A stretch of DNA of 63,303 bases, counting the filler, from Nemertoderma westbladi (Eukaryota > Animalia > Xenacoelomorpha): the NCBI GenBank assembly GCA_032718475.1. It is 3 parts of 3 records of this genome, joined end to end, with 100 filler letters (N's around TTAATTAATTAA, not from the genome) between each part and the next. Parts side by side here need not be neighbours in the genome. Positions count along the whole stretch, not along the records: positions 1 to 20,852 come from JAUCBJ010003897.1; positions 20,953 to 41,411 come from JAUCBJ010002024.1; 1 more part is not named here. One strand, given 5' to 3'. The notes under the pieces were generated by a model. It was given only the letters and a program-made list of their open reading frames with translations. It had not been told where the DNA came from and made no database searches. The translations under genes and the position numbers were made by a program. Shown one piece after another: positions 1 through 63,303 of this stretch; position 1 is the first letter of the stretch, and every line of letters starts with the position of its first letter.

Positions 1-835
1 AGTTCGATAAGACTCCGTGAACTTTAAGGCTCGTCCCACATAACAACCCCGGTCCCGAACGCCAACAGCTATAATGCATTGTTTTATGAGGAATTAATTA
101 GTCACTTTATTATTTTATTCTCTGTTAAGTTTAATTTATTTCTTAAATTATTATTTTACTGTGGTAATGATGTGGCGGTATAACACAATTCAGAAAAATG
201 ATCTTTCTAAATCGATTTCTTAATTAAACCACAAAATAAATAAAACTTAAATTACAGTAGTGTTCTACTAACACACAGAACAAAACCCACAATTCACAAA
301 AACATTAAGAAAGTGAAAAAATATATATATTTATGTACCGGTATATAACATAATAATAATATAATAATAGTTATTTAAATATAGCTGTTATTATATTACG
401 ACTAAAATGACCTACCAGTAGCCATCTTTTTACTACCAGTTTATTTCACGGGTGCAAAGAGTGAAATGAGAAAATTAGAGAAAGGGGAGACGGGTAAAAA
501 AATACTCCGTATTGTAGTACCTGAATTTCATTGCACAGTTGAAACAATTTTTCCCAGGAAAATATATTTTTTGATAATATGAAAACAACAATTAAAAAAA
601 CACATATTGATGAAAAAAAAGTCTCAGACGTTAAAAATTCTGATAATATTAAACTCACCTGACACATTTCCTAATGAATTAATATCACTTTTTTTTTAAA
701 TAATGATACAGAATACTTAATGATTTTATTGAAACCAGTATGTATTTTATTTATAAAATTATTATTTATTATTATTATTTATATATTTATTTAATAAATA
801 AATTGGAGTTGAGCTGTTAATGCAACTGTAATTAA

Positions 836-1043
836 AGATGTAATATTATGGTTTTGTTCAGAAATGGAAAAAATGAGAAAGCGCGTCACCGGGGGTTGAA
901 CCAGCGCTATACGTACGTTTCGGGGCCTTGTTTTAGGGCGATGAGGCCTGATAGGCTGAAACGTACGTATAGCGCTGGTTCAACCCCCGGTGACGCGCTT
1001 TCTCATTTTTTCCATTTCTGAACAAAACCATAATATTACATCT
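836..1043. mobile_element. Palindromic remnant, probably the inverted pseudo-LTR of a Penelope-like element
   Basis: Perfect 86-bp inverted arms (836-921 / 958-1043) around a 36-nt spacer; the junction contains a hammerhead-like core. Confidence 0.6.
940..974 (+). ncRNA. 5'-truncated minimal type I hammerhead ribozyme motif
   Basis: GATGA-GGCCT-gat-AGGCT-GAAAC-GTAC-GTA: core GAUGA and GAAA boxes, helix II, palindromic GUAC loop III and a GUA cleavage triplet. The intact CUGA start of the core and the 5' strand of helix I are missing. Confidence 0.55.
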
Positions 1044-1555
1044 ATATTTATTTGATAATTCAGATGCGCAAAAACGCAAGTCGCAAATCAATCAATCAAA
1101 TCGCAAGTTTGATAACTAATTTAATTTAGTACGTTTGAATGTATAATATTAATTATGTTTTTATTAAATGTTAACGAATAACTTTATTGACGAAAATTAA
1201 TGATAATATCTACTGTAGTAGCCGCAAACAAAACGAAAATATTAGCCAATTATATAATTTTGAGAAATTTTTTCATGATTAATTAATTATCGCCTTTTCG
1301 AATAGTATTTTTCGGAAATCGCCAAGAAATAGCTCATTTGTCTGTGAACTTTTTATTTCTATTTTGAAGAAAATACAATCATACTTGTATGACACAATAT
1401 AACACACAAATGAGTAGGCCTAAAGTACCCTAAGAAGAAACAAAATAATATAATAACATTACCACATTGACATTTTAACAAATTGCGAAATAATTAAATT
1501 AAAAGTTCCCACGTTTAAAAGTAAATTAATATATGAATTACATACATTACTTAGG

Positions 1556-1758
1556 GTGGCCCAGAACTGCCACTGTCAAAAGTAAGTTATTTAAGGGCAA
1601 ATTTTTTAAAATGACATGAAACGTGTCATTTTGCTTTTCAAAATGACACGATTCATGTCATTTCGTACTATTAAAATGACACGATTTATGTCAAACATAT
1701 TTTACAGTGCCGAATTTAACACAGAAAATGTACTTTGATAGTGGCCGTTCTGGGCCAC
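1556..1758. mobile_element. MITE
   Basis: Imperfect TIRs GTGGCCCAGAACTGCCACTGTCAAA / TTTGATAGTGGCCGTTCTGGGCCAC, with internal AAAATGACAC palindromic repeats. Confidence 0.65.
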
Positions 1759-2707
1759 ATGCACTACATCAGTGCACTAAATTAAATGCTATTGCGTGAT
1801 ATGTATTAAGCACGAGGTCGAGAGTGGCCCAAAAAAATTTAGAAATTCCTATGGGCTACCCCCAAAAATTTGGCAGTTGGTGAACAAATAAAATGTGAAG
1901 CGTGAAAAATCAATTAGGTTGAAGTCTACCCGGTGCTCGCTCAACGCCACCAAAGTTATCCCACTACAATCGCGATCATCGATAAGGTCTCGATAGGATG
2001 TTTTACCACTAGAGAGGCACTTCTGATAGCGCTAGGGCTAGAAGCGCAATCATTGATTTAGTGTGGGTAGGTGAGAATAAAGTACCGGTACCGTATAGAA
2101 CGTTCAGGTTTTACGATTACCATTATAACTTGGAGCTAAATAGCGGTAGTGCTAAATATTTGGCCCCAAACTTTAGAATTAGTTCCGCTTCATGAATACC
2201 AACCCCGGATGTTTCAGGGTGCTAATATAATGTACTTCCTACCAGCCCAAATCCTGCAAAACTCACGAAAATACCAATCGCATTTAAACACTACTGATAC
2301 TGAATAAATAGGTTCCGTATATCAGTATAGTACTACAGTCATTTATATATGCTCTTTGATAGTTTAAAGTCTAAAGATAGTCTAAATTGTTTTACATCGA
2401 ATTAATATTATAAACAGTACAAATTGATAAATCTTGTCGGAAATTTCTGTAAATTAAATATTTCACATAATACAACTTCGAAAGCGATTAAATAAGTATA
2501 GAGAGAAAGTAAAGTTGTTTAGCAACACCAACTTGGCAAGTATCAGAAATATAAATAAACATAATATTTACAAAATTCAAAAGCATTCAATAATTCAAAA
2601 CAACCAAAAATAAGTTGCAAATAAACACAACTAATAAAATTGGAAATCCTATGAAAACAAAATTGACAAAGTGTTGAGAAGATAAAGTAGAATAGCCATA
2701 TGGTTGG

Positions 2708-3586
2708 TTACTGGTGCTTCTTTATCTCCTTTGCGGAGCGGTCGTCCATTCGTGCAGTCTCGTCTGCGACAGCGGGTTCCTTGGATGCACGTTTACCTTT
2801 AACGTAGCAGTGGTAGTAAAAGTTCATAAACAACATGACATGGGAGAGCCCCGTAGACAGATCAGGGCCCAGTGCATCCATTCTGGGAAGTCGCAACCGC
2901 GGTAGAGTGATTGCACGGCATAGACCGAGCCCAACAACGAATTGCATTAGTTGCATTATAGTTAGGTAGCGTTTCCACCACAAGTACTTCTGTACATGGG
3001 GGCCCAGCCCAGAGACGCCGTAGTAACCGTACATCAGGATATGAACCCCGGAATTAATCAGCGCCCCAAAGCAAGACTGGCCGCCAGCGACGAATTTGAC
3101 TCCAATCCACCAGATTGGGAACATAGTAGCGTGATGGTACACATGCAGGAAGCTAATCTGGTTGGATTTCTTGCGGAGAACAAAGATAATGGTATCAATA
3201 AACTCTAACAATTTCGATATGTAATACAAATAAAGAGCTTTAGCAATGCGCATCTCATGATATTCTGTTGTGTACCTCACTGGTTGACAGTAGTAACTGT
3301 ACCCCGCCGAAGTGGAGGCGGTAATTAATTCCTCGAATATGTAGATGTTGAGCGACATTATAGCGAGGTTATACCCAACCATTAGCCATCGAAGAGTGAA
3401 TGGTTTGCGGTTCTCCATTAGCTGGGGGCCAATGCGACACACTAGGATAATATAGAGTGCAGATAGAGCGAGAGTGGGAGTGTACGAGTGAATCAGTGGC
3501 CAGTTCGCAACACGTGGGTCAGCATCCGCACAGGCAATCTCGTAACGGTGATACAACTGCGCGATATAATCTCCAAACACGTCCAT
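2708..3586 (-). CDS. elovl4: Very-long-chain fatty acid elongase, ELOVL4-like, intronless
   Basis: ELO motifs KxxEFxDT, SFLHVYHH, NSxVHxxMYxYY and TxxQxxQ; C-terminal KKHQ ER-retrieval-type signal; ATG at 3586. A locally frameshifted segment lies at 2849-2926. Confidence 0.9.
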   Translation of the reverse strand: MDVFGDYIAQLYHRYEIACADADPRVANWPLIHSYTPTLALSALYIILVCRIGPQLMENRKPFTLRWLMVGYNLAIMSLNIYIFEELITASTSAGYSYYCQPVRYTTEYHEMRIAKALYLYYISKLLEFIDTIIFVLRKKSNQISFLHVYHHATMFPIWWIGVKFVAGGQSCFGALINSGVHILMYGYYGVSGLGPHVQKYLWWKRYLTIMQLMQFVVGLGLCRAITLPRLRLPRMDALGPDLSTGLSHVMLFMNFYYHCYVKGKRASKEPAVADETARMDDRSAKEIKKHQ

Positions 3587-4904
3587 CTTTATTGTAATGT
3601 TATAGAAACTGGAACCAATATATAAATATAATCTTAGTGCCGGTCTGTCGGTACCGGTAACAGACACAGAGTATATTAAGAAATGATTAGATATCTATTT
3701 AATACCGGTACTTTAAGAATAATGCTAAACAATGTATAACAGGAATTGTTGCCCGTATAGTCTGATAGTAGTATGTAGTAAGCCTAGCAGCCTAGGGCGG
3801 GCGCAGGGTACACAGGTCTGCAGTTTGAGCGCCCGTCTGCAATCTATTGGTTGTACGTTCGAAAGTTCCACAAAATTTATTAGATTAATACTGTAATACA
3901 GTACCGGTAATAGGCCTGCCTATGCAAACAAAGTAAAGGAGTACAGGATGACACCATTGATCAGGACCACATAATAGTAAATACAGAAATAGCCAGCTAC
4001 CGTATACAGAATACAGGAATAGGCCTACTGGAATTAATTGGAATATGACCTTCAGATAACAGTATATTATAGAATATCTGAATTATGAATATATGCTTAG
4101 GCCTAGAACTAAACAGTTTACATATATATATTATTAATATTAAATTAAGTTAGAACTTAGAAGTTACAGTTTAATGCTGTAATGGTCAGACTGTGGTAGG
4201 ACCCCATTTGCCATTGATAAACTGATAGCTGAGTGTCAATGTTCACTGTTTGCAAATACACAACCTAGCAACCATGTATGTACCAGATGCCAGGCAATGT
4301 TCATTTGTCAGATTGTGTTCACAGAAATGGTGGGAAATTTAAAAAATATAAATTATTAATCACAAGTTCCTAGGTACCAATTGGACTTATATTAGATATT
4401 TACTCTAATGTTAGACTCCCTTTACTGTTATACTATAGTAGTATACTAGTGATATAGTGTCATTTTCTGATGACACGGACCCCCCCCCCCCCCCCCCCCC
4501 CTAAATTTTTCTACAAATCTTTATCGTATTGCTTGAAATTTGAAACACAACCATAGTTCAACTCACCGTGGTTGTTACCATGAAGCCGGAATTTTAGATT
4601 TCGCCTTTAAATTTTTTTTATAAACGATTTAAAAAAGTGTCTTTTGCGAAATCGCACCATCCGTATCATTGCCATTCTTCACATTAGTCGTATTTTTTTC
4701 ATATCAATAGAAAGCTTGCGTTACAAGTATAAGTAACACAAGTACAAGTACAAATATGTAACAATATCTGATTTTCGTTGAGAAACAGCTGAAAATAGGC
4801 GTTTAAAGATAGTAAGAATTATTGTTCGTTGCAGGCTATTTATTCTATTCAATAAATGTGATAGAAACTGCACAAATTAAATTAGTTGTTGTATAAATAA
4901 ATAT

Positions 4905-5111
4905 GCAGTCGCTGACGCGACGCACACACCCCCCAGGACGCAGGGGAGGCCCCTTTCCCGCATACTGATCAGCCATCTCGACGAGTGTCTAGGCGAGATG
5001 GCTGATCAGTATCTGGGCCTCGGTGCACCAGACACCGACGGTGGTGCCTACCAGGGGTGTAACCCCTGGTAGGCGATTATTTGTGTATTTAATAAATACA
5101 CAAAATTCTAG
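4905..5111. repeat. GC-rich multi-hairpin small element, possibly a Helitron-type remnant
   Basis: 19-bp perfect stem ATACTGATCAGCCATCTCG/CGAGATGGCTGATCAGTAT, a 12-bp stem GCCTACCAGGGG/CCCCTGGTAGGC, and a terminal AT-rich hairpin followed by CTAG. Confidence 0.4.
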
Positions 5112-5247
5112 AACGTGTTATATATTTTATGAGTTGGTTGGCAACAGTGGCATGCCTATACAATATCTATATTGCGTAGCTAATCATACATAAACAAATT
5201 GTTCCAGAATATTGCGTATTTATTAAATAGAATAAATGGCCTGCAGC

Positions 5248-7443
5248 CAGGCGCGGATCCAGAGGGGGGGCTGAGGTGGCTCTACCCCCCCCCCCCCCCC
5301 CTCCCTTGAGTCATGACCAGACCAGACCAGACCATGAAGTAAACGAGGATTCGCTTTGACTTATAATAACGAAATTATATACCGACGTTCAGTAATAATT
5401 AGGAAAACACACACTTGGCTATATTCAATATTAAAGGGAGCTTGCAAATTAAATGCCCAACTTCTTTATAGGTCAGTCAGTACCAACATACAACTGGTGC
5501 TCATTCTTAACAACCAACGTTGGACCATCAGCTTATTGTAATAATTTAGAGTCAAAAGTTCTTAATTTTTTTTCGCTAAAATTTTGAAAAAAAAGGCTGT
5601 TTTAGCTAAAAACAAAGTATTGTTTTTAGATGTGTATGTGGACTGTACGGTGGCTGATTTAAGCCACATTTAATTTAATTTTTTTTCGAAGAGGATTAAG
5701 AAAAAAATAAACTAAATTATATTATTTAGGGGATTAAGAAAACAGAAACAAATTTAACTAAATTATGTGAATATTGATTTTGATTTCTGATTGGTTGAAA
5801 AAATAAATAAACTAAATTAAGTTATTTCTGATTGGTTAAAAAAATAAATAAACTAAATTAAGTTATTTCTGATTGGTTGAAAAAATAAATAAACTAAATT
5901 AACTGTATTTCTGATTGGTTGAAAAAATAAATAAACTAAATTAAGTTATTTCTGATTGGTTGAAAAAATAAATAAACTAAATTAAGTTATTTCTGATTGG
6001 TTGAAAAAATAAATAAACTAAATTAACTGTATTTCTGATTGGTTGAAAAAATAAATAAACTAAATTAAGTTATTTCTGATTGGTTGAAAAAATAAATTAA
6101 CTAAATTAACTGTATTTCGTACTACGTTTCTGTACTCCACTAACACCGAGTGTTTTCATTGTCAGCGATAGACCCTCTTGCCCCTATATCCACAAACCAC
6201 TACAGTTTAACAGTAGCCTCCCTTACCATGTTGTTGGTGATTCTGTTCATTCATCATACAGCAGTACAGCATACAGACATATACCACACACAGAACACGT
6301 CCAGGCAGTACTGCAGTACACCAGTACCACAAACTGGCAGCCTGAAAGCAGTTGTCCAACCGTCTGACTGGCCTACATGCAGAATGTATAATTTAGTTTA
6401 TCCATTTTTTCAACCAATCAGAAACCTCCCTTAATTTAGTTTATTTATTTTTTTAACCAATCAGGAATATACTTAATTTAGTTTATTTATTTTTTCAACC
6501 AATCAGAAATACAGTTAATTTAGTTAATTTATTTTTTTAACCAATCAGAAATACAGTTAATTTAGTTAATTTATTTTTTCAACCAATCAGAAATAACTTA
6601 ATTTAGTTTATTTATTTTTTCAACCAATCAGAAATAACTTAATTTAGTTTATTTATTTTTTCAACCAATCAGAAATACAGTTAATTTAGTTTATTTATTT
6701 TTTCAACCAATCAGAAATAACTTAATTTAGTTTATTTATTTTTTCAACCAATCAGAAATACAGTTAGTTAATTTAGTTTGTTTATTTTTTCAACCAATCA
6801 GAAATATACTTGATTTAGTTTATTTATTTTTTCAACCAATCAGAAATCAAAATCAATATTCACATAATTTAGTTTAATTTGTTTCTGTTTTCTTAATCCC
6901 CTAAATAATATAATTTAGTTTATTTTTTTCGTAATCCTCTTCAAAAAAAAATTAAATTAAATGTGGCCTAAATCAGCCACCGTAGGACTGTATATTTGAC
7001 CTATATTACATAAATAAATATTGTGGTGTTGTAGCCCTTCAAATCTTTAGACATTGAGCTTGCTCTTAGTCTGTTAGTACTGGTACTAGCTTCCCAAATT
7101 ATTTGCCAATTTAGTGAATATTCACCATTGATCGAAATCCATAATCCACCATGTTAGCATTGTCTGCGTTTCATAAACATAGATTGCCAAAGCCAACCCG
7201 GTATTGAGGTCACGAGTATAGATGATAGAGCCGGCATAGTGCAGTAGTGTCAGGCGTATACTATCAAATATATAGCCAAATTAGGTTGATAATATATATC
7301 AGAAAATAGCCTTCAGATTTGGAATCTCCATTAAATTCGCCACACATCAGGAGGGGATCATATAAAGGGAGGGCCTCGCTTTTAGAATTGTGACGTATTG
7401 ATTATGGTCCACCTCAGCCCCACCCTTAGCAAATTCCTGGATC
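5248..7443. mobile_element. hAT-like non-autonomous element with truncated right TIR
   Basis: Left end CAGGCGCGGATCCAG...GGGCTGAGGTGG; right end CCACCTCAGCCC...CTGGATC, abutting the outer element's TIR. Confidence 0.5.
5646..6984. mobile_element. Foldback-type element with 6-bp target-site duplication
   Basis: Long inverted arms beginning TACGGTGGCTGATTT, built of tandem 41-42-bp CCAAT-containing units (about 5783-6117 and 6404-6847). Direct repeat GGACTG at 5640-5645 and 6985-6990. Confidence 0.9.
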
Positions 7444-8119
7444 AATATGATAAAGATCTGTAGAAAAATTTGGGGGGGGGGGGGGGGTCCGTGTCATCAG
7501 AAAATGACACTATATTACGGGTCATGGTGTACTACTTGTATGTACCTAATAAGCTAAAAAGATCTGCTATATTACAGTACCAAGTACACCTTGGGAATTA
7601 CACACTATCCGCACTAGTTATGTAAGTTATTTTTCGATGTAGGCCTATACCGGTACCCTATATAATATATATTATTTGGTATCACTGCAGATTAAGGGTT
7701 TCTTGTAATACAGTATAACGTGAGCTACTAATAATATTGATTGACACATGTGTACTGTAGTTTCACTCATTAATGTTCGTAGCGTAGCGTAGCATGCGTA
7801 AAAATAATGATATAATTCATAAATAATTAAGCACTAAAACAATTTAACACTACTGTAGATAGACACCACACGAGACGCCGACAACAGTTATTTCGAAGAT
7901 AATAAACTAAAATCCATGCTATTGAGTTTCGTTTATTGTTTTAATTATAATATCCTGCACTCTCTGCAACCTGTTCCTTTCTAAAATTTTATTAACACAG
8001 TATTAATTAACGCTAATAAAGTTTGTACTGTAGGTTTTAGCTTTGTTGTCGGCGTAGCTTTTGCGTTTAATCCCTAACCGCAATACGTAATCCTGTTTTC
8101 GTGTGTAGAAGCAAGTCTA

Positions 8120-9814
8120 ATGAAGATTGCTGTGATTGGCGCCGGGGCTGCTGGACTGGTAACAGCTAAGTTCATCCTCAACCAACCCGGTTTCAGCGTA
8201 AAAGTATATGAACAGGGTTACAGCGTCGGCGGCACCTGGTGTTACACCGATAATGTCGACCGCCACGGACTTCCTTGCCATTCCAGCATGTACCACAACC
8301 TGATAACCAACCTTCCCAAGGAAGTCATGGCGTTCCCAGACTTCCAATTCCCTTTCGATGGGCCTTCCTTTATACCACACCACGAGGTCGCCTTGTATCT
8401 CCAGAATTACGCGAAACATTTCGGCATTCTTCCGCATATCCAATTCGGAAGGCGAGTTCAACTTGTCGATTTTGTAGATAACAAATCATCGGCGATTCAG
8501 TGGCTGGTCACGACGTCCTTTTTACAACAATCGGAAACCGTCGTAGTGTGCAATCAATGATTACCTAGTCAATCTTCATTTCGTAAAGGTAAAATTTAAA
8601 TTGACAAGATAATAGGGAAATTATGTACAATTTCGTGTTCCGTATACAGGAACTGTCGGCGAATGAATATCTCGCCTCAATGTTAAATTATTCTCAATTG
8701 TTTAGGGAAAGGAGCAGGTGACACTAGCGCGTTATTCTAAACAAAACAATAAACTAAGTCAATAGAACAGGTTACGTACGTTAAATGAATTAAATAAGTT
8801 TTTTTTTTAATTTACAAACTCAATAAATTTTATTTTTCCAATTAATGTGGATTTTGTTCATGAAAAATTACCCATTACGAAATTGGAGAAACGAATATGT
8901 CTAGGTAATCCATTGAGACACAGATTCCAACCACTCAAACCGACGAAACGGAAACATTCGATGCCGTTGTCATAGCAAACGGACACTTCCAAAAACCATA
9001 TTACGCAAAGATTCAAGGTTTATCTAGTTTCCCAGGCGCCGTTACCCATTCCCATGACTACCGTCGTCCGGAGACCTACCGCGACCAGCGGGTGCTGGTG
9101 TTCGGGGCCGGAGCTTCCGGTATAGATATCGCAGTCGACGTTTGTTCCCAGGCAACGCGAGTCGTCCTCGCCAACGCGGAGCCCTACCCCTGGAAACCGT
9201 TGCCGAGCAACTGCGAACGCGCTGGAAACATTGCCGTTATCACCGGAAATGAGGTTGAATTCGTCGATGGATCTAAATACCATCCCGACTCGATAATTGT
9301 GTGTTCCGGATACGATTACGATTTCCCATTTTTATCCTCGAGATGCCAAGTTATTGTAGAAGATAAGAGAGTAATGCCGTTATATAAACAAGTGATACAC
9401 GTGGACAGACCCACACTGTGTCTGATTGGCCTTTGTAGTTACACGTGCCCATTCCCAATGTTCCATTGTCAGTCTCAATTCATTGTTAACTCGTTAAGTG
9501 GCGCTATGAAGCTTCCTTCTCGGGCCGATATGATGTCGGATACTGAAAAGGACTTTCAATGGAGACTGTCTATAGGTATGCGACCACGGTACGCCCACCG
9601 CATGGGGGGATTACAATGGGCGTACCACAAGGAATTAGCTAGGGAAGGAGGGTTCCCTTGTCTTCCTAAAAGCTACGAGGTCTTATACGAACAGAATAGC
9701 AATAAACGGAAGGAAAATGTTCGCACATATCGGAATTATAATTACAGTTTCCATGGAGATGGATGGGTAAAAAGAGACGATATAGAGCAAGAAGTTTGGG
9801 ACAGCAGTAAATAG
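8120..9814 (+). CDS. Flavin-containing monooxygenase; probable join(8120..8545,8924..9814), 438 aa
   Basis: FAD-binding GAGAAG, GGTW, FMO signature FPGAVTHSHDYR and NADPH-binding GAGASG. Both parts are in the same frame and are separated by a GT..AG insert. Confidence 0.85.
8546..8923. mobile_element. 378-bp TIR element occupying the putative FMO intron
   Basis: Left GTGTGCAATCAATGATTACCTAGTCA; right end read as reverse complement CTGTGTCTCAATGGATTACCTAGACA; subterminal ATTTCGTAA..GGTAA is also inverted. Confidence 0.75.
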
Positions 9815-10887
9815 ATATCAGGGTTTCTTTGCTATTTGTAAAAACTGTATAAATTAGTAATAATTATTTGTAGTAAAAATCCGTATTAATTTTGTTGTAG
9901 TGTAATCGGATAGGGAGGGGTGGGGGGGGGGGGGGGGGGTGGACGTTCGACGCAATAAAAATGACCTAAATCGACCTAAATAAGACCTGAATTGATTGCT
10001 CCGAAAAATAAAACCGTAACCTGTTTTATTGTCTTTATTTTATTGTTTTGGATCGAATAACGTGCCACTGTAACATGCTCCTTTCCCGAAATTGATAATT
10101 GGACATTGAAACGAGATATTAATTCACAGAGCTCGTTTAATAATCAGCCGTTGATCATTAGCCTATTATTATATCATTATAATCATATTTATTTATTCAT
10201 ATTTCAATAATTAATTTAGTTGTTTAATGTAACTAAATAAAGTGAAATTAAAGCTAAAGCTAACTAAATCGTGTATGTTTATTTATGGCTAAAAACTTAT
10301 TATAGTAAAAAATTAAACTTACTTACCTTAAAGGTTTTACCTACAGAAAGCCTCGATTTTTTAATTTTTTAAAACGAACTTCGATGGAATTTCCTGGTTT
10401 TTTTATCTAATTAAAAGTCTCGATAGACTTTGGAACTATAACTTGTATCTTTGCAAGGGATTACGATTTATTACGATGGGATAATTGTAGTAGTGGACAG
10501 TAAATGAAATCTAGTCACTCAAAGTCCGTCTACATTATGTTTTTCAAGGTCTACATTTTTGCAATTTAAGGTCTGTTATATTCGGATAATACACACAACA
10601 CAACACATTTTAGACAGACTGCCTCAAAGTACATTCTGAGTCTGAGCCCTTCTTGTGATGAGAGTTCACCGCTATTGCATGAGGTAATGTAGGGTTAGGG
10701 TTACCACTACCCCGCCCCGACCTGCACCTGTATGTGGTGGCCCAGAATATGTATCACTACGACAGCAAAACATTCACCACAAATATTACGATTGAATATT
10801 AAATATAAAGTAATAATAATAATTAAACAATTCACTATAATTAATATAGTTCGAATAATATTTAAATTATCTAAAGAAATAAATAAA

Positions 10888-12801
10888 TTATTGGCAAATA
10901 AATTCAGCGACTAATTTGTTAAACTCTTTGGCATATCGGAGGTGCAGATTATGTTTCCCATCGGGGAACCTAACCACTCTACTGTCCGGTATACACCTCG
11001 CAATATCATCCACGTTACCGTGGGGTATCATCGCGTCTTTATCTCCGTGAATAACTAAAGTTTTACTCGATATAGCTGCGAGCTCATTCTCAGTGATAAT
11101 ATCAGAGCCATAACCATGGTAACCACAAAGAGCGTCCAACCACATCTTATTAAACCCTTCCTCTCCATACATATCCACCAAAGGTTTTCTCATTTTTTCA
11201 CTCCATTTGTTCGTATCCTTAATTTTCTCGAGAATCTCGAAATCCTCACGAGTGAACCGGATTATGGATCCCCAGACAACTAGTCTGTCTACCATCTCGG
11301 GGTACTTGGAGGCCAGTAGCATGGCGATCTGGCCCCCGTCGGACCAGCCCAGCACGTGGGCGGGTTCCCATCGCAATGCGGATATCACCCCGGCAACGTC
11401 GGCGGCGTCCCGTAAGAAGAAACCGGGAGAGAAGTCGCGCTCCGGGGGTCTCGTTCTACCGTAGCCACGGAGGTCCACGGAGGCGATGGTGAAGGTGGCT
11501 GGGTCGAAACCGCCGTCCAGTTGGGGGGCGAAATCCGATCTATTTGTGGTGGGGGGGTTGGTGGACTTAGTACTACTAGTGTAGGGGTGGACTTAGTACA
11601 GTGTAGGGGTGGACTTAGTGTAGGGGTGGACTTAGTACTAGTGTAGGGGTGGACTTATTACTAGTGTAGGGGTGCAGTATTAGTAGGGGTGCAGTATTAG
11701 TGTAGGGGTGGACTTAGTACTAGTGTAGGGGTGGACTTAGTACTAGTGTAGGGGTGTAGTATTAGTGTAGGGGTGGACTTAGTACTAGTGTAGGGGTATG
11801 TGGAATCACTGGAGTGAGGGGCGTTCCTGCAAAAAGCGTGCAAAAATCGCAACACGTGCGCGGTAAATGTGCGCCGAATTTAAATAAAAGTGCGCGGAAT
11901 TGTGAGACAAACATAAAAGTGCGTGGTAATCTGTGTAAATTCTGAACAAAAGCGCGTGGATGAGATAAAAACAGTTAAAACCAGTATAAAGTCCACATAA
12001 AGTGAGAAAAATCAAGATTTCAAAAATAAATTAAAATAATAAAAATAATTTTTTTTATTTCATCGTGTTAAAATGTATCTTATCGCTTCATTATTATTTA
12101 CATAATATACGATACTGGTGTACTGGTAACTTATACAGTTATAATACATACCGGTACTTCAAACTAAAGTAAACAAAGGTTAACCAAATTACTAGTAAAA
12201 GCAAATAGTAAAAATCGACAAGAATGTCTAATTTTTTATAAAATATCGAATCTGATATTTTATCATGAGTATTGATGAAGATATTTTCCATGTATTGATT
12301 GTAACTTCTGAACTTATGTTTAATTGTGTGATCAACCTATTCAACATTCAAAGTCTACAATGTTTATTTTTTGGTGTATGCGCGGTATTTTGTCCGATAT
12401 TGTGCGAATTGGAGGTACAGAATTTACAATATGACAGTAACTACGTCTGTAAGAAGTAACCCAAATAAACGTACAGTAGGCCTACTTTTCAAACACCATA
12501 CAGCCATACAGCAATTGTCATTATAGGCCCTAACCATAACAGCATAACGTCCAGTAAATAATGACAACATATTCCCATTCTGGAGAATGTGGTCTTACCT
12601 TGTATAACCTAACATGCCAGGAAGGCATATCACTTTCTTGGGTCCGTTTCCAAATATTTCGTAATGAAATTCCAAATCATTTACTTTAACGAACTTTGAC
12701 ACCGACTTAGTTGAACTAAATCGAGTTAATAGATGCATGGGATTATAGCCAAGCCCTCTCAAAAGTCTAGGAGATGAAAATAGGAACTTTCGCAGCACCA
12801 T
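10888..12801 (-). CDS. bphl: Valacyclovir hydrolase / biphenyl hydrolase-like alpha/beta hydrolase; complement(join(10888..11539,12599..12801))
   Basis: LPGMLG..RSDFAPQL, DLRGYGRTRPPERDF, GWSDGG nucleophile, HGDKD and GKHNLHLRYA. Donor AG|GTAAGA at 12598 and acceptor ATAG| at 11540 give an in-frame join. N-terminus resembles a mitochondrial presequence. Confidence 0.9.
11561..11796. repeat. ~23-bp minisatellite in the BPHL intron
   Basis: GTGGACTTAGTACTAGTGTAGGG, about 10 imperfect copies. Confidence 0.9.
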
Positions 12802-12902
12802 TATTTTCAGAATAGCATAATACAGTACCGGTAATAGGTAGGCCTACGACTTCTGGACTTTACACAGAAGACAAAACCCAAGTTTGCACTGAAGTGAACA
12901 GA

Positions 12903-13021
12903 ACACAGACAACAGCAACCGGCCGACCGTAATCCTCGCTCTGCAACTCTACCAGACACAGTACACAGACAACAGCAACCGGCCGACCGTAATCCTCGCT
13001 CTGCAACTCTACCAGACACAG
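12903..13021. repeat. 60-bp tandem duplication in the BPHL upstream region
   Basis: Two near-identical copies of ACACAGACAACAGCAACCGGCCGACCGTAATCCTCGCTCTGCAACTCTACCAGACACAG. Confidence 0.9.
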
Positions 13022-13543
13022 ACAGCCAGACTTACAGACTTAACAATGTTCTTATTTTCTTACTTTTTAGCCTATTTCAAATTTCCCGCTATCATGTTGA
13101 ATTTCTTATTATTGTTTAAACAAAATGATACTGGGCGTGTGGTACTGTACACTTTTCACACTGAAACATTTTGGTTGTGAAATGCTACTCCAATCAGAGA
13201 TTTTCATTTATATTTTATTATGGGAGGAAGAAGAACATAGAACGTTATTTAATGTATGTAACGAAATAATTGTTTTGGGGTTTAACTTGGAATCCTCCCC
13301 AAATATTTGATATATAATTATATTTAAAATTATCTCCATGGTCATGGCAGCAAGTCATTCACCCGTCTTGTCTTAAGTTAGAATTGAGTTCGCATGAAAG
13401 ACAGTTTAGTGTTCTAAATTACTGATTATTATTATCTCTTATCTGACTGGAGTAATAATATAGTATAGGATAAATGGAAGCAAAATGTGACAGTAACAAA
13501 TATTTCCCTGACAACTAGGGTGTCTTAAGTATATGATAACTCA

Positions 13544-13640
13544 AAGGGGGAAGTTTGGATTCACTGCATAAATGCAGTTCACCAAACTTCCCCCAAATGC
13601 ACACTGTGACATAAATGCAGTTCATCTAACTTCCCCCTTA
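13544..13640. repeat. Small inverted-repeat (MITE) remnant
   Basis: GGGGGAAGTTTGG..ACTGCAT / ATGCAGT..CCAAACTTCCCCC, with a second partial right arm. Confidence 0.5.
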
Positions 13641-14437
13641 CACCAAATATCCACTGTTAAATTAATTTGAAGCGATATAATAAGTTCAAAAATGTGCGAG
13701 TTTTTAATTGTGTGGTCCATTTGTTAGTTGATCTCTATTTATTGTTTAATGTGCATTTAATGTCACACCTGTTTTTTGACATATTAGATGTCTGTTGTAC
13801 CTTTTCGTGACTATCTTTCATGTTACACAGATGTTAAGAATACGTTAGAAACCACATTAAGCAATGTATTGGACTATTTGACCTTATTGAACTATTTGAC
13901 CTAATTAAAAATTTTACACTTTTTGTACTTTTTTTACTTATTTGTACAAGTGCACTTTAACGGATCCCAAAAGTGGTTCCTATTTAACACACTAATCTAT
14001 TTTCTTACTTTTATTACTTATTATTTATTTACTTATCTATGTTCTTTCCTATTTCACAAATTAGGATCTATAAAATATACAGACCATTCTGAATTTTTGC
14101 AAAAAAAAATATTTTATATTTTCACTAAACTCATTCCTAGAACCCCGGCCCAATGTTGAGACAAAGGTGGAGGGGATGTTCCTTGCGAGTATGCACGAGT
14201 TTCGTTTAATAATTTCAATAATCAACTTGCTGCCATATTAATTCACGTATATTGTATCTATTGTACAATATTAATAGTATCTATAAATAAAATAATCCAC
14301 GCAAAACACAAATTACAAAGTTAAGATATTTTCAGTTTCTCAGTATTATTGGTCAAAATCAAAAGTCAAAAATCAATGGTAGAATCTCAAAAATTATTAT
14401 TTTTTCTTTACTTTTTAGATTCCTTATCTCAAATTAT

Positions 14438-14650
14438 TGGTAGTAGACTGAAGCTACACTAGCATGTAGCTATAGTGGAAGTCTACCCCCACCATGCCCA
14501 GCAGATTAAATTATTATTTAATTAAGTTCAGTTTTATATATTCTATAATTGCTATATATTATTGTTGTGAATCCGTGTGTATATCAATATTATTATTATT
14601 ATTGCTTATCGAGGAAATAAATAAATAAATAAATAAAAATAAATGAATAA
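14438..14650 (+). mobile_element. Possible 3' tail of a LINE or SINE
   Basis: Stem-loop GTAGACT..GCTACA/TGTAGC..AGTCTAC, followed by (ATT)n and an (AAAT)n tail. Confidence 0.35.
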
Positions 14651-15274
14651 ATATCGTTGAGTTTCAGTTTCGGCCAATCAGAGCGTCCCATTCGTAGACC
14701 ACTTGCCCCTTCGTTATGAAAATTTGCGAGTGACCTTACATTTGGCCTATGTATATATGTTCAAAATATTAAGAAAATCGTTAGTCACTCACTCACCCAC
14801 CAACTCAGTCACTCACTGACCCATTGTCAACACGGTTTTATTTCTAGGATTCCTTTCAGAAAGTAACCAGGCAATTCCTAATTACAGTATTAATTACATG
14901 GGAAAAAAAAGTAGAACTTATTTATGTAATTTAAACTGTGTCAAGGCTTTTACGAGAGGCTAACCCCACATCCGCCGCTACGTGAGTCTGTCTGTAACTC
15001 TTATGAGTGCTATGAAGTGCTTATGAGTGCTTATGAAGGCTATCAAGTGCCTTGGGGTACCTGCCGCATAGCAGGAACACTCACGAAAGTTTATGTATAT
15101 ATATATTATCTAAACAGCAATTGAGATAAAATGATTCACAGATTCAGTTATTATATATAATATCGTTAGTATAATTTAAGTATAATATATCTGGTCTGAA
15201 TGTACAATCAATCACTGTAAGTATATAGCTTCGGCACTTAAAAACTGCTTTGAGGGAATAAAGTGACAGTTACG

Positions 15275-15998
15275 TGTAAACCGTTCCGTTATGTTGTGTT
15301 GTTGGCGGGCAAATGTGTGTGTGACTTATATATATTACAGGTAGGACACTATGTTGGATTTAGGGCGTGGTAAGCGCACAGTTCACTCGTGCTGCATACA
15401 TAGCATTAGTAGATTATAGTTACTAGTTGTGGAATAATATTGCAGTACTATGGACGCACACACTCGCACTAAATGAACCGAATCTATTACAGACAGGGCG
15501 CAGTCAGAACTAACCGTGTGGAAATCGAGTTGGTTTAATTTCTGGTCTTGTATATTCATCAACAAGGTAAAGCAATAATAGTAACTAATAATAAATGCAC
15601 GCAATAAGCAAGATACAATGCATGCAACAAGTTATTGATGCAATACAGCAAGCTACAATGCATGCAGCAAGGTGAAATATCACGAGTCCTGCTAGTTACA
15701 TGACTCGTAACGGGCTTAATATGTTGTTAGATTATGCCTGGAAACAATGGGACGAATATCGACTATATAAACACTGTGAGAATAGAACAGCCAATAGAGC
15801 GCAAGAATACCTGTGCCGGTAGTTACCAATGAGAGTTCAGCACTACCATATCTGCTGCTAGGCAACATATAAACAAGATTCATGGTGGTATACAATATGA
15901 GTTAGGCATAAATATCATACGCACAGAGATTGAATGATTCTTTGATAAAAATATAAGATTTCGATATGCAGTTAGTGTGTGCAGCAAAACCGCTCCCT
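15275..15998 (-). mobile_element. Putative PPT (15990-15998) and 3' LTR of element D of the unrecognised family
   Basis: On the minus strand AGGGAGCGG follows the last accessory ORF, the same GGGAGCGG as at 31371. Two ATTGG boxes (about 15791 and 15826) and TTTATATA (about 15768) follow. Candidate end ...TTTACA at 15275. Confidence 0.45.
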
Positions 15999-16504
15999 AA
16001 AATTACGTACAAGTTCAACAGGACAGAGGACATATATAGGGATATACATAAAGGGATATACAATCTTTTAACGGTTAAGGGCAACGTCGATATTGGATAC
16101 TTACTACGTACGATTAAATGCGATAAACTATCTATCTAAATAATTAAATTAAATTAATTAAGGGTAGATCAACTTCCTCATATAAAATAATAAAGTTCGT
16201 TGAGTCTCTTCCGGTAGGACTAAATAAGCATTAAACGACCTTTCAAATAACATTAGAGTTTGATATATTTACAAATATGGTAGGTTGGTAAACTAATCGA
16301 CGTAAGTAGGTAAATATTGAGTCATATTATCCTTCGAATATAAAATACATAAATTTGACTAATATATCGAATTTCACTCTTATAATAAGAAATACATATT
16401 GTTTATTATTTACAAATATGATAGTTTTATAACGTACTTAATGGTTGATGAACGAGTACAGTGATTTTATACAGATTGACAGGCTAACTAATAGTAATCT
16501 TATA

Positions 16505-19500
16505 TTATCGCTTTCGCTTCGGATGTTTGGGGGTATTTCGCATAAAGAGTCGTTTACTCTTCTTCGCAGGCGTTTGGGGCGCAGGTAACGTCAGGTCGTC
16601 GCTTGAAAGTGTCTCATTGGGACCCAGGTGTATACCTACCGCATCTGGTGTCGGTGAAATCGGTTGGTCGGTGTATGTCCCGGTGGAGGTGCCGGGCAAG
16701 GACAGGAACTCAACCGGTCTCGTTGCGCCCGAGTCGACAGCCGGTCAACGGATCTCTAGTCCTGAAGTAGCAGCTAAGCGCTTCCGCACAGCAGCCTGCA
16801 CTGGTCCAGAGGGGACGGTTTGGGTAGCGACACCAAATGGGGGCTGCTTGCTGAGGAAAATTCTCGGAGGCACAGCGTGGAGAACTGGTTGTTCACGTTG
16901 AGCGTGTTTGCTGAAAACTCGATACTGTGGGAGCAGCTCGGGATGTCCTTCCAGGAAGTGTGAACCATAGAATGTAGAGTCACTAATAAACTTTATTATA
17001 TCGTAGGACGTTGCGCGCTCTGGGTGTATCTCGCGAAGGAAGCGTCGTACGAAGCTGGTGTTTGTGCAGGAAGCTACACGGTTGAGGAGCTCGTAACTCG
17101 GTAGCCAAGCACGCTGAACATCTGTTGCGCAGGTGAAGGGGGCAACCATGTATACTCTGAGGTGAGCTTTAGGTGCGGCGTATTGGGACGTGGTGATCGC
17201 GTTGAGATCTGCGCATCCTTCCCACGATCGAATGTATCGTGTGACACTTGTTTCATCTTCTATCTCGATGTTGGGACCAAAATGGCAGTTTGGACTACTA
17301 ACTGTGTCCCTTGAGTTGGCAACGCTCGCACTGGGTAGCAAAGGCTAGACAGGAAAAGAAGATGTGATCATCGTTAACACGGCAGTAGGGACAATAGAGT
17401 TTGATGTGACTATCGGTGAGGCGCTCACAAAGAACTCCAGGTTGGGTGGGAGCCTTGTGTGTGCGAAGACCGCAATGCGCACAACGGACATGTTTGCGAA
17501 ATAACGCATAACGGAAACCTCGAACCGTGAGCCACTCGGTCCCGCTATACCAGTCGATTAAAGCGGACTCATTGTCAGGGGCAGGCACGACAGTGGTAGC
17601 TTCTGAGGTCGCTTCTAGATGGATTGGTTCCTCCGCTTGGTCGGGGGCATCCATAATATCAGTCTGTATTTGTCCAACCGAGAAGCCAGGTTTGATAATG
17701 GGTCTCTCAATCACCGATTGATGTAGATTTGAAATACATACGTCTCGGAATATGGCAAAGCCGCCGCTGGCTAGCTCATCCGCTGCGGAGCGACGTAACT
17801 CTTGCTGAGACAGTAACTTCACGCGAAACTGACTGTCAATGTTGGCTAAGAGGGTCAGGAAATGCCGAAAGCATTCAAAGTTCAGGAATTTACCGAGTTC
17901 ATTGAGTTTGGCAAGTTGTGTTCCCAACAACAACGGGTGCACTCTCAACATACGGCTACAGACATCCGCAAGCCATCCTGATAGGGCTTGGTTTTCGAAT
18001 ATGAGGTATATTGCTAACGAAGGGCGCAAGGGGATGCTCATGAAGCTATATACAGCACTGATATATGGCTGAACCGAGTTTATAAATAGATTCGTCTAAG
18101 AGAATGTCCAATACGGGTTGTGGCAATAAAGCTGAGTCTATTCCCATGGCCGGGTGTCGATTCGTGTCGTTGATGTAAGCCTTTGATTTAACAAACTGTT
18201 GGTGTCTAGCATGGCATTGATAGGCGGTCAAGGCTAGGAAAACGCTGTTGGTATCACGACAAGTACACTTAAAAACATGTGTGGCTCCAGTGAGGCTGCG
18301 GATATGAATCAACTGAGTTGAACCGAGCTCATGATCTGGCACTGAGCCTTCATTGTCATAAATCATAACGCCTTAGCTGTGAATAGCATTGACTGTATGC
18401 AACCATTCAGCGTTAGCCACTTCGGTGGTCAGTTCTACAGGTTTCCATAGAGTATCTAACGAACCGGGTTCTCCACACGCTATTCTTATGGATTCTTAGC
18501 TAGGCATCTCATTAGTATTTACATTTGGTTCGATATATTTCAAATCATCCTCTAGGAAGGTTACATCTAAGTTCCAGTGTACGAGGCAATGGTAATCCAT
18601 AAATGTCACCAAGTTAAAGGATGGGCGTGGGCTGGCTTCTATTGTTACTATGTTATAAGGTTTCTTAAATGAGTTTAATTTCACCAAATAATCCAAATGT
18701 TGATGCAAAGCCTACAGTTCTACGAGGTCCAAGGGGTTCACCCATGGTGAGAATCGCATATCCCATCCAGGGTGTTCTGGTTGTATGACGTAGTATCGTT
18801 TAAGCATCACAAACCAAGGATGGTCTTTAATTCCGTAGAAGGGAAGGATGATGAGCTACATTTATTTCGTGGACCTTTTCCCGAATTACGTCAGCTCGAG
18901 TGCGAGAAGGGGGAACTAATTCACCATCTACACATAACGGTTCCAAACGTAATGGCGTCTTTAACATCGGAACATCGGCAATAGCACAAGTGGTTTCAGT
19001 GCCCTGTCGAAGATGCACGGTTGCTTGGTGCCAAAGACCTTGTGCTGCATGGAAGGGTGAACGTAACGTTTAGGTTGAAAACCTTCCATCAATGATTGGA
19101 CATAAGGTTGGCGGTAGATGGTGAGGTCGGCATTCTCCAGCGCTATCACTTCTTCCTCACATCGTTCTTTCTCTCTAGCCTCAGCTTGGAGATTGGAGAA
19201 GAAATCTGAGAAGGATTGTATGTCTCCTTCGGCGATACGAGCTCTCAATGTATTAATTTCTGGTCTGGTTGGAATGCAGTGTTGTACATGGCCTCCAACA
19301 AAGCGAGTTCTGTTAACAAGGTACCGGATGGAGTCGTGGATAGGCGCGCATGGATACCGGCTAAACTAGACGACATTATCAACTGAGTGGTTTCATCGTG
19401 GGGGGTATGACTACACCTGGTGTCAACCGTTCACCTGGCATCACGGATCGGGATGTCCCAACTTCTCTTCCGAGTCCGGATGGAACTAAGAAGGTTATCA

Positions 19501-20413
19501 CCGGTTCCTCTTCAGGGATCAGCTGTTCCGGTAGGATCATGTCTCAGTATTCTGAGTAATCCTCATCTAAAGGGCCGAAATCCTGGGGAAGAACTGGAGA
19601 TGGTTGAACTTTAGGAGCCGGGGGTTGCACTGAAAATTGAAGGACGTCAATGGGTAAACGCTCCATTTTACGTAATTTCTTTAAGGCTCGTTCATCCACA
19701 ATGAATAAATCGCGCTCGTATCCTCCATACGTGAAACGTGTATAACTGTGTTTAGCGCAACGTTCACGGGGGTGATTGACCAGTCGGCCCTTTCATGCAT
19801 GGTCATCATGGTTTACTTGTTGGTTAGGGTGTGGACAGTCGTCACAGTAATACAATAATTTAAAGTTCTGGAGACTTACGTGTGGAGTTTGGGAACCAGT
19901 TTTGCAATACTCCGCCATAGCGTCGAAATGATCCGGCAAAACGGGTAAAGGTCTAGCTGAGGTTAGGTACATCATCGTATGGTACAAACGCTTGAGTTGC
20001 GCTATTGGATAGGGATGGATGCCTTTGGGGTAATGAGTTTGCTGCCACATTCAAATACATTTCTCTGAGGAAGGTAATTAAATCCTCAAATCTAGCCGCG
20101 TTGTCACTAGCTTCCGCATCGTTCGCTAACATGGCGTCCCAAATCACATCTACCTTATCCATCTGGGCGGTATTCTCTCGTTGTCTTCGTACATGATAGC
20201 GCCACATTTCCATATCTTGTCGCTCATGAACGTTTTCGGAGTATATGAGGTCACTTGGATGTCCGGATATAACGAATGGTTTGTATGATCCATCAATATT
20301 GGTGTATCTGTTCATGAAGGCACGATAGTGAAGTCGTTCTGAAGATATTCCTCTGAAAGTTGTTGTCACTGCGTTTTGATATTGTCCATTGAATCGTCTT
20401 TAAAAGTATCCAT
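16505..20413 (-). pseudogene. ~3.9-kb degenerate accessory ORF region of element D (unknown proteins, Cys/His clusters, basic C-terminus)
   Basis: Contiguous minus-strand coding-like frames broken by stops and frameshifts. CxxC clusters (CDDCPH; CAHC..CPYC..CERC); ends PKHPKRKR*. Segment 18690-19280 is homologous to 30320-30950. Confidence 0.65.
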
Positions 20414-20500
20414 TATTGTTATTGTAAATAAGCAAATATATTAATAATCCAGCAGAAGTGAACCAATGACTCGATAATTATTATAGTTATTTGAGTTCAT

Positions 20501-20697
20501 ATAGGGTCGACAGTGGCAAGCCGCCCTTTATCCCCAGCCCGACACGGAACCGAGCTGCCCCTGGCCATGTTAGCGCCGCTACGCCTATTCCCTAGCCAAC
20601 ATGTGTGGAAGAACGGGTGGAAGACGAAGCGGCTAATGCGCAGGAAAAGCTCGAGGCCGGTCTCTCCGAGGGCTATTCGTCAGGGTATATCGACTAT
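20501..20697 (-). ncRNA. ~200-nt rod-like RNA structure upstream of the accessory ORFs
   Basis: Nested helices GTCGA/TCGAC, GCCCT/AGGGC, CGAGCT/AGCTCG, CCTG/CAGG, TTAGC/GCTAA, CGCT/AGCG and TTCC/GGAA. Mismatches become G-U pairs on the minus strand. Confidence 0.6.
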
Positions 20698-20852
20698 TGT
20701 AGTGCGACTGAAATTAGTCTGCAGTAGAGTTTCACAGTAAACACACAGAGGATAGCTGTTATTTGTACTATCACGCAAACTAGCACACCCAATGTCACAA
20801 CTCGCACAAATGTCTGTTACAAACTTACTATTTCCCGAATGTTGATATTTTA

Positions 20853-20952
20853 NNNNNNNNNNNNNNNNNNNNNNNNNNNNNNNNNNNNNNNNNNNNTTAA
20901 TTAATTAANNNNNNNNNNNNNNNNNNNNNNNNNNNNNNNNNNNNNNNNNNNN
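20853..20952. other. Artificial contig linker
   Basis: N-run with a central TTAATTAATTAA all-frame stop spacer. Confidence 0.98.
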
Positions 20953-22724
20953 TCTATCACCGAAGGGGTGATTTCAAGAACAGACCTACTTATTTCAGGC
21001 TCATCTACTATAGTAGGGAGTCTTTCTATTTTAATTATTTGGTCTGTGGGCTCTGTACTACCTAAGTTGGTGTTATTTAGTTGCCTTCTAACAGCTGGAG
21101 GCAAATCAGGCAATTTCTGACGGTGGAATGTTCTTTTATGTCTGCTTAGGCGAGATCGATTTCTTCCGCCTTCAGTGTCGGTGGTATCGCCTTCCTCAGA
21201 TGATGTATACCCCTGTCTCTTGGGAGTAGATCGACTCATCATCTGCATATTGCTCGCTGTTAACTGTTTATTGAAGTTGTCTTGCTTCTCTTGAAGAATT
21301 TCCAACTCTAGTTGGGTTGCCTCTTCAGATGCCCTCCGTTCGGCTTCTACCACTGCCTCTGCTGTTGCCAATGCCGCTTTTCTTTCCGCTTCGGCCTCTG
21401 CCACTGCCGATGCCGCTTTCCTCTCCGCTTCGGCCTCTGCCACTGCCACTGCCACTGCCGCTTTTCTTTCCGCTTCTGCCGCTGCTACTGCTGCTGCCGC
21501 TTTTCTTTCCGCTTCTGCCTCTGCCACTGCTGCTGCCACTGCCGCTGTCTTTCTATCTTCTATACGTTTTTTCTTTACTTGTTCTTCTCGTTCTCTAGCG
21601 ATGCGGAGTTGTTCATCGAATTTAGCTTGGTTCGCCGCTAACCTATCCACATCAATTGCATCCAACACACGCTGGGCTCCTTCACTATTAGGGCTAAGCC
21701 CATCTAGTCTTCTCCGCAACTCTTCATCACCTACGAAACGCTGATAGTCTGACAGATAGATGTCAATGGCATCCCTCTTATGCGGTTTTTCTGCCGTCGC
21801 TTCACTTTCCACTTGGGAAAAAGTAGCGTCTGTTGATTCTCCATGGGTTGAGCGCTCCTCCAACTGAGCTTTCCACTGAGCTGCTCCTTGAACCTGGTGA
21901 CTCACCCGTTGAAACCAAGTCTTCACGGCAACTTGCAACGACGTGTCTTGTCTTCTTTTAGAAGCCTCCTCAAAGGCGGATAAGATTAGCCTAATCCGCA
22001 GAACTCTTTCTCTAACTTGATAAAGCAGCGATCCCTGCTCTTGAGGTCCTTGAGGTTGTTGAAACAGTTGTCTCTCTACTCGCTCCATAGAGCTGAAGAA
22101 TCCCTGTGCGTATCCGGCTGCGGACCTCTTCCATACAGCTGGATCGATGGTTTCCTTGGCTACTCCCATCCGGTGTATGTCTTCCCAGGCAGCTTCTGAT
22201 AAATCAAACGGGAGTCCGGGTCCGGGGAAGTTCCATTGCGACTCGACAATAGACTTCAGTTCTTCACTAGTGTATCCCGCGTAGTTATCTCTAGTTGACC
22301 GTTGACTTCTCGCCCAATCAATCTGGTGTTCTTCCACCGCGATCAATAACCCAGCGAGCACGGCTGCAGGAAGGATGAGAAGGGGATCCGTATAAACCGC
22401 ATCCGTCATCTCTGCTCCGCTCTCGGGTGTCAGCTCTACAGTATCCTCACTACTGGAGCTGCTGGGCCGCTGAGGAATAAGTTCTTGACTAGCGGGTTGT
22501 TGCTGTTCCGCTGCCTTTTGGTCCCGCTTGACCTGAGCTCGAGTGCCTATGATAGACCTACGATGTTGGACCAGCCTAGGTTCTGTTATTACTACTGGAG
22601 GGATGACCTTCCTCACAGTGGGAGGTGAACTAGATTTACGACCAGACGGTTGTACGTCTCTATCTGAGTCGCAGATAGTTACATCTAATAAACTGTCTGA
22701 CAGGTTCTGCTTAGTATCAGACAT
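20953..22724 (-). CDS. ORF1 (Gag-position protein) of element A, open into the gap; coiled-coil with AAVAEAEAERK repeats
   Basis: Intact ~590-codon ORF starting about 580 nt downstream of LTR A in the same sense; no domain recognised. Confidence 0.6.
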
Positions 22725-24140
22725 GACTATGTATACCGTTGAATGTCTACTGCTGTATTACAGTCTGAGTAAGTCTAGTAACTCAGTATTACCTGTTAGC
22801 CTAGTAATTAATTACCGGTACTGCTACTCAGTGTAGCGTGATATATATAATATATTAGAATACCGGTATACTTATAGTATATATAACTATATAAGTATTA
22901 TTACAGACTAGGTTTATCACAGAATACCGGTATAATTTTAGCACAAATGTATATAAATATATAATAGGCCTATCGGAATACCGGTATACAGCTTACAGTT
23001 TGTAGGATATATAATTCTGAAATAGAATTAATTACAAGTACCGGTATAATTCCAGCCTAGATTTATAGAAATAAAGATAATAGGCCTATCGTAAATACCG
23101 GTATATCAATTATTTCAAATAATTGAATTTCTGTTACTTTAGGTTACTTGGTTACGTTACTTACTTTATTACCGTTATTTGAGCAGTAATCCATCTTATA
23201 TTGAGGCCTAATGGTTGTATGGTAGGCCTACGATTTATAAATCGTTAGATTTGATTTATAATATATATATACCCGTTTTAATGGGTTTTGTCAATGTTTG
23301 AAATAAATGTTATTATTTCTGGGGAGTAATCACTACACAAAGCGGTGCGCTTTCAGTGAAGTGTTACGTACAGGACACTAAAACAAATAATACTAATTTA
23401 CCTAAGTTACTTAATACTACAAATTACGTACAATTTGGGTTGAGATTACAATCTCTAAATAAACACAAAATTTTACAAAACACAAATACGAATTTTTAGG
23501 GTAATTTTACAAGAAGTCTACAAACCAGCCTAACAAAGGGTTAGAAAACTGATTATTACAGCGGACAGGGTACTACGGTATTTGAAATAATAAGTAGTAG
23601 TAAATACACTGCGTTGTCTAGATAGGAAAATACCACCGCCTGACGACCTATAGCCGTATCGCTATAGGTTCTACGTTATGTATCACGGAGTGTTCCTACC
23701 TAGAAGTTAATAGAGCTAATCGAATGTGCCTATCAACCACTTTACAACACAAATATAATGCCTACACTAATTATTTTCGGAAAGCACTGTACACTAAACC
23801 CTAAATTAGGTACGAGTACTTGTACAACATATAATCAGTAGTTAAATATACTTGAACAGCTAAAAGAACCACGGCATCTGCTGGAGTGACCGATGCACAA
23901 AATCACCAGTCTTTACCTACGCCAAGCAGCCCGTGTAGTACCGAGGTTAATTTAACTATAGCGGTATGTATAACAAACACAATTACTGTAGGAACAAACT
24001 TGGGGACTTGAATGTTGCGAATAATCGCATAAACTCTGAATAATAAATATTACGCTACGCGTACAAACTACTCAAACAAAATACAGACCGAACACTGACA
24101 GACTACTATCAAGCCTAAACAAACTACGGTATATGCAGAC

Positions 24141-24539
24141 TCCGAAATGATTAGGGAGTATGCGCTCTAACCCAGTAGTGCGACTTATTCTTTAGTTGGG
24201 GGTTTACCTTACAGCGTTGCTGACCCTACTTCCTAACCGTACTTAATCGGACAGATGATCTACACACGCGGCAATCCGTTCAGACCTAATAACAGCCAGA
24301 CAACTATCCAGCCTACAAATTATCTAAATAAAATTATACGCTACCCGTACAGACTTACACAAACAAAGTACAGACTAAACGATGGCAGACCACTCTCAAG
24401 CCTAAATGAACCACAGGACATGCAGACTCCGAAATGATTAGGGAGTATGCGCTCTAACCCAGTAGTGCGACTTATTCTTTAGTTGGGGGATTACCTTACA
24501 GCGTTGGCTGCCCCTACTTCCTAACCGTACTTAATCGGA
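24141..24539 (-). ncRNA. Duplicated ~112-nt structured module in LTR A (24141-24251 and 24428-24539)
   Basis: Helices UCCGA/UCGGA, GUUAGG/CCUAAU and CGCaCUA/UAGaGCG covary with the LTR B copies. Confidence 0.7.
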
Positions 24540-24882
24540 CAAGTGCTCTACACACACTGTAATCCGTTCAGACTTAACAGCAATCAGACAACAGCTCAGC
24601 CTACAAATTGTCTGTACAATCTGATCAGGTTTACACGCCTTCTGTTCAATACTGGCCTACAAACAAATAAAACTTGACAGAAATAAGTAAAAATCTCAAT
24701 AAAAACCAGGGCTGCAGTCCCTGATTAATTATTAAGGCCTACTGGTATATAACAATCAAAATCGAATAATACTGCTGTAGGTACCGGTCCGGATGATCAG
24801 GCAGTCAGGCCTACTGGTTACCGGTCGACCGGTACTTTCGACTTTATTGCTTACTGCAATAAAGAAGCTATATCCTTTAATG

Positions 24883-25047
24883 TTCGCGCTTTCAGACCTT
24901 TGGCAGTTTAACCCACCAAATTAAGATGTCTTCTAGATATTAAATCTGCTTTTAGTCTATGACAAATATTTGATTCACTACACTAGTCGAAACCAATCCG
25001 TGCGCGACCATTCACCCGCTGGATATTCCCGGGAGATTGGGTTCGAC
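24883..25047 (-). ncRNA. Double-pseudoknot-like RNA domain in LTR A (homologues at 27714-27890 minus and 32368-32533 plus)
   Basis: Three-way covariation CCAAUC/GAUUGG, UCAGCC/GGCUGA, CCAGUC/GACUGG; conserved CGCGC/GCGCG long-range complementarity. Confidence 0.7.
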
Positions 25048-26141
25048 GGTTTAATTTTTATTGCTATGTAAGCCTAATGTATTATTCGACTGACAGTATT
25101 ATATAATCTCTGACAATATTATTCACCTTCGGTAATATTAACAGTTCCTTTAGGACGTGGCGCTTTATCTATATAAACAGAGTTATGACTTAAACTACTC
25201 ACAACGATATGGCTTAATTATAATTCACATATATGGCGCATTCTTTAGGAATTGCTTCTTTAACAGACTCACTCATACACAATGCTGCACAATACTGCAC
25301 ACTAATCTGCCAATCTTCACTGATTTTAGTCACATATAAAAGGAACACAGACTGAATCATGTAGGGTCTATCAAATAACATTAGATTCACTTCAAACCAC
25401 TTTAACATAAGTCACAATCGTTATTGGTAACCTTTCTCTCTTACCTTCGGTATATCAAGAATATTGGGTTTCGGGGTGATTTATCGTTATTCCAAATATA
25501 ATAATTCATCAACCATATTATGAAGAAATGACAGTAAATAGCAGTATAACACAACAACTGAACACTGATTGTTATGAGTTTGCAATGTTTCAGCAGTCAG
25601 GATGTATGATAAGTTATCAGTAGTCATTAGATGCGTTAAAGGATATATGCCCTTTATAATTAAACCTACTAGTGTACGACTAAAAAGCAGTACAGCACAA
25701 AATACTTTCAAGCCGTTCTTTCTTTGGCTCAAGACTGAATGTAAACACTGCACATAGGCATTGCGTCATTTCTCGGAAATTTTCTGTACAAGGAGCCACA
25801 AAAACGCTCTCATTGGCTGACTGAACTGAGAGACGCCGTAGAACAAAGGAAATCAACACGTATGAATGTCAGCTGTTAACCGTAGTCATAGTAACTACTG
25901 TTCAAGAGTAGCTATCACCCCTTTGCGTCACGAATTGCCATAGAATCATAAAATATGCCTTTCACAGTACACATACGGAGGAAATAGGTCTTAGATCCTC
26001 TAAAAACACCGATACAGCAATAATACGGTCTCTTACACTTATTAAATCAACTACAGAGTATTTTAATGTAAAAGATAATAAAAATAACGGGGCAATTCAG
26101 CAAAGGCTTTTACATGGGTTTTTGTCAATATTTGAAATAAA

Positions 26142-28922
26142 TGTTATTATTTCTGGGGGAGTCACTACACAGAAGCTGAACGCCTCTCAGTGAAGTGCTA
26201 TTTATTTGACACTAAAACTGATAATTCTAATTTACCTAAGTTACTTAATACTACCAATTACTTACGATACGGGTGAGATTAATTCTCTAATTGAACACAA
26301 CAAAATATTACGTACGAAATTTTTAGGGTAATTTTACAGGAAGTCTACAAACCAGCCTAACAAAGGGTTAGAATTCTGGTTATTACAACGGACAGGGTAC
26401 TACGGTATTTGAAATAATAAGTAGTAGTAAATATATTGTACTGTCCAGATAGGAAATACCACCGCCTGACGACCTATAACCGTATCGCTATAGGTACTAC
26501 GTTATGTATCACGGATTGTTCCTACCCAGAAGCTAATAGAGCTAACGAATGTGCCTATCAACCACTTTACAACACAAATATCCTGCCTACACTAATTACT
26601 TCGGAAAGCACTGTACACTAAACCCTAAATTAGGTACAAGTACCGGTATAACAAATAATCAGTAGTTAAATATACTTGAACAGTTAAAAGAACCACGGCA
26701 TCTGCTGGAGTGACCAGGGCACAATGTCACCAGTCTTGTCCTACGCCAAGCAGCCCGTGTAGTACCGGGGTTAATTTAACTATAACGGTATGTATAACAA
26801 GCACAATTACTGTAGGAATAAACTTGGGGACATGAATGTTGCGAATAATCGCGTAAACTCTGAATAATAAATATCACGCTACCCGTACAGAATACTCAAA
26901 CAAAATATAAACCAAACGCTGGCAGACTACTATCAAGCCTAAACAAACTACAGTATGTGCAGATTCTGAAACTGTTAGTTAGTATGCGTTCTAACACGGT
27001 AGTACGACTTATTCTTTAAGAGGGGATTGACCTTACCGCATATGGCTGCCCCAACTTACTAACGGCACTTTATCAGACCAACTCTACACACGCAGCAATC
27101 CCTTCAGGCCTAAGAATAGCTAGACAACAATCCAGCCTACAAAATATCTGAGTAATAACTATTACGGTACCTGAACAGACCACACAAACAAACACAGGCC
27201 AAAACACTGGCAGACTACGATCAAGCCTAAATAAACTACAGTATATGCAGATTCTGAAACAGTTAGTTAGTATGCGTTCTAACACGGTAGTACGACTTAT
27301 TCTTTAAGAGGGGATTGACCTTACCGCATATGGCTGCCCCAACTTACTAACGGCACTTGATCAGACAAACTCTACACACGCCGTAATCTCTCTAAACTCA
27401 ACACAGTCAGACAGCAGCTCAGCCTACAATTATCTGAGCAATCTGAGGAGGGTCACACGCCTTCTGCTCAATATTAACTTACTAGGAAATAAAACTGACA
27501 GAAATAGACCTAAGTAAAATCCCAATAAAAACCAGGCGTCCCCGATTTAATATCGAGACCTACCGGTATACAATAATCAAGATCGAATAATACTAATGTA
27601 CTTATACAGCAGTACCGGTTAGGACAGTTGGGCCTACAGACCTACAGAAGTACCGGTTACTACGGTATTTTGCAACCTTATTGCCTACTGCAATAAGATT
27701 ATAAACTGTTACTGTTCGCGCTTTTGTAGACCTTTAGCAGTTTAACCTGCCAAAATTTATATGTCTTTTAGTTACTTAAAACACCTTTAGCATACGACAA
27801 TATTTTATGCTAATAAACAAAACATTACCCGAAGTCAGCCCATGCGCGATCATTCACCCGATGGATCTACACCCGGGAGGCTGAATTCGGTTGCTTAAAT
27901 TTTATTATTGCAGTGTCAGGTTGCAGTGTAAACTTACTGTATTATTCGATTGATCGTTATTAATTAATTTCTGACAGATATTATTGGCTTTCGGGAAATA
28001 TTAACAGTTCCTTTAGGACGTGGCGCTCTATCTATTTAAACAGAACTAAGACTTATACTAAAACGCAACGATACCGCTTATGATTAAAGTATAAAGCGTA
28101 TTCTTTAGGAAATACTTTGTTACCAATCACAATCATACACACTATTCTGCCGACCGTCAGTATATTTGATCACACATAAAGAGAGCAGTAATTGACTCAT
28201 GTAGGGTCTGCTAAATAACATTAGATTCAATACACACCACATTAATATAAATCGCAATTGTTATATATAGCCCGTCTCTCTAACCTGTAGTGTATCAAGA
28301 AAATTGGGAATTTTGGGTGATTTATCCGTATTCTCCAAAGAGCAATATTTCCATCAACAAATAGATACAATTAATAACTGACGGTAAATAACAGTACAAA
28401 CAATATGATTAATAGTGAGTTAATTAGATCAGACAAGTCGATTGAGTCAGATTAGTGAGTTAAGGTAACAGTTTATACTTTCGATAATTTAAGCAGTTTT
28501 ACTAGAGTTCTTCCCAAAAAGCCGGTGTTATGGCGAAAAAATGGGAACACAACAACAGAATCATATAAAATCATATAACTAGAATAACTATACGAGGATA
28601 CCAACTACCCTTATTCCACGAAGCCCCGTTCAACACAGAGGATGAGCATAGAGATAGGAAATTCAGTTCAGTAGCGCTGGGATAGGTCGAAATCAACGCC
28701 CACTCAAATTCTATTGGCCGACACGGACAGCAGTGCAGAGGCAACCTCCCTAAGCTGGCTGGCCGATTAAACTGAGCCCAGATATCTCCATACAGCACAT
28801 CAGCCAATAAGCTGGTAGCTTGCACTATTTTAGTTATAAATCCCTTTGAGAGTATTCTAGCGACCGGGGGGGAACTGGCCAGCAAAGGCAAACGTATCAG
28901 TTATCCCACAAAAGCTTTTACA
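26142..28922 (-). mobile_element. LTR B (~2.8 kb), diverged relative of LTR A
   Basis: Begins TGTAAAAGCTTTTGTGGGATAAC at 28922 with no PPT upstream; ends ...AATAATAACA at 26142. It is followed by 27 nt shared with A and then directly by LTR A. Confidence 0.75.
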
Positions 28923-29399
28923 AAGCCAGCCAGCTGGCTGTAAGGAGACCGTCCATATAGACAAACGTAGTGTTAGTTGGGTCCCTCATCATTCATTATC
29001 ATCAACTCCCTCCCATCTAACATAGCAGTGAGTAACCTTATAGATTATTGTCATAGGATTCACTGGGAAGAGGTATTCATCTGGTGGGGTAATACATTAT
29101 ACAAACTTACAGTTTTGATGTTTGATTACTGTCTGGGTTACAGGGTTAGAGTGAGATAGTAATCAATTTGGCAATAACATACTTCTCTGCAGTTTGGGCT
29201 ATCCATTCAATAAATAGTAGTAGCTTACTAGGCCCACATGAGTACCAGCAGCTGGTGTTTCTATCGTTGAGTTGATGGCAATTATCGTGTTTTCATTTTC
29301 GCTCACTCATGGTACTGGTTTGAGGGGCAGGTTCGTTTAAAGTCAGCTTGCTGGCTTTCTAGTTCTACTGTAACTGTTGATTATAAAATATGAATTTTC

Positions 29400-29939
29400 T
29401 CACTTTGCATTTTTAAATTTTTTTTAGACTTTGAAGTCCTAAGGCTTCATTAAAAATTAGTATGGAGCCGCGAAATTTGGCATGCAAGCTAGTGTAGTAC
29501 AGATAATAAATTTTGACTGGTAGTTTTTCTTAAAATCCATTCAAACCCGTTTTGGTGCAAATTTTGTGAAAAATATGATGATAATTTTTCATGACGTCAT
29601 CATTTTTGCTTAAGAGTTCTAACAAAATGGAATTTCAAAATTTCGCCAGTCAGAATTAACGATATCCCAAAACTGGCCATTTTGGAGGCGATTTCACTTA
29701 AATTGGCCTATCCAATCAAAAATCCTTAGCGTTTTTTCTAAAAATTCTAGAATCTGCGATTGCTGCTGAAAGGCAGTATAAAAATGGGCCTTTTTAGTCA
29801 GAATCTCTCCTAAAACCTTTATGTTAAGTATATTATAAGTTACAAGGTCAAATATGAAATTGGTGTTTAATTTTAAATCGATGAAAAAAAAAATGTCGAA
29901 ATAATGTACACCCCCACCCCCCCCCCCTCCCCCCCTTAA
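29400..29939. mobile_element. Possible Kolobok-like non-autonomous DNA transposon fragment
   Basis: Ends in (C)n-TTAA; AT-rich body. The second TIR was not identified. Confidence 0.25.
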
Positions 29940-30183
29940 TGCCACACACTTTTCTTTATTTTTTACTTGAACTTGAACTTTAATAATTCCAATAAAATAT
30001 GGTACGACAGACCCAGCACCAGCACGATAGCAAACACGAAATAAAGTAATATAGATACATTTAATTATTGGGTGAGGATCCGAATTCGAATGAAATCCAC
30101 ATAGTAGCAAGTGCCACTAGTTCGTGGATTTCATGCAAATACTCGAAATTTGAGTTGGACTGCGCCGCGTCAATGATATTTGT

Positions 30184-31301
30184 ATGGAAAATGAGTGAAA
30201 ATAATCTACTCACATGTACAAGATATTTTTAAGTGAAAGATTAGAAGCACAAAAGAAGCTTTCCAAGAAAGACAGATAAACGTAATTTGCAGCAGCAAGT
30301 CCAAGCGGTAAAAGAATTAGCTTTACCTCAGTTCGATAGGGAAATTCAGAATCTCGAGGAAGACACCGAACTTGGACGAACCTACTCTCTGCAAGAGTTT
30401 TTGGACGAACGCTTCCAACGACAAGCGGAGGAAAATCAGCTCGAGGAGAAGCATATCGAGATGGACGAGAGAGAAGAAGCAGCTTTAGCCCAGCCAGAAG
30501 CTCAAATCCTTATGACTGATCTCTATTCCAAAACCATTATTCATCCTTCAATGGTTCCCATTTCGGAGACAAACTCTTCGCCACAGTACAACCCCAACCG
30601 GTTGATATCATCTTAAGATCTAGAGATCTTATCGCTGACGCTCCTATGTTACAACGTCCGTCAATCAACGCCGCTCGTGTCGACGGTATACTCGTTGAAC
30701 CTCCGGACAATTGAGCGGATCATGTCCGTCGTATGGTACACGAGGTCAATCTACGCGTTAGACCTTTGCCAAAATCATTCTATGGGATCAAAGACCATCC
30801 TTATTATGTCAATTTAATTCAATATTATATGGTGAAACCGGAAGATCCTACGCACAGTATAAAGTTTCTACCATTGATAAATCCCGTGGTGACTTGTTCA
30901 TAAACTCGCATCCAGAGCTACAGGAAGTTCATAGACGACTATATGAATATAGAGCCCGAGAACGCGAGTTGGAAAGAACCATCAAACCGAGGAAATTTCT
31001 CACTACTCACGGTCCGCCTACCGCTCTCATGCAAACGACTCGTCAGGGACCAGTAAGAGCTGTCGTCCTGAAACGCGCTCTAAAGGTTGTTCGACCTCGT
31101 TCCACTGAGGATGATATCGATCAACCGGGTACCTCGACCGGCTGATACACCGACCGTCATCCTAAACCTTCCGATGCAATTGTAATGCACCCTTCACCCA
31201 GGAGTTATAGCCCTCCTAGTAAAGTGGCTCGCCCCAAAGAGAAAAGGACTCTTACTAGCCTCAAAAAACTCCTTAAACGCCGTTCACGTAAGAAGGACTA
31301 A
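30184..31301 (+). pseudogene. Degenerate accessory ORF of element C, homologous to the element D protein
   Basis: Translates across stops and frameshifts to ...IIHPSM..IADAPML..VDGILVEP..VHEVN..FYGIKDHPYYV..; basic tail LKKLLKRRSRKKD*. Confidence 0.75.
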
Positions 31302-31370
31302 TAGTTTAGAGTATTTTTATATTTTAGAAACTGTGATTTTTATATTTTATAGACTTAAATCCCATTTTCT

Positions 31371-32533
31371 GGGAGCGGTGTAAAAGCTTTTGCGGACATA
31401 ACAAGTCATTTTCCCGCAATGCGCAGTGTAGGTGCTTTTGCGGACATAACAAGTCATTTTTGCCGCAATGCGCAGAATACTCTAAAATAGTCCTAAATGT
31501 ATTCAACTCCGTGATGGGAAGGAATCAGAGCCCCAATGACGAAATCTATCAGCTGATTCTCTGTGGACGTGGAACTTTTCTTTGTTCTGCCTAGTCAGCC
31601 AATCAGAGCGATTTTCCTCCTTATGTCTGACAGAAGCCTATGGAAACCCGCGCAATGCATTACGGTCTTTGTTTACTATTTTTTGAGCAGCAGAACCGGC
31701 TTGGAATTTTCTGTACTTCTGCGTAGAAGTTTCAGACTTTGGCCTAAACATCTGATGGCTTTGATTATAAGAACGTAAAACTATTAACAATTCAACATTG
31801 CTGCACATGGAACACTGCATAAGTAACACATACTGACTGTTCACCGCATTATTTTGCTTCTGTTATTAATTGTTGTTGTGTTAATGGATATTGGCTGTTA
31901 TATTTGGAGAATACCGATAAATAATCATAAAACCCCCAATCTTCTTGATTACTGAAGGTGAGAGGAACAGGTTTACCGGTAGCAACTGCGACTTACATTA
32001 TAGTGGTTTTTGTGTGAATTAAATGCTATTTCATAATCCCTACATGTGTCAGTTGCGATCCTCCTTATATACGATCAAATTCAGTGACGGTCGGCTGATC
32101 AGTGCGAAATAGTGTGAAGTAGTGTGAAGTCGTGTGAAGTAGTGTGAAGGTTAATAAAGCATCTCCTAAAGAATGCGCTTTTTACGAAACTCTGTGGCCA
32201 TCCAGTTGTGATTAGTATAAGTCATAACTCTGTTTTTATACTTAAAGCGCCACGTCCTAAAGGAACTGTTATTATTTCCCCGAAAGTAAATATATTGTCA
32301 TAGATTATATCGTAACGATCAATCGAATAATACAGTAGGTCTACAACGCAATAATAAGTCAAAGCATCCGAATCCAGTCTCCCTTAACTGTGGGTGATAC
32401 GCCGCGCACGGACTGGCTTCGGCTGATGTAACTTCAGTACACTAGGTAATTGTTATAGGCTAAAGTCGATTTATAAACAAAAGGACAACTAAAATTGGCA
32501 GGTTAAACTGCTAAAGGTCTAAAAGCGCGAACA
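31371..32533 (+). mobile_element. PPT (31371-31378) and 3' LTR C, truncated by a satellite
   Basis: GGGAGCGG|TGTAAAAGCTTTTGCGG; CAGCCAATCAGAGCG box; collinear with the reverse complement of LTRs A and B up to AAAGCGCGAAC. Confidence 0.75.
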
Positions 32534-32534
32534 C

Positions 32535-32984
32535 GTGTGTCCCCAACCGTAGTTGTGTGTCCCCAACCGTAGTTGTGTGTCCCCATCCGTAGTTGTGTGT
32601 CCCCAACCGTAGTTGTGTGTCCCCATCCGTAGTTGTGTGTCCCCAACCGTAGTTGTGTGTCCCCAACCGTAGTTGTGTGTCCCCAACCGTAGTCGTGTGT
32701 CCCCAACCGTAGTTGTGTGTCCCCAACCGTAGTTGTGTGTCCCCAACCGTAGTTGTGTGTCCCCATCCGTAGTTGTGTGTCCCCAACCGTAGTTGTGTGT
32801 CCCCATCCGTAGTTGTGTGTCCCCAACCGTAGTTGTGTGTCCCCAACCGTAGTTGTGTGTCCCCAACCGTAGTTGTGTGTCCCCAAACGTAGTTGTGTGT
32901 CCCCAACCGTAGTTGTGTGTCCCCAACCGTAGTCGTGTGTCCCCAACCGTAGTTGTGTGTCCCCAACCGTAGCTGTGTGACCCC
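32535..32984. repeat. 20-bp tandem repeat, about 22 copies
   Basis: GTGTGTCCCCAACCGTAGTT units. Confidence 0.97.
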
Positions 32985-33443
32985 AGCAGAACATCTAACT
33001 GATCTTGACTTTTCTGATAATCTCGGTTTGTTGTGAAAGACATTTGAGTCACATTGTTTATTAGCAAGAAAAAATTCACCGTAGACCACAACATAACGTT
33101 CACACTGTTCTAACTACACGAAATAAATAATTAATAATTATCTACTCAACCTGAATTTATTATTAAATACATTAAATTAAATACAAATTATTTATTATTA
33201 AGACATTAAATAATATGGTTGACAATTAGTTTCGTTTGAGGTCATTAAGTTTTGCGCAAATTCACAGGATAAATTCTAGTAATTCTATTAGTTGAGAACT
33301 ATATTTTTGAATTGAATTATCAACTAAAACTTGGCCACCACCGCTACTATAACGGTCCAAATTGGTCCAAAAATCAAACATTATTAACTAAAATTAATGT
33401 AATCCACCAACATATGTACATAATTCAATTGCAGTCAGTTGGA

Positions 33444-34177
33444 TTAGGTAACGCTGAGAGATGATTGACATGATTCGCAGACGATGGCGTCCTTGGAGTT
33501 CATAAGATTGCAGTTCGGGCAACGAACAGAGAAACTCGGTTTCTCCACTTTTCCGCAACCTTCGCACTTGTTGCTGCCACTTCCGTTCAAATTCTGGCAA
33601 CCTAAGCACCGCCATTGCCCTTCCACCTGATTGGTTGGCGTCTTGGTAACGTCGAGAGATGCCGCGGCTTCTCGCAGCTGACGCAATGTGGGTGGTCGTT
33701 GTTTGCGCGCCGGTTTGACCGTGGGTTTGGTTTCCATGGGAACCAGACTATGTCCACGCGGTCGCTTGTAGCAACGTCTCGCGGAGGGAGCCACTAATGC
33801 GCACTGACTGCAGTATTGCCGGTTGCAATGTTTACACTTATAGGCCGCGGTGTCTTGGCAGTCTGCCGCGTTGCATTTAGTGTTGGATGTCTGCCGGTTT
33901 CTCCGAGGAAGTGTTTGGTTGCCTTGGCGACCGCCGAGTGGCGGGGAGGTGTTGAGTTCCCAGGGGTCGACGGGCGTCGCCTGGGCGAGGACACGCCGGG
34001 CACGCAACGGGGACTGGTAGGTGTTGGGGTAGGCCGGAGGAGCCGGAGCCGGAGCCGGCTGACGTGTCGACGGACTCCCATTGGTTGATCCATCCTCCGA
34101 ATCAGGCGGTGATTGGCGTAGGACGTCGTAGACTAGTTGTAGTTCATCTTCCAGCGTCTGGATCCGAGAAGCAGAGC
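33444..34177 (-). CDS. Terminal exon encoding a B-box-like Cys/His cluster and two RanBP2/NZF-type zinc fingers
   Basis: WRCLGCQNLNGSGSNKCEGC and VRCPNCNLMNSKDAIVCESC fit C-x2-C-x3-N-x6-C-x2-C; acceptor TTTCTAATTTTCTTCTAG| at 34178. Confidence 0.7.
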
Positions 34178-34606
34178 CTAGAAGAAAATTAGAAACATTC
34201 CTAAAATTTGACGGACGTCCAGAATCCTTGTTCATTTGATCATTCATTCCTTTATTTGAAAAAGGCTCTTTTTTTCACTAATATTTTTAAAATTAGGTTA
34301 ATTAATCTAACTTTTTTTCACTAATTTCCAGAAAATTAGTTGAAAAAAGTATTTTCTTAACTAATCTTTTCAGTTTTTTTTTCTCTATTTTTTAATTTTA
34401 TTAACTAATTTTTACCTTTTTTAACTAATTTTTTACTTTTTTAAACTAATTTTTATTTATTTAATGAACTATTTACTACACAATATAATCAAATTGTTAC
34501 ATATTTTCATATAATTGAGTAAGTTCCTGGTGCATAATGATTATATAATGTAGACCGAGGCTTGTCAGGTAGCTTACTGTACAGCTAGCTATTTAAATTT
34601 ATATTT

Positions 34607-34840
34607 AAAAAAAAAGTAAGCGGAAAACATAGTTTTTTTTCACTCATTTTCTTTAGCGAAATTAAGATATTCTACCCTCGTGTGTTGAGTTTTCCACTCG
34701 TTGGCATTTTAACACTCGCTTCGCTCATGCTAAAAACCGGCCAACTCTTGTAAAACTCAACCACTCGGACAGAATAGTTGAATTTCGGTAAATTGAAAAT
34801 GAGTGAAAAAAAGTGGTGTTTTCCGCTTACTTTTTTTTTT
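34607..34840. mobile_element. MITE
   Basis: TIRs (A)nGTAAGCGGAAAACA..TTTTTTTCACTCATTTT / AAAATGAGTGAAAAAAA..TGTTTTCCGCTTAC(T)n. Confidence 0.75.
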
Positions 34841-35919
34841 ATAGAATAATATTCCTTTATTTCTCAAACTTTCATTCATTCCTAAATATACCATATTTCA
34901 CTCCTCTCAATATGGGAAGGATTTATTACAACAAAATCTGATTAACCCTACCTCGGCTGTGGCCGACCAATTCATTTGGTTACAAAAGGATGGTAGGGCT
35001 CTACTACGATAAGTCAAACAAAAGAAAAGGGTTTCCAAACGAACGTAAGTTTACATACTCCATAATGTCGATGACATCACTATTTGCAAAAACACTTTGT
35101 AAGTAGAATCAGTGACCAGTAAATTAGCGGATGCATGATGGCTGGTTAGACTATCTGAATAATATGGACAACTTAATGCGTGTGGGGTCTGCGTCGCTTC
35201 TCCCGCTTCCTACACATTCATGGACAGTGACTCACGGAATACCTCTATCGCAGGGGTTCTGTCACGGGAACAACTCACTGGGGACATCCCAGCTCGCAGC
35301 TCACCTCTGCTAGCCTCTTCAGCTAGCTTCAGAAGCTACCAGCACCGAAAGGAACCAAACAATAAACCAGCCTATGGTAACGCGCGGAAACAGAATCGGG
35401 AGTAAACTTCGAGCGGCACAGTCTCCTGATAACTCGAAGGCTTATATCCTCATTGGGTGACTACAATCTACGGTTACAAAGGAACAATCATCTACGAATC
35501 AAAGATCTCAAAGTTTTCTTCTGACGTGCAATTAACAGCAGCGTCGTAGAATTATGGACCCATCATTATGGGGAGAAGGAATTATAATCCGCAATTTCAT
35601 TCAAAATGACGAATAAAGACAGGGAATCCCTGGGTCTACAGCGGCGCCAACTCGAAATAATCACCACACAGCTGAGCCAAAAGCAAATGCCTCAAACACT
35701 GAGAACGATTGACGTCATAGAGAAATTTATTTATGGAATGTTGAGAGTTTAAATTACTTTATGTCTAACTATCCAGCTCATGGTATTTTTAGCAGCTCAG
35801 ATGATGTCATCCTTCTCACTGAAACTTCAGTGAAACACTCACTACACTGCAAGTACACTATCAATTACATCTCACTATCCATTTATCAAACCAGCTATCA
35901 AGGGGTTGGTGGCTATAAG

Positions 35920-38900
35920 TGGAATAGACCCATCAATATTGTATATTGTTGTATGGTGGTGGTGTTATTTGTCAGTGTTATTACTATACTCTAGTGCCCT
36001 GTTACATGGCCTATATTTCATATATACTTATTGTATGCCTAGACATCGGCCTAGTACAGACTACAGCCCACAGTGTACAGTAGTGCAGGAGCGCACTACA
36101 TGCTGACACCTTTGTCAGCATCTACAGATCTATATATACGTATTACATACTTATAATATAAATGTATTATATTCAATATGTGATTGTTTATATGGATTAA
36201 TATTATCCCCTCGGGAGTTCGGCCAGACATGAGGTTATACAGTTATACCATGGCGCAGTGATACGGCTGGTGATTTACCCTAGTCCTGTAATACCAGTTG
36301 AACCTACGTAAACCGACCGTGCCGTTATGAGCTGAAGTTCAAAACTTCCACCGAGTTTATCGATATCATGGCTTACAGCGGTAGTCTGGACGAGACACTC
36401 GAACTCTCGGTCGACGATATAAAACAGTTGGACCGGGCAGAACTCATGTATCATCTGGCCAATACAGATATACCCGTTAACCCTAAAGATCCAACTGAGC
36501 TGATTCGAAAAAAGCTCATCCGGTGGGCTGAGGGAGAGGAAGATGTCAAAACTACATCTGGACAACCTATCGATTTCGCGCAGGTTTTCGCCAATATGGA
36601 ATCACAGCGGCGTGACGACGAGAGACAACGTCGCGAGGCGGAGCAACATCGGGAGGATCAATTTCTCCAATTACTCGCACAACAACGAGGGGCCATTGGC
36701 GGTCAACAACCAGACCGCCACGACGTATCCGCGGTTAAACTACAGGTCCGCACACCCGAAAAATTGGATCGGGGACTATCCATTAAGCAATTTAAACATT
36801 GGCGGGCAGCGTGGGACAACTATTCCACAGTCACTAAACTTCGAGAAAAAACTCGGGAGGAAGAAGTGGCTGTATTCCACACATACTGTAGCGGCGCATT
36901 CCTGTTGGACCTCCATTACGTTATGGGCATTCAACCAAACACAGAAATGCCGGTAAATGAGATTCTGGACACCATAAACGTCCACCTCCGATCACAGAGG
37001 AACATAGCCGTAGACCGATATAAACTCTTGCGATTAAGACAGTCGGATCGAGAAACTTTTAATGAACACCTCTCCAAATTGTATGAGGCGATTGACGATT
37101 CCGAGATGAATACAATGACTGCAGATGACTGGAGAACAACCCTTATCGTCTGCAGTATCCGCGACGATGAGACACGCCGCGATATATTCGGAAAGATACC
37201 GGCCCTAAATCTGGACGAAACTATTGATTTTTGTAGGGCTAGAGAAACCGCAGCCAAAGAAACTCAACGACTTCAAAACCGTGTCGCAGGTATACAATTT
37301 TCTCAGGAACAAACGCGGGGGCGACAGAAAAAACCCCCCAAATCCCGATACAAACGGGACAAAGATAAATCTCCAATGGGAGGTCATCACCCTAGGAATT
37401 TTAAATCACCATCCCGAGAAAAAATGCGTGAGGCGTTGAGAGAGGGGCGTGAGACCGGCCATTGCGTAAAATGTGGGGGAACATATCCGCATACAACAGA
37501 TAAACCCTGCAAAGCAATGGATGTAGTTTGCCTTAATTGTGGTAAATCCGGACACTATAAAGCATATTGCCTCGCTGAGAAACTGAAATCCCCAAAACTT
37601 AGCGGGACAATTTCTATTTCTACCATCAATGGCCATGTGAATAAATGCAAAATTCCTTTAATTCCAATCGACTTCCACCATGAGGGAGTTTACCTGGGGA
37701 ATACATCCTGTGTCGCAGACACGGGAGCGGAAATAACGGTGGCGTCGTCACACATGAAAACCGAGTGGGACCTACCGCTAACTACGGAATTTGGCCAACC
37801 GGACGTTCCTTTAATAGGGGCGAATGGTAGTAGTATCGAATGCGAGGGACTCATTTATTTAACTATGACTGTGGGAAACAAATCTTACAGTGAGTGGGTC
37901 TATTTATGTCCAGATATTAAACGGTGGGGTATATATTTATCACTATCTGCCTGCATTGGTTTAGGACTGGTTCATCCAGAATTCCCCAGACCACTACACA
38001 TGGCTACTGATAGTCAAATAAATTGTATAAAAGAACGTGGAGATTCAGTGACCGATTGCGACATAAATTATTTCCAAGAGCTGGAGACACAAAAACAGAA
38101 ACTCATGGAGGAATATTCCGATGTATTTCAAACATCTGGTCCGCTAAAACCAATGGTAGGATCCCCTATGAAAATAGAACTCCTAGAAGGGGCTAAACCA
38201 TTCTGTATTAACGCTCACCGCCCAATCCCGATTCATTTCCGTGAAAAAGTCAAAATGGAATTAGATGACATGATACAAAAAGGGATCATAGAACGGGTGG
38301 GAGATAGGCCAACGGAGTGGTGCCACCCGTTGGTCGTAACTAACAAACCTAATAGGCCGGGGGAGATCAGAATGACAGTTGATTTAACGAAACTAAACAG
38401 TCAGGTGAGACGTATAGTTCACAATTCCCGCTCCCCCTACGAACTCGTATCCGATCGCAAAGCCGGAGTAAAAATATTCTCCGTTTTAGACGCAAAATCG
38501 GGATATTGGCAGGTAGAGTTGGATGAAACTTCTCGAGACTTTACTACCTTTATAACTCCTTGGGGTCGATTTCGATACCTGCGAACACCTATGGGGTTTA
38601 TCTCCAGCGGGGATAGCTACAATCTTCGTGGAGACTTGGCGATAGAGGGGGTGGATCAAGTCAAGAAGATTGTAGACGACATCCTGATCGAGGATACGGA
38701 TTACGACGAGCATATTAAACGCGTCCGGACCATACTCGACCGTTGCCGAGCCCACGGTATTACCCTACATCCGGGTAAATTCCAGTTCGCAAAAACCCAA
38801 GTAAAGTTTGCGGGATATATCATATCCGGGGATGGCATTGGCGCGGACCCAGGGAAAGTCCGAGCGATTTCCGAATATCCGACTCCGGGGAATATAACAG

Positions 38901-41411
38901 ATCTCCGGAGCTTTATGGGATTGGTGAACCAACTAGGTTGTTTTAGTAGTGAAATCAGCACCCTAGCGGCCCCATTACGCGATCTACTCCGGACAAGAAA
39001 CGAATTCCAGTGGACCCCAAACCACGAGGAGTCCTTCAGAAAGGTCAAACAGGCCCTCGTGAGTCCACCAATCCTCGCACCGTTCGAGGGAAACCGAGAA
39101 ACAAGGCTAGAAACTGACGCGAGTCGGCTACACGGACTAGGGTATGATTTATTACAACGTCACGCCGACGACTGGAAACTTGTGGCATGTGGAAGTCGAT
39201 TCCTAAGCGACACGGAATCCCGTTATGCTGTCATAGAACTCGAGAGCCTGGCGATTAAATTCGGTATACAAAAATGTCGATTGTACTTATCGGGATTACC
39301 GTTCACAGTGGTGACGGACCACCGTCCATTGGTTACAATATTTAACAAACACTCACTAGACCACATCGATAATGCTAAAATCCAAAAGATTAAAGCGGAA
39401 CTACAATCCAACTACCAATTCCAGGTCGAGTGGCAGAAAGGAAAAAAACATCGAATAGCCGATTGTTTGAGTCGATCCCCCGTCGACCCGGGACCCGATG
39501 AGATTGACGATGAAGAAGAAAATATTTCGCACCACATAGCGGCGATTAACATAGAGCTAACCAATACTGGGGTTATTGCATAGCCGGAGATCAATGACCC
39601 ATTCATCAAAGAACTCCAGAGGGTCGCCAAAAGAGACGAGGAGTATCAGGAACTCGTTGAGGAGATCTCCAAAGGCCATATCTTCCCTTCCAAATCATCG
39701 CCATATATCCGCCAATACCAATCGATTTGGGACAGGTTATCTCTATATAATAGTTTGGTATTATATAATGATAGAATAATTATACCAAACGCATTCCGCC
39801 AGGAAACTCTTAACCGACTTCATGCGTCCCATCTGGGCGTAACCCGAACCAAGCAGCGGGCCCGACAGGCAGTGTACTGGCCCGGGATCGGCAGAGATAT
39901 CGAGATTTTAATACAAAAATGCGACTCATGCCAAACAATCCTACCCAGCCTTCCTAAAGAAACCCTTATGGCGGACCCGATACCGGACAGACCATTCCAA
40001 TCTGTCTCCACCGATCTATTCACGGTGGGGGGTAAACATTTCATGGTTTACACGGACCGCCTATCGGGATACCCCATGGCCCACCAATGGCGCGACGACC
40101 CCACAGCGCAACAGTGTGCGTTTGTTATTCGCAAATGGTTTGTGGATCTGGGAGTCCCGACTGTACTCCGATCAGACCGTGGTCCTCAGTTTGCAGCTGC
40201 TAGTTTCGGGAAGTTTCTAAACCGTTGGGGTGTTGCTTGGCAACCCAGTACTCCACACTTCCCAAGCAGCAACGGACACGCTGAAACAAGCGTCAAACAG
40301 ATAAAACATCTGCTCAAAAAAATTCCTCATCCAGACATTAATTCAGAGGAATTCCAAGAGGGACTCCTTGAAATGAAGAACACACCTCGCGAAGCGGGAT
40401 TGTCACCAAGCGAGATTGTATTCGAGCGACAATTACGCACTCGGGTTCCGGCGCACCACAGCCGGTACGCGCCGCAGTGGCGAGAACGCGCCGACGAAGC
40501 CGACCAGAAAGCGGCCCAGCAGCGCATTCGGACCACTGACCATTATAATAAATCCGCCCGAGATCTTAAAAAGATAAAAATTGGTTCAAAAGTCCGAGTG
40601 CAAGACCATGTTAACAAAGAATGGAAACACGTTGGCGAAGTAGTAGGAGTAGGAACTCGACGAGATTATCGAATTAAATTCCCATCAGGGCGGTCTTGGT
40701 GGCGAAATCGCCGTTTTATCAGAGTATACCACGAACCGGACTTCCTAGTACAAGAACCCACTATTATAGGCCGGGAAACGGAAAGTAAATCGGGAAACAG
40801 TAATAATCAAAGTGGAACTAATTTTGTACCAGAACCAAGACGTAGCCTTAGGGAGCGTAAAGAAACTGTACATTTCGGGTCTACAACAGTTCATTTTATA
40901 GAAAAAAATAGCAAAAAATTGTAAATGACAAATTAAGTGAGATAAATTTATATCCAACAATTGGAAATATTGGATTTCGAAACTGAAAGTAACTTTCTCA
41001 TATAAAATACATATAACTATTCGTATGAGGTACAATCGCAATAGGCATTTTTAAAATGGACAAGATTAGCCTATTTCGATCGCGAAGGGAAAGGGAGATG
41101 GAATAGACCCATCAATATTGTATATTGTTGTATGGTGGTGGTGTTATTTGTCAGTGGTATTACTATACTCTAGTGCCCTGTTACATGGCCTATATTTCAT
41201 ATATACTTATTGTATGCCTAGACATCGGCCTAGTACAGACTACAGCCCACAGTGTACAGTAGTGCAGGAGCGCACTACATGCTGACACCTTGTCAGCATC
41301 TACAGATCTATATATACGTATTACATACTTATAATATAAATGTATTATATTCAATATGTGATTGTTTATATGGATTAATATTATCCCCTCGGGAGTTCGG
41401 CCAGACATGAG
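35920..41411 (+). mobile_element. Near full-length Ty3/gypsy LTR retrotransposon, Mag-like
   Basis: 5' LTR 35920-36250 (TGGAATA..TATACCA); PBS TGGCGCAGT at 36251; PPT 41084-41098; 3' LTR from 41099, cut by the gap. Two differences seen between the LTRs. Confidence 0.95.
36368..40924 (+). CDS. Gag-Pol polyprotein (two zinc knuckles, protease, RT, RNase H, integrase) with one in-frame TAG at 39581-39583
   Basis: CVKC..H..C and CLNCGKSGHYKAYC; ADTGA; LDAKSGYWQ and IVDD; TDAS; HASH..CDSC and D,D,E motifs. The integrase part continues in the same frame. Confidence 0.9.
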
Positions 41412-41511
41412 NNNNNNNNNNNNNNNNNNNNNNNNNNNNNNNNNNNNNNNNNNNNTTAATTAATTAANNNNNNNNNNNNNNNNNNNNNNNNNNNNNNNNN
41501 NNNNNNNNNNN
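41412..41511. other. Artificial contig linker
   Basis: N-run with a central TTAATTAATTAA. Confidence 0.98.
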
Positions 41512-42366
41512 CACAGACCCGGAGAGTGTAGAGAAACAGCAGCAAGAGAGGAGGAGACTGGAGGCCAAACAATGGCTACAAGCATGACAGAAGAGGAGAA
41601 GAAGAGAAAAGTACTACTCGGGGTAGTACCAGTAAAGATATCAGGAGAGGGCGGTCGATCAGTAACGACATTAATGCTGGTCGACAGCGGAGCAGCCTTC
41701 ACGCTGGTGGAGAACTGGGTGGCCGAAGAGATAGGGCTAAAGACGAGGCCGAATAGAATGGCGGTAACTACCGTCTCGAGTAAAGATGAGGTCCTGGAGA
41801 CGAGGACGGGGCGGTGCAGGATAGCAGCGATTGCACCGGGATGCGACTATGGGGCGACGATCGACCCCATCCACGTCATAGAATCGATAAATATCAACGC
41901 CAGGCGACCAACCAACATTGAGGTCGAGCAGTATAGATTCCTGGACGGTATCGATTTCTCAATACCAAAGGTGGACGTTAGGAAGGTGTCCATTATAGTA
42001 GGAATGGACTGCCCGACGGCCCACGAGAGAACACAGACGGTCTTCGGCGAAGACAGGCAGCGGGACCCGACGGCGATCCTCACGCCGTTCGGATGGACGC
42101 TTAGCGGCCCAGTTAAAACCAAGATCCCATGCAGTGTGACAGAGACATCAGGGTGCATGTTACCAGGCACCGTAGACACAGAGGACGAAGATAAGAAGCC
42201 GGAGGAGATAGTAGAGCCAGACAGGGAAGTAGACAATAGGAGAGTGGGCGGAGGAGAATGGACTTCCCAGCGGGCGTCGGTGTGGGGATGGAGGGGAGCG
42301 GACGGCGGGGTGTCCGGGGGACAACACTCCGGAGGAGTGTCCGGTGGAGTGTCAGGAGGACAATAG
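41512..42366 (+). CDS. Bel/Pao-type aspartic protease region, 5' end in the gap
   Basis: LLGVVPVKI..LVDSGAAFTLV..IIVGMD..PTAILTPFGWTLSGP, typical of Bel/Pao polyproteins; no RT follows. Confidence 0.75.
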   Translation, partial: HRPGECRETAAREEETGGQTMATSMTEEEKKRKVLLGVVPVKISGEGGRSVTTLMLVDSGAAFTLVENWVAEEIGLKTRPNRMAVTTVSSKDEVLETRTGRCRIAAIAPGCDYGATIDPIHVIESININARRPTNIEVEQYRFLDGIDFSIPKVDVRKVSIIVGMDCPTAHERTQTVFGEDRQRDPTAILTPFGWTLSGPVKTKIPCSVTETSGCMLPGTVDTEDEDKKPEEIVEPDREVDNRRVGGGEWTSQRASVWGWRGADGGVSGGQHSGGVSGGVSGGQ

Positions 42367-42839
42367 TCCGGAGGGGTGTCCGGAGGAGTGTCCGGAGGAG
42401 ACGCCGGTCCGGTTGAGAGGCGTGCCGACGGGGGGGAGGTCGAGAGGGGGGGCAGGATGGAGAGGGGTAGGACTGCTGTTGTACCTCCTGTTTTGCCTGT
42501 TCTTTCACTTTCTATTCATTCTGCCACCGGGAGATAACAAGGAGGGAGATGGCATTTTGATGCCAGGAGACGAGATGGTTAAGAAGGCGGCGGAGAGACC
42601 CGATTTTGGGGTGGCGGAAGAGGGAGAGCCAATTCCTGGTCAGTTGGAGTTGGCGGGGAGAGCGTGGCGAAGAGTAAGAGGACGTATAGGAGGGCAGTGG
42701 GAGAGTGCCTACTGGAAGAAGGGGCACCTGAAAGTTTAGTCGTCCAAGATTTTGGACTGAGGGGGGTGGGAATGAGGGCGAGACGCCCTTCCCACATATA
42801 AATAATTATTTAATTAAAAATAAATAATAAAATTAATTA

Positions 42840-43930
42840 AATAATAGTTAGAAGAGATAGTAAGTAGTAGACAGGAGATAAGTTAGTAGAAGATAGTAGA
42901 GTTAGAAGGCGGCGGGGTAAGGGAGTGTGGCATATTGCATGCCACGAGTAGTAGTAGGGGGGTCGTGGGCACCGGTAAGCGCACAAGAAGTAAGTTAGAA
43001 GGCGGCGGGTAAGGGAGTGTGGCATATGTCATGCCACGTAGTAGTAGGGGGGTCGTGGGCACCGGAAGCGCCACGTAGAAAGGAGTAGTAGTAGGGGGGT
43101 CGTGGGCACCGGAAGCGCCACGTAGAAAGTAGTAGTGGTAGAGAGGTTGTGGGCACCATAAGCGCCACGTAGAAAGTAGTAAGAGAGGGGTTGTGGGCAC
43201 CGGAAGCGCCACGTAGAAAGTAGTAGCAGAGAGGGGTTGTGGGCACTGGAAGCGCCACGTAGGAAGTAGTAAGAGAGTGGTTGTGGGCACCGCAAGCGCC
43301 ACTAGAGGTATTAGTGGAGGTGGAGATGTAGATAGAGTAGAGTAGTGGAGAGGGCACATAGGGTGCCAGGTAGTAGAGTAGAGTAGTGGAGAGGGCACAT
43401 AGGGTGCCAGGTAGTAGAGTGGTAGAGACGGGCACATAGGGTGCCAGGTAGTAGAGTTAGAGAGGTAGTTGAGTAGTAGAGAGGGCACATAGGGTGCCAG
43501 GCAGTAGAGTAGTAGAGGCGGGCACATAGGGTGCCAGCTAGTAGAGTTAGAGATAGTAGAGAGTTAGTAGAGTTAGAAAGATAGTAGCAGAGTAGAAGTA
43601 GTAGTAGAATGGTTGTGGGCACCACAAGCGCCACGTAGATGGAGGGTTTTAGTCAGAGTTAGGAAAGAGTTAGTAGACTTAGCAGAGAGTAGAGTTAGTG
43701 GTTAGTAGAGTTAGAATTAGAGCTAGTTAGAGTTAGTAGGGAGTTAGAGAGTTCTAGTTAGAGTTAGTGGAAAGTTAGAGGCTTTTAGTTAGAGCTAGAA
43801 GTAGTAAGAGTTAGCAGAGAGTAGAGTTAGTAGTTAGTAGAGTTAGGAGTTAGTTAGAGTTAGAGAAGTTAGATAGTTAGCAAGTTAGACCTTAGATAAG
43901 GTAGATAGTATGATAGCACAGGGGTAGCAT
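42840..43930. repeat. Purine-biased minisatellite region inside the Bel/Pao derivative
   Basis: Units GTGGGCACCGGAAGCGCCACGTAGAAAG.., GGGCACATAGGGTGCCAGGTAGTAGAG.. and (AGAGTT)n. Confidence 0.85.
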
Positions 43931-44312
43931 TAGAGGTCAGGGCCTTAGAGAGTGGCAGGGAGTAGAGAGGAGATAGTGAAAGGAGCTGTTGGCGAGAGAG
44001 AAGAGTGCGATTCAACAGGAGTATGGAGAAAAGAAGAGTGCGATTCAGGTGTGGGGAGAGGGCAAGAGCGAGTTGAGTCAGAGAGCGGAGTTAGAGTGGT
44101 GAGAGTGTTGGGGAAACAAAAATTGTGTGAGAGAAGCGCACGATCGGCCCGACACGAGACGCCAGAGGGTAGTGACATCATACCCATAGGGAGCGGCCTG
44201 GAAAGCCGACTCCAAGAAAATAATCCCACCCCACACCCGATACTAGATCGGGATCCAGCGGAATTGTAGCGCACTTTAGGTGGATGCTATCTTCTCACCG
44301 GGAAGATAGCAT

Positions 44313-44863
44313 GGGGGGGAGTGTTAGCTTATCCAATTCCGCTAACCACCCCATAAAGTGAGCCGTTAAGCAATATTGGGAGCACGAGGTTGATTACCCA
44401 ACCTCGTGTCACCCCAATAAAGTGGGAAGGAGAAACGCACAATAGGGGTCAGGGGTTACACCCCTGACAGAGAGAGAATAGCAAGGGCGAAGGGAAGCAC
44501 TTCAGAGGGGGGCAAAGGGTGACAAGTAGGATATTAGCCAATAGGGGGGAAGCATCGACTGGGTACAGTAACAACGGCCAAACCGTGCAATATATATTAC
44601 CGGTCGATGCAACATTCATTCAGTTTACTCAGTCAGTTCAGTAGGGTGGAACGGTGACTTCTATCACCGTCCGCTACCGCCATCACATGTAATACTTATC
44701 TACCGGTAACCATGTCATCCATTCAACTGTGCTATATCAACTATATTATACCTTTATACATATTACCGAACATCAGAACTCTTAACGAACCTTTTCATAT
44801 ACACGGCGGGGACGCGTAGATAGAAAACCCAAACGGATAAATCGGGATCCGTAGATCCCGTCA
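44313..44863 (+). mobile_element. Putative PPT and 3' LTR of the Bel/Pao derivative
   Basis: GGGGGGGAG|TGTTAG at 44322; TATATA at about 44591; Inr-like TTCAGTT at about 44620. The right end is uncertain (candidate GAACA at 44772). Confidence 0.5.
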
Positions 44864-44864
44864 A

Positions 44865-46024
44865 GGTGATTACCTTTGAGTGTGAACGACCCCCAATGCG
44901 ACAGTGTCTGAGTGGTAAATGGTCGTGATCACCATTAAGTGTGAACGATTCCCAATGCGAGCAGTGTCTGAGTGGTAAATGGTCGTGATTACCATTGAGT
45001 GTGAACGACCTCCAATGCGAGCAGTGTCTGAGTGGTAAATGGTCGTGATTACCATTGAATGTGAACGACACCCAATGCGACAGTGTCTGAGTGGTAAATG
45101 GTCGTGATTACCATTGAGTGTGAACGACCTCCAATGCGAGCAGTGTCTGAGTGGTAAATGGTCGTGATTACCTTTGAGTGTGAACGACCCCCAATGCGAC
45201 AGTGTCTGAGTGGTAAATGGTCGTGATCACCATTAAGTGTGAACGATTCCCAATGCAAGCAGTGTCTGAGTGGTAAATGGTCGTGATTACCATTGAGTGT
45301 GAACGACCTCTAATGCGAGCAGTGTCTGAGTGGTAAATGGTCGTGATTACCATTGAGTGTGAACGACCCCCAATGAGAGCAGTGTCTGAGTGGTAAATGG
45401 TCGTGATTACGATTGAGTGTGAACGACCCCCAATTCAAGCAGTGTCTGAGTGGTAAATGGTCGTGATTTCCATTGAGTGTGAACGACAGCCAATGCGACA
45501 GTGTCTGAGTGGTAAATGGTCGTGATTACCATTAAGTGTGAACGATTCCCAATGCGAGCAGTGTCTGAGTGGTAAATGGTTGTGATTACCATTGATTGTG
45601 AACGACCCCCAATGAGAGCAGTGTCTGAGTGGTATATGGTCGTGATTTCCATTGAGTGTGAACGACAGCCAATGCGACAGTGTCTGAGTGGTAAATGGTC
45701 GTGATCACCATTAAGTGTGAACGATTCCCAATGCGAGCAGTGTCTGAGTGGTAAATGGTCGTGATTACCATTGAGTGTGAACGACCCCCAATGCGAGCAG
45801 TGTCTGAGTAGTAAATGGTCGTGATTACCATTGAGTGTGAACAACCCCCAATGCGAGCAGTGTCTGAGTGGTAAATGGTCGTGATTACCATTGAGTGTGA
45901 ACGGCCCCCAATGAGAGCAGTGTCTGAGTGGTAAATGGTCGTGATTACCATTGAGTGTGAACAACCCCCAATGCGAGCAGTGTTTGAGTGGTAAATGGTC
46001 GTGATTAACATTGAGTGTGAACGA
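44865..46024. repeat. 59-60-bp satellite, about 19 copies
   Basis: GAGTGTGAACGACCCCCAATGCGAGCAGTGTCTGAGTGGTAAATGGTCGTGATTACCATT units. Confidence 0.97.
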
Positions 46025-46151
46025 ACCACATGTAGTTGTGCGATACAACGATACTGATTTAAATAGTGATTATAAAATGAATCTCTTTACTGATAATTTA
46101 TGAATAGCTGGACCAACATTTACCACAACGGTAGGCCTACCATTGAGTGTG

Positions 46152-48770
46152 AATCAATCAATGAATCAATCAATTTATCCCAAGGAGTACATTTATATAT
46201 ATATATAGTATATGACATGTAATGCTTATTTAGCTACTACTACTAGGATCGACATGCTGCATTGCAGCTGCATTTTTAAGAATGCTGTGCCGGCTTGTCG
46301 ACAGAATTGCGCCTCCACAACTCCCTATCACAGACATGATATTTGCTAGATCATCCGCATCTTCAGGGCCAGAGTCCTTTAAGATGCGTCTCAAGAAAGT
46401 CATGGGCTGTCCACCATGCTTATTCACTCCATGAGGCTTCCAAAGTACAAGATTATGCACTGGCTGGTCCTCACGGCAAAAGCAATGTCCTGCAAAGCGG
46501 AGGCGATTGTGTTCTAGTGTCAAGCTTGGGGGAACCAATGAGACACCTCCAATGTTATATAGTGTCTGGTTGGAGATGTGTGCATTGTACTTGACACAAT
46601 GAACCCGGCGTAGCATTCTTGTGAATGTGCCATCCAGAGATTTGGTGTCCTCAGCAGTTAGAGCCCAGCATGGACTCCCATAGAGAAGTACTGGAACTAC
46701 TGAGGCTGCTCTAAATAATCGGACCTTAAGGTTCCGATTAATTCTATGTGACTTCCAAATCCTGGAAAGACTATTCAAGGCTGCCCATGCCTTTCCCTTA
46801 CGTATTCGTAGGTCCTCATCTGACTTCCGGATCCATGATCCCAGGTAACAGAAGTCCACCACATGCTCAAGCATACCATCCTTTGAGCTTATGCTCATCC
46901 GGTCAGAGACTTGCTGAGAACTTTCCAAGTTAACTGTCAAAATTTTGGTATTTTTGGAGTTAATAAAAAGACCAACACTAGAAGCAGCCTGTTCTAATGA
47001 GCTGAGGAGCCTTTGGGCTCCCTCTAGTGTTTCTGAGAGTACTCATAAGTCATCAGCAAAGTCTAGATCAGTTAGGTACTTGGCAGGATTTCCTCGACTT
47101 CTGGAGCCAGTAGGTGGAGTTACCATCACCCCATCACCATTATGATGATCTAAGAACCTAGTCAACCACAGTTATGAACAAGAATGGCGCAAGTGTGTCT
47201 CCCTGGAGGACTCTCCATAACAGTTCAAATGGTTCTGTGCCACCGTCAACAGTAGACACAAATGTTGTCGAACCATTGTATACTGATCTGATTGCTGCAA
47301 TAATTTCATCAGGAATCCCATATAATGAAAGTATGCTGAACATACGTGAGCGAGAGACACAATCAAAGGCCTTGAAGACGTCAACAAAGACAACAGCCAG
47401 ATGCCTGTCTTTAATTTTTGATAACACTTCAATTATCCTTCTAAGAGCCAAAATGGGCTCCATGGTCCCACGACCTTTACGGAACCCATTCTGATTTCCA
47501 CTGAGCAGTCCCTCAATGGGATCCCTGATGCAATTTAATAGAATTCTATTGTATAGCTTTGCAGCAATCGAGATCAATGAGATTCCCCGAAAAGAACCAT
47601 AGAGTGTTAGGTTGCCCTTCTTGGGAACTGGCACCAACTTATTTGTTTTCATTTCTTGTGGGACTCTTGTTGTTCGGTACATGTCTACTATAATGGGATA
47701 GATTAGGTTTAAACACTCAGGTATTTTAAAGACCTCAGGGGTAACATCATCTACTCCACTGGCATGATTGGTATTAATGATCTTTGCAGCAGCCTTCACT
47801 TCTGCAAAGGAGATATCGCCAATGGGAATATCTGGGAGTACAGACTCATACACTTTTACTTCTATATAATGTTATCAGGCAATACCCTGTCATTATTGAG
47901 GAGCTTTTCAAAGTGGGCCTTCCAACCATTGAGGCGATCGGCTGGTGATTCTGCCTTAATCTAGGTGGTTGGTTGGCTTTTCTGCCCAGTATGCAAGTTA
48001 GTCGATTTCCATGCCTGGGATGATTGCCTGCTGTCGTCGGCATCATTGATGGCATCACCCTGTTGGTTTATAAGCTCCTGTACATTAACAGAGTACTGCC
48101 TGTTCAGGGACCTAGATGCAGCCTTAACTGCATTCTTGGCCGATGTAGTGTGTTTGAGCTGGGACTCTTTCTGCGCCTTTTCGGCACTTCTGAATTTTGT
48201 GGTCAGTCCAGGGGGTCATTTTTCCTGTTTCGTGGGTATACAGGAACTGTTTCTGCAGCTGCTAACTTAACTGCTTCTGTGAAGGCAGAATAGCCCTCAC
48301 AGTGATCTGCCGCCTCAGAGGCAAGAGCCTCATACCTGTTGCTCAGCTGTAGTGTGAAGCTGGATCTCACACTTGGCTGTTGCAACAGAGAGGTCCAGTC
48401 ACACCGCGGCAAGGTAGATTTCGTTGTTCTGCTAGCATGCAGACTAAGTCTTACCCTGGCCACAATAAGGCGGTGATCACTGGAGAAGGGTCGAAGTGTA
48501 AATGCATTACAGTCTTGTATAGAGGTCCTTTATTTCTTTCCTATGAGATAGAATATGATCTATCTGGGACTTGTCACCACTGGGTCCACTATGAGTCCAT
48601 AGCTTTCCAGTTCGCTTCTTGAACTGGGTTCCAGCCGAATCAATCCATTTCCAGAGATGAAATCCTGAAGATGGACGAAATTTCGGTTAACACTAATCGC
48701 TATAGACCCTGGGCGATATAGGTGATTGATGCAGACTTGCATTAAAGTCTCCCAGGAATGTTAAGAATGC
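46152..48770 (-). mobile_element. Degenerate 5'-truncated LINE (RTE-like): partial endonuclease and RT
   Basis: GDFNA at about 48745; PVPKKG, NQNGFRKGR, FVDVFKAFD, LQGDTLAPFLF, DFADD and YLGSWI; several stops and frameshifts; (ATTG)n tail. Confidence 0.85.
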
Positions 48771-48781
48771 ATTATTACTAT

Positions 48782-51700
48782 GGAAAGGATTTACTATGAA
48801 AGATCATCCATGGTGGTGAACAGGAATTGAATTAGGAAACAGAGTGGAAGGGTTTTATTATAAAAGATCAACCATGGTGGTGAACAGGAATTTAATTAGG
48901 AAACAGAGTGGAAAGGTTTTATTATAGAAGATCAACCATGGTGGTGAACAGGCATTCCTTTAGGAAACAGAGTGGAAGGGTTTACTATGGAAGATCAACC
49001 ATGGTGGTGAACAGGCATTCCTTTAGGAAACAGAGTGGAACGGTTTTATTATAGAAGATCAACCATGGTGGTGAACAGGAATTTAATTAGGAAACAGAGT
49101 GGAAGGGTTTTATTATAGAAGATCAACCATGGTGGTGAACAGGAATTTAATTAGGAAACAGTGTGGAAGGGTTTTATTATAGAAGATCAACCATGGTGGT
49201 GAACAGGCATTCCTTTAAGAAACAGAGTGGAAGGGTTTTATTATAGAAGATCAACCACGGTGGTGAACAGGAATTTAATTAGGAAACAGTGTGGAAGGGT
49301 TTTATTATAGAAGATCAACCATGGTGGTGAACAGGCATTCCTTTAAGAAACAGAGTGGAAGAGTTTTATTATAGAAGATCAACCATGGTGGTGAACAGGC
49401 ATTCCTTTAAGAAACAGAGTGGAAGAGTTTTATTATAGAAGATCAACCATGGTGGTGAACAGGAATTTAATTAGGAAACAGAGTGGAAAGGTTTTATTAT
49501 AGAAAATCAACCATGGTGGTGAACAGGCATTCCTTTAGGAAACAGAGTGGAAGGGTTTTATTATAGAAGATCAACCATGGTGGTGAACAGGCATTTAATT
49601 AGGAAACAGAGTGGAAGGATTTTATTATAGAAGATTAACCATGGTGGTGAACAGGCATTCCTTAAGGAAACAGAGTGGAAAGGTTTTATTATAGAAGATC
49701 AACCATGGTGGTGAACAGGAATTTAATTAGGAAAAAGAGTGGAAGGATTTTATTATAGAAGATCAACCATGGTGGTGAACAGGCATTCCTTTAGGAAACA
49801 GAGTGGAAGGTTTTACTGTGGAAGATCAGCCATGGTGGTGAACAGGCATTCCTTTAGGAAACAGAGTGGAAGGGTTTACTGTGGAAGATCACCCATGGTG
49901 GTGAACAGGCATTCCTTAAGGAAACAGAGTAGAAGGGATTTACTGTGGAAGATCAGCCATGGTGGTGAACAGGGATTCCTTAAGGAAATAGAGTAGAAGG
50001 GATTTACTGTGGAAGATCAGCCATGGTGGTGAACAGGCATTCCTTTAGGAAACAGAGTGGAGGGGTTTACTGTGGAAGATCAGCCATGGTGGTGAACAGG
50101 CATTCCTTTAGGAAACAGAGTGGAAGGGTTTACTGTGGAAGATCACCCATGGTGGTGAACAGGCATTCCTTAAGGAAACAGAGTAGAAGGGATTTACTGT
50201 GGAAGATCAACCATGGTGGAGAACAGGCATTCCTCTAGGAAACAGAGTGGAAGGATTTTATTATAGAAGATCAACCATGGTGGTGAACAGGAATTCCTTT
50301 AAGAAACAGAGTGGAAGGGTTTTATTATAGAAGATCAACCATGGTGGTGAACAGGAATTCCTTTAAGAAACAGAGTGGAAGGGTTTTATTATAGAAGATC
50401 AACCATGGTGGTGAACAGGAATTTAATTAGGAAACAGAGTGGAAGGGTTTTATTATAGAAGATCAACCATGGTGGTGAACAGGCATTCCTTTAAGAAACA
50501 GAGTGGAAGGGTTTTATTATAGAAGATCAACCATGGTGGTGAACAGGAATTCCTTTAAGAAACAGAGTGGAAGGGTTTTATTATAGAAGATCAACCATGG
50601 TGGTGAACAGGAATTTAATTAGGAAACAGAGTGGAAGGGTTTTATTATAGAAGATCAACCATGGTGGTGAACAGGCATTCCTTTAAGAAACAGAGTGGAA
50701 GGGTTTTATTATAGAAGATCAACCATGGTGGTGAACAGGAATTTAATTAGGAAACAGAGTGGAAGGGTTTTATTATAGAAGATCAACCATGGTGGTGAAC
50801 AGGCATTCCTTTAAGAAACAGAGTGGAAGGGTTTTATTATAGAAGATCAAACATGGTGGTGAACAGGCATTCCTTTAGGAAACAGAGTGGAAGGGTTTTA
50901 TTATAGAAGATCAACCATGGTGGTGAACAGGAATTTAATTAGGAAACAGAGTGGAAGGGTTTTATTATAGAAGATCAACCATGGTGGTGAACAGGAATTT
51001 AATTAGGAAACAGAGTGGAAGGGTTTTATTATAGAAGATCAACCATGGTGGTGAACAGGCATTCCTTTAGGAAACAGAGTGGAAAGGTTTTATTATAGAA
51101 GATCAACCATGGTGGTGAACAGGCATTCCTTTAGGAAACAGAGTGGAAGGGTTATATTATAGAAGATCAACCATGGTGGTGAACAGGAATTCCTTTAGGA
51201 AACAGAGTGGAAGGGTTTTATTATAGAAGATCACCCATGGTAGTGAACAGGCATTTAATTAGGAAACAGAGTGGAAGAGTTTTATTATAGAAGATCAACC
51301 ATGGTGGTGAACAGGCATTCCTTTAGGAAACAGAGTGGAAGGGTTTTATTATAGAAGATCAACCATGGTGGTGAACAGGAATTTAATTAGGAAACAGAGT
51401 GGACGGGTTTTATTATAGAAGATCAACCATGGTGGTGAACAGGCATTCCTTTAGGAAACAGAGTGGAAGGGTTTTATTATAGAAGATCAACCATGGTGGT
51501 GAACAGGAATTTAATTAGGAAACAGAGTGGAAAGGTTTTATTATTGAAGATCAACCATGGTGGTGAACAGGCATTCCTTTAGGAAACAGAGTGGAAGGGT
51601 TTTATTATAGAAGATCAACCATGGTGGTGAACAGGCATTCCTTTAAGAAACAGAGTGGAAGAGTTTTATTATAGAAGATCAACCATGGTGGTGAACAGGC

Positions 51701-52745
51701 ATTTCTTTAGGAAACAGAGTGGAAGGGTTTTATTATAGAAGATCAACCATGGTGGTGAACAGGAATTCCTTTAGGAAACAGAGTGGAAGGGTTTACTGTG
51801 GAAGATCACCCATGGTGGTGAACAGGCATTCCTTTAAGAATCAGAGTGGAAGGGTTTTATTATAGAAGATCAACCATGGTGGTGAACAGGCATTCCTTAA
51901 GGAAACAGAGTGGAAGGGTTTTATTATAGAAGATCAACCATGGTGGTGAACAGGCATTCCTTTAGGAAACAGAGTGGAAGGGTTTTATTATAGAAGATCA
52001 ACCATGGTGGTGAACAGGAATTAAATTAGGAAACAGAGCGGTAGGGTTTTATTATAGAAGATCAACCATGGTGGTGAACAGGCATTCCTTTAGGAAACAG
52101 AGTGGGAGGGTTTTATTATAGAAGATTAACCATGGTGGTGAACAGTCATTCCTTTAGGAAACAGAGTGGAAGGGTTTTATTATAGAAGATCAACCATGGT
52201 GGTGAACAGGCATTCCTTTAGGAAACAGAGTGGAAGGGTGTACTGTGGAAGATCACCCATGGTGTTGAACATGAATTCCTTTAGGAAACAGAGTGGAAGG
52301 GTTTACTGTGGAAGATCACCCATGGTGGTGAACAGGCATTCCTTTAGGAAACAGAGTGGAAGGGTTTTATTATAGAATATCAACCATGGTGGTGAACAGG
52401 CATTCCTTTAGGAAACAGAGTGGAAGGGTTTTATTATAGAAGATCAACCATGGTGGTGAACAGGCATTCCTTTAGGAAACAGAGTGGAAGGGTGTACTGT
52501 GGAAGATCACCCATGGTGGTGAACATGAATTCCTTTAGGAAACAGAGTGGAAGGGTTTACTGTGGAAGATCACCCATGGTGGTGAACAGGCATTCCTTTA
52601 GGAAACAGAGTGGAAGGGTTTTATTATAGAATATCAACCATGGTGGTGAACAGGCATTCCTTTAGGAAACAGAGTGGAAGGGTTTTATTATAGAAGATCA
52701 ACCACGGTGGTGAACAGGTATATTTCCTTTAGTATACAGAGTGCT
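48782..52745. repeat. 63-64-bp satellite, about 62 copies
   Basis: GGAAACAGAGTGGAAGGGTTTTATTATAGAAGATCAACCATGGTGGTGAACAGGCATTCCTTTA units, with two variant sites. Confidence 0.98.
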
Positions 52746-54261
52746 TATTTAGCAATTCGGATTTGAATTTGTTTTAATTTAAAAAAAAAAATTGTATGGT
52801 AGTGATTTATTTTTATATAGCAAATGACGGCATAGACTGTCCTTTACAATATTGCTTTATAGAGTGCATCGTGGTCCAAACCAAGCTTTACAGGCGCCCA
52901 TAATGATTTGCACGTCATATGCAGATCGATTGTACAATACACAGACCATCTATCTGTCCGATTAATATTAATTAATTTTCATACTGCATTAGACAAACAC
53001 ATGCTTTGAGTCGTGGTCTGGAAATAACATTCAGACTTGGAGGGCGCCAGGATGGATAGACACATTTACTAGAAGCAGAATGAGGCACGTTTACGTGGCA
53101 CCTATAAATTGTCCTGGTATCGAATGAAATCTACTAAATAAAATAAAATAAAATCTAGTTTTGTAATCGTACGAATTTGAGTGTGTAACTTTACTCGAAA
53201 ATGGAAATATATCTTAATAAATAAATGCTAAACATTATATTCAACTTTTATTTAGTTACACAGAAGTTGTAGTGCTTCTTTTAGTTGATTGTTAACGACA
53301 GTGTTGCGTAACGAAAATTCCTTTATATTGTCATAAATATCCTATTTATTAATACGGTGCTGAGGCCAACTAAAATTAGCAGGGTAGGTAGTCCTATGGT
53401 TGCACTTTTACAGAATACATATAGTCAATGAAATGAAAGAAAATGGTGATAAATCTTTATCAAGTGTAAGGGAAACGAACAATACCGCATTCTCAGCCGT
53501 TGAATATTATTTACCGGAACATCCTTACGCAATATTTTAAATAAAATATAATTTCAATTTGAAAGAAATTGTGGAATGTTTTCCACACACCTTGGTGTAA
53601 AATCAACTGAGTAAGCCACTTAATGCAGGCCTGGCAATTACATTATTATCAGTGGTAAATAGATTAACGCAATAAGGCCCAGGAGTGTTTGCAACACATA
53701 TGATTTTTATTCCGCGTTGTCCCGTCAAGCTAAAATTAATGGATAAGAAGGAAGCGCCAGTCTCTCATGCATATTTATTTAATTTTAATGCCATTTAAAA
53801 ACAATTTTATCACACCCGTTGTATTTTTAGTTTCCAAATTAACTGAAAAAGATGAAAAATATACTATTAATGCATAATTAAATCCGAATAATATGAAGTT
53901 TAGATGGATGGAATTGATAGGATGATTTATATAGAAATTTAATTAACACATATTACTATTGACAATCAGGATACCTATATCATCAAATCAATTTTAATAT
54001 CTGACTTTTCTATATTTCTTTCTAAAAGCCCAAAATACTTAAAACAAATCTCAGATTCATATTCAAATTGTGTTGATTTGTAAAAAGGAAACAAAATGAT
54101 TTCTTAAGACTTTCATATAGAGAGCAGGATAGCACAAGCACTCTGACCTATTTCAGTAGGCACATCTGGTATTATTTCGGCCAACTTTGTAACAGTAAAT
54201 GCCCTGAGATGCTTAACTACATATTATCTGTCAACAAAGATACTACCAGACCTACTACTAA

Positions 54262-54440
54262 GCAGAAGCTTGGTGTAGTGGCGACATTCCTGGGCTTACA
54301 TTCAAGGCTTTGGTTCGATTCCCTTGTCGAGTTGTACTGTATGCTCACAGTGCTGATGCAGCCTAGACAAATCTAGGTTTCTTCCCTTGACTGACTGGTC
54401 GATAAATTGGAACCAAGGTTGCTTGGTAAATATAATGTAA
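54262..54440 (+). mobile_element. Degenerate tRNA-derived SINE, possibly with a Nin-type domain
   Basis: A box TGGTGTAGTGG, B box GGTTCGATTCC, and downstream GGTCGATAAATTG..CCA. Confidence 0.55.
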
Positions 54441-54442
54441 CG

Positions 54443-54950
54443 ATTTACTGTGGAAGATCACCCATGGTGGTGAACAGGAATTCCATTATGAAACAGAGTG
54501 GAAGGGTTTACTATGGAAGATCATCCATGGTGGTGAACAGGAATTCCTTTAGGAAAGAGAGTGGAAGGGTTTACTGAAGTAGATCACCCATGGTGGTGAA
54601 CAGGCATTCCTTTAGGAAACAGAGTGGAAGGGTTTACTGAAGTAGATCACCCATGGTGGTGAACATGCATTCCTTTATGAAACAGAGTGGAAGGGTTTAC
54701 TATAGAAGATCATCCATGGTGGTGAAGAGGAATTCCTTTTGGAAACAGAGTGGAAGGGTTTACTGAAGTAGATCACCCATGGTGGTGAACAGGCATTCCT
54801 TTAGGAAACAGAGTGGAAGGGTTTACTGAAGTAGATCACCCATGGTGGTGAACATGCATTCCTTTAAGAAACAGTGTGAAATGGTTTACTGAAGTAGATC
54901 ATCCATGGTTGTGAACAGGCATTCCTTGAAGAAACAGAGTGGAAGGGTTT
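54443..54950. repeat. Second block of the 63-bp satellite, about 8 copies
   Basis: Same unit as 48782-52745, with a TTTACTGAAGTAG variant. Confidence 0.95.
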
Positions 54951-54952
54951 AG

Positions 54953-55702
54953 AATCGCATTGCATCGCATCGCATAAGGCATCGCATCGCATCGCATAAG
55001 GCATGGCATAAGGCATGCGTAAGGCGTGGCGTAAGGCGTGGCGTAAGGCGTCGCGTAAGGCGTCGCGTAAGGCGTCGCGTAAGGCGTCGCGTAAGGCGTC
55101 GCGTAAGGCGTCGTCGTGTGGCGTCGCGTAAGGCGTCGTCGCGTAAGGCGTCGCGTAAGGCGTCGCATAAGGCGTCGTCGCATAAGGCGTCGCGTAAGGC
55201 GTCGCGTAAGGCGTCGCGTAAGGCGTCGCGTAAGGCGTCGCGTAAGGCGTCGCGTAAGGCGTCGCGTAAGGCGTCGCGTAAGGCGTCGCGTAAGGCGTCG
55301 CGTAAGGCGTCGCGTAAGGCGTCGCGTAAGGCGTCGCGTAAGGCGTCGCGTAAGGCGTCGCGTAAGGCGTCGCGTAAGGCGTCGCGTAAGGCGTCGCGTA
55401 AGGCGTCGCGTAAGGCGTCGCGTAAGGCGTCGCGTAAGGCGTCGCGTAAGGCGTCGCGTAAGGCGTCGCGTAAGGCGTCGCGTAAGGCGTCGCGTAAGGC
55501 GTCGCGTAAGGCGTCGCGTAAGGCGTCGCGTAAGGCGTCGCGTAAGGCGTCGCGTAAGGCGTCGCGTAAGGCGTCGCGTAAGGCGTCGCGTAAGGCGTCG
55601 CGTGTCGCGTAAGGCGTCGCGTAAGGCGTCGCGTAAGGCGTCGCGTAAGGCATCGCGTAAGGCGTTGCGTAAGGCATCGCATAAGGCATCGCATAAGGCA
55701 TC
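54953..55702. repeat. 12-bp CpG-rich tandem repeat
   Basis: (GCGTAAGGCGTC)n, homogeneous in the centre and degenerate at the edges. Confidence 0.98.
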
Positions 55703-56719
55703 TCTATCTACAAGTGGGCAATATACTTTATTATCTTCTGCCACAATGAAATCTACAAACCACCAGTAGTACATATATTTTACAAGGGCCAACTACAATA
55801 AATAATTTAATGATACTGCGGGTGATATTTCGAGGGAGAAAATACAAGTGTGGCTTTGCCTATCTCATCTTCTTTAGCCTTGTTCCCCCATATAAATTTC
55901 AAGTCACACTTCCCTATCATGCCAATTAGGTGGGGCGTGCCTAGGTGAAATAATACTGATTAGGTGTAGCCTTGCCTCGTTAATAGAGGCATTCAACTCA
56001 TCTGGGAGTTGCGCTTGGAAGTAGTGAAGTGTCAGTCTGCAAATCGAATAATGAGTAATTTGATTTTTGAGGATATCTGATTTCACAGTGCTGACTGTGA
56101 AATCTGATCAGAGTACCTGACTGTGACTCAGTAACGAACATTATATTGCTACCACATACATATCTCTGGATGTGTAGGATGTTCTGACAAAGAGCTCTCT
56201 AAAGTGCCCCACTCCACTCCTCTTATTCACAACTTCAAACTGAAGGCTTATTAAAAATTACCATCTAAAAATGCACACAAAAGTGTCAAAATGTCAAATG
56301 AAATAGCTCTAAGTTTATATAACTGCATTTACAATATCCTTTTGAATTTCACATACTGTGGTAATTAAAAATTGATTGGTCGAAATTATTGCCGGAAATT
56401 TCCTTATTTTATTGTCTCACATTTTTAAGATTATATATATTATTTGTTATATATTTATATTTGTTCTTGTTATACGTTTAGAGTTATCTGAATTTGGCAG
56501 TAATATGATATAAACACCTTTTCATTATAAAATAAAGTTTCGAATATAATAATACTATCTAGATTTCCGTTTTCATAACAAATGGAAGACGAAGATGCTT
56601 GAAGGGGATATGGACTGGTAGGGTAGGGTCTATGGTTTGTGTTGGCAGTAACCTGTCAGCACTGACATTAATGTTACCATTGACAGCAATGGGGGGGGGG
56701 GGGGGGGGGTGAAACAATT

Positions 56720-57190
56720 CCTTTCCATGGATGACATGTAGAACTCGAATAATCTGTTTCTCTTCAAGTTCATCATATACCTTATCTAAATCAGATGTTT
56801 AATCTTTCACTGGATTCCTTGATAGAATCTGTACAGTCTGTTCTGTTTCTGTCTGTACAATCTGTTTTTCCTGCACGATATTCTAATGTATAATCAAGAT
56901 GTTGCATACCTATCACCTGTCGTTCAATTCTGGGGGAAGGTCCTAAATCTTACCTCATGGTTTATTGAATACTGGTATCAGACTTTTGCCATCGGTAAAG
57001 ATCGAAAAATGTGGTGCCCCGACTAACAAGTTGACAAATTTATCTGATGCTCACCACTTTATGGCTCTAGCTTCGAACTCTGTTTGACCCCAACGGGATT
57101 CTACATCGGCCATTCGTCTGCTTGTATAATGGACTGGTATCCAACTTCCTTGATGTCTTTGTGTTAGAATGGCACTCATTCCTCCACGTT
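56720..57190 (-). pseudogene. Ty3/gypsy RNase H fragment
   Basis: Manual translation GMSAILTQ..PVHYTSRRMADVESRWGQTEFEARAIKW*..FTDGKSLIPVFNK, with stops and a frameshift. Confidence 0.7.
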
Positions 57191-57214
57191 GTCCAACAAA
57201 TTCAATATTCTAAA

Positions 57215-57441
57215 ACAACCTTTAAGAGACATCTCACAAATGCCATGGGCTGTCCACCATGCATATTTTCTTCATGGGGCTGTCAAAGCATAAGATAGTG
57301 CACAGGCTCGTGCTCACGGCGAAAACAATGTCCTGCAAAGCGGAGACGGCTTTGTTCTAGTGTCAAGATTGGGGGAACCAACAACACACCTCCAATGTTT
57401 TATATTGTCTGGTTGGAGATGTGTGCATTATACTTGACACA
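57215..57441 (-). mobile_element. Second fragment of the same LINE family
   Basis: Aligns by eye to about 46375-46598 (CAATGTCCTGCAAAGCGGAG; GTCTGGTTGGAGATGTGTGCATT). Confidence 0.8.
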
Positions 57442-58531
57442 GTTATACTGACCAGTAAACTAAACTGACAGACCGATGTGCGATTTTTTACACCAGGCCT
57501 AAGGACATTGCTTACCCATAAGTCGGCCTGGCCGACATCAGTCCGAATAGTGCAGCAGTGGTTTTATGTGCTGTCAGGCTGTGTCTAAGATTTTTTCCAA
57601 ACACAATATTTTATCAGTAAGTTGGCTTGTGAGACCTACAGACCTATACCCTGCGGAATATTTATATATCAGTTGTCTTGTCTGTCATTATATTATAATC
57701 AGATGTTTATACAAGCCTCTTCATATTTCACAGCCCCGCCGATTGACTCAGTAGCTTGAGCCCGACAGTCCCTGAAATTTGTGCTTCATTATTCAACCTT
57801 TATTTACCCTTACCAATTGCCATCCTTTTACTTGTAGACTGTAGAGTGTAGTAGATTCCAAATGTGGCTGTTGGACTATCCCAGTAGATCTCACTAGTGG
57901 GCCTCATGATAGTCGGACAAGCCGACTATTGGACTGTTGTATTTATAGCCAGCGGTCCTTATAGTTAGTGGCCACCCAGCAAATACTTAACTTTAAATTA
58001 TTCTAGGATCATATGAAGAAGAAGTGCAAGTGCCGCACATCAATAATTTTTCTTTTTTTTCATTTCATTATTAGTTTGTAGAGCAATATACAGTACATAG
58101 TATTATTTGTTTGCCTTATGTGAGAATTCGTGTGAATTTTCAACCAATTTTGCAGTATTTTACTTTGGTATTGATTTTTCATGAACTTCACGATCATCGG
58201 GAAATACAAGTTAAAGTGCCTCCAATAGCCCCATTACAGCCTGGCTGCTCTGGTAGGCTTCACCAAAAATTACAAAATCAATAATAATAATTGAAATCAA
58301 ATAATTTTTTTATTGTATTATATATTAGTTTGAGATTCAAGTGGTCCACATGTGTTGCGTATGTGAACATGATGTTGATGATGTATTATTACCTTTGGTA
58401 TGTGTGTGTATAGTCGGTTTACTATATAAAACACCACAACCCATGACTTTTCACTGATTTGTACTATTTTTACAAGAATTCCCTGACATTTTCCTGACAT
58501 TTCAGCGCCCCTGGGTGAGAGCGCGCGGGGG

Positions 58532-61123
58532 AACATTAATCAAGGAGACAAACATTAATGAGGAACGCAAACATTAATCAGGGTCACAAACATTAATGAG
58601 GGACGCAAACATTAATCAGGGACAAAAATATTAATCAGGGACACAAACATAAATGAGGAACGTAAACATTTTTCAGGGACACAAAACTTTAATCAGGGAC
58701 ACAAACATTAATCAGGGATACAAACATTAATCAGGGACACAAACATTAATGAGGAACACAAACATTAATCAGGGACACAAATATTAATGAGGAACACAAA
58801 CATTAATCAGGGACACAAACATAAATGAGGAACGCAAACATTTTTCAGGGACACAAAACTTTAATCAGGGACACAAACATTAATCAGGGATACAAACATT
58901 AATCAGGGACACAAACATTAATGAGGAACACAAACATTAATCAGGGACACAAACATTAATCAGGGACACAAACATTAATGAGGAACATAAACATTAATCA
59001 GGGACACAAACATTAATCAGGGATACAAACATTAATGAGGAACACAATCATTATTCAGGGACACAAACATTAATCAGGGACACAAACACTAATCAGGGTC
59101 ACAAACATTAATCATGGACACAAATATTAATCAGGGAGACAAACATTAATGAGGGATACAAACATTAATGAGGGACCCAAGCATTAATGAGGGACACAAA
59201 GATTAATCAGGGACACAAACATTAATGAGGAATACAAACATTAATCAGGGACACAAACATTAATCAGGGACACAAACATTAATGAGGAATACAAACATTA
59301 ATGAGGAACACAAACATTAAGCAGGGACACAAATATTAATGAGGAACACAAACATTTTTCAGGGATACAAACATTAATCAGGGACACAAACATTAATGAG
59401 GAACACAAACATTAATCAGGGACACAAACATTAATCAGGGACACAAACATTAATGAGGAACATAAACATTAATCAGGGACACAAACATTAATCAGGGACA
59501 CAAACATTAATGAGGAACACAAACATTATTCAGGGACACAAACATTAATCAGAGACACAAAGATTAACCAGGGACACAAAACTTTAATCAGGGACACAAA
59601 CATTAATCAGGGATACAAACATTAATCAGGGACACAAACATTAATGAGGAACACAAACATTAATCAGGGACACAAACATTAATCAGGGACACAAACATTA
59701 ATCAGGGACACCAACATTAATCAGGGACACAAACATTAATCAGAGACACAAAGATTAACCAGGGACACAAACATTAATCAGGGACACAAATATTAATCAG
59801 GGAGACAAACATTAATGAGGGATACAAACATTAATGAGGGACCCAAACATTAATGAGGGACACAAAGATTAATCAGGGACACAAACATTAATGAGGAATA
59901 CAAACATTAATCAGGGACACAAACATTAATCAGGGACACAAACATTAATGAGGAATACAAACATTAATGAGGAACACAAACATTAATCAGGGACACAAAT
60001 ATTAATGAGGAACACAAACATATTTCAGGGACACAAAACTTTAATCAGGGACACAAACATTAATCAGGGACACAAACATTAATCAGGGACAAAAACATTA
60101 ATCAGGGTCACAAATATTAATCAGGGACACAAACATTAATGAGGAACGCAAACATTAGTCAGGGACACAAACATTAATGAGGAACGCAAACATTAATCAG
60201 GGACACAAACATTAACGAGGAACGCAAACATTAATCAGGGACACAAACATTAATGAGGAACGCAAACATTAATCAGGGACACAAACATTAATGAGGGACG
60301 CAAACATTAATGAGGGACCCAAACATTAATCCGGGACATAAACATTAATGAAGGTCGCAAACATTAATCAGGGTCACAAACACTAATGAGGGACGCAAAC
60401 ATTAATCAGGGAAACAAACATTAATGCGGGACAAACATCAGGGACACAAACATTAATCAGGGTCACAAATATTAATCAGGGACGCAAACATTAATGAGGA
60501 ACGCAAACATTAATCAGGGACACAAACACAAACGCAAACATTAATCAGGGACACAAACATTAATGAGGAACGCAAACCTTAATCAGGGACATAAACAGGG
60601 TCACAAATATTAATCAGGGACACAAATATTAATCAGGTACACCAATATTAATAAGGGACACAAACATTAATCAGGGTCACAAATATTAATCAGGGACGCA
60701 AACATTAATTAGGAACGCAAACATTAATCAGGGACACAAACACAAACGCAAACATTAATCAGGGACACAAACATTAATGAGGAACGCAAACATTAATCAG
60801 GGACACAAACACAGACGCAAACATTAATCAGGGACACAAACATTAATGAGGAACGCAAACCTTAATCAGGGACACAAACATTATCAGGGACACAAACACA
60901 AACGCAAACATTAATCAGGGACACAAACATTAATGAGGAACGCAAACCTTAATCAGGGACACAAACAGGGTCACAAACATTAATCAGGGGCACAAATATT
61001 ATTCAGGGACACAAATAGTAATCAGGGACACAAACATTAATCAGGGACGCAAACATTAATCAGGGACGCAAACATTAATCAAGGACACAAACATTAATCA
61101 GGGTGACAAATTTTTATCAGGGT
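58532..61123. repeat. 19-bp satellite, roughly 135 copies
   Basis: CAGGGACACAAACATTAAT and GAGGAACACAAACATTAAT units. Confidence 0.98.
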
Positions 61124-61299
61124 CAATTCTGCTGAGGTTTATATGAATAGGTCTACCAGTTCAGGTCCATCTACAAGTGCACCTAGTGTTCAGGCTCCTG
61201 TCGGAACTAGTAAATTGATTATATCTGGTTCTATATTAGTGGACCCGTAAGCCAAAAATTTTCCGGTGTTTTTAATCACTCTTCAACTAATAACTCTTT

Positions 61300-63303
61300 T
61301 CGGAAATTTACAATAGTTAAAGATGGTGAAGGTCCGCCATTACTTTGTTTGCAACAATGTATTGAATTTGGACTCATTAGTTTAAATCCTGAAACAGTGC
61401 ACGTCGTTCAAATTGACAATACGCGTCATCCTAGCGCTGCTAATATTATCCAACTGTTGATCCAAGAGTATGGTGAGTTATTTTCAAGGGAATTAGGAAA
61501 AATAGAAGGCTTTAAAGCGCATATTTAGATCAAACCTGGAGCTGTCCCAATATATAGGAAACCTAGACAATAGACATGTACCCCTTGTTTTACATGCTAA
61601 AGTCAGAGAATGCTTGGATGAAATGGTGAATCGTGGAACATTAAAACCTTTCGCTTCATCGGAGTAGGCTTCACCAATGGTCACTGTAGCAAAACCTGAT
61701 GGTGACGTGAGATTGTGTGCTGATGATACTGGTACAGATGCAAAACTATTAGACACTGAAGCATATCCTTTATCTTTGATAGAGGACATTTTCGCTAAAC
61801 TGTCTAACAAGAAATTTTTTACGAAATTGGACATGAGAACATGTTATGAGCAATTCGAATTAGAAGAAGACTCAAAAGTTATGTTGACGGTTAATACCAT
61901 CCAATGCAGTATCAGAGATTACCGTATGGAATTTCTTCAGTTCCAGGTATTGTATAACGGGAAATGGAACAAATTTTGAAGGATATTGCCCATGTTTTTG
62001 TATTATTGGATGACATATTATTAGCATCAGAAAATTTGGATGATCATTTTAAGTTAATCCGACAGGTGGTTGGTCATCTTCAATCAGCTGGCATTAGACT
62101 TCGAGAGGATAAGTGCTCATTTGCTACGAACACAGTGAAATACTTAGGTTTTATTATTTCAGATAAAGGGAGGTCGACCTACAGTGAAAGTGTACGCACT
62201 ATTGTGTATATGCCGGCACTAACAAATGTTTCTGGTTTGCAGAGTTTTCTAGGCATGGTTAAATTTTATTCCGAATTTGTTAGGAATTTGTCTGCAATTG
62301 CTCAGCTATAGTTTGCTTAAAAAAGGGGCAAAATGGTAATGGGATAGAGAACAGGAGGAGTCATTTGCAGGAAATAAAGGACGTATTGTTGTCTGCTCCT
62401 ACATTAACTCACTATGATCCAGATAAGCCATTGATATTGTCATGTGATGCATCTCAAAAAGGATTGGGCGCCGTTTTATCGCATCAGTTTAATGGGATGG
62501 AATATCCAGTGGCATTTGCTTCACAAACCCTAATACAAGCTGAAAAGAATTACTCAAATATCGACCGTGATAAGCACTGGCAATTATGTTTGGAATTGGG
62601 AAATTTCAGTCCTATTTATTGGGTCGTAAATTTCTACTGATCACTGATCACAAGTCATTAGTATCTATTTTTGGTTGTAAGAAAGGTTTGCCAGAATTAG
62701 TTTCATGAGGTCTGCATCGATATTCGATACGATTGTCTGTTTTCAATTTCTCCCTAGAGTATCGCAAAAGTGAACTCCATTGTAATGGTGATGCGCTAAG
62801 TAGAGCGCCAGTTAAAACAGAAACGTCGGATTGGGAGAGAATAAATACTGTAACTGATGGTGTTGGTCCTGTAAATTTAGAAGAGGTTAGAAAGGAAACC
62901 AAGCGTGATGAGGTACTACTGTATCTGTTGTAATAAAGTTGTTACAGGAAAGAGTAGAGAAGTGGTTGATTGAAAAACTAAAGCGATTCTGGATCAAGAG
63001 ACTATCATTCTCAATAGAGGATGGTATTTTACCCATGAGGGGGCGAATAGTTATTCCAACATCACTTCGACAAAGATATTTAGATGAATTACATGCTACA
63101 CACCAAGGTTCGACGAGAATGAAGTCCCTATAGCTAGGTTACATGTGTGGTAGCCTAAAATGGATAGTCAAATAGAGGATGTATCCAATTATTGTGAAAC
63201 TTGTCAGAGAAACATGACTTCGAGCCCTCAAGTTTTCGAGGAATGGCCTGTTACTGATAATGGATGAGAGAGATTACATGTAGATTATTTTTATTCCAAA
63301 TGG
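61300..63303 (+). pseudogene. Degenerate Ty3/gypsy pol (RT, RNase H, integrase N-terminus)
   Basis: KPDGDVRLCAD, KLDMRTCYEQ, LLDDILL, CDASQKGLGAVL and LHATHQG..CETC, with many stops and frameshifts. Confidence 0.88.

Follow-up and report, generated by a model that had tools for sequence, protein, structure and literature searches.

Self-priming, in which an LTR retrotransposon starts reverse transcription with its own RNA, has been shown for the fission-yeast element Tf1; for its relatives in fungi, vertebrates and plants, and for the plant TAR elements, it has been predicted. In Tf1 the initial 11 bases anneal to the PBS (primer-binding site), and RNase H makes its cut between bases 11 and 12, as described in passages of PMC7175516 and PMC4600332. 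The accounts given in passages of PMC6317226 and PMC4600332 extend from fungi to vertebrates and include the plant Tcn1 and TAR lineages; no invertebrate case appears in those passages. A rule for recognising self-priming, taken from a passage of PMC6317226, is a complementarity of at least 10 nt starting 0 to 5 nt after the 5' LTR.

In this work we analysed a stretch of 63,303 nucleotides (the window), composed of three contigs with N spacers between them (positions 1-20852, 20953-41411 and 41512-63303). Four fragments, named A to D, are pieces of copies of one highly repeated element, likely a large LTR retrotransposon. Like Tf1, Tf2, Tj1 and the Tf1/sushi chromoviruses, A and B have no tRNA primer site and carry a PBS complementary to their own LTR, which at the sequence level is the signature of Tf1-type self-primed reverse transcription. 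This complementarity is the most informative feature of the locus and was absent from the preliminary description of this DNA. We consider it probable that the four belong to a highly repeated element, likely a large LTR retrotransposon, whose LTRs likely measure 1.2 kb, whose PBS complements a stretch of its own LTR and whose own RNA likely serves as primer.

Copies and boundaries of the element

The window contains the motif TGTAAAAGC three times (26114(-), 28922(-) and 31379(+)), and each occurrence opens one of three homologous copies, as had been described. A and B are 79% identical across 2.36 kb, and C matches A at 72% across 649 bp and B at 69% across 718 bp; the initial ~600 bp are hardly alignable (0.42-0.69 per 150 bp). 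All three have the TG...CA ends of LTR retrotransposons, in the form TGT...ACA (Table 1).

The motif GCGCGAACA lies at 24881 in A, 27713 in B and 32533 in C, and the homology of C stops there. Judged from these sequences, the LTR most likely ends at GCGCGAACA, giving a length of ~1.2 kb and not 2.8 kb, and the remainder of A and B past this motif is most likely a long internal leader. In run X4, one of the eight contig pieces listed begins exactly at 24881 and one of the six loose-end rows listed falls at 24880 (2 records, median of 255 foreign letters); none was found at 24880 among the six rows listed for each of runs X1, X3 and X5, from a set with 1147 further rows. Read depth increases across the LTR/leader boundary in X1, X3 and X4, parts of the leader being as deep as the LTR. 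The minisatellite may have cut C off at this point by chance.

B is likely a 5' LTR with its leader, interrupted by the nested insertion of A; an assembly chimera at the B/A junction is possible. A runs 5.2 kb to the end of its contig. Within the window there is no LTR pair and no target-site duplication, each copy being cut by a contig end or a truncation. The family reaches very high abundance in its host: 49,608 of 8,938,268 contigs in X1 and 11,673 of 1,581,921 in X3 fall on 5.2 kb of sequence.

The purine tract GGGAGCGG stands directly before C and is also present in D, in agreement with the preliminary description. The same GGGAGCGG letters precede an A-type LTR start in run X5 (an RNA run by guess only), where the 21 letters before that start are those found before C. 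A purine tract abutting a 3' LTR was thereby found in C and in an A-type copy, which lends further support to the layout proposed earlier, namely LTR - ORF1 - (pol, unseen) - accessory ORFs - purine tract - LTR. The sequence following the tract of D does not contain TGTAAAAGC, and scores as high as those of its alignments with A, B and C were reached in 15, 15 and 52 of 200 shuffles, respectively, which is chance level.

Table 1. Positions of the features of copies A to D in the window
Feature	Position	Strand	Remarks
5' LTR of A	24881..26114	-	1234 bp, TGT...ACA; from the end of C and the contig start and loose ends in X4
5' LTR of B	27713..28922	-	1210 bp, TGT...ACA; from homology with A and C
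3' LTR of C	31379..32533	+	1155 bp, TGT...ACA; then minisatellite
Possible 3' LTR of D	15275..15989	-	putative; ends TTTACA, without TGT start
Leader of A	22725..24880	-	2.16 kb; 290-bp internal duplication (24035-24613), also in B
Leader of B, first 1.6 kb	26115..27712	-	ends at the start of A
PBS position of A	24869..24880	-	putative; no TGG
Self-primer of A	25636..25647	-	predicted; 12 nt, exact complement of the PBS of A
PBS position of B	27700..27712	-	putative
Self-primer of B	28465..28477	-	predicted; 13 nt
Leader arm of U5-leader helix	24761..24772	-	predicted, 12 bp; partner 25079-25090; conserved in B
Hairpin directly before LTR end	24899..24920	-	predicted; kept in B with changed letters
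ORF1	20953..22724	-	590 aa to contig end; ATG at 22724
Accessory coding of D	16501..20413	-	~3.9 kb; broken by stops and frame changes
Open stretch of D	17301-18041	-	247 aa, three CxxC pairs; inside accessory region
End of upstream reading frame of D	20684..20852	-	two CxxC pairs; open to contig end
Accessory remnant of C	30245..31303	+	5'-truncated; without ~1.8 kb present in D
Purine tract GGGAGCGG of C	31371..31378	+	after T-rich run; abuts LTR of C
Purine tract GGGAGCGG of D	15990..15997	-	after last ORF of D

Complementarity between the primer-binding site and the LTR

Self-complementarity was assessed at the two 5' junctions, those of A and B. The TGG expected of a tRNA-type PBS does not occur within 20 nt after either LTR, and no tRNA gene was found in the window. 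The first bases after the LTR (12 in A, 13 in B) are exact complements of a stretch of the same copy's LTR at offset 0, so both copies conform to the rule of PMC6317226. The complementary stretches occupy homologous spots, 767 nt (A) and 765 nt (B) from the LTR end. They were the longest self-complements among 2116 (A) and 1558 (B) leader anchors, and were reached by 12 and 1 of 20,000 dinucleotide shuffles, respectively. Each PBS matched the LTRs of the other copies over only 4-6 nt at offset 0. The two PBSs differ by 4 letters and one indel, each still pairing perfectly with its own LTR, and the duplex energies were -11.6 and -13.9 kcal/mol for the own pairs against -0.5 and -1.7 for the swapped pairs. 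A Mag-like element of the window, used as a control, has a TGG primer site and a self-complement of at most 4 nt. Since the PBS is the exact complement of a stretch of its own LTR, it is likely the element's own RNA, and not a host tRNA, that starts reverse transcription. Among metagenome and viral contigs, no match to a 26-nt invariant motif of the LTR was found.

On the model of Tf1, the start of transcription would lie at the complementary stretch or immediately before it (LTR position ~450-470), and the 5' end of the RNA would fold onto the primer site ~765 nt away. Where the duplex ends, the RNA would be cut, with the element's RNase H as the probable nuclease, and the 3' end so freed would begin minus-strand DNA at the last LTR base; plus-strand synthesis would start from GGGAGCGG. 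The primer site would be re-copied from the primer in each cycle, so that the two would drift together; if so, this would explain why the PBSs of A and B differ while each pairs perfectly with its own LTR. A TATA-like run precedes the primer by 10-14 nt in A and C and overlaps it in B, an arrangement that would place the start downstream of the primer.

When folded at equilibrium, the primer helix reached a probability of 0.98 with 30 nt of leader and at most 0.06 with 150-400 nt. It is crossed by the predicted U5-leader helix, and only with this crossing helix blocked did it return to 0.98 (A) and 0.70 (B); forcing it cost 1.0 (A) and 7.3 (B) kcal/mol. In these models the conserved U5-leader helix may act as a pseudoknot or a switch. 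Local folding z-scores of LTR and leader were modest, the lowest being -3.1 among 22 windows (A) and -3.0 among 18 windows (B), so that a high degree of structure in the LTR, previously described as structured, is not generally supported; the conserved portion is mostly internal leader.

Coding regions

The long intact ORF seen earlier behind A (ORF1) is indeed open for 590 codons up to the contig end. Its product is helical with a coiled-coil-like Ala/Glu repeat, has one Cys in 590 aa and no CCHC, and is likely Gag-like. ORF1 looks frame-constrained, as none of the 12 indels listed among copies falls inside it (P 0.007) and third positions make up 9 of 17 (P 0.075). No relative was found among 7993 longer candidate proteins, none of 231 metagenome candidates was confirmed, and the best E-value against PDB sequences was 0.56. 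Pfam returned no family for seven ORFs of the element, and no match at E 0.1 for the available 590 aa of ORF1. A phmmer search of 1.84 billion proteins gave one match, 24 residues in an unrelated repeat protein, which was rejected. Single-sequence AlphaFold models (pLDDT 41 and 32) were unusable.

The protein shared by C and D was recovered with E-values of 2e-15 and 4e-6 and further blocks. What the preliminary description called an accessory gene is only the 3' end of a ~4-kb coding sequence that is broken in D and retained in C as two blocks. The accessory ORF had no relative among 989 candidates (longer proteins only). Four queries gave no PHROGs match, and six whole frames read with X at stops gave no Pfam match; no chromodomain was matched in any frame of D. 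As far as sequence comparison reaches, ORF1 (590 aa or more) and the ~4 kb of 3' accessory coding are without relatives in any library searched, and the earlier statement that the lineage matches no known family holds for these libraries. At the contig end of D, a hydrophobic stretch that could be a candidate env anchor has a stop 11 codons into its own frame; another frame is open there, with two CxxC pairs.

No reverse transcriptase (RT), RNase H or integrase of the A-D family was found in the window pieces, and likewise no linked protease; the site of pol would fall beyond the contigs. We presume that pol occupies the interval from ORF1 to the accessory region, which would bring the element to at least 14 kb.

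Alternative readings and described elements

The preliminary description took 2.8 kb as the LTR, with ends near 23308 and 26142, on which reading B would be a solo or tandem LTR. The A/B alignment does span 2.8 kb and AATAACA occurs near the end of both copies. The homology, however, continues 26-27 bp beyond AATAACA, up to the start of A; at 23308 and 26142 there is no TGG and a self-complement of at most 7 nt; no duplication flanks B; and both C and the X4 contigs end at the 1.2-kb boundary, which makes LTRs of 2.8 kb very improbable. The copies, TGTAAAAGC, GGGAGCGG and the C/D protein homology thus stand, the LTR-element layout is supported, and the 2.8-kb LTRs are not. The accompanying remark that invertebrate LTRs are usually much shorter needs tempering, since long LTR elements are already known in invertebrates (Burro, PMC6431247). 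B and A are arranged head to tail, as in a split-direct-repeat element of the Ngaro/DIRS type or in Penelope-type tandem pseudo-LTRs, a reading that we find hardly credible: the TGT...ACA ends and the abutting purine tract point away from it, the two copies are only 79% alike, Rfam (ribozymes included) gave two matches at chance level (E 1.3 and 1.6), and no recombinase or RT domain occurs in the window pieces.

Non-autonomous, LARD-like derivatives, carrying ORF1 and accessory genes without pol and moved by another element, would be compatible with self-priming. That pol was not seen, that C has lost a large internal portion in comparison with D and that both are broken would fit such derivatives; yet A and D leave their contigs where pol would sit, and the apparent frame constraint on ORF1 also speaks against them, so that we hold this unlikely. 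A further alternative, quite unlikely in our view, keeps the same element and boundary and denies that the complementary stretch is the RNA 5' end: the pairing would circularise the RNA, and priming would rely on a cut made close to the 3' end or follow some other path. Lying upstream of the start, the stretch would then be present only in the 3' LTR copy. The TATA-like letters at or just before the stretch agree with circularisation, as does the local U5-leader helix, which wins over the 5'-end helix when the RNA is folded. The pairing of A can also be extended ~10 nt further upstream with G-U pairs, but this extension is lost in B. Moreover, each of the three LTRs has CCAAT boxes upstream of the stretch, inter-copy identity climbs from about the stretch onward, as at a U3/R border, and the stretch contains no AATAAA, all of which speaks against this alternative.

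Self-priming of this kind is already known, and the lineage of A-D is unplaced. A bolder reading, which we regard as distinctly doubtful, is that of an undescribed major lineage, large and self-priming, outside Gypsy, BEL/Pao and Copia, with capsid and accessory proteins unrelated to catalogued families and a pseudoknotted 765-nt priming domain, spread through acoel-type genomes. Acoel genomes are reported to be largely LTR-derived, up to about half (PMC9911081), and a fifth of one of them to be unclassified (PMC6451197); should the host be an acoel, the A-D family may be part of this undescribed mass. A very abundant invertebrate family with co-varying primer and PBS, a ~765-nt loop and a conserved crossing helix would broaden the spectrum of hosts and RNA geometries in which tRNA-free priming can occur, and its many natural copies would offer a directly testable case. 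Tools requiring a tRNA site would miss or mis-trim it.

BEL/Pao elements have TGT...ACA ends, long coiled-coil-rich Gag N-termini and occasional extra 3' ORFs. A, B and C share these ends, whereas no Pao-type Pfam domain was found in the available 590 aa of ORF1, and the predicted primer of A and B forms one uninterrupted stretch of DNA, with no splice junction required. Burro/GYPSM1, the planarian giant Gypsy, and plant Ogre are, like A-D, large high-copy LTR elements with accessory ORFs, Burro exceeding 30 kb when its LTRs are included and Ogre LTRs measuring 1.9-6.5 kb (PMC6431247). Burro has an ORF1 with an N-terminal retrotrans_gag and CCHC knuckles as well as MATH, BIR, BCL2 and env domains (PMC6431247), none of which was found in the A-D pieces. 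The Kuafuorterviruses (Troyka) are animal LTR elements outside the classical superfamilies, mostly of 5-6 kb and with an RT bearing IADD, VADD or LADD (PMC11673190); the A-D element is longer than this before any pol is counted. From Tf1/sushi elements, finally, A and B differ in their ~765-nt loop, 2.2-kb leader, unrecognisable ORF1 and at least 4 kb of 3' accessory sequence.

Copies, boundaries and leader

TGTAAAAGC occurs exactly three times in the window, which comprises three contigs with N spacers between them, and each occurrence lies at a start named in the preliminary description, confirming the shared start proposed there for copies A, B and C of this candidate family of LTR retroelements. 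The alignment of A with B spans 2.36 kb at 79%, and C reaches 72% against A and 69% against B; A-B identity rises from 0.57-0.67 across the first 600 bp to 0.83-0.93 across the last 900 bp. The proposed kinship of C with D, the copy on contig 1, also held, as the purine tract GGGAGCGG abuts C and is present after the last ORF of D, and both copies carry collinear protein blocks in conserved order, with approximately 1.8 kb of D between the blocks absent from C. The accessory region of D (~3.9 kb) is interrupted by stops and frame changes and has one stretch with three CxxC pairs. No alignment was obtained between D's putative LTR and A, B or C, and D is thus tied to the other copies only through its accessory genes and its purine tract. 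The family is abundant: in the sequencing-run contig sets compared with the window, contigs matching positions 20953-26200 at ≥85% likeness numbered 49,608 of 8,938,268 (X1), 11,673 of 1,581,921 (X3), 345 of 1,901,655 (X4) and 227 of 15,198,257 (X5, a run labelled as a second organism), counts that are not copy numbers.

The LTR length of 2.8 kb proposed earlier was not upheld. The homology of C stops at GCGCGAACA (32533), which is an end of the TG...CA type; the same motif is found in A at 24881 and in B at 27713, while the ends first placed at 23308 and 26142 showed no TGG and a self-complement of at most 7 nt. One of the eight X4 contig pieces listed starts exactly at 24881, and one of the six X4 loose ends listed falls at 24880; none of the six listed for each of X1, X3 and X5 does so, 1147 further rows lying beyond these listings. 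The common motif, the stop in C's homology and the X4 ends together give likely LTR lengths of 1234 (A), 1210 (B) and 1155 bp (C). Depth increases across the LTR boundary in three of the four runs, yet some of the leader equals the LTR in depth. A 609-nt X5 contig carries A's first 595 bases, continued upstream by the same 21 letters as those before C, indicating that A-type sequence also acts as a 3' LTR.

Beyond its LTR, A continues into a 2156-nt leader and then ORF1, its long reading frame. B continues into the first 1598 nt of a homologous leader, which is interrupted by A's start at a spot where A's own leader simply runs on. The simplest reading of this junction is that A is nested into B; an assembly join could also have produced it. 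ORF1 is likely Gag, judged by its position, and was not identified by any sequence search or fold. None of the 12 indels listed lies in ORF1, and nine of the 17 substitutions listed are at third positions, with 37 more indels and 265 more substitution rows beyond the listings; its sequence appears to be constrained.

A 26-nt stretch (approximately 25168-25193, minus strand, in A) is invariant in all three LTRs, against ~75% identity in its surroundings, and was matched by no viral or metagenome contig. CGT opens the right flank of both C (32534-32536, plus) and D's putative LTR (15272-15274, minus), with no mirror of it to the left of A and B. The window is animal DNA. In a quick 121-row tree, the elongase gene of the table joined the two acoel sequences by a long branch, with SH-aLRT support of 91; the host is thus likely acoel-like.

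Features of the retroelement copies and of the remaining window
Feature	Position	Strand	Remarks
A, 5' LTR	24881-26114	-	
B, 5' LTR	27713-28922	-	
C, 3' LTR	31379-32533	+	
Splice-donor-like AG/GTRAG	25444	-	break at AG^GTRAG; 182-203 nt after the primer stretch in all three LTRs
Splice-donor-like AG/GTRAG	28284	-	as above
Splice-donor-like AG/GTRAG	31958	+	as above
Minisatellite	32534-32985	+	~20-bp units; immediately after LTR C
D, purine tract	15990-15997	-	
D, accessory coding	16501-20413	-	
Gypsy element, taken to be Mag-like as in the preliminary description	35920-41411	+	LTR of 331 bp; TGG at the primer site; gag-pol encoding RT, RNase H and integrase, the last two separated by one in-frame stop; 3' LTR cut by contig end
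276-aa ORF	33444-34274	-	weak similarity to zinc ribbons (DZR, RanBP) that falls short of the Pfam cut-offs
ELOVL4-like elongase, host gene	2708-3694	-	51-63% identical to ELOVL4 proteins of animals, with the best match from an acoel; few or no introns
Host gene, presumably flavin monooxygenase-like by motifs	8078-9814	+	few or no introns
Host gene, presumably alpha/beta hydrolase-like by motifs	10888-11592	-	few or no introns
Retroelement aspartic protease remnant, presumably Pao-like by motifs	41512-42366	+	
Broken non-LTR RT with DUF6451	46230-47871	-	
Tandem array	44866-46030		unit ~60 bp
Tandem array	48781-52743		unit ~64 bp
Tandem array	54439-55790		unit ~12 bp

A putative primer site complementary to the element's own LTR

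TGG is absent after the 5' LTR in both A and B. The bases found there (the putative PBS), TTAAAGGATATA in A and GTAACAGTTTATA in B, are four letters and one indel apart in a manual alignment, and each has its perfect reverse complement within its own LTR, 767 (A) or 765 nt (B) from the LTR end, the differences being compensated within each copy. Against the other copies' LTRs, the PBS of A or B matched at offset 0 over only 4-6 nt, and C, at the corresponding site 758 nt from its LTR end, carries a third sequence variant. Of all leader positions, 2116 in A and 1558 in B, the first one after the LTR has the longest self-match, a length reached by 12 (A) and 1 (B) of 20,000 shuffles. The duplex ends precisely at the last LTR base, the geometry required for the start of minus-strand DNA. 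The Mag-like element of the same contig, used as a control, has a TGG site and a self-complement of at most 4 nt. This better-supported primer site displaces the 2.8-kb LTR as the headline feature.

Among the X4 contigs listed, one (25647-25953) has its end precisely on the predicted primer's first base, 25647, perhaps because of branching at the U3/R border, perhaps by chance.

RNA folding and proposed mechanism

The element probably primes itself in the manner of Tf1-type LTR retrotransposons; its family placement would need the RT. What the sequence itself shows are the ends, the purine tract, the compensated self-complement, the leader, ORF1 and the accessory blocks. By analogy with Tf1, as described in PMC7175516 and PMC4600332, the 5' end of the RNA would pair with the primer site, and the paired RNA would be cut at the duplex end and then serve as primer. 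The Tf1 PBS is copied into cDNA, according to PMC11042837; on this basis, a primer site copied from the primer would make both drift together.

As evidence against this model, folding gave the primer helix a probability of 0.98 only with RNA ending 30 nt past the LTR, and of ≤0.06 with 150-400 nt of leader, because a predicted 12-bp U5-leader helix that A and B have in common surrounds the primer site and runs across the primer helix. With the crossing arm blocked, the probability of the primer helix returned to 0.98 (A) and 0.70 (B), and forcing this helix cost 1.0 (A) and 7.3 kcal/mol (B). Since the program cannot model crossing helices, the two helices may together make a pseudoknot or a switch, or pairing of the RNA 5' end may not be the structure that arises.

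TATA-like letters overlap the primer stretch or shortly precede it and are compatible with more than one transcription start. The splice-donor-like site could provide an mRNA free of the primer site and of the 16 upstream ATGs or, alternatively, a subgenomic RNA encoding the accessory proteins.

Comparison with known systems

No report of self-priming in an invertebrate family appeared among the papers listed by full-text literature searches or in PMC3601003 and PMC6934838, with most subscription papers outside the reach of these searches. tRNA sites are present in 1151 of 1512 metazoan elements (PMC13524379), the supplement of which may include self-priming cases, and acoel genome papers (PMC9911081, PMC6451197) give repeat content as class totals only. 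Among known elements, Burro and Ogre are already large with accessory ORFs (PMC6431247), Kuafuorterviruses are mostly 5-6 kb (PMC11673190) and Odin elements have gag and pol only (PMC9040795). The element described here conforms to the working rule by which PMC6317226 recognises self-priming, a trait listed there and in PMC4600332 for elements of yeasts, other fungi and vertebrates and for the plant Tcn1 and TAR elements.
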